A DNA stretch of 47,670 bases, from the NCBI GenBank assembly GCA_964366515.1, contig CAYIUF010000004.1, positions 1 through 47,670 on the forward strand. The letters are read 5' to 3'. The notes below the pieces were generated by a model. The model was given only the letters and a program-made list of their open reading frames with translations. It was not told where the DNA came from and did not search any database. Origin of the DNA: an uncultured Gammaproteobacteria bacterium. Lineage in GTDB: Bacteria > Patescibacteriota > Microgenomatia > UBA8517 > UBA10165. The translations under genes and the position numbers were made by a program. Positions 1 to 47,670 of this stretch are shown piece after piece (position 1 is the stretch's first letter; each line of letters begins with the position of its first letter).

Positions 1-77
1 TTAAGAAGTTTTTTTTCACTTGGTTTTGATTTTATAAATGGTATATCATTGGGTCGGCATGAGCAATAATCCTTGTC

Positions 78-782
78 ATGGTTAACAAACTCTACGGTTA
101 TTTGAAAATTTATGGGCCTAAGCTATTCTTGAAAAACGTGATAGGAGAATTGCGGATGATAGGAAGAGGTCCATTGCAAAACTCATATAGTCAAAACTCT
201 GAGGATATTTTTATTGATGATATTCTTGGAAATAAAAAGGTTGGGTTTTATGTCGATGTCGGCGCATACGATCCGACAAGACTTAGTAATACAAAGAGAT
301 TTTACCTGCGCGGATGGAGTGGCATTAATATCGAGCCAGATCCTAAGAAAATAACTAGATTTTATAAGCATAGGCCTCGAGATATAAACTTAAACTTGGG
401 GATAGCAAACAAAATCGGTAAACTTACATATTATAAATTTCAACCTGAGACTCTTTCAACATTTTCAAGTCAAGCTGCAAATGGTTATAAAAAAGAGGGA
501 TTTAAGTTAATTGGCACATCTAAAATAAGCGTACGCAAACTGAGCGACATTTTTTCTGGTTACTGTAATGACAAACATATAGATTTTTTAAGCGTGGATG
601 TCGAAGGTTATGACTTTGAGGTACTGAAAAGTAATGACTGGAAGAAATATAGACCAACTTTGATTTGTGTAGAGTCAAATCCAATAAGCGATATGGCTAT
701 AGAAAGTTTGTTCACAAAAGTTGGTTACAAGAAAGTTGGCAAAAATCATAATAACTTAATCTTTATGAACAAAAGCGCCTAG
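78..782 (+). CDS. FkbM-family (Methyltransf_21) SAM methyltransferase
   Basis: YSQxxED, GFYVDVGA, WSGINIEP and IDFLSVDVEGYD motifs typical of the FkbM family. Confidence 0.9.
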   Translation: MVNKLYGYLKIYGPKLFLKNVIGELRMIGRGPLQNSYSQNSEDIFIDDILGNKKVGFYVDVGAYDPTRLSNTKRFYLRGWSGINIEPDPKKITRFYKHRPRDINLNLGIANKIGKLTYYKFQPETLSTFSSQAANGYKKEGFKLIGTSKISVRKLSDIFSGYCNDKHIDFLSVDVEGYDFEVLKSNDWKKYRPTLICVESNPISDMAIESLFTKVGYKKVGKNHNNLIFMNKSA

Positions 783-801
783 TTTAAAAATTCCGTAGCG
801 T

Positions 802-1974
802 TTATTCGATTGATTCGGAAAGTGCCTTTTCGAAAACATTATCCCAGTCGAATTGTTTTGAGTAGTTATAAGCATTTTTTGAGAATTGTTGGAGCTTTTT
901 TGTATCTTTCAAAAGATTGATTGCCTTCGTGGCAAAGTCGTATTCGTCATATTCCGAGATAATCCCACACTGCTTTTTAAGCAGATCTTGGGCTATAGGT
1001 GGGACATTAGTTAAAACAACCGGTAATCTGGCTCCTAAATAGTTTTTTATTTTTGCTGGATCTGCCCAGTTGGTAAAACTTCCTGCGTCCGGTTTGTACA
1101 TTGCAATGGCAAGAATACTTTCTGACAAAATCTTTTCAACCTCTTGGTGGTCCTCAATATATCCTGTAAATCTAACTTTGTTTTGTAATTTAAGTTTAGA
1201 AACCAACTTTATTAGTTTTTGCTCGTACTCACCTGTTCCAATTATTACCAGCCTTGCTTGAGGAACATGTTTCAGGATCCTGGGGAATGCTTCAATCACA
1301 ATATCTATGCCTTGTTTCTCTAGAAGGTGTCCCATAAAAACAAGCTGGAATCTTTTCTTTTGACTAAATGGCACAACACGAAATCGCTTTAGCCATAATC
1401 CGAGTGGCACTACTATCTGTTGAGTGTAACCTTTGGGTCTATTCGGAAGCACTTTTCCTCTTGCACCTGCCATAACTTGCGAAACGTTCCATACAATTTT
1501 GCATTCTTCCAGACACTTTTTGTCAAAATAGTGATAAAGCCCATTTAAGACAGGGTTTTTAAATCTTTGCGGTAAGTAATCGATCGTGTACAAAACCACA
1601 TCCTTTACTTTTCCCCACTTTTTCAAAAGCAGTCCAAGGAACGCAGTGAAATTGTCAGAACCTATAAATAAGTCAGTCTTTTCTTTTTTTGTTCCGACCC
1701 AAAGCATGGTATAAAACGCGTCTTTTAAATAGAGAAGCACTTCAGGAAGTACCCATTCAATTGCCTTATGTTCTTTTGTCAACTCTCCACTTTTATACAA
1801 TCGATAAAATGACCTTTTGTCTTTTCTGAAAGAAAATGGGTGGCCTACAAAGAATAGACTTTTTATTTTTTCCTTCAAATAGTCTTCTAGGTCCAGGGCT
1901 GGGCCAGAGGAAAAAATATGAGAAGCGATACAAATGTTTTTTTTAGAGAGCTTTTGGAGCAATTTCTTTTTCAT
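802..1974 (-). CDS. GT4 (GT-B) glycosyltransferase
   Basis: [23 protein letters not shown] and [15 protein letters not shown] in a C-terminal Glycos_transf_1-like domain. Confidence 0.85.
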
Positions 1975-2896
1975 ACCATTCTATTGTTGTAGCCAAACCG
2001 TCTTCAAATGGAGTTGTGGACTTAAATCCAAATTCGTTTTCTGCGAGGGAGGTATCTAACTTCCTACGCAGTTGGCCGTCGGGTTTTGAGGTGTTGAATA
2101 CAATATTGCCCTTGTATCTTGATAATTTGGCAATAAGTTCAGCCAGCTCTCGAATTGATATCTCGAATGCAGAACCCAAATTAACAGGGTCTGGTTTATT
2201 ATAGTGTTCCAAGGCTAAAACAATGCCTTCTGCCGCATCTTTAACATATAAAAATTCCCTTGTGGGCTTGCCCGAGCCCCACACTTCTGCTTGGGGAAGG
2301 TTGCTTACTCGGGCTTCATGAAATTTGCGGATCAAAGCGGGGATAACATGCGAGTCTTCCGGATCAAAATTGTCCCCTTCTCCATAAAGATTAACAGGCA
2401 GGAGATAGATTGCATTGAAACCATACTGCTTACGATAAGCCTGGGATTGCACTAGAAGCATTTTTTTTGCAAGACCGTAGGGGGCATTTGTCTCTTCAGG
2501 ATAGCCCTTCCACAAGTCTTCTTCTCTAAAGGGAACTTGTGTGTCGGAGGGGTACGCGCACACTGTTCCAACCGCCACAAATTTATCTACTCCCGCAATA
2601 CGTCCTTCCTCCATCATATGCACACCCATTGCAAGGTTGTCATAGAACAAAGTGCCAGGAAATCTTTGGTTCTTGCCTATCCCCCCCACGTTTGCAGCAA
2701 GGTGAATCACAGAATTCATCCCCTTGACAACTCTTTCGCAATCGTCAGCTTTCCGAAGATCGAGTCCTTGTGCAGTACGGGGGACCTGGATATTTTCACC
2801 GGTGGCCCCTTGATTTTTTAGAGCCTCAACCACATGAGTTCCCAAAAAACCGCCTCCACCTGTAACTAGTATCTCTTTGCCTCGAATATAGTTCAT
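1943..2896 (-). CDS. fcl: GDP-L-fucose synthase-like (GDP-4-keto-6-deoxy-sugar epimerase/reductase)
   Basis: [21 protein letters not shown] (YxxxK), [16 protein letters not shown] and [13 protein letters not shown] motifs. Confidence 0.88.
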
Positions 2897-3708
2897 TTTC
2901 TAAAATTTCCGTAAACAAACCCTGCAAAAGCTCCGGCCATTTCTAGAGATCTTACAAAAATCATTCCTGCCGACAGTATAGGGTGAGCAATTAGCTTTTT
3001 CCACTTTTTTAGAAAAACGGGGCGGAAGAGAAGATTTCCGTGGGTTGCTATTTTTTCTGGATGCCTCTTCCAGTAAACGCTAGCGCCGGAAGCATAGTAA
3101 AACTTCTTTTTTGCAGATTTCCAAGGATTAAATGTCCTTTCATTGTGTAGGATATACGATTTTGTTGCCGCCATCTTTACACCTGCCTTTTTCATACGGA
3201 CCGGTAAATCCCAATCTTCAGGACCGGTAATGGTAAGGTCATACCCCTCGAATTTGTTGAATAAAGTTTTCCTAAAAACTCGCGCGGCTTCTATTGAATC
3301 TTCGCCAACGTAGAACTCACGCTCGAACACCTTAAACTGTGTCCAAAAACCTTTACCGAAAGACCGTTCTGGAATTATAACTGCACCCACAGTTTTGTTG
3401 TTTAATAATCCTACCGCCTCTTTTGCAATATTTGGCTCAAGCTGCATATCTGCGTCTAAAATTACCACAAACTCTCCCTTTGACTTCTCAACTCCGAGGT
3501 TTCGCTGTGCGGATCGCTCTGGGCCTTTTGTAAACACAAGTTTTGTGTATTCTCTTGCTATATCACAGGTACTATCTGTTGAGCTGTTGTCCACAAGAAT
3601 CGTTTCGTGATTTTTATAAGTTTGGGTTTTTATGCTTTCCAGAAGATCGCGGATAACCTCCTCTTCATTCTTGGTTGTGATAACAAAAGAAACAAGAGGA
3701 TTTGCCAT
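2893..3708 (-). CDS. GT2 glycosyltransferase
   Basis: [21 protein letters not shown] and GPEDWD motifs; start placed at ATG 3708, 8 nt after a TAGAAT box. Confidence 0.87.
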
Positions 3709-3738
3709 TAGGTTCAATTCTAGCGTAAAATCTACGGT
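3709..3738. promoter_or_regulatory. Back-to-back divergent -10 elements (putative leaderless promoters)
   Basis: TAGAAT (minus, 3717-3722) 8 nt before ATG 3708; TAAAAT (plus, 3726-3731) 7 nt before ATG 3739; no Shine-Dalgarno. Confidence 0.6.
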
Positions 3739-4683
3739 ATGGCTACTAAACTTGACCTCTCATTTGTAATTCCAGCAAAAAACGAGGAGGGGTCTGTACA
3801 AGCACTTTACCGGGAGATTGTTTCAGTTGTTCGAACTTTGAAGAAGTCTTACGAGATAATTTTTGTCGACGATGGCTCAACCGATGGCACGTTTGAGAAA
3901 ATGAAGGCTATACACAAGAAAGATGGAAATGTTAAAGTTATTAGATTCCGCGGGAATTTTGGAAAGTCTGCGGCCCTACAAGCAGGGTTTGAAAAGGCAC
4001 AAGGAGATATTGTTTTTACAATGGATGCAGATCTTCAGGACAACCCTTCTGAAATTCCTAACTTCTTGGAGAAATTGGATAAGGGTTATGATCTGGTAAC
4101 TGGCTGGAAAAGAAAAAGGCTTGATCCCTCTGTTAAGGTTATACCTTCTAGAATTTTGAATAATTTCTTAACACCACTTCTTACTGGTGTTAAGTTGCAT
4201 GATATAAATTGTGGGTTTAAGGCTTACAGGCTTGAAGTTGTTAAGAGCTTGAATCTCTATGGAGAGCTTTATCGTTTTATTCCTGTTTTTGCTGTCAAAC
4301 AAGCATATCGCGTCGCTGAGATTCCAGTTGACCATCGGGCAAGACAATATGGTGTTTCAAAATTTGGGTGGGAGAGAAATATTAAGGGATTTTTAGACCT
4401 TTTAACAATTTATTTCTTGACAAGTTATACAAAACGACCAGGACATTTTTTTGGAAGCTTAGGATTAGCATCGTTTTTCTTCGGATTTCTAATTGGAGTC
4501 TATATAACATTTTTGCGTGTAACCACAGGAAACATCCAAGGGAGGCATCCTCTTTTATATCTTGGAGTCCTTTTGATAATTGTGGGTGTTCAGTTTGTTT
4601 CAACTGGTCTATTGGCAGAGATGCTTATTGCCTCAAGAGGAAAAATAGATTACTCTGCCAACATAAGGCAGGTCATAGAATGA
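3739..4683 (+). CDS. Polyprenyl-phosphate glycosyltransferase (GT2, ArnC/GtrB/DPM1-like) with two C-terminal TM helices
   Basis: VDDGSTD, RGNFGKSAAL, MDADLQD, HDINCGFKAYR and ELYRFIP motifs; hydrophobic C-terminal pair. Confidence 0.9.
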   Translation: MATKLDLSFVIPAKNEEGSVQALYREIVSVVRTLKKSYEIIFVDDGSTDGTFEKMKAIHKKDGNVKVIRFRGNFGKSAALQAGFEKAQGDIVFTMDADLQDNPSEIPNFLEKLDKGYDLVTGWKRKRLDPSVKVIPSRILNNFLTPLLTGVKLHDINCGFKAYRLEVVKSLNLYGELYRFIPVFAVKQAYRVAEIPVDHRARQYGVSKFGWERNIKGFLDLLTIYFLTSYTKRPGHFFGSLGLASFFFGFLIGVYITFLRVTTGNIQGRHPLLYLGVLLIIVGVQFVSTGLLAEMLIASRGKIDYSANIRQVIE

Positions 4684-4729
4684 CCATAAGACAGTTCATA
4701 GAATGACCATAAAAGAAGTTATCGAATGA
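4661..4729 (+). repeat. Three imperfect tandem 23-bp units, each ending in ATGA
   Basis: acataaggcaggtcatagaatga / ccataagacagttcatagaatga / ccataaaagaagttatcgaatga. Confidence 0.85.
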
Positions 4730-5442
4730 AAAGAGCCCCAAGTATTTCCGTATTTTTCCCCTGCTACAACGACGCAAAGACTATTGGCGGTCTGGTTACT
4801 GATGCTTTGAACACATTAAGAAAAATTACAAAAAATTATGAGGTTATTGTTGTTAACGATGGTTCACCTGATAACTCCGCTGAGGTGTTGGCTGATTTAT
4901 CAAAGAAATATAAACACCTAAAAGTAGTTACTCACAAGAAAAATCGCGGATACGGAGGGGCCTTGAGAAGTGGGTTCGCCACTGCGAAAAAAAGTTTAGT
5001 TTTTTACACAGATGGTGATGCACAGTATGATGTAAAGGAATTGCCGCTCCTATTGTCACTCATGACATCTGATGTAAATTTCGTAAACGGTATTAAAATG
5101 AGGCGCGGAGACGATGAATACCGAGTAATCGCAGGGAATCTACATAAGTTCACTAGTCGCTGGCTATTCTGGCTTCCTATATATGATGTAGATTGCGATT
5201 TTCGCTTGATTAGGAAAAGCATCGTTGATCGTCTGCGCCTAAAATCAAACAGCGGATCCATTTGTATAGAACTTGTGAAGAAGGCTGAACGGGCTGGCGG
5301 GATATTTAGGCAAGTTTCCGTACATCATTACGACAGAAAACACGGGCAGTCACAATTTTTTAGACTAGACAGGATTCTTATAACTTATTTAGATATTGCC
5401 AGATTGTGGCTTAGGCTTATGGTTTGGGACAAATTCTCTTAA
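4726..5442 (+). CDS. GT2 DPM1-like polyprenyl-phosphate glycosyltransferase
   Basis: VNDGSPD, NRGYGGAL, TDGDAQYD and DVDCDFRL motifs. Confidence 0.85.
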   Translation: MKRAPSISVFFPCYNDAKTIGGLVTDALNTLRKITKNYEVIVVNDGSPDNSAEVLADLSKKYKHLKVVTHKKNRGYGGALRSGFATAKKSLVFYTDGDAQYDVKELPLLLSLMTSDVNFVNGIKMRRGDDEYRVIAGNLHKFTSRWLFWLPIYDVDCDFRLIRKSIVDRLRLKSNSGSICIELVKKAERAGGIFRQVSVHHYDRKHGQSQFFRLDRILITYLDIARLWLRLMVWDKFS

Positions 5443-6170
5443 TGCAACTTTCTGAATACGAGAACATCTATAAAAATGAGGGGTCGCATTTTTTTTATGT
5501 TGCAAACCACCATATTATTCTCACTTTTGTAAAAAAGTACCTAAAGACTCCAAGGATGGCAACCCAGATTTTAGACGCTGGGTGCGGAACTGGACTGCTT
5601 GCAAAAAAACTTGGCCAATTTGGAAAAGTATCTGCGATCGATATAAGCCCTGAGGCGATTAGATTCTCAAAAAAAAGAGGTGTTCAAGCAAGGCAGGGTT
5701 CAATAAACAAGATTCCTTTTGGAGCTGGCACGTTTGACCTTGTTGTGTCTATGGATGTTCTTTACCATAAGAAGGTTGATGACAAAAATGCTTTAAGAGA
5801 GTTCTATAGAGTCCTAAAACCTGGTGGGGTTTTAATCCTGAGGGTATCTGCCAATAAATGGTTGAGTCTCAATCATGATAAACATGTGCATGCAAGACAG
5901 CGGTATTCGATGGGTGAAGTTAAAAATAAAACTCTAAAAGCGGGATTTAAACTGGAAAAGGTTTCGTACGTAAATATGGTGCTGTTGCCGCTTGCTATTG
6001 TAAAACAGTTTATTGAGACCATTATTGAGGAGAAAGAAACTGTTTCTGGTGTAAGGTCGAGTGGATTTCTCAACACTATGCTTTTATCAATACTATCTAT
6101 TGAGCCAATGCTTATTTCACATATCAATCTTCCTTTCGGTTTAGGTATTGTTGTGGTTGGACGAAAGTGA
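5442..6170 (+). CDS. Class I SAM-dependent methyltransferase
   Basis: ILDAGCGTG, FDLVV and RVLKPGG motifs; ATG overlaps the upstream TAA (TAATG). Confidence 0.88.
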   Translation: MQLSEYENIYKNEGSHFFYVANHHIILTFVKKYLKTPRMATQILDAGCGTGLLAKKLGQFGKVSAIDISPEAIRFSKKRGVQARQGSINKIPFGAGTFDLVVSMDVLYHKKVDDKNALREFYRVLKPGGVLILRVSANKWLSLNHDKHVHARQRYSMGEVKNKTLKAGFKLEKVSYVNMVLLPLAIVKQFIETIIEEKETVSGVRSSGFLNTMLLSILSIEPMLISHINLPFGLGIVVVGRK

Positions 6171-6181
6171 GGAGTTAGAAT

Positions 6182-8365
6182 CTATTTAAAATAGTATAAT
6201 TTTGTTTTTTTTATTTGTGTCATGCATGTGTCTGCTGGAGATAGGTAGAAATTTATATACTGTGCCGCTTGTCCAACAAAGGGTTCTATAAGCTTTCCTG
6301 CTTCGGGCTCTGTTCCCTGAATCTTAATACTAGCCTCTTCAGGCAGTACACCTGGTATCCTTTCCCACTGTTGCCCATTTTTTGAGACCATAAAATACCC
6401 CCACGCCAGCTCAGAACAGCCAGTATCATCATATTCTATTTCCAGGCGAGACAGCTTTACTGGCTTGCCAATATCAAAAGACACGGCTCCATCGTTTTTT
6501 GTATATTTTAAGTCGTTCTGTACGTCCTCGTCTCTCCACTCTGGCCTAAGATGTTCCTTGTCATTTTTCCAAATCTTTAAGATTGGAACACTATCAACTG
6601 TTATTTCGTATACAGGTATAACCAGTTTGTCTAAGTATGTATCATAGTAAGAGCGGTTGTCTGTACCATGGAATCTTAGTGAGATCACATATTCACCCTT
6701 TTGAAGATACCCGCTTCTGCTAATTTTATAATCTATATCTGGACGTATAAAGGTGCCAGGAATATTGCTTAAGATTTCAACACCAAGGGTCAACGTTGCG
6801 CCAGGTTCAGCATTCTTGTTGATCCACTGGATCGCCTCTCTATATGGAGCTCCAAAAGTTACACCCCAGCCAGGAATGTTGCGGTCTTTGGCGCCTTTCA
6901 GGCCACCTGCAAGAGAGTTAAAGTAGACATTTTCGTTAGGATGGATTTCAATAAGTTTGACTACAATAGGGACAAATAGGAGCAGTATAAGAAACTGAGG
7001 TGCCCAAATGGCGAGATGATTGTGCGGTTTACTCAGTTTAATCGCATAACCATAAACCCATATGACTATTTGTTTTGCTCCAATTCCTACAAATATTGCA
7101 AGAGCGGGTATGTACTCCATGATTTGTCTAACTCCACCGTAAATATTTGTACCGGGCCAGGTTACTCGTGCTACCGGAACTATTAGCCAAAGTAAGAAAA
7201 GTAAGGGTGTCATGTCTTTATCGTCAAATTTTCTAAATGCAATTGATATAACTCCTATTGCTGCTATGAATAATATTGCAAGCGGGGTTGTATATAAGAT
7301 CCATTGGATTGCGTAAGTGTTTATTCCCATTGGACCAATAAAACGCTCGTCAAAGCCACCTGACGTACCTATGGTTTTATAGAAATCTACGATTCTTGCA
7401 ATCTTGTATCCTGGATCGGACCAAAACTCAGGCCAAGTTCCAAGAAAAATAGAAATTCCAATGATTGGAGCAACAATCGCTGCAATTACAATCTTTATGT
7501 TTTTTTTGAGGAATGTGCGAATGGAAAGATTTTTCGGGCTCTTGCTAGCTAAATAAACAACAAGCCACGGCGTGATAACAAATACCGAGAACAAAATATT
7601 AAACTTTGTTCCTAACGCGAGCCCAAAGAATAAGCCAGAGGCAAGAAGCCATTTCCAGCTCTTGGTTGTAACCCCTTTCCAAGCTGAGAACAACATAAAA
7701 CTCCAAAAAACAGTTTCTGGGATATCCTTTTCGTTATTAAAATGTGATTCGGCCCAAAAAAGTGGATAAACTGAAAGCGATAAAGCGGCTACAACTCCAG
7801 CGAACCGTCCATATAATTTTGCGGTCCACCAAAAGACTAAACCTACTAATAGACTTGCTAACAGAACTCCATATATACGGTACGAATCAATATCGTTTAA
7901 TACTCCAAGCTTTTGATATAGTATCCGGTTAAATACAGAAGCCAAAACGTCGCTTATATGCGGGTGTCCGAAATCATAACGCTCTATGTTTCGAAATATT
8001 TCATCAGGATATTGGAAGATGCTTATTCTCGGTAACTCACTTCTGGGGATATCGGGGCTGAAAAGTATTGTGTCTGGATTTTGAAAATATAACCTATGTC
8101 TTGGCGCTTCATTATTGGCAGTCTTTGCTTGAACATCCTTCTCTTTCTTTGTATATAAATTCCAGTTTTCTACTCGAGTAAGGTCTTTGTCTCCGGTAAG
8201 GTAGTAATGAAGAAATGCTTGGCCTCTTGAAAGATGGCTTGCTGCATCCCAGTTAATGCCATAATCTTTTAACGTAAATAAGGCTATTACCAAGAACGAT
8301 ATGGAAACGAGAATTGAAAGAAGTAAGTTTCGATTAATTTGCAAGATCTTCATATATTTTTCCAA
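6182..8365 (-). CDS. GT-C-fold membrane glycosyltransferase (PMT/ArnT-like) with large soluble C-terminal domains
   Basis: YGINWD after the first TM, multiple TM helices, NxKD, ALGTKFN and YGGVRQI motifs; ~250-aa hydrophilic C-terminus; clear paralog of 17761-19920. Confidence 0.75.
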   Translation of the reverse strand: MEKYMKILQINRNLLLSILVSISFLVIALFTLKDYGINWDAASHLSRGQAFLHYYLTGDKDLTRVENWNLYTKKEKDVQAKTANNEAPRHRLYFQNPDTILFSPDIPRSELPRISIFQYPDEIFRNIERYDFGHPHISDVLASVFNRILYQKLGVLNDIDSYRIYGVLLASLLVGLVFWWTAKLYGRFAGVVAALSLSVYPLFWAESHFNNEKDIPETVFWSFMLFSAWKGVTTKSWKWLLASGLFFGLALGTKFNILFSVFVITPWLVVYLASKSPKNLSIRTFLKKNIKIVIAAIVAPIIGISIFLGTWPEFWSDPGYKIARIVDFYKTIGTSGGFDERFIGPMGINTYAIQWILYTTPLAILFIAAIGVISIAFRKFDDKDMTPLLFLLWLIVPVARVTWPGTNIYGGVRQIMEYIPALAIFVGIGAKQIVIWVYGYAIKLSKPHNHLAIWAPQFLILLLFVPIVVKLIEIHPNENVYFNSLAGGLKGAKDRNIPGWGVTFGAPYREAIQWINKNAEPGATLTLGVEILSNIPGTFIRPDIDYKISRSGYLQKGEYVISLRFHGTDNRSYYDTYLDKLVIPVYEITVDSVPILKIWKNDKEHLRPEWRDEDVQNDLKYTKNDGAVSFDIGKPVKLSRLEIEYDDTGCSELAWGYFMVSKNGQQWERIPGVLPEEASIKIQGTEPEAGKLIEPFVGQAAQYINFYLSPADTCMTQIKKTKLYYFK

Positions 8366-9557
8366 ATCTTGCGCTGGTTTTTTTCCAAGGATATTTTTCT
8401 CGTATCAGTTCTAAACCATTTTTCGATAGTTTTTCTCTTAGTGTGTTATCCGAAAAGATGGAAATTATATTCCTTGCAAGTGCTTTATAGTCTTTTTCTT
8501 CAAATAAGAGGCCATTTGTCTTTCCATCCACAGAATCTACCAGCCCACCCGATCTGCTTGCCACAACTGGAGTTCCAGAGGCCCTCGCCTCTAAAACAAC
8601 ATTCCCTTGCCCTTCTCTTTCTCCTGTTTCTGGGATAGTTATAGATGGAGAAACAACAACATCTGCGGAAGCATAAACTGTGGGCAACATGCCTGGGCCT
8701 AGTGACCCTAAGAGCTGCATGTTTTTGTCTACCCCTAAATGTTTTGCCAATTCTCTCAAGTTTCCTTCTTCTGGTCCTTTCCCGACTATTAAAAGACTTG
8801 TTTCAGGAAATTTCTTTAAAACTCTTGGCAACGCACGAACTAGGTATTCAAACCCCTTCCACTTAATGAGCCTGCCAACGCCTAAAATTATCTTTGAATT
8901 ATTCCCAAATTGTTTTTTCCAGTCGAGATCTTTGTTCTTCTTATCAAACTCTTTAATGTCTACTCCCATATGGACTATTGCTGCATTTGTTTTTGGATAC
9001 ACTTTTAGAACTTCCTCATATGTTGCCGAGCTGTTTGCTGTACAAATGTCACAATATTTGAGGATGAAGCCTTTTATGAAGTTCGTCTTTTTGACAGCAA
9101 AAATGTCGGTGCCATGAACTGTAATGACGACGGGCTTCCTAAACATAAACTTTGCGATTATTGCAACAAGCCCTTGGGGAATAATCCAGTTTGCGTGGAT
9201 TAGATCATAATTTCCCGAAGCCATAAGCCTTAATGTCGATAAGAGCTCAGCCAATACAAATGTAACTACTTGAATTGCGCCTAGGAGTTTTCTTTTTTTG
9301 CTAGTATAAAGCACACCCTCACCCGAAGTTAGAATTTGCAAAGATGGAGGGAAAAAATAGGTAAACCTCTTTACTTTTATTCCTTCAAGAGTTTCTGAGG
9401 ATTTTGCTCCAGGTGCGCTTGGAGCAAGAACCGTAATATCATACTTCTTCAAGTCCATATTGCTATATATGGATAAGACTGCCCGTTGCCACCAATCCTC
9501 CTTATGTCTTGGGAACGAGCTTGTTAGAACTAGTACTCTAATCTTTTTTGCTGTCAT
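8334..9557 (-). CDS. GT4 glycosyltransferase
   Basis: HANW, VGRLIKWKG and EGQGNVVLEA (ExxxxxxxE) motifs. Confidence 0.9.
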   Translation of the reverse strand: MTAKKIRVLVLTSSFPRHKEDWWQRAVLSIYSNMDLKKYDITVLAPSAPGAKSSETLEGIKVKRFTYFFPPSLQILTSGEGVLYTSKKRKLLGAIQVVTFVLAELLSTLRLMASGNYDLIHANWIIPQGLVAIIAKFMFRKPVVITVHGTDIFAVKKTNFIKGFILKYCDICTANSSATYEEVLKVYPKTNAAIVHMGVDIKEFDKKNKDLDWKKQFGNNSKIILGVGRLIKWKGFEYLVRALPRVLKKFPETSLLIVGKGPEEGNLRELAKHLGVDKNMQLLGSLGPGMLPTVYASADVVVSPSITIPETGEREGQGNVVLEARASGTPVVASRSGGLVDSVDGKTNGLLFEEKDYKALARNIISIFSDNTLREKLSKNGLELIREKYPWKKTSARFGKIYEDLAN

Positions 9558-10327
9558 GATTTCTTTTTTGCGACAATTAAGTATTCAAGAGGAAAGTAAT
9601 TTGGATATTTGGGGAATATTTTTGATAGCTCGTTAAGTATCAGTATTAGTAAATTGCTTAACATGATTGCGGGTATAGAAAACAAAATTAATGGAATTAA
9701 CAAAAGGAGTGAGGTGAATTTAAAATCGTTTAATAATATATCGTTTATTCTCTTGACTAGAAATGTATTTAAAAGCTGCAGCCAGAACTCAAAAAAACCT
9801 CCTTGTGCTTTTAACTTAACAACGTTGAGCGATGCCTCGCTTGCGAAACTTTTTAGAGCTGTTTTAGTATATCTTCCCCAATCGTAAGGCATATCGTGGA
9901 GTGGGTATAGAAATGGCACTGAGACAATAAGCACTCCCCCGGGCTTAAGCACCCTCCCTGCTTCCTTTATAACTTTTTCTGGAGAGTCGACATGTTCTAG
10001 AACTTGAATTAGGAGTGCAGTGTCGAAAGTGTTATTTTGAAAGGGAAGTTCTTTTGCATCTGCTAGCACGTCAGGGGGTTTATCAGAGGTGTAAAGTTTT
10101 GAAACTTTCGGGTGGTCTACTCCGACATATGAATCTACGAGAGGTTCGAATTCTCCCTTATGTGGCATTCGACCACAGCCGATATCGATAAGTTTTCCTT
10201 TTGCGTATTTTTTGGCAACTTCCACTGCTTCTCTCTGGAATTTTATTACAGTAAATTGCGGGTGGATAATTGTTCCGCCCAAAACCTCCGTAAAAACAAC
10301 CCACAGTCTTTTTGTTAAGTTTTTCAT
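9554..10327 (-). CDS. Class I SAM-dependent methyltransferase (Methyltransf_11)
   Basis: IDIGCG, QVLEH, RVLKPGG and PFLYPLHxxPYD motifs; start placed at ATG 10327 behind a TATATT box. Confidence 0.87.
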   Translation of the reverse strand: MKNLTKRLWVVFTEVLGGTIIHPQFTVIKFQREAVEVAKKYAKGKLIDIGCGRMPHKGEFEPLVDSYVGVDHPKVSKLYTSDKPPDVLADAKELPFQNNTFDTALLIQVLEHVDSPEKVIKEAGRVLKPGGVLIVSVPFLYPLHDMPYDWGRYTKTALKSFASEASLNVVKLKAQGGFFEFWLQLLNTFLVKRINDILLNDFKFTSLLLLIPLILFSIPAIMLSNLLILILNELSKIFPKYPNYFPLEYLIVAKKKS

Positions 10328-10358
10328 TGTCAGCAATATATATGTTACCATTAGCCTC
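10328..10358. promoter_or_regulatory. Divergent -10 pair (putative leaderless promoters)
   Basis: TATATT (minus, 10335-10340) 7 nt before ATG 10327; TG-n-TACCAT (plus, 10343-10351) 7 nt before GTG 10359. Confidence 0.55.
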
Positions 10359-11483
10359 GTGAAATACAAAAAGGTGCTGGTAACAGGGGGTGCTGGATTT
10401 ATCGGATCTCACACTGTTGACCTTCTTCTTAAAAAGGGATATAAGGTCCGAGTCCTGGACAACCTTCAGGAACGAGTTCACCCAAAAGGTAAGCCAAAAT
10501 ATCTCCCTAGGGAAGTTGAATTTGTTAAAGGAGATGTGACAAATCCTAAGGATTTACTTAGAAGCTTAAAAGGGGTTGACGCTGTTTTCCACCTCGCCGC
10601 ATACCAAGACTATATGCCTGACTTCTCCCGCTTTATCCATACTAACTCTGAAAGTACAGCACTTTTATTTGAATTAATTCTCGCCCACAAATTACCTATT
10701 AAGAAAATCGTTTTTGCATCCTCTCAGTCTGTAGCTGGTGATGGGAAATGGAAATGCAAAACCCACGGAGAGTTCTGGGCCGAGCAGCGGCCAGTAGAAC
10801 AGTTACAAAAGGGCGAGTGGGATCTTAAATGTCCAAAGTGTAAAAAGCCTGCTAAGAATGTTCTAATGACAGAAGACATTGCTAAACCAATCACAACCTA
10901 CGGAGTCTCGAAATACACAATCGAATTGTTAGCTGACGTTTTAGGGAAGAAATACAATATCCCCACGGTTTGTTTGCGTTATACCTATGTGCAAGGGCCA
11001 AGGAACTCAATTTATAACGCGTATTCAGGAATAGCCAGAATTTTTGCTCAACAAATTCTAAACAACAGGAGGCCTATTTTGTTTGAGGATGGCCTTGGCC
11101 TTCGCGACTACATTAGCGTTTTTGATGTTGCAAGGGCAAACGTACTCGTTTTAGAAGATGACCGCGCGAACAACAAGGTTTATTTTGTTGGTGGAGGCAG
11201 GGCATATACAAACCTAGAATTCGCAAATACTATGCTAAAGGTATTTGACAGTAAGCTAGAACCTGAAATTCCAGGTCACTTCCGTTTAGGGGACACTCGC
11301 TCAACCGTTTCTAGCATTAAGGCTATTGGAAAACTTGGCTGGAAGCCAATGGTCAGCCTAGAACAATCAATGAGTCAGTATCGTGAATATGTCGAAAGTC
11401 TAGGAAAGATCGAAGATCGTACACATGAAAGCTTTAAGAAGATGGTCGAGCTTGGGATTATTAGAAAAGTCAACAAGTTATGA
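10359..11483 (+). CDS. NAD-dependent nucleotide-sugar epimerase/dehydratase with CxxH...CxxC insertion
   Basis: GGAGFIGSH, HLAA, YGVSK and RDYISV motifs; likely start GTG 10359 rather than the track's 10212. Confidence 0.87.
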   Translation: MKYKKVLVTGGAGFIGSHTVDLLLKKGYKVRVLDNLQERVHPKGKPKYLPREVEFVKGDVTNPKDLLRSLKGVDAVFHLAAYQDYMPDFSRFIHTNSESTALLFELILAHKLPIKKIVFASSQSVAGDGKWKCKTHGEFWAEQRPVEQLQKGEWDLKCPKCKKPAKNVLMTEDIAKPITTYGVSKYTIELLADVLGKKYNIPTVCLRYTYVQGPRNSIYNAYSGIARIFAQQILNNRRPILFEDGLGLRDYISVFDVARANVLVLEDDRANNKVYFVGGGRAYTNLEFANTMLKVFDSKLEPEIPGHFRLGDTRSTVSSIKAIGKLGWKPMVSLEQSMSQYREYVESLGKIEDRTHESFKKMVELGIIRKVNKL

Positions 11484-12196
11484 TAGGTGTATTACTAGCT
11501 GCGGGTGCAGGGACTCGATTATCGCCCATCACCAAAGTTTGCAATAAACTTGTACTGCCTATATACGACAAACCGATGATTTACTATCCTCTGCAAACTC
11601 TTCTCGACTCTGGAATTTCAGAAGTCGTAGTAGTAGTTGGGGAGTTCAAGGAGCAAATTAAAGTGTTAATTGAGCAATTCCCCCACCGCTCCCAACTCAA
11701 AGTTAAGTATGTAATTCAGAAAAAACTAAACGGAATGGCTGGAGCAATAAAGTGTGTGCGCCCATTCACGAGACAAGAAAGTATATTTGTAATTGCCGGA
11801 GATAATGTTTTTGTAAATAACTTTAAGAAAGAGGTTGGTGAGTTTGAAAAGGGTGCAGTGTCTTTCTTGCGGAAGGTATATGATCCTCATTGTTTTGGAG
11901 TGCCATATTATCACGAAAAAAGGCTTATAAAAATTGTAGAGAAGCCTAAAAAGCCACCCACCAACTGGATAGTCTCAGGTCCTCACTTATTCGACAAAAA
12001 TGTTTATTATCACATTGAAAAACTTATCCCCTCAGCCCGGGGCGAACTCGAGATAACAGATCTGAATAGCAGATATATTGATAAAGGTTTGCTTAGACTC
12101 AAAAAACGCACTGACTATTGGGCTGATACCGGAACATTTGAGTCACTTCTTAAGACTAGTGTCATGATCCAAAAGCTAGTACCAAAACGCTCATGA
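11480..12196 (+). CDS. Sugar-1-phosphate nucleotidyltransferase (short RmlA/SpsI-like)
   Basis: LAAGAGTRL, LPIYDKPMIYY, EKP, SARGELEITD and WADTGT motifs. Confidence 0.88.
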   Translation: MIGVLLAAGAGTRLSPITKVCNKLVLPIYDKPMIYYPLQTLLDSGISEVVVVVGEFKEQIKVLIEQFPHRSQLKVKYVIQKKLNGMAGAIKCVRPFTRQESIFVIAGDNVFVNNFKKEVGEFEKGAVSFLRKVYDPHCFGVPYYHEKRLIKIVEKPKKPPTNWIVSGPHLFDKNVYYHIEKLIPSARGELEITDLNSRYIDKGLLRLKKRTDYWADTGTFESLLKTSVMIQKLVPKRS

Positions 12197-13176
12197 ATGT
12201 AGGAATCATTGGAGCTGGACTAATCGGTAACAAGCGAGCAGTAGCACTTGCTAACTTCAAAAACGACCGCATATTAGCAGTGGCAGACATAGATGAACAA
12301 AAAGCACGAAGTTTGGCGAAGATCTTAGGCTGCGAACACACCACGGACTCAAAGAAGATAGCAACCAACCGCGAAATCGATATCGTAATCGTTTCAACGA
12401 TAAATAAATATCTTGCGCCATTATGCTTACAAGCACTAAAAGCTGGGAAGCATGTGTTGTGCGAGAAACCCCTTGGGGTAAACACAAAAGAGATTGCTAA
12501 ATGCGTAGCTGTTGCAAAGAGAAAAAAGTTGATATATAAGGCTGGGTATAACCACAGGTTTCATCCTGCTATCATAAAGGCACATGAGCTGGTAGACAGT
12601 GGCTCTATTGGAAAACTCATGTTTATTAAGTCTAGTTATGGCCATGGGGCAAGACCTAATTATCACAAAGAGTGGAGGGCAAAAAAGTCCTTATCTGGCG
12701 GAGGGGAACTTCTAGACCAAGGGTGTCATGTGCTTGACCTAATGTTGTGGTTTTCAAAAAAGAAAGTAACACAAGTGCAAGCCTCACTCGGGGCAAAGTT
12801 CTGGCCAATTAGTCCTCTTGAAGATAACGCTTTTGTTTTGCTAGAACTTGGGGACGCATCCGCGAGCTTTCACACGAGTTGGACTCAATGGAAAAATGAG
12901 TTTGTTTTTGAGGTTTATGGCAAAGATGGATATCTTAAAGTAAACGGCTTGGGTGGCTCGTATGGGAAGGAGACACTTATCTTCGGTAAACGAATTCCAG
13001 GAAAAGTACCTATTGAGAAAAGATACGAATTTGATGGGCCAGACGAGTCTTGGATTCAGGAGTGGAAAAACTTTAAGCAAGCGATAAAAGATCCGAAAAA
13101 GTTATTAAGTCCCGGTAGTGAAAGCTTGGAAATAATAGGTATTATTGAAAAAATTTACACCAGTAAAACTAGTTAA
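12193..13176 (+). CDS. Gfo/Idh/MocA-family oxidoreductase
   Basis: GAGLIG, GKHVLCEKP, GYNHRF and GGGELLDQGCH motifs. Confidence 0.9.
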   Translation: MNVGIIGAGLIGNKRAVALANFKNDRILAVADIDEQKARSLAKILGCEHTTDSKKIATNREIDIVIVSTINKYLAPLCLQALKAGKHVLCEKPLGVNTKEIAKCVAVAKRKKLIYKAGYNHRFHPAIIKAHELVDSGSIGKLMFIKSSYGHGARPNYHKEWRAKKSLSGGGELLDQGCHVLDLMLWFSKKKVTQVQASLGAKFWPISPLEDNAFVLLELGDASASFHTSWTQWKNEFVFEVYGKDGYLKVNGLGGSYGKETLIFGKRIPGKVPIEKRYEFDGPDESWIQEWKNFKQAIKDPKKLLSPGSESLEIIGIIEKIYTSKTS

Positions 13177-13178
13177 AA

Positions 13179-14456
13179 TTAACCTCTACCTATACCTACG
13201 TATAAAAAGCCCTGTTTTTTGTAAGCTTCTTTATCAAGAAAGTTTCTTGCGTCAAAAATTATTTTGCTTTTCATGAGTTTGGAGAAGCTTGTGGGTCTTA
13301 GGTTCTTAAAATCATCCCAACCAGTCATTAGAATTAATGCGTCTAGGCCTTTAAAAAATTCATTGTCGTTTTTATAAACAATAAGGTTTTTAAGATTTGA
13401 TCCAGGATTTATTGCTGGATCAATTGCTCTGACTTCAGCTCCAGTCTTCTTAAGCAGGGCTGCTAACTCTATCGACTGAGATCTTCTTAGTGTGTCTGTA
13501 TCTGGTTTATATGTCAGTCCTAGAAGTCCGAGTCTTTTACCCTTTATTGATCCCATTACTTTTGTCATTTTTCTCACTAAGTTTGGTAGTCTTGCTTGAT
13601 TTACTGCGTAGGCCGCGTTAATTATTTTTGGCGAGTATTTAATTTTTCTTGATACCATTTTTAGTGTTTGTAGGTCTCTTCCTAGCGTGCCCCCCGCAAA
13701 TCCTATTCCTGGATTTAAAGGAGCTGTGGCGCTTACTCTCTTGTCTGTTTTTAGCGCTTTCATTACATCTTGACTATCGGCTCCTAATTCCTCACAAAGA
13801 TCACTTATCTCGCTACAAAAACTAATCATCAACGCAAGATATGAGTTAAGTGAGTGTTTGGCTATTTCGGCTGACTCTAACGCCATTTCCAGAAACGGGG
13901 CCTCAAAAAACGAAAAGTCTGATAAAAACTTTTTGCGGGTTTTTGGGTTATCTCCTCCCAACACGATCCTGTCGGGTTTCAGAAATATATTAATTGCCTG
14001 CCCCAGGCGCAAGTTCTCCGGAAGATAAAGTACTTGGTTTCTTTTTCCAGTTTTCTTTAGTTCTCTTTGTACTGCACGTGAAGTACCAACCGGAATCTGA
14101 CTTGATATAACGAGGGTGGTTTTAGGACTTATGTATTTTATTACCAATTCAATGATATTGTTGAATAAGTCCAAGGAAACAATGTCCTGATTGTTTACAG
14201 GGGTGTCAAGCGTAACAAACACATAGTCTTTATCGGAAATTGCCAGTTGAGGGTTACTGGTAAAGTTAAGATTTTCTCCATTATGCTTTTTTATTAACTC
14301 CTTAAGACCCGGCTCAAATAGGGGAGGTTTGTTTTCCTTAAGATTTTCTACAACTTCACTATCTGGATCGAAACCAACAACTTTAAAGCCTTGTTTTGCA
14401 AAACAGGCACTATAAACACAGCCTAAATGCCATAGTCCTACGGTACCGATTTTCAT
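13179..14456 (-). CDS. UDP-glucose/GDP-mannose dehydrogenase-family protein lacking the catalytic Cys
   Basis: PLFEPGL, PENLR, AEIAKH, GLTYKPDTD and FDARN motifs; GFAGGTLGRD replaces the canonical GxGGxCxPKD. Confidence 0.82.
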   Translation of the reverse strand: MKIGTVGLWHLGCVYSACFAKQGFKVVGFDPDSEVVENLKENKPPLFEPGLKELIKKHNGENLNFTSNPQLAISDKDYVFVTLDTPVNNQDIVSLDLFNNIIELVIKYISPKTTLVISSQIPVGTSRAVQRELKKTGKRNQVLYLPENLRLGQAINIFLKPDRIVLGGDNPKTRKKFLSDFSFFEAPFLEMALESAEIAKHSLNSYLALMISFCSEISDLCEELGADSQDVMKALKTDKRVSATAPLNPGIGFAGGTLGRDLQTLKMVSRKIKYSPKIINAAYAVNQARLPNLVRKMTKVMGSIKGKRLGLLGLTYKPDTDTLRRSQSIELAALLKKTGAEVRAIDPAINPGSNLKNLIVYKNDNEFFKGLDALILMTGWDDFKNLRPTSFSKLMKSKIIFDARNFLDKEAYKKQGFLYVGIGRG

Positions 14457-15316
14457 TGTTTTTTCTCGACAAAGTTTTTACCGTCGATTCTTCGAAGTCT
14501 GTAGAGGTTTTTATTAAGTGGCTTTACCTTTTTTAACAGTTCAATCGAATCCCATTTTGCGCTGAGTATGCAACCGGAAATATGATCTGACTCTTTAGAA
14601 GCCAAAAAGGCTACGAGTTTTGCTGAAAGTTCGGGAGGAGTTCCTCCCTTTTGTTTTAATAGTTTGGCCATTTTATACATGTCCTCACCTAACTGTGACT
14701 TTTTTAGTTTAAGTAAATTAAGATTTAAATCTGTGGCGACGCCTCCAGGTGCGATAGCGTTAACTTGGATGTTTTCCGACTCTAGTTCTTGGGCTAAAGT
14801 CTCTGTAAAAGCAGCAATCGCGGCTTTTGAAGTATAGTAGCCCGCAAACCGGGGTAAAGCTTTTGGTCCCCCGACTCCTGCTCCTGACAAATTAATAATC
14901 TTGCCACCTTTTTTTCTTTTCATATAGGGAATGGCTAACTTACTGCAGTGAACAGTCCCTAGTATGTTTATTTTTAGTATTTCCAACCAACCTTCGGGGT
15001 CATTTGTTTCAAGCAGCCCCACTGGTCCGTAAATTCCTGCGTTGTTGACTAACACATCTATCCTCCCCGTTTTTGAATATGCAAAGTTGATAAGCTTTTG
15101 GCAATCCTTAAACTTTGAAACGTCTGCTATTAAAGAATAGACTTTCCCCCTACCTCTTTTAAGTCTGTCCACGGCGATTTCAAGTTGTTCTTTGCTGCGA
15201 GAGCAAATAAACACGTTAGTTACACCTTGGTCTAGAAGTTCTTTTGTAATTGCAAAACCTATCCCTCTCGATCCCCCGGTAACTATGGCTGTTTTACCTT
15301 TTAATGTATTTTCCAT
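14453..15316 (-). CDS. Short-chain dehydrogenase/reductase (SDR)
   Basis: TGGSRGIG, NNAG, YYTSK (YxxxK) and VNAIAPG motifs. Confidence 0.9.
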   Translation of the reverse strand: MENTLKGKTAIVTGGSRGIGFAITKELLDQGVTNVFICSRSKEQLEIAVDRLKRGRGKVYSLIADVSKFKDCQKLINFAYSKTGRIDVLVNNAGIYGPVGLLETNDPEGWLEILKINILGTVHCSKLAIPYMKRKKGGKIINLSGAGVGGPKALPRFAGYYTSKAAIAAFTETLAQELESENIQVNAIAPGGVATDLNLNLLKLKKSQLGEDMYKMAKLLKQKGGTPPELSAKLVAFLASKESDHISGCILSAKWDSIELLKKVKPLNKNLYRLRRIDGKNFVEKKQ

Positions 15317-15362
15317 ATCGTGATTGTATCATACAAAATTTGTGATACTATCGGTATGTTAT
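15317..15362. promoter_or_regulatory. Divergent extended -10 pair
   Basis: TG-n-TACAAT (minus, hexamer 15323-15328) 6 nt before ATG 15316; TG-n-TACTAT (plus, 15346-15351) 11 nt before ATG 15363. Confidence 0.55.
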
Positions 15363-16349
15363 ATGATAATAACAAGGGCTCCATTTAGAATACCTTTAGG
15401 CGGAGGCGGAACGGATCTTCCATCTTATTATTCAAAATTTGGCGGAAAGCTTATTTCCGTTGCGATAGATAAATATATTTTAACTACTGTAAACCACCCG
15501 GTAAGTGATGACCTTATACGGCTTAAGTATTCAAAATCTGAAACAGTTAAGACAACTGCCCGTGTCAAACACCAATTAATTAAAGAGGCATTGGCTCTTA
15601 CAGGCATAAAACGCGGTATTGAACTCTCTTTCATTGCTGATATCCCAGCAGGCACTGGCATGGGTTCTTCGGGAACTTTCTTAGTGTCAATGCTAAAAGC
15701 AATCCATGCATTTAAAAAAGAAGAGGCGCCCGCTGGAAAAATTGCTGCGGAGGCCTGCCATATCGAGATTGAACGTTTGAACAGTCCAGTTGGTAAGCAA
15801 GACCAGTATATGGCAGCGTTCGGGGGAATTACCCAATTAACAATTGATAAAAAGGGGCATGTAGATGTCGATCAGCCAATTTCATCAAGATCTACCATTG
15901 AAGACCTCGAAGGAAGTTTGGTTCTTTTCTTTACGGGCATAAAGCGATCCGCAGGCGAGGTGTTAAACCTTCAAAATAAATCAACTCAAAACGGTGACAA
16001 AAAAGTTATTGATAGTCTTCATTATATTAAAGAGCTTGGTGAGGAAATAACAAAGACTCTCAAAAGAGGAGATATTAATAAATTTGGGATCCTACTTAAT
16101 ATGCATTGGGAGCACAAATTAAAACTTTCTGGAAAGATTTCAAATGAAAAAATAAATCGCTGGTACGAGATGGGTATTGATGCGGGAGCTCTTGGAGGTA
16201 AGCTGATTGGTGCTGGTGGCGGAGGATTTCTGTTGTTTTGTTGTCCGGGGGATAAAAAGAATTTAAGAAGGGCTATGGAGAGTGCGGGCTTGAAAGAAGT
16301 TTTCTTTAAGTTTGATTTTGACGGGGCAAAGGTTTTGGCAGATTTTTAA
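15363..16349 (+). CDS. GHMP-family sugar-phosphate anomeric kinase (HddA/LmbP-like)
   Basis: RAPFRIPLGGGGTD, PAGTGMGSS, GKQDQY and GKLIGAGGGG motifs. Confidence 0.88.
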   Translation: MIITRAPFRIPLGGGGTDLPSYYSKFGGKLISVAIDKYILTTVNHPVSDDLIRLKYSKSETVKTTARVKHQLIKEALALTGIKRGIELSFIADIPAGTGMGSSGTFLVSMLKAIHAFKKEEAPAGKIAAEACHIEIERLNSPVGKQDQYMAAFGGITQLTIDKKGHVDVDQPISSRSTIEDLEGSLVLFFTGIKRSAGEVLNLQNKSTQNGDKKVIDSLHYIKELGEEITKTLKRGDINKFGILLNMHWEHKLKLSGKISNEKINRWYEMGIDAGALGGKLIGAGGGGFLLFCCPGDKKNLRRAMESAGLKEVFFKFDFDGAKVLADF

Positions 16350-17107
16350 CTATTTGTTGGACCAGCTTTGAAGGCATCCTCGTAATCGCGTTGTGCATCA
16401 TCAATAAATCTTTTCGATTGAGGGTGAGCAAGCACCTTTTCCCAAAAAACTTTTGGAGGTATGGTAATTATATGTGCCCCAGACATTTGAGCTTCTCTTA
16501 TATCTTCTTTGGCTCTAATTGACCCAACAATAATCTCAGTTGTAAGTCCGTGTCTTTCAATAAAGTCTCTTGTGTTTTCAATTTCTCTACGCGGATCTGC
16601 TTGAGCGTCTTTCATTCTGTTAAAAAAGAGCGATACATATTGAATTGGTTCACCAACCCGTTCTCCTGCCTTCATATAACATACTGCTTGCTCTGCTGAC
16701 ATTAGGGCCGTCACATTCTTTTTTATTTCTTGTCCTTTAAGGGCTGCTATAAGCTCTAATGCCTTGCCGTCTTCGGTACCCCGAGTCCCCAGAAGATCAG
16801 TGTATGAGGGGATTTTAACAACCACATTTGGGCTAATTGCTGCTGTTTCTATTGCGGCTTTGATTAAATCTGGAAGTTCACCCTTAAGAATTTGAGAGCT
16901 TACAGGAACATCTGGGAAGGCAGATGCTATTTCAAGAAGGTAAGCATTCGGGTCTGAGCCTGCCGCTTCTCTTGCAATAATGCTTGGATTTGTTGTGATT
17001 CCTGTGAATATTCCCAAACCCATTAACCTCTTAAGTTCAGGCATAAGGGCCGTATCGGCGAAGTACTCTGCTATTGCCGGCTTGTTTGCACTATTTTCTG
17101 CTGCCAT
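16346..17107 (-). CDS. Transaldolase-family protein (small TalC/FSA type)
   Basis: FADTA, GITTNPS, VVKIP (Schiff-base Lys), GSIR and GAHIITIPP motifs. Confidence 0.88.
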   Translation of the reverse strand: MAAENSANKPAIAEYFADTALMPELKRLMGLGIFTGITTNPSIIAREAAGSDPNAYLLEIASAFPDVPVSSQILKGELPDLIKAAIETAAISPNVVVKIPSYTDLLGTRGTEDGKALELIAALKGQEIKKNVTALMSAEQAVCYMKAGERVGEPIQYVSLFFNRMKDAQADPRREIENTRDFIERHGLTTEIIVGSIRAKEDIREAQMSGAHIITIPPKVFWEKVLAHPQSKRFIDDAQRDYEDAFKAGPTNS

Positions 17108-17714
17108 TTTTGATAATTTCCTTTAGTTCGAAAATTAGACCGTGGGCAATTACACCATGAAATCCCTCTACAAGTCCAGTACCATAGACTTCGGAGTTTG
17201 TCGGGACAAGCAGACACACATCGGCCATCTTTTTCATTGCTCCCCCATCAAACCCTGAGAACCCAATTATTTTTGCTTTTCGTTTTTTAGCAAGACTCAT
17301 TGCTTGTACCAGGTTCTGAGACCATGGACCTGCTTCCCCAATGCCTGAGCCGCCGTGCACGGAGAATCCAACGAGAACATCTTTTTTAGTAATCCAGGGT
17401 TCGAGTTGACCGGAAAAGACACTTCCCCATCCTTTGTCATTTGTCCATGCACTCACCAAAGGAATGTTGTCAACAAGTCCCATTGCCTTAAATCTCTTTT
17501 TGTTCCTAATGATTGTTGTCTTTGCAATGTCTGCCGCAAAGTGAGTCGCAGTTGATGCCGACCCTCCACAGCCCATTGTATAAATTACACCTCCACGCTC
17601 GTAGCAGCCCATCAGGATTTTCAGTGCCTTCTTATATTCCTTAGAATTTGCATACTTTTTAGAAAAGTTTGAAATCTGCTGAAAATATACGGCTTGCTTA
17701 AACTTCTCGAGCAT
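17091..17714 (-). CDS. SIS-domain phosphosugar isomerase (GmhA/LmbN-like)
   Basis: GCGGSASTATHFAAD, SAWTND, GFDGG and VEGFH motifs; start ATG 17714 behind a TAAAAT box. Confidence 0.85.
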   Translation of the reverse strand: MLEKFKQAVYFQQISNFSKKYANSKEYKKALKILMGCYERGGVIYTMGCGGSASTATHFAADIAKTTIIRNKKRFKAMGLVDNIPLVSAWTNDKGWGSVFSGQLEPWITKKDVLVGFSVHGGSGIGEAGPWSQNLVQAMSLAKKRKAKIIGFSGFDGGAMKKMADVCLLVPTNSEVYGTGLVEGFHGVIAHGLIFELKEIIKNGSRK

Positions 17715-17760
17715 AAACAGGATTTTAGCACATTCTTTTCGAAAAATGATACACTCTATT
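17715..17760. promoter_or_regulatory. Divergent extended -10 pair
   Basis: TG-n-TAAAAT (minus, 17722-17727) 7 nt before ATG 17714; TG-n-TACACT (plus, 17750-17755) 5 nt before GTG 17761. Confidence 0.55.
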
Positions 17761-19920
17761 GTGGTAAAACGTTTTTGGTTTCTTCTTGTTCCACTTATAT
17801 TCTTTTTAGTGTCGGTGGGCACTTTACATCACTACGGGATGAACTGGGATTCCCCTGTACATTTTGCTAGAGGGCAGGCATATCTTCGATATATATTAAC
17901 CGGAAAGACTGATTACAAAGATCTCCCAATGTTTTGCCAGAATGCTAGCAATCTGAATTCTAGAGTCGATATTCAGACTGGAGAGGTTTGCGACCGACAC
18001 AGGAAAGTTAGAGTCAGCGAATATGAAAGTCGCTTAATTGATTTTAATAGCTGGGTCTCTAAGGGTACTTACGGACATCCAGCGTTTAGCGACATTATGA
18101 TTGCCTCAAGTAATGCCGTGTTCTATAAGCAATTAGGATGGATGGAGGATTTAGAGTCGTACCATTTGTATGGCGTGGTTGTTACATTTCTACTTGCTTT
18201 GACTGTCATGTTTTGGGTTCAAAGAACTTTTGGTACTTTTGCATCGATTGTGGCTGTTATAACCCTATATACGGTTCCACTACTCTTTGCAGAACAGCAC
18301 ATGAATGTAAAGGATCCACCTATGGCTGCTTTTTTTGTAATTGCGTTATATTTCTTTTGGTTAGGAGTTACTCAAAAAAAAGCAAAGTATATTATCTTGT
18401 CAGCCCTTGCCGGGGGTGCATCATTTAGTACTAAGTTAAATTTTGTCTTTGCCCCTTTTGTTCTTTTCCCCTGGTTTCTTGTGTTCTCATTTAGTCAACT
18501 TAAAGAAAAACTATCAACTGTTAAGAAATTATCGTTTGGAAAAATTCTTGGAAGTATTCTTAATCTCTACCCAAAGCGAATACTAGGAGCGTTTGCTGCA
18601 TATCCGCTGATAGTCTTCTTTTTTTTCTTTTTTAGCTGGCCTGCTTTGTGGATTGATCCTGCAAAGAGTTTATATGAAGTTATTCGTTACTACACAGATA
18701 TTGGCGGTGCAACATGTAGTTATACATATTTCTCGCTTCATTGGTTTCTAAAATGTACTCAGACTACTACACTTCAGTATTTTTTCTATACGATGCCTCC
18801 AATATCAATAGCTCTACTTCTCGTAGGTTCTGTTGTTGCAGTGTTTAGATTCAGAGAGAACAACTATGTAACTATACTTTGGCTCACACTTTTCTACTTC
18901 ACGATAACGAGGGTTACTCTCTCTGTGACAAACATTTATGGTGGCTTGAGACAAATTATGGAGTATATTGCTCCAATGGCAATGATTGCCGGTATTGGCG
19001 CGCTCTTTATAAGAGACTTGTTAGTAAAAGCTTTTTCTCGGTTGTTTAAAAAATTAATGCTAAGCAGTAAAGTACTCGTCTCAACTATATCCGTAGTTGT
19101 TGTCTTGGGTTTTGTACCAATACTTATTGAGTTACAAAAAATCCATCCTAACCAGAACGTCTACTTTAACTCATTCATAGGTGGGTTAAAGGGAGCAGCT
19201 GAGAGCGATTTTCCAGGACACGGTAACAGTTACGGGAATGCATTACTTCAGGGAGTTCGTTGGTTAAACGCGAACGCGGAGCCTAACGCTACACTGGCTT
19301 TGGTATCAGGTAATGCGCAGAACATTTCCAGAGCAACGTTACGAGAAGACATTCTCTTTTCCAATGGAGCTCGAAGTGGTTTCAATCAAGAGGGGGAGTA
19401 CCAAATGCTTATGGTAACAGGCCAAGATCTATTTAGAAATACATTTAGATATCAGTACTTATATAACTTTTTACGTCCTATCTATGAGATTAAAGTTGAT
19501 GATGTTGCGATCCTTAGAATATGGAAGAACAGCAAAGAGTATTCAAATAATACTCAGGGTGTGATTGAGCAATTTGAAAGAGCTGAGTCTGTAGTGGATG
19601 AGAAAAAGGAAACAGTCTTTAAACTCAAAGAACGAAAGGCACTGAAGACTCTAACAGTTTTATTGCCTAACGCCACATGTAAAGAAAAGGCCGTCGGTGC
19701 GTCTGTGTATATTTCTGACGATGACGCTCGCTATTTACCGAAAGACGAGGGACTCGGCAATTTCTCAGAACGTGAAGTGGCTGGATATAATGCTGACTTT
19801 GTTGTCCTCTTCCCAGGAGACGAAGCTCAGTATATAAAAGTTGTTTACCCTAAAAATTATCCTTGCGAACAGGACAAGACCCGCTTCCAACTCTTTACCC
19901 TTAAGGAAGATAGTCGCTAA
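17761..19920 (+). CDS. GT-C-fold membrane glycosyltransferase with large C-terminal domains (paralog of 6182-8365)
   Basis: YGMNWD, RGQAYL, NVKD, YGGLRQIMEYI and IHPNQNVYFNS shared with the paralog; start may be ATG 17746 or GTG 17761. Confidence 0.75.
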   Translation: MVKRFWFLLVPLIFFLVSVGTLHHYGMNWDSPVHFARGQAYLRYILTGKTDYKDLPMFCQNASNLNSRVDIQTGEVCDRHRKVRVSEYESRLIDFNSWVSKGTYGHPAFSDIMIASSNAVFYKQLGWMEDLESYHLYGVVVTFLLALTVMFWVQRTFGTFASIVAVITLYTVPLLFAEQHMNVKDPPMAAFFVIALYFFWLGVTQKKAKYIILSALAGGASFSTKLNFVFAPFVLFPWFLVFSFSQLKEKLSTVKKLSFGKILGSILNLYPKRILGAFAAYPLIVFFFFFFSWPALWIDPAKSLYEVIRYYTDIGGATCSYTYFSLHWFLKCTQTTTLQYFFYTMPPISIALLLVGSVVAVFRFRENNYVTILWLTLFYFTITRVTLSVTNIYGGLRQIMEYIAPMAMIAGIGALFIRDLLVKAFSRLFKKLMLSSKVLVSTISVVVVLGFVPILIELQKIHPNQNVYFNSFIGGLKGAAESDFPGHGNSYGNALLQGVRWLNANAEPNATLALVSGNAQNISRATLREDILFSNGARSGFNQEGEYQMLMVTGQDLFRNTFRYQYLYNFLRPIYEIKVDDVAILRIWKNSKEYSNNTQGVIEQFERAESVVDEKKETVFKLKERKALKTLTVLLPNATCKEKAVGASVYISDDDARYLPKDEGLGNFSEREVAGYNADFVVLFPGDEAQYIKVVYPKNYPCEQDKTRFQLFTLKEDSR

Positions 19921-20461
19921 GAATTCTGTGTGCCTTATCTTTTGTTGAATCTAATGCTTGGTGAAGATCTGCGGGTGAGTTTAACTTTAATTTGTCGATC
20001 AAAGCTTTGGAGTTAACTAACCTGTCTCTTCTCACTTTTTTACTGTCAAACTTACCTTTTGATTCTGCACTTTTTATAGACTCGTAAGCTTTTGAAAAGT
20101 TTGTGCCAGCCCTACTTATGGTCTTCTTAGCTGGTTCTATTTTCTCGTCAGATATAAGTTTTTCTCCTTCAAGAATTCGCTTTGCCCCAAGCAACACAAG
20201 ATAGTCTGCTTTGTTTGTACCTCCAAAGACAAAATAACCACTCACTTTCTCTTTCAGGAGCTTTAGTGTGTAAAGATTGTCGCCTTCTGTTCTTCCGACA
20301 GAAAGTGGCCAAAATAAAACATATGAGTCAACTGTTTCGGTACTCTGTGCTGATGGCGTTGCGGGTTCCTTAGCCACGACTGAAGAAGGTGAACAGAGAG
20401 CTAAGAGTACAAACAGTAACAGTCCAGAAAGACTTCTTAGAAAATTTATAGTATGGCCCAC
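19901..20461 (-). CDS. Secreted/membrane-anchored helical protein (DUF5667-like)
   Basis: Signal-peptide-like N-terminus, then YVLFWP...GDNLYTLKLLKE resembling the DUF5667 pattern; GTG 20461 preceded by TATACT. Confidence 0.55.
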   Translation of the reverse strand: MGHTINFLRSLSGLLLFVLLALCSPSSVVAKEPATPSAQSTETVDSYVLFWPLSVGRTEGDNLYTLKLLKEKVSGYFVFGGTNKADYLVLLGAKRILEGEKLISDEKIEPAKKTISRAGTNFSKAYESIKSAESKGKFDSKKVRRDRLVNSKALIDKLKLNSPADLHQALDSTKDKAHRILSDYLP

Positions 20462-20492
20462 TGGTTTTAAAGTATATACAAGGCCAGGGAGT

Positions 20493-21443
20493 TTATTCAA
20501 GAGGTTTTTTCTGTGACATTGCAAACACAATAAATACGGTCAAAGCTTCACTTATAAGTGAGCTAATGCGAAACAGTATTGCAATAAAACCTGCAATTGC
20601 GAGTGGGACATATGTTGTTAGCAAACCAGTGATTGAAGCCTCGCGCACTCCGAGTCCTGAAGGGGCTAGAAAAGCCAAATATCCAATAACCCATGAAGCT
20701 GAATAGATACCTATAAATGGGAAGATATTGGCTGGATTAAGCTGTGTTGCTCCTGTCGCATTGACTATTGATGCAGTAAAAAAAAGCGCAAGGCCGGCCA
20801 GTATGAATTGTGTTAGGACGCTTAAACAGATTAGAGGAAGCAGCAGCAAGTTTGCATTAACAAGTCTTGATCTACCTTTATCCAAAGCAGTTTTGATTGA
20901 GCTCTTAAGCTGGGCTAATTTACTTTTTGCTAAAGTGGCAATTGCTACTACTGCCAACAATGTCAATACAATAACCAGCGGTGGAGAAACGTGGGAATTT
21001 AGAAAAAATTTTTGTGGGTCAACAATACTAAGATTTATTGTGAGTAAGGCGATTATGCTTCCCGCAGCTACATTGAGCCCCGCCTCTAGCAAAAGCGCTG
21101 TTGTTGTGAATGATTTACTAATCCCCTTTTGGGAAAGCATATATACTCGACCTGCATATTGCCATACACTTCCAGGAAAGAAACGGGCTGCGTTTGAATA
21201 TGTCCAAATTTTGAAGTTATCTTCAAAACGTATATTTCCACCAAGGAATTTTGTCATAAGGTGCCAAGAAAGAGCGTTTACAAACGGTGCCGGGAGAAGA
21301 ACAAGCATCAAAGGTATCAGGTTTGTATACTCAAGCTTCCACTGGATGTTTTTTATTTGGTCGAATCCTTCAATTATTTTCCAGACCAAAACTACAAAGA
21401 GTAAGGTAACCAGAATATAGGATATTGTTTTTTTTTGTTTCAT
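20493..21443 (-). CDS. Lysylphosphatidylglycerol-synthase TM-domain protein (UPF0104/putative flippase)
   Basis: Multi-TM; RFFPG, PSGLGVREA and LFR motifs. Confidence 0.8.
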   Translation of the reverse strand: MKQKKTISYILVTLLFVVLVWKIIEGFDQIKNIQWKLEYTNLIPLMLVLLPAPFVNALSWHLMTKFLGGNIRFEDNFKIWTYSNAARFFPGSVWQYAGRVYMLSQKGISKSFTTTALLLEAGLNVAAGSIIALLTINLSIVDPQKFFLNSHVSPPLVIVLTLLAVVAIATLAKSKLAQLKSSIKTALDKGRSRLVNANLLLLPLICLSVLTQFILAGLALFFTASIVNATGATQLNPANIFPFIGIYSASWVIGYLAFLAPSGLGVREASITGLLTTYVPLAIAGFIAILFRISSLISEALTVFIVFAMSQKKPLE

Positions 21444-22555
21444 ACCAGAGCTTCAATTATGTCTAAACTTAGTTTTTTAGATTTTACCCACGAAAATTCT
21501 TTCGACCAGGAAATAGCACCTTGGGAAATGTCTTTGTACTTTCTAGGGTCAGACAACAGCCCTTCTGTATTTCGGGCAAGGCTTTCGGGATTGTTTGTAT
21601 CGCAAAGAATTCCACTTTTTCCATCATTGACTGAATCCACCAATCCTTGAGACTTGTATGCTACGACCGGGGTCCCCATTGCGTTTGCCTCAATGTTAAC
21701 AAGGCCCCAACCTTCCCTCACAGACGGGTTAACGAGAACGTGTGATCTTGCAAGCAGGTCAAATTTTTTCTCTTGGGAGACAAAACCAAACAGCTTAACC
21801 TTATCTTTTATTTTAAGTCTCTCGGCAAGCCTATACAGGTGTTGTAAATATTCTGGAGAACCCGATCCTACCACCCAAAAATTATAGTCCCTCTCTTTAT
21901 TTAATAAGGAAAAGGAGGCGAGTGCATCCTCAATTCCTTTATCGCGAGTTAGTGCTCCCAAAAATATAACTGTTTTTTTCTTCTCCTTTTGGGGATGCTT
22001 TTTAATCATAGGGGTAATTACACCATGTGGGACTATTGTTATGCGGCTTTGGTGTATTCCTATTTTTATTAGGTCGTCCCTTGCTGAGTTGGATCCAACC
22101 ATGAACATCATGTTTTTGTAGAAAAGAAATACAAGAGGCTCAGTTATGTATCCTATCCAGCCAACGAGTATGTTGAATGGCCGTGGAAGATCGTTTATAA
22201 GCCACACTTCTTTTGCAACCTCTTGAAGTACCGCAAGTTTTGGTTTCCTAACAAAAAGCGGAGTAAAGAATGGGATTCCATGAAATTGGTCAACGACAAG
22301 ATCGAAGTTTTCATGTTTTGAAAATGAATACCATAAAAATGCGAGTATATGAACTCCAATTATTTGAGACCCATGCCTTATTATTTTTACGCCATCGAGG
22401 GACTCCTGCCCCCTTCCACCTTTGAAAAAAGACGAAAATAGAGTTACATTGTGACCTGCCTTGACCCACCCTTTCATGTGTTCATGCATTACTTGTTCGG
22501 CGCCACCAGCCATAGGGTGCTTAGGATCACGCCAGGAAAAAACAAGTATATTCAT
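21440..22555 (-). CDS. GT4 glycosyltransferase
   Basis: WRDPKHPMAGGAE and EGWGLVNIEA motifs. Confidence 0.9.
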   Translation of the reverse strand: MNILVFSWRDPKHPMAGGAEQVMHEHMKGWVKAGHNVTLFSSFFKGGRGQESLDGVKIIRHGSQIIGVHILAFLWYSFSKHENFDLVVDQFHGIPFFTPLFVRKPKLAVLQEVAKEVWLINDLPRPFNILVGWIGYITEPLVFLFYKNMMFMVGSNSARDDLIKIGIHQSRITIVPHGVITPMIKKHPQKEKKKTVIFLGALTRDKGIEDALASFSLLNKERDYNFWVVGSGSPEYLQHLYRLAERLKIKDKVKLFGFVSQEKKFDLLARSHVLVNPSVREGWGLVNIEANAMGTPVVAYKSQGLVDSVNDGKSGILCDTNNPESLARNTEGLLSDPRKYKDISQGAISWSKEFSWVKSKKLSLDIIEALV

Positions 22556-23340
22556 GAGACAAGGCTTTTTATGTCGGGGTCAGTTAGCCATTTGTTTTTG
22601 TTTTTACTATTGTAGTAATGGAGTATCTTAAGTCTATAAAATACTGCTAGTGTGTCCCAAAGCATGTTGGTAACTGATCGGCTTGTGATTCCACTGTTGG
22701 TTTTGTCAAACGTAACTTCTATAGGCGCTTCGTAAATTCGCCTAAACCCTAGATATTTTGCAACTGCGAGCATCTCTATGTCCATTGCATACCTTTTAAC
22801 AAGAAGTCTTGGAAGAATTGCTTCAACTACATTTCTTTTGAATAACTTTATTCCACTTTGGGTGTCAGTTATATACAAACCGAACAGTATTTTTACAATC
22901 GCATGGTACCCGATACTTAATACGTGTCTGAGCATGGGATAATTAACCTGTGACACCGGGTGTCGTTTCGAGCCAACAACAATGTCTGCGTTATACCACT
23001 CCATATGAGCCATAAGCATCATTATGCCCTTGGGGCTAATATCCATGCCCGCGTCTAGGAATGAAACCAGATTTCCTTTTGAGTGAGCAAAGCCGTACCT
23101 TACTGCGTATCCTTTGCCGCGGTTTTGCTCGTAGCCAATAACCTTAATTTTTTTAGAACCTGCCTTTTTTGCTTCTTGGGCTGTTTTGTCAAGATTTCCG
23201 TCTACAACACATATAATTTCGTAGTCATAATCTTTAAGTCCCTCAATGAGGGTACTTTCTATATTTCTCAAGTCAGCCTTTATTGTTTTCTCCTGTTTGT
23301 AGGCTGGGATGATTACCGATAATCTTTGTTCTGTTTTCAT
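22552..23340 (-). CDS. GT2 dolichyl/polyprenyl-phosphate glycosyltransferase-like
   Basis: NRGKGYAVR, DAG, DTQSGIKLF and MDIEML motifs. Confidence 0.85.
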   Translation of the reverse strand: MKTEQRLSVIIPAYKQEKTIKADLRNIESTLIEGLKDYDYEIICVVDGNLDKTAQEAKKAGSKKIKVIGYEQNRGKGYAVRYGFAHSKGNLVSFLDAGMDISPKGIMMLMAHMEWYNADIVVGSKRHPVSQVNYPMLRHVLSIGYHAIVKILFGLYITDTQSGIKLFKRNVVEAILPRLLVKRYAMDIEMLAVAKYLGFRRIYEAPIEVTFDKTNSGITSRSVTNMLWDTLAVFYRLKILHYYNSKNKNKWLTDPDIKSLVS

Positions 23341-24596
23341 TTTTTTCCCCTATCGTGGTACGGAAAGTATATGGAAAGGGCACATAACAGTAAAGCTGCT
23401 GATATTGTTGAGGCGTGTATAACATCTAGGAGAGTTTTATGAAATGTCCATATAAGTAAAACTTGAAGTAATGCAGCTGCTGCAAACAACCATACAACTT
23501 TGGTCCTTCCTATGGAAAGATAAAACTGTGTAAATAATATTGACCCGCCCAGAAGAAGCATGTATAGCCCAAACCACCACAAAAGATAGGATTCTTGAAC
23601 ATATTTTCCGTGCGTTAGTACATCTGTGATAACGGAGCCAAATAGGGCGTAGAGCACTACAACCAATCCAGAAATGGCTGTTATAAACAATAAACTTAAG
23701 TAAAAGATTTTGTGGTATGGTTCCCCATGTGAGTGTCTTTTTGCAACTAATGGAAACATTACGTTTGTTATTGGGGATGCGGCAAACAGAGCGATTGTGC
23801 CGAATTTGGCAAGGGCTGCGTATGCACCTGCGGTTTCTGGACGGAAGAAATGCTTAACCAAGATAATATCCATTGAATACATTGAGGTAACAGCTAGGCT
23901 TTGAACCAGAACAGGCAATGAGTAGCGTATTAGCGGGCCAATCTTGGGCATTGGATTTTTATTTCCAGCAAGATTATCTTTGACTGAGAACCAAACGATT
24001 GAAAGTCCAACAATACTACCAACCAATAGCCCCACGACTGCCCCAAACAGCTCGTAGCCTGCATATACTAAGGCTACGGTTATCGCAATTTTGACTGCTA
24101 CTTCAATGATCATACTAATTGAATATTGTGTGAACTTTATGAATCCTTGCAGCAGCGCTCGTCCGCTATTTGAGATAAATGCAATAAATATGACTGGTGC
24201 GAATAGAAAAACGGCAAGAGGTTGGGATATGTTTAAAAACTTTGTTAGAAAAGGAGCGAGCATAAATACCAGTACCGCTGTCCCTCCGGCAATCCAAATG
24301 CTCCAAAATAAAATCCATTTTGCCAGATTGTTTGCTTCTGCCTGGTTTTTTGAGGAGGCTATAAACTTTACTATCGCAAGTCCTAACGATTGCTGGACTA
24401 TTGCAAGTAGTCCAAATATAGATATTAGCGCCGCCAAATCGCCATAATGTGCTTTGCTTAAAAGATTTATCGCCAGATAGTGGTATAAAAGCTGTCCCGC
24501 GTTGTGGATATTTGTACCCAGGAACATGACTAGACTACCAACAATTAATGGGTTGGCTATAGCTGTTTTCCAGTAGTTTTTTAGATATGTAATCAT
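23337..24596 (-). CDS. Wzx-type (MOP) oligosaccharide flippase
   Basis: About 12 TM helices; YG after helix 1; D-IILVK...AGAYAA...FP pattern. Confidence 0.82.
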   Translation of the reverse strand: MITYLKNYWKTAIANPLIVGSLVMFLGTNIHNAGQLLYHYLAINLLSKAHYGDLAALISIFGLLAIVQQSLGLAIVKFIASSKNQAEANNLAKWILFWSIWIAGGTAVLVFMLAPFLTKFLNISQPLAVFLFAPVIFIAFISNSGRALLQGFIKFTQYSISMIIEVAVKIAITVALVYAGYELFGAVVGLLVGSIVGLSIVWFSVKDNLAGNKNPMPKIGPLIRYSLPVLVQSLAVTSMYSMDIILVKHFFRPETAGAYAALAKFGTIALFAASPITNVMFPLVAKRHSHGEPYHKIFYLSLLFITAISGLVVVLYALFGSVITDVLTHGKYVQESYLLWWFGLYMLLLGGSILFTQFYLSIGRTKVVWLFAAAALLQVLLIWTFHKTLLDVIHASTISAALLLCALSIYFPYHDRGKK

Positions 24597-24599
24597 ACT

Positions 24600-25742
24600 T
24601 TACCCAACCCAGTGACCAGTGACAAACAGGGCAGTTTGTACAGCAAGTAGGATTGCTGAGGCTCCAAAAATAATAACTCTCGCACTTTTTCCGGTTTTTT
24701 CAAGCAGTACACCAAGAAGTATAAAGTATGGGAAGATAACAAGAAAATAGCGAGGTAATGAACTGAAACTGCCTGATAGCGTGGGGAGTATGAGAGAAAG
24801 CACTGCGAATAAAAGATATGACCACTTAACTTTTTTCGCGTAACCCACAAAAAGTAATAACACACCGAGGATGGCAGTTAAAAATTCTGTAAGTGTTATC
24901 AGATATTGCTGGGTCCAAATATCAAGACTTGTGAGTATCTTTAGGTATCTCCAAACGACTTGGGGGAATGTTATTAATCGTCCCACTTCGCGCTGGACGC
25001 CGAACGATTCTAGATCTGTATAAAAAGACATTGCGCTTCCAGTTGTGTTGTGAAGATAGAATAGGTATCCGACGAAACCTAAAACGACACAAATAATTGG
25101 TGTTAACACAACAACATTAAATGTTCGTTTTTTTAGCGCTTCCAGTAAAAAAGAGGGCAGGAGCAATACACCTTGAATTCTTGTTAATGGAGTAAGCGCA
25201 GCGAAAATTCCTGACATTACCCATTTTTGGCGAGACACAAAGTAAAAGGATAATAGGACCATTAGTAAAAATAGGGATTCGGTGTAGATTGCCCCGAAGT
25301 AAAACGATGTTGGAAAAACAAGTAAAGATACAAGTGATAGACGAGCAACCTTGTCCCCAAACTCGTCTCTTACAAGTTTTCTTAAAACGAGAAGAGCGGC
25401 AAGGAAAAGAGAGTTTGAGATAATAATTCCTGATAAAACAAAGTATTGCATGCTTTTTTCGGGGGCCAAGACGTGTGTTAAGGCAGGATATAGCGGAAAG
25501 AAGGAGTGTTCTAGGTCTCTATAGCCGTATTGCGCAATCGAGATGTAATGTTCTCCGTCGAAATTTCCCCAGCCCCAAAACAGCGGATTTCCCAAGTATT
25601 TATTAAATCCACCTCCAAAAAGATCTCTGCTGTATGGAGCGATGTAAACGATTCCAAATAGGGCAAATACAGTTATCCAAATTCTCCAGGCAACAAAGAG
25701 CAATAAAGTTTCTAAGAATTGTTTGTTTCTAAAGACCTGCAT
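24600..25742 (-). CDS. GT-C mannosyltransferase, PIG-V/Gpi18 (GT76)-like
   Basis: NFDGEHYISIAQYGY, FFPLYP, YTESLFL and SLPRY motifs. Confidence 0.78.
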   Translation of the reverse strand: MQVFRNKQFLETLLLFVAWRIWITVFALFGIVYIAPYSRDLFGGGFNKYLGNPLFWGWGNFDGEHYISIAQYGYRDLEHSFFPLYPALTHVLAPEKSMQYFVLSGIIISNSLFLAALLVLRKLVRDEFGDKVARLSLVSLLVFPTSFYFGAIYTESLFLLMVLLSFYFVSRQKWVMSGIFAALTPLTRIQGVLLLPSFLLEALKKRTFNVVVLTPIICVVLGFVGYLFYLHNTTGSAMSFYTDLESFGVQREVGRLITFPQVVWRYLKILTSLDIWTQQYLITLTEFLTAILGVLLLFVGYAKKVKWSYLLFAVLSLILPTLSGSFSSLPRYFLVIFPYFILLGVLLEKTGKSARVIIFGASAILLAVQTALFVTGHWVG

Positions 25743-25748
25743 ATACTT

Positions 25749-26768
25749 TTACTGCGACAGCAGGCGGTTGTAAATTGCTATCGTTTCTTTCGCGGTTTTT
25801 CCCCATGAGTAGCTTTTGGCATTTTCAAGCCCCGCTCTGACGATCCTGCTTCTTAAGGTTTTGTTGTCCAACACACTTCTTAATGCGTTTGCCATCTCTT
25901 TGGTGTCATGTGGATTTATAAAAACGGCTGAATCTCCAGACATCTCGACAAGGCATTGTGCTTTGGACGCGACCACAGGTGTTCCGCAACGTTGTGCTTC
26001 TAAAACAGGAAGTCCAAAACCTTCATAAAATGAAGGAAGGCACACGACTGATGCTAAGTTATAAATCTTCACAAGATCTTCGTCTGGAATAAATCCAAGA
26101 ACTTTGGTCTTGGCTTCAAGACCCTTGTATTTTATTAGTTCTAAAATGCTCTTTGCTTCGAGAGAAGACTCTTCGAAGCCTTTGCCTACTAAAACTAGTC
26201 TTAATTCTTCAGGTAAATGAGCAAATGCATTTACAAGTCCCTGAACATTTTTGTTGTCGTTAACGTCACCAACATATAAGACGAATCTCTCTGGAAGACC
26301 ATAGCGGTTCTTAATTTCCAATTTCCAATTTCCAATTTTCAATTGCTTGAAGTGTTCAGCTGGTGCAAGATGAGTGACGAAAACTTTTTCTTGAGGAATA
26401 TTAAGAAGCCTCACAATATCTTTTCTTGAAGTCTCAGAATCTGTAATTATTGCATCTACATTTTGGAGGCGTTTTTTTTGAATAAGGAATTTTGCCTTTC
26501 CACGAAATCCAGGTGCATACTGTTTGGGATACAGAAGTGGGATTACATCGTGTACTGTCACAACAGTGGGCTTGTTTCTCCCCGGGGACAAAGTCAGGAA
26601 AAATAGATCAAAAAATGGATAGTGAATGACGTCTGCATCTTTGGGACTCTTAACTAACAAAACACCTTTATCTTTTTCCAAAGCTTTAATAAGTTCTTTT
26701 GTATAAAAGCCTACTCCACGGACTTTATGCCCTGAGGTTAGAGGTGATGTGTCGATGTAAACTTTCAC
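25749..26768 (-). CDS. GT4 glycosyltransferase (MtfB/WbpY-like)
   Basis: RGVGFY, TVHDVIP and PSFYEGFGLPVLEA motifs; GTG start overlaps the upstream TGA (GTGA). Confidence 0.9.
   Translation of the reverse strand: MKVYIDTSPLTSGHKVRGVGFYTKELIKALEKDKGVLLVKSPKDADVIHYPFFDLFFLTLSPGRNKPTVVTVHDVIPLLYPKQYAPGFRGKAKFLIQKKRLQNVDAIITDSETSRKDIVRLLNIPQEKVFVTHLAPAEHFKQLKIGNWKLEIKNRYGLPERFVLYVGDVNDNKNVQGLVNAFAHLPEELRLVLVGKGFEESSLEAKSILELIKYKGLEAKTKVLGFIPDEDLVKIYNLASVVCLPSFYEGFGLPVLEAQRCGTPVVASKAQCLVEMSGDSAVFINPHDTKEMANALRSVLDNKTLRSRIVRAGLENAKSYSWGKTAKETIAIYNRLLSQ
26313..26344. repeat. Intragenic heptamer tandem repeat (AATTTCC)x~4.5
   Basis: aatttcc aatttcc aatttcc aattttc aatt; encodes LKIGNWKLEI. Confidence 0.9.
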
Positions 26769-27631
26769 CGGGTTATATACCTCCAATATGCTCTTGGGAA
26801 ACGAAGAGCGGAAAAAAATGAAAAGACAATCCCCGGAAATCCGTCTAATATTCCTTTGTGTCGTATTTGGGTCAATAGAAACCAATATATAGGTTTGAAA
26901 ATAAAATAATTTAAGCCAGTGCCTGGATCTTTTCCTGCTTTATTCTGACGAAGTTCTCCCGTAATAAGGTCTATATATCGACTATTTCTTTTTATATATC
27001 TTTCAAAGGTTGGGGAGTCAATGTGGAGTAAATTACTCTCAAGCCATCCCACTTTCCCTTGAACAACCATTTGTTCATGAACGCTTTTTGCCGGAAGATA
27101 TGCTTTGCCGCGTTTAATCAGCCTTATTACACCATCTGGATAAACACCGCCATATTTAAGATAGGTGCCCAAAAAATAATTGAGGCGTGGAAGGAAGAAT
27201 GCTGCATACTCGCCTGTTTCAGAACCCATTTTCCCGTCTCGCATTTCTACTAGTTTCTGGTGCCGCAAAAACAACTTTCTGTTCTTCAGTTCAGACTGAT
27301 GTTTATCAACTTCTGCGTCGGACATTCGGATAATTTGTTTAATTTCTTTGGCAAGCCCGAGGGTTACTCTTTCGTCCGCGTCTAGTTGTAATATCCATTC
27401 TCCAGATGCCTTCTCAATTGCTTTCTGTTTATTGATATGGAAATTTGTATGATTTTGCGTTTTTACAACTTTGGCTCCGAAACTTTCTGAAATATCACGA
27501 GTTTGGTCTTTTGAGGACCCGTCAACAATGATTATTTCGTCTGCTATATTTTTTACAGAACTAAGGCAATCTCTAATATTTTCTTCCTCGTTATACGTTG
27601 CCAAAACTACTGAAAGTTTTATTTTTGTCAT
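26765..27631 (-). CDS. GT2 glycosyltransferase (WaaE/KdtX-like)
   Basis: TYNEE, LDADE, YPDxxIRL, VHE and GILDG motifs. Confidence 0.87.
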   Translation of the reverse strand: MTKIKLSVVLATYNEEENIRDCLSSVKNIADEIIIVDGSSKDQTRDISESFGAKVVKTQNHTNFHINKQKAIEKASGEWILQLDADERVTLGLAKEIKQIIRMSDAEVDKHQSELKNRKLFLRHQKLVEMRDGKMGSETGEYAAFFLPRLNYFLGTYLKYGGVYPDGVIRLIKRGKAYLPAKSVHEQMVVQGKVGWLESNLLHIDSPTFERYIKRNSRYIDLITGELRQNKAGKDPGTGLNYFIFKPIYWFLLTQIRHKGILDGFPGIVFSFFSALRFPRAYWRYITR

Positions 27632-27644
27632 ATTAATTTTCTAT

Positions 27645-27755
27645 AACAGAACCCGAGAAAACCGCGAGCTTCTAGCTCGGGGATGAATCGGATTCTGGTA
27701 TGTCGTTCTCGCTTCGGCGAGAAACCGCGGACTTTCAGTCCGCGGAGAACGTCAT
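27645..27755 (+). mobile_element. Non-autonomous IS200/IS605-type hairpin element (PATE/MITE-like), copy 1
   Basis: Left hairpin ccgcgagct-tct-agctcgggg, middle cTTCGg hairpin, right hairpin GAAA-ccgcggact-ttc-agtccgcgg, terminal TCAT; homologous to 34329-34436. Confidence 0.75.
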
Positions 27756-29369
27756 AATCTTGAAGGCTGTTCTCCCGCTTGGGAAGTATATCTCCTTTGA
27801 GACGTTGGCTCCATCGGGCACTTCCTCTGGCGAGCCTGCAATTGTATATTTTGGGTATTTGGCAATTGTGGTTTCCCAATCTGAGTCTAGTCCAAACGAG
27901 TATCGATCAAAGCTTTCAACTGTCGAGAAGCCAAACTTGTCCCTTGAGGTTAAGGAATGTTCGGCTTGGAACTTGTCTGGTGGGTACTTCAAGTAAAACA
28001 AAAACAGAATGTAAGGCTGATCGTATCTTGTGGTCACCAAAAACTGTTTATTGTTGGCTTGTTCTTTCGTAAACAATACAAGTTCTTTGACTCCGTATTG
28101 AGAAGAATAGTCATATGTCTTTGGCATGTGTACATAATAGTTGTGGAGATAGCGAGTAAAGTCCCAAAAGATAAAAATGACAAATGACAAATGACAAATG
28201 ACAAATAGCCCGTGGTTGTTCTTAAGACGTTGAAGCCATGTCGCGATGTTCCATAACCCGTATGCACTTATGACGGTGAGAGGAACTATCATATTTTGGG
28301 CGCGGAGAGCATGGGGGGATTGAAAGGTTAATGCGGCAGGAATTGGGGCAACCACTAGCCAAAGCAAGATTGGAAACCAACCTTTCCCATTTTTTGCAAT
28401 TGCAAGAAGGCCTGCAATTAAGAAAATTAAATCGAACATATACATTGTCCCCATTTCTGGGACTTTATTTCTCTGAATTAAGTCTCCTGAAATAAAGAGA
28501 AAGTTTCCGTCGAAATGTTCCATATAGTTTCTTGCGAACGCGAGGCCGTAGTTAACCCCCTTGTTGTGCAACAACTTCGTTGAAAGACTTGTAGGGTTAT
28601 CGTGCTCTCCCCTCTGCTCGTCGGTCTTGCTTGTTGGCCCTAAATCTGCCAATAGTCCTACGCCAGAAGCTCGAGAGATACCTGCTGGACCTAATAAATC
28701 TTTTGCTAGGGGTAAAATTAAAACCAAACTCATTACAAGAGTTGCAAAAAAAACTTTTTTATTTTTTCCAAGGACAGCTTTGCGAAACTTTATGAGTAAT
28801 CCTAATGCAAGCAGCGGAACAACAATCCGTGCTGAGTGATATGTGTATAAAGCTGCAATCCATGAAATTGCTGACACAAGCAGCCATTTTTGTTTTTTTG
28901 TAGATTTTAAGAAGCCCCAGAAGCCCAAAGCCATAAAGAACGTTCCAGCATTTGCTTCCCAACCACCTCTTGAAAAATGAAGATGCCAAGGGGAGATTGC
29001 AAGAAAGATAGCAGAAATTTCGGGCAGCCATTTCTTGTCTGGAAAAAGTTCTTTAACTAATAACCAAACCAAAAACACTGTTCCCACACCCAATGTCGCA
29101 CCAGGTATCCGTACTGCCCACTCGTTGAGCCCGAAAACTTTAACAAATGGCATGACCAAGTAAAAATATAATCCGGGTTTGTAATCATTGAACGATTGAA
29201 AATGAATTGGCCACGTATTTGAATGTTCATCTTTGCCTGTTTCCAAAAGTGAGTGCGCGTTATAAACTATTGCGGCCTCATCGGCGTTTAGTGCAGGAAG
29301 TGAGTCAAGTTTATAAAACCTAAGTACGGTTGCAAGAATAATGATGAGGACAATTACTATTTTTTTCAT
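27735..29369 (-). CDS. GT-C ArnT/PMT (GT83/GT39)-like glycosyltransferase
   Basis: LNADEAAIVYNAHSLLETGKDE, SFNDYK, AISPWH.HFSR and YTYHSAR motifs. Confidence 0.85.
   Translation of the reverse strand: MKKIVIVLIIILATVLRFYKLDSLPALNADEAAIVYNAHSLLETGKDEHSNTWPIHFQSFNDYKPGLYFYLVMPFVKVFGLNEWAVRIPGATLGVGTVFLVWLLVKELFPDKKWLPEISAIFLAISPWHLHFSRGGWEANAGTFFMALGFWGFLKSTKKQKWLLVSAISWIAALYTYHSARIVVPLLALGLLIKFRKAVLGKNKKVFFATLVMSLVLILPLAKDLLGPAGISRASGVGLLADLGPTSKTDEQRGEHDNPTSLSTKLLHNKGVNYGLAFARNYMEHFDGNFLFISGDLIQRNKVPEMGTMYMFDLIFLIAGLLAIAKNGKGWFPILLWLVVAPIPAALTFQSPHALRAQNMIVPLTVISAYGLWNIATWLQRLKNNHGLFVICHLSFVIFIFWDFTRYLHNYYVHMPKTYDYSSQYGVKELVLFTKEQANNKQFLVTTRYDQPYILFLFYLKYPPDKFQAEHSLTSRDKFGFSTVESFDRYSFGLDSDWETTIAKYPKYTIAGSPEEVPDGANVSKEIYFPSGRTAFKIMTFSAD
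28175..28206. repeat. Intragenic heptamer tandem repeat (AAATGAC)x~4.5
   Basis: Four perfect aaatgac units plus aaat; encodes FVICHLSFVI. Confidence 0.92.
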
Positions 29370-31018
29370 TGAATTTTAAGAACCCGAAACGCTGTTGTTC
29401 CGTTCAGCCTTTTTATATCTTGAGCCTGGGCATCTTTAAGATCAAAAATAGCGGGAAAGGGGGGTGTTTCTGGATCATAAACAATCATGGTTTTGGGTTT
29501 TTGGATATCCCCCTCGGTTGCGTCTCGAAATTGGATTTTCCCAAGTTTTGCGGTCTTGCCTACATCTCCATAAAGACTTGCTTCAAAGGACGTCTTTGCG
29601 ACATCTTGAAACCTTTTTGGGTCGTATTTTTGGTGGAACAGGAAAAATATATATGGTTGGTTATAGCTTGGCTGAAAAATAATATTGTCAAACTCGTCTT
29701 CGCTTCTTGTTACAACTTGTACAGCTTCCTTATACCCATATGCCCATGCTCCAGAATCATGTACCGGATAATGGACATGATATTGATCAAGGTAGTATAA
29801 ATAGTTGCCAGCTAACCCGAATGTTAGAGCGCATAAGATAGTGTGTTTGAGTTTTGACTTTTTAATTAATTCAGCCAATTGCAGTACTCCAAATGCAGCT
29901 AACACAGAAATGGGAATAACCAACTGATAACTTCTAACCGCGTGTGATGAGTCTCGTGATAACGAAGCTGGCAAGGGAGCAAGAATAAGCCACAAGAGAA
30001 TAAATGCGACTCCAGTTCTTTTAGACTTGAACAATCCCAAAAATCCAAGTGCAAGGAGAGGTGCCTGGACCAGTAAAAGCATGCCTGTATCGGTTGCATG
30101 ATGGCGTGGATTTTCGTCCCCTTTAAAAAACAAAAAGTCTGCAGAATAATGGTTTAGCCACCTGCCCAAGATTCCTCGAACAAAGGATAGGGGTTCAGTG
30201 TGGTAGAGATAAAACTCAATCCCCAAATTGCCGTTTTTGTCTTGTCTTAATATTTCTTCAATTGCCGCTTTGGGTCTAACGTAGGAAAAAACACTAAATA
30301 CTTCTAGCCGCCCGGCTTTGCCTTGGAAGAAACTTAAGAATATTGGTAGGGTGATTATCAACCCGAACACTGCGGCTTTTGCTACATGTTCTTTGTTTTT
30401 AAGAACTACCTTCAAGTTGCAGGCTATAAGTGATAGCACAACTAGAGCGGTGGAGAGTTTTGCGCCCTGATAAGTCCAGAATGTTAGGGCGAAAAATAGT
30501 ACAGAGAAAATAAGTTTGTTCCTCTTTCCTTCTACAAATTCTAGAAAGTAATAAATGCCTGCAAGAATTAAAGTTAGGGCAACATTTGCTTCCCAAGCAC
30601 CTCGCGAGAAGTGTATATGCCATGGTGTCAGAGCAAGCACAAGGGCAGATATCGAGGCCATATTCTTGTCTTTAAACAGCTTCAGGACTACTAGATATAG
30701 TAGCCATATAGCCAAGATTCCTGATATGGCGCTTGGAAGTCTAACAGCCCATTCATTTAATCCCATGATTGCAACAAACGGGACAGTCAGATATACATAA
30801 AGTCCGGGCTTCCAATCGCCAAAAGATTTGAAAATTACTGGCAAAAAAGACCCATGCTCGTCTCTTGCCGTGGTTAAAATAGAGTAGGCGTTATACCCAA
30901 GCGCTGCCTCGTCACTGTTCAGATGTGGCGGATTGGAGTTTAGATGCCACAACCGAAGTAGGGCTCCGACAATTAAGGCAGCCAGTAGCAGTTTGTTTTT
31001 AAGCATAAAATTTACCAT
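29366..31018 (-). CDS. GT-C ArnT/PMT-like glycosyltransferase
   Basis: LNSDEAALGYNAYSILTTARDE, SFGDWK and PWHIHFSR motifs. Confidence 0.85.
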   Translation of the reverse strand: MVNFMLKNKLLLAALIVGALLRLWHLNSNPPHLNSDEAALGYNAYSILTTARDEHGSFLPVIFKSFGDWKPGLYVYLTVPFVAIMGLNEWAVRLPSAISGILAIWLLYLVVLKLFKDKNMASISALVLALTPWHIHFSRGAWEANVALTLILAGIYYFLEFVEGKRNKLIFSVLFFALTFWTYQGAKLSTALVVLSLIACNLKVVLKNKEHVAKAAVFGLIITLPIFLSFFQGKAGRLEVFSVFSYVRPKAAIEEILRQDKNGNLGIEFYLYHTEPLSFVRGILGRWLNHYSADFLFFKGDENPRHHATDTGMLLLVQAPLLALGFLGLFKSKRTGVAFILLWLILAPLPASLSRDSSHAVRSYQLVIPISVLAAFGVLQLAELIKKSKLKHTILCALTFGLAGNYLYYLDQYHVHYPVHDSGAWAYGYKEAVQVVTRSEDEFDNIIFQPSYNQPYIFFLFHQKYDPKRFQDVAKTSFEASLYGDVGKTAKLGKIQFRDATEGDIQKPKTMIVYDPETPPFPAIFDLKDAQAQDIKRLNGTTAFRVLKIQ

Positions 31019-32703
31019 TACATCTTCTCCAGTATTTCAAATGCGGGTTTACCATCAAGAAAATCTACTTTCTCGAGTAAATTCCAGTCTGGTGGATGGC
31101 TTCCTGGCGAGGTTATGAGCAGTGTTTTCTTGGGTATAACAGAAATCGTTCCTCCACTTTCTAACTTCCAAGACTTGTTCGTCTCTTTTGGTATATCCCA
31201 ATCGTTCATAAAATAAAACTTGTCGAATCTATCAACCCAGAACCATTCAGATTGTGCGAATCTCACAAGGTTTGGGTCATTTTCATAGCTTGCTGGATCC
31301 CAAGGCCAAAAGAAAAGCAAAAATTCATGAGGCTCACCGTACTTTTTGGTAATTATTATCTTGTCATACTTTTGGTAATTAGTCTTTATATAGGTAACTA
31401 CCTCTTTGTACCCGTATTGCCAATCTTGTGAATAGGCAACCGGGTATACAAAAAACATGTTCTTTAAATATGCAGATACTTGAAAAAGAAGAAGCGCTGC
31501 AAATCCAATGGCTAAAGATTTAGACAACCACGCTTTCCTTGCTTGGATGATTTCAAATATCTTGTACCCACCCAAAACAGTTAACAATTCGGGAATGGGC
31601 AACATAGCAGTTGAGCGCAAAACTGCATATTTTTCTTGTGTTACGCTTGCAGCAATTGGGGCCATCAATAACCATGCTAAGACAAATTGGTAGTTTTTAT
31701 TGTTCTTTGCGCGTTTTATTAAGATGAATAATCCTAAGTAGAAAAATGGCAGGTATGCAGAATAAAGCACTCCATTGTCAGGAATACTGAATTGATATTG
31801 CGTCCCCCCCTTTAGAAATAAATACTGAGGAGAGAAGTATCCTAAATAATTTGATGCAAACTTCTGTGCAAAAAAGACAGGCCGGTTGTATAGGAGCTTT
31901 GTTGCAATAGGAGTAAGAGTCGACTGGTTTCTTTGTTCCTCAATCTTAGCAATAGCTCCCTTGTCGACTAAGAAAATCCAGTTAGCCCTGGCTCTTGCTT
32001 CAGGATTATTCAAAAGCACGGGTAGTGGTGCAAAAAATAGCAAAATCAAAACCGCTGAAATGATTCCTGTCTTTGACTTGAAGTGTTCTAAAAGTTTCTG
32101 TCTATAAATAATCGCAATTGCGACTAGCAGTATCGGAGCAAAGATTCTTGTTGAGTGGTATGAAAATAAAGTTAAGCCCAGAAGGGTGAATGCGACAGGC
32201 AACAAGTATTTTTTCTTGGTGTTAATACCGTTTACGAAAAATGCGGCTGATGCTGTAAGGAGTGCAACTGATAGATTTGATTGCAGGACAAATCTTGAAG
32301 TAAACAAGTGCCAAGGATCAATGGCTACAAGAAATGCTCCGAATATGCTAAGCTTCTTGTTTTTAGTAATTCCTAAAAAGAGAAAGTATGAGGATAAAAT
32401 AGTTATCGTCCCAAGCAAAGCGTGTGGGAATCTTATTGCGAATTCATTTAATCCGAGAAGTTTTATAAAAGGCAGGGTTACATAAAGATTAAGAGGGAGT
32501 GGATAGTCTCCGTATGCGCGAAAGTTTGATATTGGAAAATTTTTCCCCCACTCATCTTTTCCGGTCTTTAAAATTGAGTAGGCGTTATATCCGTGGCTAA
32601 CCTCATCCCAATTCAAACTTGGTGGAACTTTATCTATTTGATATATGCGCAATAAAAATCCAAAAGCGCATATCAACAAGATAGGCAGTAACTTTTTAAG
32701 CAT
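31018..32703 (-). CDS. GT-C ArnT/PMT-like glycosyltransferase
   Basis: LNWDEVSHGYNAYSILKTGKDE, AYGDY and PWHLFTSR motifs; start 32703 or 32724. Confidence 0.85.
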   Translation of the reverse strand: MLKKLLPILLICAFGFLLRIYQIDKVPPSLNWDEVSHGYNAYSILKTGKDEWGKNFPISNFRAYGDYPLPLNLYVTLPFIKLLGLNEFAIRFPHALLGTITILSSYFLFLGITKNKKLSIFGAFLVAIDPWHLFTSRFVLQSNLSVALLTASAAFFVNGINTKKKYLLPVAFTLLGLTLFSYHSTRIFAPILLVAIAIIYRQKLLEHFKSKTGIISAVLILLFFAPLPVLLNNPEARARANWIFLVDKGAIAKIEEQRNQSTLTPIATKLLYNRPVFFAQKFASNYLGYFSPQYLFLKGGTQYQFSIPDNGVLYSAYLPFFYLGLFILIKRAKNNKNYQFVLAWLLMAPIAASVTQEKYAVLRSTAMLPIPELLTVLGGYKIFEIIQARKAWLSKSLAIGFAALLLFQVSAYLKNMFFVYPVAYSQDWQYGYKEVVTYIKTNYQKYDKIIITKKYGEPHEFLLFFWPWDPASYENDPNLVRFAQSEWFWVDRFDKFYFMNDWDIPKETNKSWKLESGGTISVIPKKTLLITSPGSHPPDWNLLEKVDFLDGKPAFEILEKM

Positions 32704-34330
32704 GTTTTTTAAATAATAGTCCAAACACTGCGATCGAAACCAAACTTATTAGGTTTCCAGTTGTCCTTATTGGTGTATTTGTAAAGTTTAAAACGATATT
32801 TTGATTTTCACCTTCGGGGAGCTTTGCAGTAACAAGGCCAAATTCGCCTGTCGGGTATGTGTTTGTTCTATTGCTGTTGACGCTTGCAATCCACCCAGGG
32901 AAGTATGCAATTGGAAATTGGACTTCGGATTCTTTATCAAGATTAACTATATATGAGGCTTTGTTTGTTGTTTTTCCGATTTCCTTGCCCACAAACCCTT
33001 CATCAGAAAGAGCATTTTTCGTAGCTTGCAATACAGGTATAGTTTTTGCAAACACAGGCCAATAGTCTCCAATTGAAGACGCTTGCTGTTCTTCCCATTT
33101 TGCACCTGAAAACTGTTCTTTGTCTGAAATTTTAAACCACAGGTCTTCTCTAAAAAAAGATAAGTTTGTTGCAATTACAACTCCCAAAATTACCCATGTT
33201 ATGTATTTAAATCGGGCAAAGACGAGTGCCATTGCTCCTCCAGCCAAAGAAAAACAGAACGTGGCAATAGAGAGAAAACGCCACGGAAATTGCAAATACC
33301 ACATAGGCTTGATATGCTCCCAAACTTGCGCAGATTTATTGTGTGTTAGAAAAAGTGCGAACCATCCAAGAATAGTTAATACTACCGCATCTTTTACTTC
33401 GCTTTTTTTGGAAAAGGTCAATAATATGATGCCGAGTATTGGTATTATCCATTGAACTTGCCCCACCGAAAGACTCAGTCTGTCATCTGGCCCAAACAGC
33501 GAGGCTCCGTAACCCCAATAGCGGGAAAATAAAAGTTGGGAAAACCCTGCAAAATGCCCTCTGAAGTCAAAGTAACCTTGGATTGTGGAGTCGAGATTGA
33601 TAAACTTTGTCTCAAAAATAACTGGTAGTAAATAATAAGAAGATAGGGCAACGGCACCAATTGCGGAGATTGCCATCGGAAAAATCCTCTTGTAACTTTT
33701 ACTTTCAAATATTTTAAATGCTAAAAAAATAGCTAAAGTAGGTATAAACATAAAAAGAGATAAATTATGCGTGAGAATTAACATGGATAGGCAGAGAGAT
33801 AGGTAAAAAAGGTTAATTTTCTTGCCTCCATCCATAAATTTGAGGGCAAAGAGGATTATTAAAGGAAAAAAAACGAAAGCCCAAGCCTCCGGAAGTGCTG
33901 CCCTGACCCAGACATCTAGTGCCCTGTACGGAGCGTATATGTATAGTATGGCGCTAAGTAGAGCTGAGTTGTTGTTTTTCCATAGATACTTTCCTAAGGT
34001 GAACATTGTAATCGCGGAAAAAACGAGAGACAGTGCAAACGCAATTTTTGTAGAATCGATTATTTGAAAACCAATTAGATGAAATGCTTCCCCCACAATA
34101 AACGGCACACGTGTGTAGAAGTTGAATAAAGGTTCGCCATAGCCATGCGCAGAATCAGGAGACCATCTACATGGGATCTGGAAATCTTTAATACATTTAT
34201 CAAATTCATAAAGTCTAAATACGTGAGGATCCTGCATTGAATAAATCCCAGGACGAAGCATTCTAAAAAAAGTTGGAATAGCCAAAACACAAACAAGAAG
34301 AATTAATATTTTGTCTTTACTGATTTTCAT
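32696..34330 (-). CDS. GT-C membrane protein, 'PTPS-related'/YfhO-like family
   Basis: QIPCRW...GYGEPLFNFY, YAPYR, THN, QFPWR and YFPGW motifs; start at MKISK because the upstream extension comes from the inserted element. Confidence 0.78.
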   Translation of the reverse strand: MKISKDKILILLVCVLAIPTFFRMLRPGIYSMQDPHVFRLYEFDKCIKDFQIPCRWSPDSAHGYGEPLFNFYTRVPFIVGEAFHLIGFQIIDSTKIAFALSLVFSAITMFTLGKYLWKNNNSALLSAILYIYAPYRALDVWVRAALPEAWAFVFFPLIILFALKFMDGGKKINLFYLSLCLSMLILTHNLSLFMFIPTLAIFLAFKIFESKSYKRIFPMAISAIGAVALSSYYLLPVIFETKFINLDSTIQGYFDFRGHFAGFSQLLFSRYWGYGASLFGPDDRLSLSVGQVQWIIPILGIILLTFSKKSEVKDAVVLTILGWFALFLTHNKSAQVWEHIKPMWYLQFPWRFLSIATFCFSLAGGAMALVFARFKYITWVILGVVIATNLSFFREDLWFKISDKEQFSGAKWEEQQASSIGDYWPVFAKTIPVLQATKNALSDEGFVGKEIGKTTNKASYIVNLDKESEVQFPIAYFPGWIASVNSNRTNTYPTGEFGLVTAKLPEGENQNIVLNFTNTPIRTTGNLISLVSIAVFGLLFKKHA

Positions 34331-34436
34331 GACGTTCTCCACGGCCTTTAGTCCGCGGTTTCACTCCTGAGAGAGAACGACATATCAAGTTCAATTCCTC
34401 CGCGAATTAAGAATTCGCGGTTTCCTTGAATTTGTT
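34329..34436 (-). mobile_element. Non-autonomous IS200/IS605-type hairpin element, copy 2
   Basis: Minus strand: TCAT|aacaaattcaagGAAAccgcgaatt-ctt-aattcgcgg...tatgtcgttctc...GAAAccgcggactaaaggccgtggagaacgTCAT. Confidence 0.75.
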
Positions 34437-35666
34437 ATGACGAGTCGACTTCAATGTCAAAATGGAAATGAACGCAGCAGTGGAAGCAAATAGTCCAAAG
34501 AAAATACTCCTTAATGTAATTTCTGGAAAAATTTTTGAAAGTATCGGTACAAGGGAGAAATCTCGACCCCACGGAGCGTTAACTGGAGAAAAAAGCCCAG
34601 TATTTAATGACGGTTCAAACAATAAAACGATTCCAACAAAACAAGCAATTAGTACTGCCACGGGCAAATATGACTTCCTGCCAAGTCTAACTAAAAGTAT
34701 TACCAAAAGCGGAGTAATCCAGACAAACCATTGTGGGTGAAAGTGAACAAAACTGTAAAAAAGCAAAAGTGGAAGTATAAACCACTGCCATAGCGTGTAT
34801 TTTTTAGTAAAGTAAAGACAGCACCAATAAATTATAAAAAGTCCTACGAGAAATAAGGGAAGAAAAGCACCGCCAGAGATGGGAATTTTTGCAAAGAATA
34901 TTTTATCTGACTGTGAAGCAAGCAATGCATAATGCCTAAAACCTGCCGAAGGCAAATAAGGCAGGAGCACTGCAATATAGGTCGCGGCTCCGACCAAAAA
35001 CACACTCAATCTTTTCCAAAAAGATCCTGGTGTATAAAATGCAAGTATGGGAAGAAGAACAAATACGAATTGTTTTACTGTTGCGCCAAGGGCTAACACA
35101 ACTGCGGCGAGTAAAAACTTTTTGCTTTTAGCAAGAACTAAACATAAAACGATTGAGAGTGCAAGCAGTACGTCGAATTGCGAAATCATGTAAGTTCCAT
35201 ATATAACAACTGGATTTAACAACCAGAAAATTTGAGCAAGGAGTTTTTGATTTTTGTTTTCAAAAAGTTTACCCAAAAAGTAGACTATAAGAAGATCCGG
35301 CAATAGATAGGGAAGTTTTAAAAGGTAAAGCAAAAGTGGTAATTGTGGATTACCAATTGTTTTCCACATGTCGTAAATTAAAGTATTAAATAAGTCATGT
35401 GGGTAAAGCCCAGAGAGTAATTTCATAAAAACTGACGGGTAAAGATAAGCTATTGGAGGGTATATAAAAAGATCTTTTCCGTACAATTTAACTAAAGGGT
35501 CATTTGTATCTTGTTGGGATAAATAATCATAGAAATCCAAAACATGTCCTTTTGAAATTAGGTCTGCGCCTAAGTTATATCCTCTTATATCAGGATGCAA
35601 AGTTGTAGGAATAATAATAAGTCTTAATATTAGACCCAATAGCAGCCATGGAATTAGTTTTTTCAT
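34407..35666 (-). CDS. GT-C membrane glycosyltransferase (GT87/DUF2029-like)
   Basis: HPD after TM1, YPP, LKLPY..D, WLLNP, QFD and HPQW motifs. Confidence 0.7.
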   Translation of the reverse strand: MKKLIPWLLLGLILRLIIIPTTLHPDIRGYNLGADLISKGHVLDFYDYLSQQDTNDPLVKLYGKDLFIYPPIAYLYPSVFMKLLSGLYPHDLFNTLIYDMWKTIGNPQLPLLLYLLKLPYLLPDLLIVYFLGKLFENKNQKLLAQIFWLLNPVVIYGTYMISQFDVLLALSIVLCLVLAKSKKFLLAAVVLALGATVKQFVFVLLPILAFYTPGSFWKRLSVFLVGAATYIAVLLPYLPSAGFRHYALLASQSDKIFFAKIPISGGAFLPLFLVGLFIIYWCCLYFTKKYTLWQWFILPLLLFYSFVHFHPQWFVWITPLLVILLVRLGRKSYLPVAVLIACFVGIVLLFEPSLNTGLFSPVNAPWGRDFSLVPILSKIFPEITLRSIFFGLFASTAAFISILTLKSTRHNKFKETANS

Positions 35667-35682
35667 TAATACCAGAGTATCA
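35667..35682 (-). promoter_or_regulatory. Internal extended -10 (putative leaderless promoter)
   Basis: TG-a-TACTCT 7 nt before ATG 35666; the TGA is also the stop codon of the upstream gene. Confidence 0.45.
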
Positions 35683-38091
35683 CAATTTAGCTTTGGCTTT
35701 AACCAATCTATTTTTGAAGAGGGTGTACAAAGTTAGTACAGCAAACAAAGCCCAAGAAACGAGTGAAATTAGGTCCCCTATTAGTCTTGTTGGAGTCCTG
35801 GTAAATATGGCCAAAACCTTGCTTTGTCCGCTTGCGAGTTTAATTCTCGGCCTGCCAAGCTCAGCATCGTCTTTTGGATTAACCTGTACCTCTTTATTGT
35901 TTACAAAATATTTCCACCCAGGAAAGTAGAATGTGTTAATTTGAAAAACTGACTCTTTGGAAGAATCCACTTGATATTCTTGCTTAACGCTATTTTTAGA
36001 GATTGTTTCGACATTGCCCGCCCCTTCTATAATTTCTGCATTTCCATTTGGAGGATTTGCTGGTGGAAACGGTGCCCATACAGGTAGATAATCAAAAATT
36101 CCAGCGGTTGTCTGCAACTTCCATAATTCCCCGGTCATCTTGTGTTCATCATTTACCCAAGGCCAGTAGCTTTTCCATTGAAAATAGTCTTTATAAAAAA
36201 CCAGGGTTAGTACTATGACTGCAGAAAAACATAGGAGCTTTATTTTATCTCCCAATCCTGAGGCCAATAAAACAATACTTCCACCAACAAATGCGGTTCC
36301 GAAGATTACAATTGACAGGGTTCTCCAGGGGAATTGCAAAAATTGTATTGGTGTAAAAATGGACCAAATAAACGAAGATCTTTCGTGGGCCAGGAATGCA
36401 TAAAACAAAGAAGCCAGGGTCGTTAGTAATATAATGAGTGAAATATGAGGCTTCTTTTTGGCAAGAGAAAATGAAGTAAAAAAGCTTAATGATGCTAAAA
36501 TCCAGTGAATGTGTCCTATTTGAAAACTCAAACCATCAACTGGACCATAGCGTGAATCCTCGTAACCCCAAAATCGGCTTATAAATAGTTGCTCTAGGTT
36601 TGCAAAATGTGCAAGATAATTAAAATAGCCAATAATTAAGGTTTCAACATGTGCGTATTTTTGCTCAAAAATTACAGGGAGTGTAAAGAAAGCTGCAAGA
36701 CCAAAAGTCCAAACTCCACTAATTATCAATTTTGGGATTGCTTTGAAGTTTTTGAACTTAAAAATCCAAAATAATGCCCAAGATAGGGCAATTGGCGCAA
36801 ACAGCATTAGCATTAGGTTGTGAGACAACATAATTAATGCTGAAAAAAGCGTTAGGGGAAATACATATTTCCATTCGTTTTTTTCAATCAGCCTATATAG
36901 CGCCCAAAACACTCCCGGGAAAAAAGCTATCGCCCACGCTTCGTTCATAGCTCCCCGGGCATAGATATCAACAGCGTGATATGGTGCATAAACAAAAAGA
37001 AGGCCGGATATTAACCCTCCCCATCTGCCCCAAAAACTTTGTGCTAAAAGGTACATTAAAAACCCTGAAACCACTAGGTTTAAGATGACCATAATTTTTA
37101 TCACGTTAATATATTGGAAGCCCAGGCTTCTAAAGATTTGTCCAGCGTAATACGGAAATGGCGGATAGTAGTTAAATATTGGGTAGCCATAGCCATAGCC
37201 CAGATCCGTTGACCACCTGCAAGGGATTTGTCCGTCTTTGAAACATTTGTCCATAACAAGTTGTCTTGCAAACTGTAAATCATCATGCATTGGGAAATAT
37301 CCTACTTTTGCCGTATTTGTCCAAGCCGGAATTGTCAGAAGAAACAAAAGCGCAAGTGGTGCCACATGCAGATTTAAATAACTTAATCTCAGGGCAATAA
37401 TGTCTCTTAACATCTTTATTGGTTCAAGCTTTGCAAGCCGTGCAGACTCAACATAATTCCAAACTACAGGAACGCTTGCGATTTTATATCCTCTTCTTCT
37501 TGCCAAAAATAGGATTTCAACATCAAAGGCTCCTTTATAGCCATCCTTTGCCGTATGTAGAGTAGTTTTTAAATTAGTAAAAAGTTCTTTTGCAACTTTG
37601 TTTCTAAAAGCTTTAAATCCACATTGGGTATCTTTAATTCCCGGCAAAACGATTGCTTGGCTTAGTAAATTAAAAGTTTTGCTCCTTAAGTTTTGGAAAA
37701 AAGACCATCCCGTTTTTTTTATCCTTTCTCCAATCACAACATCAGCGCCGTTTTCAAACTCGGCTAAAAATTTAGTTGCCTCTGAAATTGGTGTTGATTG
37801 GTCAAAATCGGTAAATAACACTATTTCTCCAACTGATTCCATAACACCAGCCGTTACTGCAACAACTTTTCCGCCATGAGGAATATCCAAAACTTTAAAA
37901 CCAGGATTTTTTTTCGCAAAATTATCAAGAAGAGTTAAGGTTTCGTCTGTTGATCCGTCGTTTACCAATATCGCTTCCCAGCCATACTTTTGAGACTTTA
38001 AAAACTTTGCAACGCTGTCCAAGGCTCCAAGTCTAAAATTTCTAGATTCGTTATATACGGGGATTACAATTGATAATTTAATCTTTTTCAT
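35680..38091 (-). CDS. Fusion: N-terminal polyprenyl-phosphate glycosyltransferase (GT2) + C-terminal PTPS-related/YfhO-like GT-C domain
   Basis: aa 1-240 carry VNDGSTD, DFD, DTQCGFK and FDVE; aa 245-803 are paralogous to 32696-34330 (QIPCRW, GYGYPIFNYY, QFPWR, YFPGW). Confidence 0.85.
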   Translation of the reverse strand: MKKIKLSIVIPVYNESRNFRLGALDSVAKFLKSQKYGWEAILVNDGSTDETLTLLDNFAKKNPGFKVLDIPHGGKVVAVTAGVMESVGEIVLFTDFDQSTPISEATKFLAEFENGADVVIGERIKKTGWSFFQNLRSKTFNLLSQAIVLPGIKDTQCGFKAFRNKVAKELFTNLKTTLHTAKDGYKGAFDVEILFLARRRGYKIASVPVVWNYVESARLAKLEPIKMLRDIIALRLSYLNLHVAPLALLFLLTIPAWTNTAKVGYFPMHDDLQFARQLVMDKCFKDGQIPCRWSTDLGYGYGYPIFNYYPPFPYYAGQIFRSLGFQYINVIKIMVILNLVVSGFLMYLLAQSFWGRWGGLISGLLFVYAPYHAVDIYARGAMNEAWAIAFFPGVFWALYRLIEKNEWKYVFPLTLFSALIMLSHNLMLMLFAPIALSWALFWIFKFKNFKAIPKLIISGVWTFGLAAFFTLPVIFEQKYAHVETLIIGYFNYLAHFANLEQLFISRFWGYEDSRYGPVDGLSFQIGHIHWILASLSFFTSFSLAKKKPHISLIILLTTLASLFYAFLAHERSSFIWSIFTPIQFLQFPWRTLSIVIFGTAFVGGSIVLLASGLGDKIKLLCFSAVIVLTLVFYKDYFQWKSYWPWVNDEHKMTGELWKLQTTAGIFDYLPVWAPFPPANPPNGNAEIIEGAGNVETISKNSVKQEYQVDSSKESVFQINTFYFPGWKYFVNNKEVQVNPKDDAELGRPRIKLASGQSKVLAIFTRTPTRLIGDLISLVSWALFAVLTLYTLFKNRLVKAKAKL

Positions 38092-39716
38092 TTTCCGGCA
38101 ACAAAAATGACGGCTCTGCCGTCAACCGATTTCACTTCCTTTACAATTTTAGCATTTTGAGGAATGTCGCGGACACCCCCAACTAACAGGATGGGCTTCT
38201 CTAAATTTTCTGTTTCGTGTGTATTTCCAAATACATACTTTCCAAGACGGTATTTCCCTAGTTGATCAACGAAAGACATCCCTGCCGCTTCATATCTCAA
38301 CCAATCTTTGGTTTCTTTTTGGTAATTGGCTGGATCCCATTTGTTATAAAAAGCCACATATATTTGGGGTTCTGAGAGCGAGCGGTTTATTACAATTGTT
38401 TTGTATTGATCTTCTATTGATGCTACATATTCAACAGCCTCTTTTCTGCCGTACAGCATGCTGTCTGCCGCATGTTTTGGAGCATGATAAATATAATCCT
38501 CTGCGAATGAACCAATTAAAAATAGCGATGCCGCCACATACCCATACAACCACCATTTCTTTTTACCCCTCCACAATTTGGTTGTGTTCCACAATATGAG
38601 TGCACCATAAGCAGACAATATCTGTATTGCTGGCATCATTACTGCTGAACGATTTCCTGCAAAACCCGGACCTTTGGTTAGGGCAGCGGGGATTGGGGCA
38701 AGAAGAATCCACAAAAGAATAAATGAGAGTGGTTTTTCCCGCCTTTTGAGGTATGACCACAATGCAACCAGCACAAACGGGATTTCTGCAAGATAAAGTA
38801 CTCCGCGACCTGGGATCATACCATATGTCCATTCACCGACCCCTTGGAAAAATAGAAATTCAGGAGATAAATACTGAACATAGTTTGTCGCAAAAAGTTT
38901 TGTTGTATAGATAAATTTATTCGAAAAGATTCTGGAGAGTGTGTCTGGAAGCCCCCCGAGCACTGCTTCGTAGCGTCTGTCTGCAACGGCTGACCACTTG
39001 TCAGTTGGGTTGAAAATTGCGATATCAGCTCCCCTACTACCTGCTCCCGCGAACGTGGTCCACAACGCCACCACAAAAAATAGTGAGAATACCAAAACCG
39101 GTAGTTTATATTTCCTTAAACTAAGTTCTCCTTTTGTAAACCATAGAAGCCCCCCAATTATTAGTGGTGTGACGAGACGCGCTGAATGGTAGGTGTATAT
39201 GTTTAGGCCAAAGCACAATGCTGATACCAGCATCCAGCGTGGTTTCTCTATTCCTTTTAAAAATGCCCATGCACCAAACGGAAGAAAGAAAGTGGTTAGA
39301 TTTGCTTCGAAAGCTCCACGCGACAATGTTATATGCCACGGCGATGCAGTGAGAAGCACGGCACTTATGAGTGCTAGCTTTTTGTTTTTAAAAAGCTCGC
39401 TCGCCAGTAGATATGTAGCAATCACGGCAAGCGTGCCCACCACCGCATTAGGGAGCCGTGTTGCGAATTCGTTTAACCCTAAAACTGCCACTGAAGGAAC
39501 GGTTAAATACGCATACAAAGGTAGTTTGAAATCCCCGAAAGACCTGAGAGTAAGCGGGAAGGTTTGTCCCCATTGGTCTTTTCCAGTTTTTAGGATTGAA
39601 TATGCGTCATAACCCCAGGAGGCCTCATCAGGTGTGAAGCCTACAGGATAGCTGGCGATTCCAACCACTCTTAACAAAAACGCACAAGCCACAACGACAA
39701 CAAGCCAAATACGCAT
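38088..39716 (-). CDS. GT-C ArnT/PMT-like glycosyltransferase
   Basis: FTPDEASWGYDAYSILKTGKD, SFGDFK and YTYHSAR motifs. Confidence 0.85.
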   Translation of the reverse strand: MRIWLVVVVACAFLLRVVGIASYPVGFTPDEASWGYDAYSILKTGKDQWGQTFPLTLRSFGDFKLPLYAYLTVPSVAVLGLNEFATRLPNAVVGTLAVIATYLLASELFKNKKLALISAVLLTASPWHITLSRGAFEANLTTFFLPFGAWAFLKGIEKPRWMLVSALCFGLNIYTYHSARLVTPLIIGGLLWFTKGELSLRKYKLPVLVFSLFFVVALWTTFAGAGSRGADIAIFNPTDKWSAVADRRYEAVLGGLPDTLSRIFSNKFIYTTKLFATNYVQYLSPEFLFFQGVGEWTYGMIPGRGVLYLAEIPFVLVALWSYLKRREKPLSFILLWILLAPIPAALTKGPGFAGNRSAVMMPAIQILSAYGALILWNTTKLWRGKKKWWLYGYVAASLFLIGSFAEDYIYHAPKHAADSMLYGRKEAVEYVASIEDQYKTIVINRSLSEPQIYVAFYNKWDPANYQKETKDWLRYEAAGMSFVDQLGKYRLGKYVFGNTHETENLEKPILLVGGVRDIPQNAKIVKEVKSVDGRAVIFVAGK

Positions 39717-39730
39717 GCTTTATTGTAGCA
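39717..39730 (-). promoter_or_regulatory. Internal extended -10 (putative leaderless promoter)
   Basis: TG-c-TACAAT 5 nt before ATG 39716. Confidence 0.5.
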
Positions 39731-39751
39731 ACTTTTCGCTGTCCGCATGTG

Positions 39752-41236
39752 TTAATTCTCAAACAGGAAGAATCTGGAAGTCGAGTCAGGCTCGTAGATG
39801 GTGTCGATTTTTTTGAAATCACCAATTTTGTCTTTTTGCCCATCAACGTTATTGAATTGGACGATAAAAAGAGAATTTGGAAGAAACGTTTGTGATTCAA
39901 GATTGTATGGATCAAACAACTCAACTCTTGGGTCTAATTCTTGCCTTTTGTGTTTTATTGTATTGAAGCGCCAGTAACGGTCTATAAAATCTACTCGAGA
40001 GTCGAGATATATTTTTTCTTTTCCTTCTCCATGCAATATTCCCGATTCCATTGCCCCTCCTATGTTGTAGTTAAACCATTGGTACGAGCGGAAACGATAC
40101 CCTTTCATATAGTTGTACCAAAAGGCTGAGAATTGAAGGGGGACTAATAATAGTATTATTGCAGTTATTGTTTTATTTTTTGTCCAAAGCCACTTAACAC
40201 CAACAGTGGCCAGTAATATAGCAAACGGGAGCATAATTAGTGCCCTTGATATCCTAAAGTGGTCACCTGCAATTGTTGCAGCAAGAGGAGAGGTAAAAAA
40301 TCCAAAAATTAAAAGTTTTGAAAACTTGTCTTTGGCCTTCCATGCAAGAAGAATGCCTATCGACAGAAATACAAAGATTGGCAACAAGAACACGCCTGCT
40401 CGTTGGGTTGAATGAATTAGGCTTTCGTCGCCTCTTAGGAATAAAAAAATTGGGTTAAAGAAATTGATATACACACTCAGGCGGTGGGGGATGTCTGGAC
40501 TTTGAATACCCACATACTTTATTTGGTCACCAAAGAGGGTCTCGGGAAACTTGATAAACCACGACAACAAAGGTAGTAAAGGTAGAAAAAAGTAGAGAAG
40601 AGTAGAAAAAAGTACTTTGGGCTTCTTGAAAATATCACTCCACACCATAGTGAGTGTGGTCACAAAATAAAAGGGCATCATGACTCTTGATGCATGGTAT
40701 GTGTACATACCAACTCCTAAAAGAAAAACTCCCAACAGCAATGTCTTTGTTTTTTTACTTTCAAGATATTTATATAAACACAAAAGCCATCCAAGAACAA
40801 AAGGCACGGGGTATAGATTATCCAAAAGTATTCTTGAATGAATAAACTGCACAGGGGTAAGAGCAAGCAATGCCGCGCATATAAAAGCCCACCTTTCACT
40901 CTTAAATAAACGCTTTGCTAGAAACCAAATAAGTATTACATTTGCCGTTCCAATTAAAACGCTGGGTATTCGAATTACGGCTTCTGATAATGGCAGAAAA
41001 ACCAAAACAATTGCGGTCAAATAGGTCATTATTGGAGTTGCCCACATGACGCCTAAGTGCCAAAAATATACCGGCATTCTGGTCCCGTTGTCGTCGAGCC
41101 CTGTTTTGGCAATTGAATATGCGTTAAGTGAAAACCCTAGCTCATCTTGGTTTAAGTGCACAGGTACCCGTGAGAGAAATGTGCCGTATAAAACTATCGA
41201 GGTGATAATTAGAATCCACAAACCGAACTTGTTCAT
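39752..41236 (-). CDS. GT-C ArnT/PMT-like glycosyltransferase
   Basis: LNQDELGFSLNAYSIAKTGLD, HSR and YTYHASR motifs. Confidence 0.83.
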   Translation of the reverse strand: MNKFGLWILIITSIVLYGTFLSRVPVHLNQDELGFSLNAYSIAKTGLDDNGTRMPVYFWHLGVMWATPIMTYLTAIVLVFLPLSEAVIRIPSVLIGTANVILIWFLAKRLFKSERWAFICAALLALTPVQFIHSRILLDNLYPVPFVLGWLLCLYKYLESKKTKTLLLGVFLLGVGMYTYHASRVMMPFYFVTTLTMVWSDIFKKPKVLFSTLLYFFLPLLPLLSWFIKFPETLFGDQIKYVGIQSPDIPHRLSVYINFFNPIFLFLRGDESLIHSTQRAGVFLLPIFVFLSIGILLAWKAKDKFSKLLIFGFFTSPLAATIAGDHFRISRALIMLPFAILLATVGVKWLWTKNKTITAIILLLVPLQFSAFWYNYMKGYRFRSYQWFNYNIGGAMESGILHGEGKEKIYLDSRVDFIDRYWRFNTIKHKRQELDPRVELFDPYNLESQTFLPNSLFIVQFNNVDGQKDKIGDFKKIDTIYEPDSTSRFFLFEN

Positions 41237-41239
41237 TTT

Positions 41240-42496
41240 TTACCTTTTGAAGTTTGACAGGAAGTGTCTGTAAAAGACAACAAACGCCCCGAGGTTTATA
41301 AGGCCTAATATTCTTGGAGCCAGCCTGTTTGCTCTCGACATAACATCTACTATTGGCTGAAACTTAGGGAACCACCAAAAGTTGTACATCCCCAGAAGGG
41401 TAATAATTGATACAACCACATATAAGGGCAATAGATAAAAGTTGGCCATGACGATTATTGTTAAGTAAGGGAAAAGTGGATAGATATACCGTTCATGCAT
41501 GTTTGTTGCAAGCATGAAGGATGAGAAGGAAACGATTGCCAAGGCCCAGACAAGTGTGTTTGTTGTTTGCTTTTTGAACACTAAGTATAAAGCCGGCAGA
41601 TAAGACAAACCAAACAGAAGGTTCCCCCACAATCGGTACGGGATAGGTCCTAACAGAGTGGTATCTGGTCGTTCATGGATTCCTGCAACCACAGCCCATA
41701 AATTAAAGGCATTTGCTGTTATGACATGAAGCTGTTGACCCAAGACTTTGTCTTTGTAAATTTCGTAAAGCCAGATGAATGGGTTCTTACCGTTTGCGAA
41801 GGGAAGGCTTGGGAGGATAAGGACTGCAATTACACATGTTGCCCCAAACAACCACCTGGCCATATTATGCTTTTGTTTTAGGGCAAACATTAAGATAATC
41901 GGAACAAAAATAACAAGTGAGATTTTTATATACAAACATAGTGCGAGAACCACAAGACTCTCCACAAGTTTTCTTTTGGTTATTAGCCAACCACTAAGTA
42001 ATGCAAAGAAACTGATAATGCTATCTGTTTGGCCCCAGATTGTGGAGTTGTACCAAACTACTGGATTTGCAAGAAAAAAAAGCGCTCCGGAAGTTGCAAT
42101 TTTTTCGCTTTTCTCTTTCAGAATCCTGTATATGAGATATGCAATGCCTAAATCTGAAAGTATTGAAGGAAGTTTGAGCAAAGCGGGATATAGGTTGGTT
42201 TCGAAATACAGCATTACGTTTGAGGGAAATGCTGGGATTTTTACATTGAGAAACCAAAAGAAAGCAAAGACTCCTTCAAAGAGTTTGCGGACAATAGCAA
42301 ACATATATATGGTACCCGGGGGTTGGTTGGGCCACGTAAAACTCCAAACGTTTGCCTTGTAAAACTTTTCAGGCCCGTATTCCCAAAATCTAATTCCCCA
42401 ATCGATGTGGTTATTCACATCTGGGTGCCAGTGTACAAATGAAAATACTAGACGAAGAACAAAGGCTATTAAGAGTATTTTTATTATTGGCTTCAC
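41240..42496 (-). CDS. GT-C membrane glycosyltransferase (GT87/ALG6-like)
   Basis: HPD, NQPP, LLKLP...D, WGQTDS, NAFNLW and MHERY motifs; GTG start in a GTGA overlap. Confidence 0.75.
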   Translation of the reverse strand: MKPIIKILLIAFVLRLVFSFVHWHPDVNNHIDWGIRFWEYGPEKFYKANVWSFTWPNQPPGTIYMFAIVRKLFEGVFAFFWFLNVKIPAFPSNVMLYFETNLYPALLKLPSILSDLGIAYLIYRILKEKSEKIATSGALFFLANPVVWYNSTIWGQTDSIISFFALLSGWLITKRKLVESLVVLALCLYIKISLVIFVPIILMFALKQKHNMARWLFGATCVIAVLILPSLPFANGKNPFIWLYEIYKDKVLGQQLHVITANAFNLWAVVAGIHERPDTTLLGPIPYRLWGNLLFGLSYLPALYLVFKKQTTNTLVWALAIVSFSSFMLATNMHERYIYPLFPYLTIIVMANFYLLPLYVVVSIITLLGMYNFWWFPKFQPIVDVMSRANRLAPRILGLINLGAFVVFYRHFLSNFKR

Positions 42497-44286
42497 TTTT
42501 GGGTTGTATTTGTTGACTTTGTTAAAAGGTAATAAGCCGGCTCGCCGGAAGGGAAAGGAGAAGATTTTATAAGTTTAAGATTTCCAGGCAGCCTTTCTGG
42601 TTCTTGAATTAAGTTCACGCTTACGTCTTTTGCAGTTGCTATATAGAGCGTGTTGTCTGGAAGCACTCCAGCAAGGCTATACAGGTCTGTATTTGCTGAC
42701 CCGAAGTAGTACTTATCTAATTTCGATATCTTTCCAAATCCAGGAATTGTTTCTGACGGCAGCCATTTTCCCCCATCCCTTTCAATATAGTTTTGCTGGA
42801 ATACTTTTGGATCGAATTGTGACCAGCCTAATAAAAAGATGTATGCTGGCTCTCCGTTCATTGAGATTATAACTTTATCGTATTTAGGACTTTCAGCAGC
42901 GGCGGTTTTTATTGCGTCTTCAAATCCAGCATGCCACCAGCGTTCTGAATCCCAAGGATGATGAACCCAATAAAGGTGTTGGTAAAAGACGAAACTTGCA
43001 AGTAGGGTGAATGCGTATCCAATGCCGAATAGTTTACGATTGGCGTTTGATAACGATTGGTATATTCCCCATACGCCATATGAGATTAAAAACACCAATG
43101 GCGGGAGAAGAAAGAAAAGTCGAGTTGCATGGTTGCCTCCGTCTCGTGTGAGAGCTGATGGAAGTGGTGCAAGCAGAACCCACAGAATAATAAAGGCTTT
43201 GATTTTTTTGTCTAACTTTGAAAATAGGAAGAAAGCAAGGCCCGCAATTAAGAACAAAAACTCAAGCCTATAAAATTGTCCAATACCCTGGGGCGAATGG
43301 CGTGGGTTTGGATCACCTTCCAGAAAGAGAAAGTTTGTTGAAAAAGCTTCTAGATAGTTTTTGAAAACAAAAGATCCAGTCCAGGTAAACTTGTTGTGTA
43401 TTGCGCGTTCAATAATTGTTGGCTGCAGGCCGACTTCGTTCGTTTCAGTTCTCATCCTTCCATCATGGAGCCTTGAAAAGCCAATTTCGGGAATCATTGT
43501 TGGATCTGAAAACACAGATATGTAATTGAAGCGTGTTGCGCCCCCCCCAAAAATCGTTGTGTACAACATTGGTGAGACGACAATTACAAATGCTGCAACT
43601 CCCTGGACTAAATACTTTTTTGAAATACCAAGGATGTCTTTTCTCCAAATAATAAAAAGAGAGATTACAGTAAGTGGGAGGAACAGTTTTGCCGTGCTGT
43701 AGCTCCATGGTGTTAGTGCTAAACACACTCCCGATAGCCACAGAAATTTGCCATCCTTTAGCCCGCGAAGAAAGAAGTAAATTCCGCTTAAGTAAAGTGC
43801 GAGCATTTGGGTTACTTCAAAACCCGCACGCGAGTATTGAATATGCCAAGGCGACACCGCAATAAGGAGGGCAGACAAAAGTGCTAACTTCTTATTGCCT
43901 GTTATTTGACCAACGAGTAGGTAGAACAGCCATACGCTCAAGATTCCAAAAATAGCAGCAGGGAGGCGAACACCCCAGGGTGATATTCCAAACATGGCCA
44001 CAGTGGGGACTGCGCTGTAGAGATATAAGGGTGTTCTCCACTCTGCCAAAGACTGAAAATGCAGGGGCATGAAGTTGCCTGAGTAGTCTTTTCCGGTTTT
44101 TAATATTGAATATGCATGATATCCGACGTCTAGTTCATCGCCGAATAAAGAAACGGGGACTGAGTCCAAGCGCCACAGTCGCAGGAATGCAGCTAATATA
44201 ATTACTGCCACCAATAATATTTTTGTGTTTGATAGAGATTGCTTCGTCACTTCGTTCCTCGCAATGACATTCGGATAAATTGCCAT
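42493..44286 (-). CDS. GT-C ArnT/PMT-like glycosyltransferase
   Basis: LFGDELDVGYHAYSILKTGKD and SPWHIQYSR motifs; exact start uncertain. Confidence 0.85.
   Translation of the reverse strand: MAIYPNVIARNEVTKQSLSNTKILLVAVIILAAFLRLWRLDSVPVSLFGDELDVGYHAYSILKTGKDYSGNFMPLHFQSLAEWRTPLYLYSAVPTVAMFGISPWGVRLPAAIFGILSVWLFYLLVGQITGNKKLALLSALLIAVSPWHIQYSRAGFEVTQMLALYLSGIYFFLRGLKDGKFLWLSGVCLALTPWSYSTAKLFLPLTVISLFIIWRKDILGISKKYLVQGVAAFVIVVSPMLYTTIFGGGATRFNYISVFSDPTMIPEIGFSRLHDGRMRTETNEVGLQPTIIERAIHNKFTWTGSFVFKNYLEAFSTNFLFLEGDPNPRHSPQGIGQFYRLEFLFLIAGLAFFLFSKLDKKIKAFIILWVLLAPLPSALTRDGGNHATRLFFLLPPLVFLISYGVWGIYQSLSNANRKLFGIGYAFTLLASFVFYQHLYWVHHPWDSERWWHAGFEDAIKTAAAESPKYDKVIISMNGEPAYIFLLGWSQFDPKVFQQNYIERDGGKWLPSETIPGFGKISKLDKYYFGSANTDLYSLAGVLPDNTLYIATAKDVSVNLIQEPERLPGNLKLIKSSPFPSGEPAYYLLTKSTNTTQK
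44235..44268. repeat. REP/RPE-like palindromic element
   Basis: gagattgcttcgtcacttcgttcctcgcaatgac with ATTGC...GCAAT arms; reads VIARNEVTKQS on the minus strand. Confidence 0.65.
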
Positions 44287-45089
44287 TTTTGACCAGACCA
44301 AAGCACAAAGTTAATAAGATAGTGCATTAATGTTCCGTGGTAGATTTTACTTGATGGGATAAGGCGTCTCCATTGGTTTTCCACATCCGTAATGTCTTTA
44401 CCACTAATTCCATGGTAGTGTATTACTTCGGCATCTGGAAGATAGTAAATTTTATGACCTGCTTCTCTTATTCTTCTTGCATAGTCTAAGTCTTCAAAGT
44501 AGATAAAGAACTTCTCGTTTATTAGTCCTACTTCTTTTAAAGCACGAGGAGTTAATAAGTAGGCTGCCATAACGACTGATTCTACAGGGCCAGATTTCGG
44601 AGTGTATTTTGAAAATATTTCTTTCTCTCCAAACCAGTACTCACGAATTGCGTTCCACAAAGTTGGAAGTTTGAATGCCGAGGGTTGTGTTGAACCGTCG
44701 GGATTTAAGAGTCTGGGTGCAACAACTGCTGCCTCGGGTGCAGATTTTGCAAAATCTAAAAGCTTTTGAATACTACCCGGTTTTACGACCGTATCCGGAT
44801 TAAGCATTAATACGTATTCGCCTTTTGCCGTTATTATTCCTTGGTTATATCCTTTGGAAAAACCTAAGTTTTCATTATTTTGGATTGTGTGAATTCGAGA
44901 ATTTTTAGGAAAACTGAAACTGTCGTCTATTGAAGCGTTGTCTATTAGAATAAGTTCTGAATTTGGCCATGTAAGATTTTTTGTTGTCGCAAGAATTGAT
45001 TGGACACATTTTTTGAAAATGTCACCGGTATTGTAGTTGAGGACTACAATTGATATTTCAGGATTTGGTTTGGTTGAAGATTTCTTCAT
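44247..45089 (-). CDS. GT2 glycosyltransferase (WbbL/rhamnosyltransferase-like)
   Basis: NYN, DNAS, NLGFSKGYNQG, LNPD and FIYFEDLD motifs. Confidence 0.87.
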   Translation of the reverse strand: MKKSSTKPNPEISIVVLNYNTGDIFKKCVQSILATTKNLTWPNSELILIDNASIDDSFSFPKNSRIHTIQNNENLGFSKGYNQGIITAKGEYVLMLNPDTVVKPGSIQKLLDFAKSAPEAAVVAPRLLNPDGSTQPSAFKLPTLWNAIREYWFGEKEIFSKYTPKSGPVESVVMAAYLLTPRALKEVGLINEKFFIYFEDLDYARRIREAGHKIYYLPDAEVIHYHGISGKDITDVENQWRRLIPSSKIYHGTLMHYLINFVLWSGQKWQFIRMSLRGTK

Positions 45090-45978
45090 TTGACACTTTA
45101 GACTCCTTTCGTTCCTTTATGCGTCGAACAATTAGGTGAGGCAGTTTAATAAGCGCAAGTGCAATCGGAACAATATATCCTGGCTTTCTGAGTCTCCATA
45201 TTAACCCCGGAACATGTTTTGTTAGGAGCCATGTTAAGTCTAGATTCTTCCAATGGAATAAGAGCTGGTTTCTTTCTTTTATGTAATCCATATATCTTTT
45301 TGAAAAGTGTTTTGTGTTTATTGTTGACTCGTGTTTGTGCTCAACCACGGCTTTGGGTTCCCAAATAAGTTTCAAGCCATGCTTTTGTGCTCTAAATGAA
45401 AGATCAAGATCTTCCCAATAAAATGGGTTGAACATTGTGTCCATCCCGCCAAGTTTATTCCACATCGTTCGTCTAAACGCGCCTGATCCTCCGCTAATCC
45501 AGAATGTGTTGTGTGCCTCATTTGAATGAGGCCCTGGGCCGTGGCCGACGAAACCACCTGCTACTTTTGAAACTGCGTATGAGTAGTCAACTTCGGACAA
45601 CGAAACACCAAACACTTTTGGGTCTGAAAAGTGCTTTAGCGTGGGTTCAATAATGTTTTTGACTGGAATCACATCGGTATTCAACAAGAACACAACCTCG
45701 CTATTCGTCGCCGCAACACCATCGTTCACGGTTGATGCGAAACCTTTATTTTTTTTGTGAACCACGATGTTGACTTTTGGAAAGTTGTTTTTTAAGAAGT
45801 CTACGCTGCCATCGGTTGAGGCATCGTCAACAATAATTACCTCATCAAACCCTACTTTTAAAACTGCGGGTAAGTTTTCTTCAAGAAGTTTTCTTCCCTG
45901 CCAATTTGGTATAACTACTGCGGTTTTCATACGATTAGTTGAAGAGTTTTGCATAAAACTTTTCAGATATCTACTCAT
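45058..45978 (-). CDS. GT2 glycosyltransferase
   Basis: VIPNW, DDASTD, NKGF, LNTD and YWEDLD motifs; start 45978 (ATGA-coupled) or 45930. Confidence 0.87.
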   Translation of the reverse strand: MSRYLKSFMQNSSTNRMKTAVVIPNWQGRKLLEENLPAVLKVGFDEVIIVDDASTDGSVDFLKNNFPKVNIVVHKKNKGFASTVNDGVAATNSEVVFLLNTDVIPVKNIIEPTLKHFSDPKVFGVSLSEVDYSYAVSKVAGGFVGHGPGPHSNEAHNTFWISGGSGAFRRTMWNKLGGMDTMFNPFYWEDLDLSFRAQKHGLKLIWEPKAVVEHKHESTINTKHFSKRYMDYIKERNQLLFHWKNLDLTWLLTKHVPGLIWRLRKPGYIVPIALALIKLPHLIVRRIKERKESKVSNEEIFNQTKS

Positions 45979-46625
45979 CTTTTAATCACTTTTACAACTT
46001 GTAGCATCCCTAAAATAAAATGCTTTTTTTCTTTAATTCTAAAACCCGATCTTTTGAGAATTGTTAAAATTTCATCTGCAGACAAATCTTGAATGTGAGT
46101 ATTTTTCCAAATTTTTCCCGGGCCTAAAAGCCAAATTCCCCATCCTATCTTAAACAATAAATTCTCATTTGGAACTAAGACTACTGCATACCCATCATCT
46201 TTCAATACTCTGTGCATTTCGAGCCCGACTTGCAGTGGGTCTTCCACATGCTCCATTGTCTCCAAACAAAAAACGGCGTCAAAAGTATTCTTTTCAAATG
46301 GGAGAGCGTGTGCGTCGGCAACTCTAAACGATACAACCTTACTTCGCGCAAAACGACGCTTTGCATAAGATACCGATTTTTCCAGGACATCAATTCCAAT
46401 AACCTTGTCCGCATGTGACTTTTCTATTAAGACTTTTGTGAATGTTCCGTCTGATGATCCAATATCTAGGACTTTTCCACCTGTGGGCTCAACCATTTTC
46501 CCAATTTCTTCAAACCTTCTTGTGTGCCAGTATCTTTGTAGTAGATTTTCTCTAATTGAGCGTGCATACCAGTCTGCTGGTACGTTTTTATGGCGCTGGG
46601 CCGCTCGAGACTGTAAGGTGCTCAT
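45975..46625 (-). CDS. Class I SAM-dependent methyltransferase
   Basis: VLDIGSSDG, LPF...FD, ETMEH and RVLKDDG motifs. Confidence 0.87.
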   Translation of the reverse strand: MSTLQSRAAQRHKNVPADWYARSIRENLLQRYWHTRRFEEIGKMVEPTGGKVLDIGSSDGTFTKVLIEKSHADKVIGIDVLEKSVSYAKRRFARSKVVSFRVADAHALPFEKNTFDAVFCLETMEHVEDPLQVGLEMHRVLKDDGYAVVLVPNENLLFKIGWGIWLLGPGKIWKNTHIQDLSADEILTILKRSGFRIKEKKHFILGMLQVVKVIKR

Positions 46626-47670
46626 CTTACTACTAGCCTTTTTTGAACAAGAAGAGACCCAAAACTTTTTTCTTCTGCAATGTCGCTAAAAATATTTTCT
46701 TCGTCGACAATTTCTTGTGCAAACTTTGAGGGAATCCCATCTTGTGGTTCTATGATTAGAAAATATACTTCACTTCTTTTGTTAACTTTCTTTAAAGTAT
46801 CGACTTGTCCCCACTGTTCTGTCCCGTGCCACTCTGGGACATAACCGTACGTCGGTTGACCATGCCATTTGTATAAATAGGTCCAAACAATATTTATGTA
46901 CAAAGGACTTGTTATGGAATTTATTGTAAAAGGACCATTCGCTGACTCATATGTATAGTCTATTGCTTGAATTTGTTTAGACAGAAGCATATCTTTTTGA
47001 ATTGCAAAAATTGTTGAACCTTTTGGGTTGTCTTTATAGATTTTGGAGAGGTTCCCAAACAGAATCACAAAGATAATAAGTCCTGCAACTACTTTCTTTG
47101 TTTTCCACCATTGAGAGATTATTAGCCCTAAAAGCAGCGAAATCGCAGCTCCTGTTCCGACGTTAAGAAATGGAGTACTTGTTCCTCCAACTGTTGCTAC
47201 CATAATATGGCTATAAAGCCAGACAAGTAGGAATGGTTGCCATGAAATTTTTTGTTTTTTGTCCCAGGAAAGATAAGCAAGAATAGTAAGAAGAACGATA
47301 AATCCTGCGCCGTATCCTATGTTTCCAGGATAACTTGAATATGCAAAAAGCCTCCCGAGTTGGTTTAGAAATAGAACAATAAAATCTCCAAAACCTTTTC
47401 CGGACACTATTGCATCCTGCGCCGTTGCAAGACTTAATATCCCATTAATCCCTGTTAGCCCAAACTTTATTTGAGCCAAAACCATTGAAGATAGTGATAG
47501 AAAAAGGACAAACAAAAATTTAATAACCTCTTTTTTGGTAATTTTCTTTCTTGCGATTACAAGCCACAATATTATTGGTGGAATGTGGTAGGCCAAAAAA
47601 ATATCTGCTTGAATAGACAGCCCTAGGCCCACTCCGCAAACAAGCGGCCCCCATTTTTTTCCTTGTCCTG
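46622..47670 (-). CDS. 5'-truncated multi-TM protein, probable GT-C glycosyltransferase
   Basis: Frame stays open to the window edge (GQGKKWGPLVCGVGLGLSIQ...); TM-rich then soluble C-terminus like the neighbouring GT-Cs. Confidence 0.6.
   Translation of the reverse strand, partial: GQGKKWGPLVCGVGLGLSIQADIFLAYHIPPIILWLVIARKKITKKEVIKFLFVLFLSLSSMVLAQIKFGLTGINGILSLATAQDAIVSGKGFGDFIVLFLNQLGRLFAYSSYPGNIGYGAGFIVLLTILAYLSWDKKQKISWQPFLLVWLYSHIMVATVGGTSTPFLNVGTGAAISLLLGLIISQWWKTKKVVAGLIIFVILFGNLSKIYKDNPKGSTIFAIQKDMLLSKQIQAIDYTYESANGPFTINSITSPLYINIVWTYLYKWHGQPTYGYVPEWHGTEQWGQVDTLKKVNKRSEVYFLIIEPQDGIPSKFAQEIVDEENIFSDIAEEKSFGSLLVQKRLVVR

Follow-up and report, generated by a model that had tools for sequence, protein, structure and literature searches.

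What sugar is made by a run of eight carbohydrate genes embedded in a glycan locus of this very small candidate-phyla genome (G000)? The original prediction read these genes as a lincosamide-like cassette for a nucleotide-activated octose, placed inside a surface-glycan island. We examined this proposal in a window of 47.7 kb, which is the whole stretch of DNA analyzed. The surroundings bear out the second part, since a Pfam scan of the window's open reading frames (ORFs) describes the entire window as a glycan island, with approximately 10 PMT_2/GT-C-type proteins, several GT2 and GT4 glycosyltransferases, methyltransferases, and a flippase.

The locus and its closest known systems

All eight predicted families were confirmed side by side at 10359-17822 using the ORF list, Pfam, and NCBIfam (Table 1). 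Of the predicted span, 10359-17714, the start was correct, while the 3' limit is either 17714 or 17822, depending on the start chosen for the sugar-phosphate isomerase (SIS). Because only residues 38-241 of the long isomerase ORF are conserved in G009, a related genome from a different genus, the ATG at 17714 is favored. Separately, the true start of the kinase gene may be the ATG at 15363.

Table 1. Cassette genes and their immediate neighbors in the window
Feature	Position	Strand	Domain evidence or remark
Class I SAM methyltransferase	9554..10369	-	Pfam Methyltransf_11/23; adjoins cassette
EPI, GalE-like extended-SDR epimerase, putative LmbM-type role	10359..11483	+	PF01370 in two stretches
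NT, RmlA-like sugar-1-phosphate nucleotidyltransferase	11480..12196	+	PF00483
GFO, Gfo/Idh/MocA oxidoreductase, putative LmbZ/CcbZ-type role	12193..13176	+	PF01408 + PF22725
UGDHL, Cys-less UDP-glucose/GDP-mannose-dehydrogenase-family (UGDH-like) protein, putative LmbL-type role	13179..14456	-	All three UGDH domains
SDR, classical short-chain dehydrogenase/reductase, presumed ketoreductase	14453..15316	-	PF00106, 179 bits
KIN, HddA-like GHMP anomeric sugar kinase, putative LmbP-type role	15324..16349	+	GHMP N + C domains
TAL, short FSA/TalC-type transaldolase, putative entry enzyme, LmbR-type role	16346..17107	-	PF00923
SIS, GmhA-like sugar-phosphate isomerase, putative LmbN-type role	17091..17822 (17714 if later ATG)	-	SIS_2
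PMT_2/GT-C membrane glycosyltransferase	17746..19920	+	PF13231; adjoins cassette

Both flanking genes have syntenic counterparts in G009. The methyltransferase (66% identical) adjoins the epimerase there too, and because of this conserved position it may O-methylate the cassette sugar. The GT-C protein (57% identical) is a candidate for moving the sugar onto a surface acceptor.

The family-by-family parallel to lincosamide sugar genes is real at the family level when set against the published function tables for Streptomyces lincolnensis and S. caelestis (Table 1 of PMC12945683; Table 2 of PMC4351081). In those pathways, LmbR (transaldolase), LmbN (isomerase), LmbP (kinase), LmbK (phosphatase), and LmbO (nucleotidyltransferase) lead to GDP-octose, and LmbM, LmbL, LmbZ/CcbZ, and LmbS/CcbS then lead to GDP-lincosamide (PMC12945683; PMC4351081). 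Compared by family and function only, eight protein families are shared, six or seven of which are found in this window, and the likeness extends to a transaldolase as entry enzyme and to the pairing of a UGDH-family protein with a Gfo/Idh/MocA protein. A 2020 PNAS study of lincosamides reportedly names the steps 6-epimerization, 6,8-dehydration, 4-epimerization, and 6-transamination. In contrast to the lincomycin genes, the cassette has an SDR in place of the PLP aminotransferase LmbS, lacks condensation, thiol, or resistance genes, sits in a glycosyltransferase island rather than an antibiotic cluster, and spans many phyla as well as DPANN archaea. Furthermore, the NT of this window is RmlA-like and the phosphatase (HAD) is absent. 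Another comparison is offered by AprG, an atypical transaldolase that forms the octose of apramycin by [6+2] condensation (PMC13707489). There, too, a transaldolase fold extends a sugar to eight carbons. However, AprG attaches two carbons to a pseudodisaccharide aldehyde instead of building a sugar phosphate in free form for later nucleotide activation, and none of the families that surround the cassette transaldolase go with it.

Recurrence of the cassette and its dedicated transaldolase

In an island packed with sugar genes, unrelated members could have become neighbors by chance, with the transaldolase, the only one in the G000 genome, acting as an ordinary pentose-phosphate enzyme. A survey of synteny shows instead that the genes co-occur, as the original prediction implied. 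In G009, the order is SIS-TAL-KIN-SDR-UGDHL-GFO-EPI, without either HAD or NT, and these seven proteins are 68-80% identical to those of G000 (66-80% for the recurring set as a whole). Among distant Patescibacteria, G108 carries EPI-KIN-UGDHL-SDR-GFO-SIS-HAD-NT-TAL on a single strand and G185 has all nine cassette components. Nine of nine components are also found on a chromid of Rhizobium jaguaris and eight of nine on plasmid 3 of Lawsonia. The gene set surrounds 71 of the 80 loci, from many phyla, that were recovered by a motif pattern. In these 71 Thr-type loci, counted as loci of at most 8 kb, the most common member was EPI (57), followed by SDR and GFO (46 each), KIN (36), TAL (20), NT and HAD (19 each), and SIS (16).

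The distribution of the transaldolase points in the same direction. The protein retains its Schiff-base Lys (VVVKIP; alignment to 3r8r). Among 41 related genomes, TAL exceeded the Pfam cutoff only in G000 and G009, the two with the full cassette; 38 of the 40 relatives had no TAL match, and one more had a fragment below the cutoff. In larger genomes, the cassette TAL is an additional copy (totals of 2 in G437, 3 in G438, 2 in G439, and 2 in G440), and the archaea G441, G443, and G444 have at least two TAL matches each. In a phylogeny, 25 cassette TALs were separated from three short housekeeping TALs by a branch with an SH-aLRT of 85. TAL is a dedicated cassette enzyme. Together with fusions that tie UGDHL to SDRs, the recurrence of the set across phyla and domains makes coincidence extremely improbable: adjacency by chance is contradicted by the TAL distribution (2/41 genomes) and by the synteny counts from 71 loci.

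A modified heptose pathway is a more serious alternative. Here, TAL would only boost or balance sedoheptulose-7-P, while SIS, KIN, HAD, and NT would make an NDP-heptose, and the trio of UGDHL, GFO, and SDR would oxidize and rereduce, or otherwise alter, the secondary C6 alcohol of the side chain. Heptoses are familiar components of surface glycans. The substrate should also be available in this lineage via transketolase, which alone makes sedoheptulose-7-P and which was found in 37 of the 40 relatives (and in 5/5 archaeal genomes searched), making a heptose route feasible. Yet relatives with transketolase need no TAL, and in the 41 related genomes TAL occurs only alongside the cassette, while genomes with both a housekeeping TAL and transketolase still hold a second, cassette-type TAL.

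Enzyme similarity can be read both ways. The GDP-D-glycero-alpha-D-manno-heptose pathway of S-layer and capsule glycans (GmhA, HddA, GmhB, and HddC) has the same folds and reaction order for the isomerase, anomeric kinase, terminal phosphatase, and NT, and it supplies the best-scoring characterized relatives of the cassette enzymes, including GmhB models for the cassette HADs. The best PDB matches of the kinase are heptose kinases (3k85 and 4usk). However, all four enzymes fall under the curated NCBIfam cutoffs of the heptose equivalogs (HddA, 164 bits against 600; gmhA, 80 against 209; GmhB, 158 and 120 against 178; HddC, 49-97 against 300), and by model score the kinase, isomerase, and NT of this window are set far apart from HddA, GmhA, and HddC. 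The heptose pathway lacks a transaldolase and a UGDH-like/Gfo/SDR module, and to our knowledge GDP-heptose clusters need neither TAL nor a UGDH-like/Gfo pair. A modified heptose is a plausible but less likely product than an octose.

The UGDH-like protein and its partners

UGDHL was predicted to lack the catalytic Cys, and alignment to PDB 4a7p (E 9e-66) agrees, with GGSCFPKD of the chain opposite AGGTLGRD of the query. Thr stands in place of the Cys and (G/A)R in place of the PK after it; of the 120 UGDHL homologs listed, 119 show both changes, with the motif GGT[LI].RD. The NAD loop reads GLWHLG where the canonical sequence is GxGYVG, so UGDHL may be no dehydrogenase at all. At 318 bits, the protein scores above the cutoff (190) of TIGR03026, the model for the NDP-sugar dehydrogenase subfamily; its catalytic Lys, Asn, and Asp positions are intact, and it shares the three-domain architecture of Ugd/TuaD (UDP-glucose 6-dehydrogenase; PDB 4a7p and others). 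In a phylogeny of the family, a single branch (SH-aLRT 100) split 19 Thr/His-type from 26 Cys-type proteins, which places the Cys-less proteins in a clade of their own, apart from canonical Ugd. Judging from its active-site residues, UGDHL cannot produce a uronic acid by the usual mechanism.

Nor is a uronic acid product expected, given that GFO and/or SDR partners occur with UGDHL in every case; each of these two adjoins the UGDHL gene in 46 of the 71 loci. Of eight longer matches, five are fusions of UGDHL to classical or extended SDRs (SDR-UGDHL fusions include P0122, P0124, and P0126). The idea that an SDR replaces the aminotransferase is supported by the SDR being the usual partner of UGDHL across loci. 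In GFO, the GxGxxG loop and the EKP motif are intact, and G7, G9, E91, K92, and P93 are invariant across 41 cassette homologs. The epimerase keeps YxxxK and best matches UDP-glucose 4-epimerase (4zrm) in the PDB; its PF01370 match is interrupted, after the catalytic Ser region, by a Cys-rich insert of about 37-40 amino acids (C..H..CPxC) that is common to G009 and to Acidobacteriota and Chloroflexota cassettes.

A trimmed cassette and its proposed product

The original prediction was also right about two peculiarities of this copy. First, the NT is RmlA-like, not HddC/LmbO-like: its best NCBIfam model is rmlA (181 bits; cutoff, 361), against 49 bits for HddC. Its ORF overlaps both neighbors by 4 nt, G009 has neither the gene in its cassette nor a close ortholog, a 36% identical paralog lies on contig C76 of G000, and it shares only 27% identity with the G108 cassette NT. 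By these comparisons, it is a lineage-specific insertion, a non-orthologous swap for the original cassette NT. With an RmlA-like enzyme recruited, the sugar may be carried on dTDP or UDP instead of GDP. Second, the Pfam scan revealed no phosphatase among the window ORFs. A GmhB/LmbK-type HAD, for which a search of the rest of the genome had been suggested, was not found when two cassette-type queries were searched against the whole 918-kb assembly (tblastn, E 1e-3). Other genomes hold fuller copies that include a phosphatase of the GmhB-like kind and an NT resembling ManC/HddC, so that each of the eight families of Lmb sugar genes (R, N, P, K, O, M, L, and Z) is represented, as in G108, G185, and Rhizobium. 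The window's cassette is a trimmed copy, without phosphatase and with its NT swapped.

Trimming could have gone as far as loss of function, leaving an incomplete remnant in G000 that no longer makes the ancestral product, or any product. The failed HAD search, the gaps for HAD and NT in G009, and the foreign NT are consistent with such loss. Against it, seven genes are intact and 68-80% identical between two genera, with catalytic motifs kept, and the inserted NT, which overlaps both neighboring ORFs, looks more like a repair than a sign of decay. The G000 genome also encodes other HAD hydrolases, and the assembly is just 92.6% complete. A dead remnant seems unlikely, although the missing cassette-type phosphatase and non-orthologous NT leave room for a local pathway that is different or incomplete.

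For an octose, we infer the chemical steps, carbon number, and final structure from gene content, active-site signatures, synteny, and TAL distribution. The cassette TAL would take a C3 unit from either fructose-6-P or sedoheptulose-7-P and attach it to ribose-5-P, yielding octulose 8-phosphate, the reaction reported for LmbR (PMC5854111). The isomerase would convert this product to the aldose 8-phosphate, the GHMP kinase would phosphorylate C1, and a phosphatase, GmhB-like and cassette encoded in other genomes, would remove the terminal phosphate. NDP-octose would then be formed by the NT (ManC/HddC-like elsewhere; the recruited RmlA-like enzyme here). EPI, the Cys-less UGDHL with its GFO partner, and SDR could carry out side-chain oxidation or dehydration followed by keto-reduction, yielding a neutral deoxy-octose, as opposed to the amino-octose of lincomycin. 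Neighboring GT2, GT4, and GT-C enzymes would attach the sugar to the envelope.

We know of no plain octose from a bacterial surface glycan. The cassette is a widespread, previously uncharacterized pathway, of which this region holds a pared-down local form. We propose that it would supply an NDP-activated higher-carbon sugar for a surface glycan, most likely, with a probability of roughly 0.55, an octose.

Gene content of the cassette and its surroundings

The assembly that carries the cassette (917,969 bases in 80 contigs, 92.6% complete, with the window on contig C4) encodes eight intact cassette genes arranged in four alternating transcription units. Each family named in the original prediction was identified with both Pfam and NCBIfam models: a GalE-like epimerase (EPI), a nucleotidyltransferase (NT), a Gfo/Idh/MocA oxidoreductase (GFO), a short-chain dehydrogenase/reductase (SDR), a UDP-glucose dehydrogenase-like protein without the catalytic Cys (UGDHL), an HddA-like GHMP kinase (KIN), a GmhA-like SIS isomerase (SIS), and a transaldolase (TAL). 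Named homologs came from candidate phyla of the Microgenomates group. The proposed label of a surface-glycan island is correct, because genes for GT2 and GT4 glycosyltransferases, about 10 PMT_2/GT-C membrane transferases, methyltransferases, and a Wzx-type flippase lie in the rest of the window.

The PMT_2/GT-C-type genes are paralogous, and their density in 47.7 kb is very high for a 0.9-Mb genome. An LPG_synthase_TM (flippase-like) protein is also encoded near the cassette, and a protein with the same domain lies between the transaldolase and UGDH-like genes in the cassette of Lawsonia intracellularis.

Coordinates of cassette genes and associated features
Feature	Sequence	Coordinates	Strand	Remarks
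Cassette	Window	10359-17822		
EPI	Window	10359-11483	+	EPI-NT-GFO unit, 4-nt start/stop overlaps
NT	Window		+	EPI-NT-GFO unit; overlaps each neighbor by 4 nt
GFO	Window		+	EPI-NT-GFO unit
SDR	Window		-	SDR-UGDHL unit, 4-nt overlap
UGDHL	Window		-	SDR-UGDHL unit
KIN	Window		+	
SIS	Window		-	SIS-TAL unit, 17-nt overlap
TAL	Window	16346-17107	-	SIS-TAL unit
PMT_2/GT-C-type genes	Window	6182-8365, 17746-19920, 27735-34342, 35680-41236, 42493-44301		About 10 paralogs
PMT_2/GT-C-type gene fused to GT2 domain	Window	35680-38091		
LPG_synthase_TM protein	Window	20493-21443		
rpe	Contig C32, same genome	146-763		
Extra cassette genes of G185	Locus L044	11571-12236, 14650-15771		
LPG_synthase_TM protein of Lawsonia	Locus L198	7917-8900		

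Recurrence of the cassette across phyla

Only one of 40 relatives, a genome from another genus (G009), contained a close copy of the cassette. Its gene order (PMT2, SIS, TAL, KIN, SDR, UGDHL, GFO, EPI, and a methyltransferase) is the same as in the window at 57 to 80% identity, with no NT between EPI and GFO. Two distant Patescibacteria also encode the cassette. In the first (G108), the genes lie on one strand in the order EPI-KIN-UGDHL-SDR-GFO-SIS-HAD-NT-TAL, where HAD is a phosphatase. In the second (G185), EPI, GFO, UGDHL, and SDR are on one strand, and AAA_33, HAD, NT, KIN, and a second Gfo-like gene are on the other, followed by TAL and SIS. G185 belongs to the same class as the window's Patescibacteria genome; its extra genes encode an AAA_33 kinase-like protein and a Pfam-silent protein that is Gfo-like in appearance (EKP motif).

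We surveyed the distribution of the cassette by scanning species-representative genomes with a degenerate DNA pattern of the Thr motif found at the catalytic Cys position of the UGDH-like protein, which returned at least 120 stretches and 80 loci of up to 8 kb. A UGDH-like open reading frame was present in 72 of the 80 loci, and 71 contained the motif GGTL.RD. Among these 71 motif loci, we identified EPI (57), SDR (46), GFO (46), KIN (36), TAL (20), NT (19), HAD (19), and SIS (16), counts that are lower bounds because the loci span no more than 8 kb. Record titles assigned the loci to Acidobacteriota, Chloroflexota, Verrucomicrobiota, Kiritimatiellia, Bdellovibrionota, Myxococcota, Elusimicrobia, Planctomycetota, Actinomycetota, Saccharibacteria, and DPANN archaea. 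Two titles look wrong: the transaldolase of a locus labeled Streptomyces griseus (L113), whose genome is the sole member of its genus in the genome set compared, sits next to its Bdellovibrionaceae counterpart from locus L068 in the tree (end branches of ~0.07), and the cassette proteins of a locus labeled uncultured Pseudomonadales (L103) are identical to those of G185.

Sequenced replicons of named species carry the cassette as well. Plasmid 3 of L. intracellularis encodes SIS-HAD-TAL-(LPG-synthase-TM)-UGDHL-SDR-GFO-kinase-NT under generic annotation names, while pRCCGE525c of Rhizobium jaguaris, a 2.58-Mb replicon, contains all nine genes in one direction, including a UGDH-like gene with GLWHLG and GGTLARD. 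The synteny survey called for in the original prediction found the cassette recurring across phyla, from G009, G108, and G185 to Lawsonia and R. jaguaris, and its neighborhood is not due to chance.

A Cys-less dehydrogenase homolog and a private transaldolase

The UGDH-like protein, encoded at 13179-14456 of the window, has the three-domain fold of its family (PF03721, PF00984, and PF03720) and scores 318 bits against TIGR03026, the NDP-sugar dehydrogenase subfamily (cut-off, 190). In an alignment with the UDP-glucose dehydrogenase 4a7p, the catalytic GGSCFPKD of that chain is paired with AGGTLGRD. The catalytic Cys of GGSC(F/L)PKD is therefore absent from the UGDH-like protein, which reads GGTLGRD, as is the GxGYVG NAD loop, where the N terminus reads GLWHLG. 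Among the 120 homologs in the matches listed (49 to 70% identity, plus one identical fragment), 119 had GGT[LI].RD and 117 had G.WH.G in place of GxGYVG. Judging from this conservation, we regard Thr in place of the catalytic Cys as a family trait and the W-H loop as another feature that strictly marks the Cys-less clade.

Within Patescibacteria, 125 of 401 genomes had a UGDH match. Proteins of the Cys-less type were restricted to the window's genome and four others (37 to 54% identity); the remaining matches were 30 to 35% identical, with GGSC in all 26 that were aligned. A tree of 428 columns, in which the motif columns were included and the groups were defined by that motif, separated 19 Thr/His-type from 26 Cys-type sequences on one branch (SH-aLRT 100). 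Lacking the thiol, the UGDH-like protein should not be able to oxidize its substrate a second time to a uronic acid in the usual way. With a Trp in its dinucleotide loop, it may not bind NAD in the usual way either. Public records call members of the GLWHLG/GGTLxRD clade UDP-glucose 6-dehydrogenase, which is very probably a misnomer for this large Cys-less group.

Eight longer UGDH-family proteins were returned by one query. Five were Thr-type fusions to an SDR (three classical, two extended), two were Cys-type fusions to an epimerase, and one contained intein domains; none of the eight was fused to a Gfo protein. A complex prediction for the UGDH-like protein with GFO gave no answer (score, 0.00) and speaks neither for nor against binding. 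In addition, a divergent GFO-SDR-UGDHL and KIN set (32 to 41% identity) is found in a genome of the same family (G008, contig C45; locus L048), with the UGDH-like motif reading GGHLERD, His for Thr. TAL was not found in this 83%-complete genome, where the contig of the set is only 4.7 kb long.

The cassette transaldolase (PF00923) retains the Schiff-base Lys and is the only copy in its genome. Across 41 related genomes, a transaldolase exceeded the family cut-off in two, the window's own and G009, both of which have the full cassette; a third had only a 23-bit fragment. A lineage-wide housekeeping transaldolase independent of the cassette was not seen among these 41 genomes. Because transketolase yields sedoheptulose-7-P by itself, a transaldolase is not needed for that purpose in this lineage. 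Of 40 relatives, 37 encode a split transketolase, G009 and the two same-genus genomes among them. We did not find it in the window's assembly, where RpiB and RPE are present. The gene is probably in an assembly gap rather than lost, because rpe is at the very end of its contig and, in the same-genus relative G002, the transketolase gene comes after rpe.

In larger genomes the cassette enzyme adds to a housekeeping one, with two transaldolases in G437, G439, and G440 and three in G438; G436 had one. All five DPANN or other archaeal genomes searched had a transketolase and at least three had two transaldolases; one archaeal housekeeping transaldolase lies ~1 kb from the transketolase. In a tree of 30 rows, a branch with an SH-aLRT of 85 separated the 25 cassette transaldolases from three short housekeeping enzymes, with support that is modest because only four housekeeping sequences were included. 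A private transaldolase in organisms already supplied with sedoheptulose-7-P points to some other aldol product. If ribose-5-P is the acceptor, the enzyme would form octulose-8-P, the reaction reported for the lincosamide enzyme LmbR as quoted in PMC5854111. An apparent transaldolase fusion of 665 aa at locus L125, with a BY-kinase-like N-terminal part, was not counted as evidence because open reading frame read-through is possible.

Resemblance to lincosamide and heptose sugar pathways

Published roles in the lincosamide pathway are transaldolase (LmbR), isomerase (LmbN), kinase (LmbP), phosphatase (LmbK), nucleotidyl (guanylyl) transferase (LmbO), epimerase (LmbM), dehydrogenase (LmbL), NAD(P) oxidoreductase (LmbZ), and aminotransferase/transamidase (LmbS) (PMC12945683, Table 1; PMC4351081, Table 2). 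GDP-octose is converted to GDP-lincosamide by LmbM, LmbL, CcbZ, and CcbS (PMC12945683, a 2025 review). In terms of protein family, the cassette has a counterpart for each of R, N, P, K, O, M, L, and Z. The window itself shares the cluster-encoded entry transaldolase, the SIS isomerase, the GHMP anomeric kinase, the GalE-like epimerase, and the pairing of UGDH-family and Gfo/Idh/MocA proteins. In contrast, it lacks an HAD phosphatase in the role of LmbK and a ManC/HddC-type guanylyltransferase in the role of LmbO, and an SDR stands where the PLP aminotransferase LmbS/CcbS would. This SDR-for-aminotransferase swap had been anticipated; no aminotransferase was found in the window or among 10 scanned open reading frames of cassette loci. 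No Lmb-named protein was among the matches listed in two near-homolog searches (120 proteins each; the names given were all generic), nor was Streptomyces among those listed for a plasmid search with the cassette transaldolase (ten commonest organism names; 40 records). The literature searched yielded no described function for the cassette.

The enzymes of the GDP-glycero-manno-heptose pathway (GmhA/HddA/GmhB/HddC) are the nearest characterized relatives of the cassette components. However, the cassette proteins fall well under the curated NCBIfam equivalog cut-offs of that pathway, with window scores of 164 versus 600 for HddA, 80 versus 209 for gmhA, and 49 versus 300 for HddC. The phosphatases of G108 and G185, which are GmhB-like, reach 158 and 120 bits (cut-off, 178), and their nucleotidyltransferases, which are ManC/HddC-like, reach 97 and 82 bits against HddC (cut-off, 300).

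The window departs from these copies in two respects, both noted in the original prediction and both upheld. First, the HAD phosphatase present in G108, G185, Lawsonia, and Rhizobium is missing from the window, and a genome-wide search found no cassette-type enzyme in the assembly; other HAD hydrolases are encoded, none of them assignable to the cassette pathway. Second, the nucleotidyltransferase is RmlA-like (181 bits for rmlA versus 49 for HddC) and not HddC/LmbO-like. It is inserted between EPI and GFO, is 27% identical to its counterpart in G108, and has a 36% paralog on contig C76; an ortholog was not found in G009. Both the GmhB-like phosphatase and the ManC/HddC-like nucleotidyltransferase are gone from the lineage that comprises the window's genome and G009.

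The epimerase of the window contains an insert of ~37 aa (C..(H)..CPxC) that resembles a small zinc ribbon and lies after the catalytic Ser region and before YxxxK. This Cys-rich insert is conserved in seven surveyed loci (L012, L058, L069, L089, L095, L115, and L125) and is shared with cassettes from Acidobacteriota and Chloroflexota; other cassette epimerases lack it. The idea that cassettes with such epimerases have no nucleotidyltransferase was rejected, as genomes G447 and G449 encode a ManC/HddC-like one just outside the 8-kb loci. The same query did not find one in G446 and G448.

The predicted reading as a lincosamide-like higher-sugar cassette for the cell envelope is supported by which genes are present, by their synteny, and by their distribution. 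That the sugar has eight carbons is favored by a small margin over even odds. In a broader reading, to which we assign a probability of roughly 0.4, the cassette may be an envelope-glycan, and possibly ancestral, form of the lincosamide sugar pathway. In more than 10 bacterial phyla and in DPANN archaea, NDP-octoses would be built with a private transaldolase, and the Cys-less UGDH-like protein, Gfo protein, and SDR would convert them to neutral deoxy-octoses. C8 aldoses would then be common but overlooked surface sugars, and the lineage studied here would have been rewired to RmlA-type activation without a phosphatase of its own.

With complete copies present in the culturable R. jaguaris, the number of carbons can be tested directly. 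Should the product prove to be an octose, sugars of a class known so far mainly from the antibiotic lincomycin would be widespread components of microbial surfaces, among them the little-understood envelopes of DPANN archaea and of ultra-small bacteria from candidate phyla. Such a result would also point to primary envelope metabolism as the source from which the lincosamide sugar genes were recruited.

What the first reader, a model, noticed from the sequence alone, without database searches (positions are those of the whole stretch)
27645..27755. ~110-bp IS200/IS605-type mini-element, copy 1: precise excision restores a clean gene end
The element has three hairpins and ends in GAAA-hairpin-gagaacgTCAT. 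The GAAA guide/TCAT cleavage pair obeys the IS608 TnpA rule (guide GAAT with TCAA, AAAG with TTAC). It supplies the last codons and stop of the GT-C gene (FKI-MTFSAD*). Deleting 27645-27755 in silico gives FKI-IEN* with TAA one base before the next ATG (27631), like the paralog ends FEILEKM* and FLFEN*. This supports a real insertion with no target duplication. No transposase is present in the window, and the left site here is CTAT, an imperfect match to the rule.
Basis: partly seen in the sequence, partly recalled or inferred. Interest (0 to 1): 0.75.

Follow-up and report, generated by a model that had tools for sequence, protein, structure and literature searches.

The report
Miniature IS200/IS605 transposon in Woesebacteria
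The 111-base stretch is a gene-less miniature transposon of the IS200/IS605 kind that landed in the tail of a glycosyltransferase gene, an ordinary type of mobile DNA whose mobilising enzyme was not found in this genome.

Summary
Window 27645-27755 is a sharply bounded 111-nt element with three hairpins. The genome has 5 copies, and about 90 copies were found in Woesebacteria, Microgenomates and Blackburnbacteria MAGs.

The IS200/IS605 reading is supported:
- There are no terminal inverted repeats and no target duplication.
- Both subterminal hairpins lie on the same strand.
- The right end is TCAT, 10 nt after the hairpin foot, in 80 of 80 aligned copies.
- The 5' flank follows the left guide. 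All 12 GAAA-guide copies sit after TCAT. Of 68 copies whose guide starts with A, 61 sit after TTAT.
- The dinucleotide after the hairpin follows the IS608 base-triple pattern.

Orthologous junctions in two related genera lack the element and end AFKVVAN* and AFKMVGN*. In-silico excision gives AFKIIEN*.

The right-end module also closes haloarchaeal TnpB elements and one IS200-type TnpA element in another small MAG. So this is a PATE-like non-autonomous derivative: a new member of a known kind.

Still open:
- No canonical TnpA was found in any of the 18 element-bearing genomes searched, and no OrfB_IS605-type TnpB in the 13 of them covered by that search (0 of 61 genomes in all). Only RAYT-like Y1 genes of about 220 aa with different hairpins were found.
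- A covarying helix that pairs the right cleavage site is unexplained.

The parts
27641..27644 (+). 5' flanking target tetranucleotide (left cleavage site C_L), here CTAT
   Evidence: In 80 aligned copies the flank is TTAT 61, TCAT 12, CTAT 4, and CAAT, TGAT, TAAT 1 each. It remains at the in-silico empty site.
27645..27755 (+). Whole mini-element, copy 1 (111 nt). The + strand is the 'top' strand.
   Evidence: Copies stop being alike exactly at these ends. CM match 107 bits, E 1.8e-18. Metagenome contigs carrying other copies diverge at 27642 and 27755.
27647..27697 (+). Left domain: outer stem (27647-27656 with 27688-27697) enclosing the left guide and hairpin
   Evidence: Helix 1: 7 of 10 pairs have changes on both sides and 88.8% of cells are paired. 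Inverted repeat I1.
27658..27661 (+). Left guide G_L (AAAA), the 4 nt 5' of the left hairpin
   Evidence: Its first base pairs with the second base of the flank: U-A in 65 copies, C-G in 12, other in 3. Rule taken from PMC3201880 passages.
27662..27682 (+). Left subterminal hairpin (9-bp stem with one G.G mismatch, 3-nt loop)
   Evidence: Helices 2 and 3: 7 of 8 pairs have changes on both sides. Folds.
27683..27684 (+). AT directly 3' of the left hairpin, at the position of IS608 A+42 T+43
   Evidence: AT in 66 of 68 copies whose guide starts with A. AG in 12 of 12 GAAA-guide copies. Passages of PMC3201880.
27700..27709 (+). 5' arm of the long-range helix, which pairs with 27746-27755
   Evidence: Helix 4: columns 75/121 are AU 66, GC 12, GU 2; columns 77/119 are CG 57, UA 21. 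A T.T mismatch is conserved in 79 of 80. Inverted repeat I2, 92% complementary.
27706..27723 (+). Middle hairpin (TTCTCGC / GCGAGAA). It overlaps the long-range arm and the right guide.
   Evidence: Inverted repeat I4, 100% complementary. The stem differs between copies in the alignment; this was read by eye, not counted.
27721..27724 (+). Right guide G_R (GAAA)
   Evidence: GAAA in 59 of 80 copies. G1 pairs with C of TCAT in 73 of 80.
27725..27745 (+). Right subterminal hairpin (perfect 9-bp stem, 3-nt loop)
   Evidence: Inverted repeat I3. Helix 5: 7 of 8 pairs have changes on both sides.
27746..27755 (+). Right terminal 10 nt: AG, a 4-nt linker, then TCAT (right cleavage site C_R, 27752-27755)
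   Evidence: 10 nt from hairpin foot to end in 80 of 80 copies. AG in 79 of 80 and TCAT in 79 of 80. IS608 has A-10 G-9 and cleaves after position -1.
27735..29369 (-). PMT_2-type (GT-C) glycosyltransferase gene. Its last 6 codons and stop lie in the element.
   Evidence: Pfam PF13231, E 2e-11. Tail ...AFKIMTFSAD*.
26765..27631 (-). Downstream GT2 gene. Its ATG lies 13 nt beyond the element's left end.
   Evidence: Pfam PF00535, E 7e-21. ORF list.
34329..34440 (-). Copy 2 of the family (element 34436-34329 on the - strand) with its 5' target TCAT (34440-34437)
   Evidence: nhmmer E 3e-35; CM 105.5 bits. It sits in the overlap of two genes. The stop of the upstream ORF falls inside the element, and the element's terminal CAT plus the flanking G keeps the downstream ATG.

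Best explanation
The stretch is a non-autonomous, transposase-less derivative of an IS200/IS605-family insertion sequence, of the kind called PATE in haloarchaea. It consists only of a fused left end and right end.

Inferred mechanism, by analogy with IS608. A Y1 HUH transposase (TnpA) supplied in trans binds the two subterminal hairpins on the single-stranded top strand (the + strand here). The 4 nt in front of each hairpin (left AAAA, right GAAA) pair with the cleavage tetranucleotides: the flank TTAT (here CTAT) and the terminal TCAT. The enzyme cuts after both. It seals the donor precisely and re-inserts the single-stranded circle 3' of another TTAT or TCAT, without duplicating the target.

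Shown here: the element's anatomy, the target rule, the empty sites, and the kinship of its ends with TnpA- and TnpB-bearing elements.

Inferred only: the chemistry, the single-strand intermediate, and the identity of the enzyme.

At this site the insertion replaced the last four codons of a PMT_2-type glycosyltransferase (IIEN* became MTFSAD*) and separated it from the next gene.
For: (1) Family and sharp ends.
- The genome has 5 copies.
- 12 of 60 relatives carry 1-6 copies each.
- An exact pattern found 87 loci in public genomes. 80 of the 89 nhmmer hits there were full length, mostly 103-116 nt.

(2) No terminal inverted repeat. The flank (mostly TTAT) and the terminus (TCAT) differ, so this is not a target duplication.

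(3) IS608 rule. According to PMC3201880 passages and the PMC5934647 figure legend, C-3 pairs with G1 of the guide, T-4 pairs with A2, A-2 is unpaired, and A-10 G-9 lie directly 3' of the hairpin.
- Right end here: GAAA-hairpin-AG-NNNN-TCAT, with 10 nt from foot to end in 80 of 80 copies.
- Left end: 12 of 12 GAAA-guide copies lie after TCAT and have AG after the hairpin.
- Of 68 copies whose guide starts with A, 61 lie after TTAT and 66 have AT after the hairpin.
- Because the flank is host DNA at separate loci, each copy is a separate test of the rule.

(4) Hairpins are kept by compensatory change: 90.1% of cells are paired against 77.4% in shuffles, 24 of 36 pairs show changes on both sides, and 0 of 500 shuffles reach these values.

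(5) Empty sites. G004 and G005 have the same PMT_2|GT2 junction without the element, ending AFKVVAN* and AFKMVGN*. Excision here gives AFKIIEN*.

(6) Some copies abut the terminal TCAT of another copy (L051, L074, L010/L039).

(7) The right-end module is shared with other elements. It lies directly after a canonical Y1_Tnp ORF (E 1.4e-31) in L172, and after TnpB ORFs (PF01385 and PF07282) in the two haloarchaeal loci scanned, L136 and L138.

(8) GC skew of the flanks, read on the top strand, is positive in 42 of 64 copies (binomial p 0.017). IS200/IS605 elements are reported to prefer the lagging-strand template (abstract of PMC5027513; which strand is G-rich is my own reasoning).

(9) Recent activity. 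Copies C4b and C1a are 98% alike over 112 nt. Metagenome contigs hold a copy with 3-4 differences in other flanks.
Against: - No copy with a transposase gene between these ends was found. 0 of the 89 hits is a long coding element, and only 1 of 87 loci (L077) has a Y1 gene within 2.5 kb.
- No canonical (about 140-aa) TnpA was found in any element-bearing genome searched: G000, the 12 positive relatives and 5 high-copy genomes.
- G026, G047 and G064 carry copies but gave no PF01797 match.
- The resident Y1 genes of about 220 aa carry other flanking hairpins. The covariance model finds nothing beside 16 Y1 loci (best E 0.4).
- The window copy sits after CTAT, a mismatch to its AAAA guide.
- Hairpin stems differ widely between copies, even within one genome. 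That is unusual if the enzyme reads stem sequence.
- A covarying helix pairs the right cleavage site, which the IS608 model does not predict.
- The 12 TCAT-type copies form one subfamily, so within the element the guide change is a single event.
- Relative to flanking ORFs, the top strand is antisense more often than sense (18 against 9). This does not fit the skew result simply.
Confidence: 0.88

Rival explanations
1. It is a REP/RAYT-like system. The resident, chromosomally fixed Y1 proteins of about 220 aa (weak matches to REP-associated tyrosine transposase) are the enzymes that move these elements. The elements are then host-maintained repeats rather than relics of an insertion sequence.
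For: - G000 has four such genes, and relatives have up to 8.
- NCBIfam NF047646 matches them at E 5e-15 and 5e-5, below its cut-off.
- 10 of 12 element-bearing relatives have PF01797, against 22 of 48 without the element.
- G061, with at least 12 copies, has a single Y1. It is of the C13/C26 type, which is also present in the 3 other Y1-positive high-copy genomes.
- No canonical TnpA was found in these genomes.
Against: - The Y1 genes are flanked by their own, different hairpins (CACC..GGTG type, or GCCTTGCAAGGC type).
- The covariance model finds no element-like end beside 16 Y1 loci.
- G026, G047 and G064 carry elements but gave no Y1 match.
- Copy numbers are 1-14 per genome, not the hundreds typical of REPs (abstract of PMC2817692).
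- The co-occurrence is confounded by relatedness.
Confidence: 0.2
2. The right half is an orphan guide-RNA (omegaRNA) remnant of a TnpB element, and it is kept because it works at the RNA level.
For: - In the two haloarchaeal loci scanned with Pfam (L136, L138), the same 34-nt right-end module lies directly after a TnpB gene. Many other haloarchaeal loci have an unscanned ORF of about 430-470 aa at the same place.
- The covarying long-range helix has a weaker counterpart (CCTCC with GGAGG) in those elements. This was read by eye.
Against: - PF01385 gave 0 of 61 genomes, G000 included. PF07282 gave only E 0.34 in G000.
- There is no consistent orientation relative to genes.
- Rfam gave no match in the window.
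- Target specificity and empty sites are DNA-level facts.
Confidence: 0.03
3. It is a structured regulatory RNA or an mRNA-stabilising or terminator element that happens to be repeated.
For: - The structure is strong and conserved.
- Copies lie mostly between genes.
- In copy 2 the right end supplies GGAG plus CAT in front of a downstream gene.
Against: - Orientation relative to flanking ORFs is mixed: --18, ++9, -+9, +-1, and the rest undetermined.
- No T-run follows the hairpins.
- No Rfam family matches.
- The insertion lies after a fixed tetranucleotide that follows the guide.
- The element is absent from orthologous junctions.
Confidence: 0.04
4. It is a classical MITE with terminal inverted repeats and a 4-bp target duplication (TCAT).
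For: In the TCAT subfamily the flank and the terminus are identical (TCAT ... TCAT).
Against: - In 61 of 80 copies the flank is TTAT but the terminus is TCAT.
- No inverted repeat joins the two termini.
Confidence: 0.02

Closest known systems
IS608 (Helicobacter pylori), the reference member of IS200/IS605
   Same: - Subterminal hairpins lie on one strand at both ends.
- A 4-nt guide in front of each hairpin pairs with a cleavage tetranucleotide in the same register (C2 with G1, C1 with G2, C4 with G4, and an unpaired A at position 3).
- AG follows the right hairpin directly, and the cut is 10 nt after the hairpin foot.
- AT follows the left hairpin.
- Insertion is 3' of the target, without duplication.
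   Different: - It has no tnpA or tnpB.
- The tetranucleotides are TTAT/TCAT with guides AAAA/GAAA, where IS608 has TTAC/TCAA with AAAG/GAAT.
- The left end is 16-17 nt from the hairpin.
- Its hairpins are perfect and their stems vary.
- It has two extra features: an outer stem around the left hairpin and a covarying helix that pairs the right cleavage site.
PATEs (palindrome-associated transposable elements) of Haloquadratum walsbyi and the haloarchaeal IS605/IS1341-type elements they derive from (PMC3119063, passages read)
   Same: - Short and non-coding, with no inverted terminal repeats.
- Near-terminal palindromes like those of IS605-type transposons, and a conserved terminal oligonucleotide.
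- A 4-5 bp targeting sequence at the 5' end.
- The same puzzle: the elements appear mobile without an intact IS200-type transposase.
- The 34-nt right-end module of this element occurs in many haloarchaeal genomes. In the two loci scanned it follows a TnpB gene.
   Different: - The host is a Patescibacteria (Woesebacteria) lineage with a genome under 1 Mb.
- The left half is similar only in the ...TGAATCG stretch after the hairpin (read by eye).
- No TnpB was found in any of the 61 related genomes searched.
- I could not read that paper's Table S9 (a .doc file), so identity with a named PATE or ISNph/ISHwa element was not checked.
REP/BIME repeats with RAYT transposases
   Same: Both are hairpin repeats presumably handled by a single-copy Y1 HUH enzyme. 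The genome holds RAYT-like Y1 genes.
   Different: - This element has distinct left and right ends and a guide/target rule.
- Copy number is low.
- The repeats do not flank the Y1 genes.
- The conserved GTAG head of REPs (recalled, not from a call) is not present.

Membership tests
IS200/IS605 family (as a non-autonomous derivative) | Subterminal hairpins at both ends on the same strand, and no terminal inverted repeats | tested here: met
   The left unit (GAAAAC-hairpin-GGATGA) and the right unit (GAAAC-hairpin-GGAGAA) have the same orientation.
IS200/IS605 family (as a non-autonomous derivative) | Insertion 3' of a specific tetra- or pentanucleotide, without target duplication | tested here: met
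   The flank is TTAT or TCAT in 73 of 80 copies, and the terminus is TCAT in 79 of 80. Empty orthologous sites were found.
IS200/IS605 family (as a non-autonomous derivative) | Cleavage sites are read by base pairing with a guide 5' of each hairpin | tested here: met
   By sequence only. The guide/flank/post-hairpin correspondence is 12 of 12 in one group and 61-66 of 68 in the other, against the IS608 rule. No biochemistry was done.
IS200/IS605 family (as a non-autonomous derivative) | Encodes a Y1 HUH transposase TnpA, or shares its ends with an element that does | tested here: inconclusive
   No gene lies in the element. The right-end module is shared with one TnpA element (L172) and with TnpB elements. 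The left end of L172 is different, and no cognate TnpA was found in G000.
IS200/IS605 family (as a non-autonomous derivative) | Top strand lies preferentially on the lagging-strand template | tested here: inconclusive
   Local GC skew is positive in 42 of 64 copies (p 0.017). This is a noisy proxy, and gene orientation points the other way.
PATE (palindrome-associated transposable element) | Too short to code, no inverted terminal repeats, near-terminal palindromes related to IS605-type transposons | tested here: met
   The element is 111 nt. The definition is from passages of PMC3119063.
REP/RAYT | High-copy REPs that flank the RAYT gene | tested here: not met
   There are 5 copies, none beside the four Y1 genes. 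Only 1 of 87 loci has a Y1 gene within 2.5 kb.
TnpB omegaRNA | A TnpB nuclease is present to use the RNA | tested here: not met
   PF01385 matched 0 of 61 genomes. PF07282 reached only E 0.34 in G000.

The most novel reading that the evidence does not exclude
In Woesebacteria the miniature IS608-like elements are moved by the resident family of RAYT-like Y1 proteins of about 220 aa (4-8 diverged paralogs in genomes under 1 Mb), not by any canonical IS200 TnpA. That would be a domesticated, REP/RAYT-style arrangement that nevertheless keeps the full left-end/right-end guide logic. The conserved helix that pairs the right cleavage site would act as a built-in switch, hiding the site until the strand is unwound.
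Probability: 0.2. Interest if true: 0.65.

Novelty: new member of a known kind. Interest (0 to 1): 0.4.

Why it matters
- It documents an active-looking single-strand transposon family in Patescibacteria, organisms with very small genomes and few recognised mobile elements.
- It gives a natural example of re-targeting. A one-base change in the guide, matched by the base behind the hairpin, goes with a change of insertion site from TTAT to TCAT at 12 separate loci.
- For annotation, it explains odd gene tails and small intergenic palindromes in these MAGs, and some contig breaks.
- The same right-end module occurs in haloarchaeal TnpB elements, in a TnpA element and in minis of several candidate phyla. 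This marks out a widely distributed IS200/IS605 subgroup.
- The lack of any canonical TnpA in the carriers repeats a puzzle already noted for haloarchaeal PATEs.

Tried and rejected
- Rfam at gathering thresholds: no family anywhere in the window.
- The first exact-pattern scan, using this copy's own hairpin, found nothing. Looser patterns worked.
- Search for an autonomous copy:
  - Among the 89 hits in 87 loci, the 9 partial hits were either cut by contig ends (L033, L065, L110) or were variants. L054 and L048 have extra hairpins in the left loop, L043 has the left hairpin deleted, and L083 has a diverged left end. L091 and L060 were not inspected. None had a transposase gene.
  - tblastn with the four Y1 proteins hit only L077.
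  - The canonical IS200 of G018, and the G049 canonical-type Y1 matches (one with internal stops, one at a contig end), show no nhmmer similarity to the element.
  - The search for related loci with the L172 TnpA returned only itself.
- Public runs: only assembled contigs were available. They confirm the filled site and show other copies. No contig joins 27644 to 27756. Contigs drop rare variants, so this says nothing about excision.
- A second empty site, for copy 2, could not be read. Relatives matched only one flank.
- A strict pattern for an element-like left end in 13 haloarchaeal loci found none. By eye, only ...TGAATCG after the hairpin is shared.
- Earlier notes of this scan: nothing on this genome or sequence.
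- I tried by eye to fit the guide rule to the flanks of the RAYT-like genes and to the left end of the L172 element. I found no convincing fit.

Full report
**1. The observation**

- The repeat finder lists four structures: a left-domain palindrome (27643-27670 / 27674-27701, 75% complementary), a middle hairpin (27706-27712 / 27717-27723), a perfect 9-bp right hairpin (27725-27733 / 27737-27745) and a 12-nt long-range pair (27699-27710 / 27745-27756, 92%). No pair joins the two termini.
- As single-stranded DNA the region folds far better than shuffles: z -5.4 and -6.0, with 0 of 200 shuffles as good.
- The ORF 27735-29369 on the - strand is a PMT_2-type (GT-C) glycosyltransferase. It ends ...GRTAFKIMTFSAD*, with its stop inside the element.
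- Removing 27645-27755 in silico gives ...GRTAFKIIEN*. TAA, one base and the ATG of the next gene, a GT2, then follow.

**2. It is a repeat family with sharp ends**

- blastn, nhmmer and a covariance model each find the same five copies in the 918-kb, 80-contig genome:
  - C4:27645-27755, the copy studied here;
  - C4:34436-34329, which lies in the window on the - strand;
  - C1:66057-66166;
  - C45, where the copy is cut by the contig end;
  - C1:38752-38684, which keeps both ends but has lost the left hairpin.
- Alignments stop being alike exactly after ...GTCAT on the right and before AACAG/AACAA on the left.
- 12 of 60 related genomes carry 1-6 copies each.
- An exact pattern found 87 loci, mostly in Woesebacteria, Microgenomates and Blackburnbacteria MAGs. 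Of the 89 nhmmer hits in them, 80 were full length and mostly 103-116 nt. None was a long, coding element.
- Metagenome contigs from two studies confirm the filled site. They also hold near-identical copies whose flanks diverge at 27642 and 27755.

**3. Anatomy over 80 distinct copies (alignment A1)**

- The named structure is paired in 90.1% of cells, against 77.4% in shuffles. 24 of 36 pairs change on both sides, and 0 of 500 shuffles reach these values. Slid controls give 34-47%.
- Hairpin stems vary freely between copies but stay paired. The single-stranded parts are nearly invariant.
- The right end is always hairpin, then AG, four bases and TCAT. It is 10 nt from foot to end in 80 of 80 copies, with TCAT in 79 of 80.
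- The left end runs 16-17 nt from the first base to the hairpin foot.

**4. The IS608 rule, checked against the literature**

- The figure legend of PMC5934647 gives C_L TTAC, G_L AAAG, C_R TCAA and G_R GAAT.
- Passages of PMC3201880 give the register:
  - C-3 pairs with the first guide base.
  - T-4 pairs with the second guide base.
  - A-2 is unpaired.
  - The two bases just 3' of the right hairpin (A-10, G-9) form triples with the first two guide bases.
  - A+42 and T+43 are the left-end equivalents.
- The element's right end (GAAA, AG, TCAT) fits this position for position.
- At the left end there are two states:
  - AAAA guide, AT behind the hairpin, TTAT flank;
  - GAAA guide, AG behind the hairpin, TCAT flank.
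- All 12 GAAA copies lie after TCAT and have AG. Of the 68 copies whose guide starts with A, 61 lie after TTAT and 66 have AT. The other flanks are CTAT in 4, and CAAT, TGAT and TAAT in 1 each.
- The 12 form one subfamily, so the change inside the element is one event. The flank, however, is host DNA at 12 separate loci, so each insertion tests the rule independently.
- TTAT differs from TCAT in most copies, which excludes a target duplication.
- The window copy has the AAAA guide and sits after CTAT. That is a one-base departure: either a later mutation or an off-target insertion.

**5. Mobility**

- The PMT_2|GT2 junction is conserved in G004 and G005, which belong to the same family but other genera, and lacks the element there.
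- Their genes end AFKVVAN* and AFKMVGN*, immediately before the GT2 start. The excised window tail AFKIIEN* has the same length and the same last residue.
- Some copies begin directly after the TCAT terminus of another copy (L051, L074, L010/L039). This is expected if the terminus mimics the target.
- Window copy 2 lies after TCAT in the overlap of two genes. The upstream ORF now ends inside the element. The terminal CAT plus the flanking G keeps the downstream ATG.
- Copies C4b and C1a are 98% alike, which points to recent activity.
- Read on the top strand, flank GC skew is positive in 42 of 64 copies (p 0.017). This is the direction expected if the top strand lies on the lagging-strand template. 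It is a noisy proxy, though, and gene orientation (antisense 18, sense 9) does not support it simply.

**6. Relatives of the ends**

- A pattern for the right-end module alone hit more than 112 loci. They include many haloarchaea, an Aenigmatarchaeota MAG, other candidate-phyla bacteria (WWE3, Uhrbacteria, Parcubacteria, Saccharibacteria) and a few others.
- Many haloarchaeal loci have an ORF of about 430-470 aa that ends just before the module. The two that were scanned (L136, L138) are TnpB, with PF01385 and PF07282.
- In L172, a canonical Y1_Tnp ORF (E 1.4e-31) ends right at the module.
- The L172 genome (G066, about 1.0 Mb) also carries its own mini family of about 105 nt with the same design. 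5 of its 6 copies lie after TTAT and 1 lies after TCAT.
- PATEs of Haloquadratum are described as short, repeat-free derivatives of IS605-type transposons with near-terminal palindromes and a terminal oligonucleotide. They seem mobile although the IS200-type genes there are broken (passages of PMC3119063).
- The window element is the same kind of thing in a Patescibacteria host.

**7. The enzyme is not identified**

- G000 has four Y1_Tnp ORFs of 220-268 aa on other contigs. They form two paralog pairs and match the REP-associated tyrosine transposase model only weakly.
- Each is flanked by its own hairpins, which differ from the element's. The covariance model finds nothing beside 16 such loci (best E 0.4).
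- 10 of 12 element-bearing relatives have PF01797, against 22 of 48 relatives without the element. G026 and G047 have copies but no match.
- G061 has at least 12 copies and one Y1, of the C13/C26 type. G064 has about 8 copies and none.
- Canonical-type matches (G018, and two in G049, one of them with internal stops) occur only in genomes where the element was not found, and show no similarity to it.
- PF01385 (the TnpB core) was found in 0 of 61 genomes.
- So the mobiliser could be one of three things: a RAYT-like paralog; a canonical TnpA in unassembled DNA, since the genome is 92.6% complete and one copy ends a contig; or an enzyme that visits on other DNA.

**8. Unexplained extras**

- The helix 27700-27709 / 27746-27755 covaries at two positions: AU 66, GC 12, GU 2 at one, and CG 57, UA 21 at the other. 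It keeps a T.T mismatch at T-4 in 79 of 80 copies.
- It competes with the middle hairpin and would hide the right cleavage site. It also occurs in the G066 minis (by eye).
- With no TnpB in these genomes, a DNA-level role is more likely than an RNA role. Examples would be a closed state of the end, or cruciform extrusion. That is inference only.

**9. Verdict**

- The element is a new member of a known kind: a non-autonomous IS200/IS605 element, or PATE.
- It is of moderate interest for three reasons: the clean natural guide/target correspondence, the distribution of its right end across both prokaryotic domains, and the missing transposase.

Noticed in passing
G000 contigs C9:3875-4561(+), C22:3777-4043(-), C13:6480-7286(+), C26:8580-8810(-) (loci L001-L004): There are four Y1_Tnp genes of about 220 aa, in two paralog pairs. 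Relatives have up to 8 in genomes of 0.7-0.9 Mb. Each gene is bracketed by its own hairpins: the CACC..GGTG type for the C13/C26 clade across several genomes, and GCCTTGCAAGGC-like for C9/C22.
   Followed up: partly
G000 C9, just upstream of the Y1 gene (L001): The roughly 30 bases that encode LASPGHALQG at the end of the upstream gene recur inside the Y1 gene (…LASPGHALQGWEA…). They contain the palindrome GCCTTGCAAGGC. C22 shows the same arrangement. This looks like a repeat shared between the gene's flank and its interior.
   Followed up: no
window 34329-34440 (- strand): A second copy of the family sits in the overlap of two genes. The upstream ORF now stops inside the element. The element's GGAG...CAT plus the flanking G gives the downstream gene a ribosome-binding-like site and keeps its ATG.
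   Followed up: partly
G000 C1:38684-38765 (- strand); L043: These copies keep both termini and the TCAT flank but have lost the left hairpin. Other copies (L054, L048, L055) carry extra hairpins inside the left loop.
   Followed up: partly
L051, L074, L010/L039, L012/L101: Some elements are inserted directly after the TCAT terminus of another copy. Others sit behind a 5-nt stub of a left end (AACAG followed by TTAT).
   Followed up: partly
L172/L255 and L257-L267 (genome G066): A MAG of about 1.0 Mb carries an IS200-type TnpA element that ends in the same right-end module. It also carries a separate mini family of about 105 nt (at least 6 copies, several at contig ends). In L257, the left end of yet another element starts a few bases after the terminus.
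   Followed up: partly
L016 (G001:C29): A left-half-only copy lies about 20 nt downstream of what looks like the 3' end of a tRNA gene.
   Followed up: no
window 27791-27915: One low-depth contig of run X1 skips 123 bases inside the PMT_2 gene (depth 2.8, 21 letters on the shorter side). It is probably a relative or an assembly artefact.
   Followed up: no
window 27735-31018, 32696-34342, and around 43806-43878: The window holds an array of paralogous large membrane proteins (PMT_2 and PTPS_related) on the - strand. A 73-nt stretch is conserved between three of them.
   Followed up: no
record titles of L030, L033, L041, L045 and others: Several MAGs that carry the element are titled 'uncultured Gammaproteobacteria', although their contigs and repeat content look like Woesebacteria-type genomes. 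The labels may be wrong.
   Followed up: no
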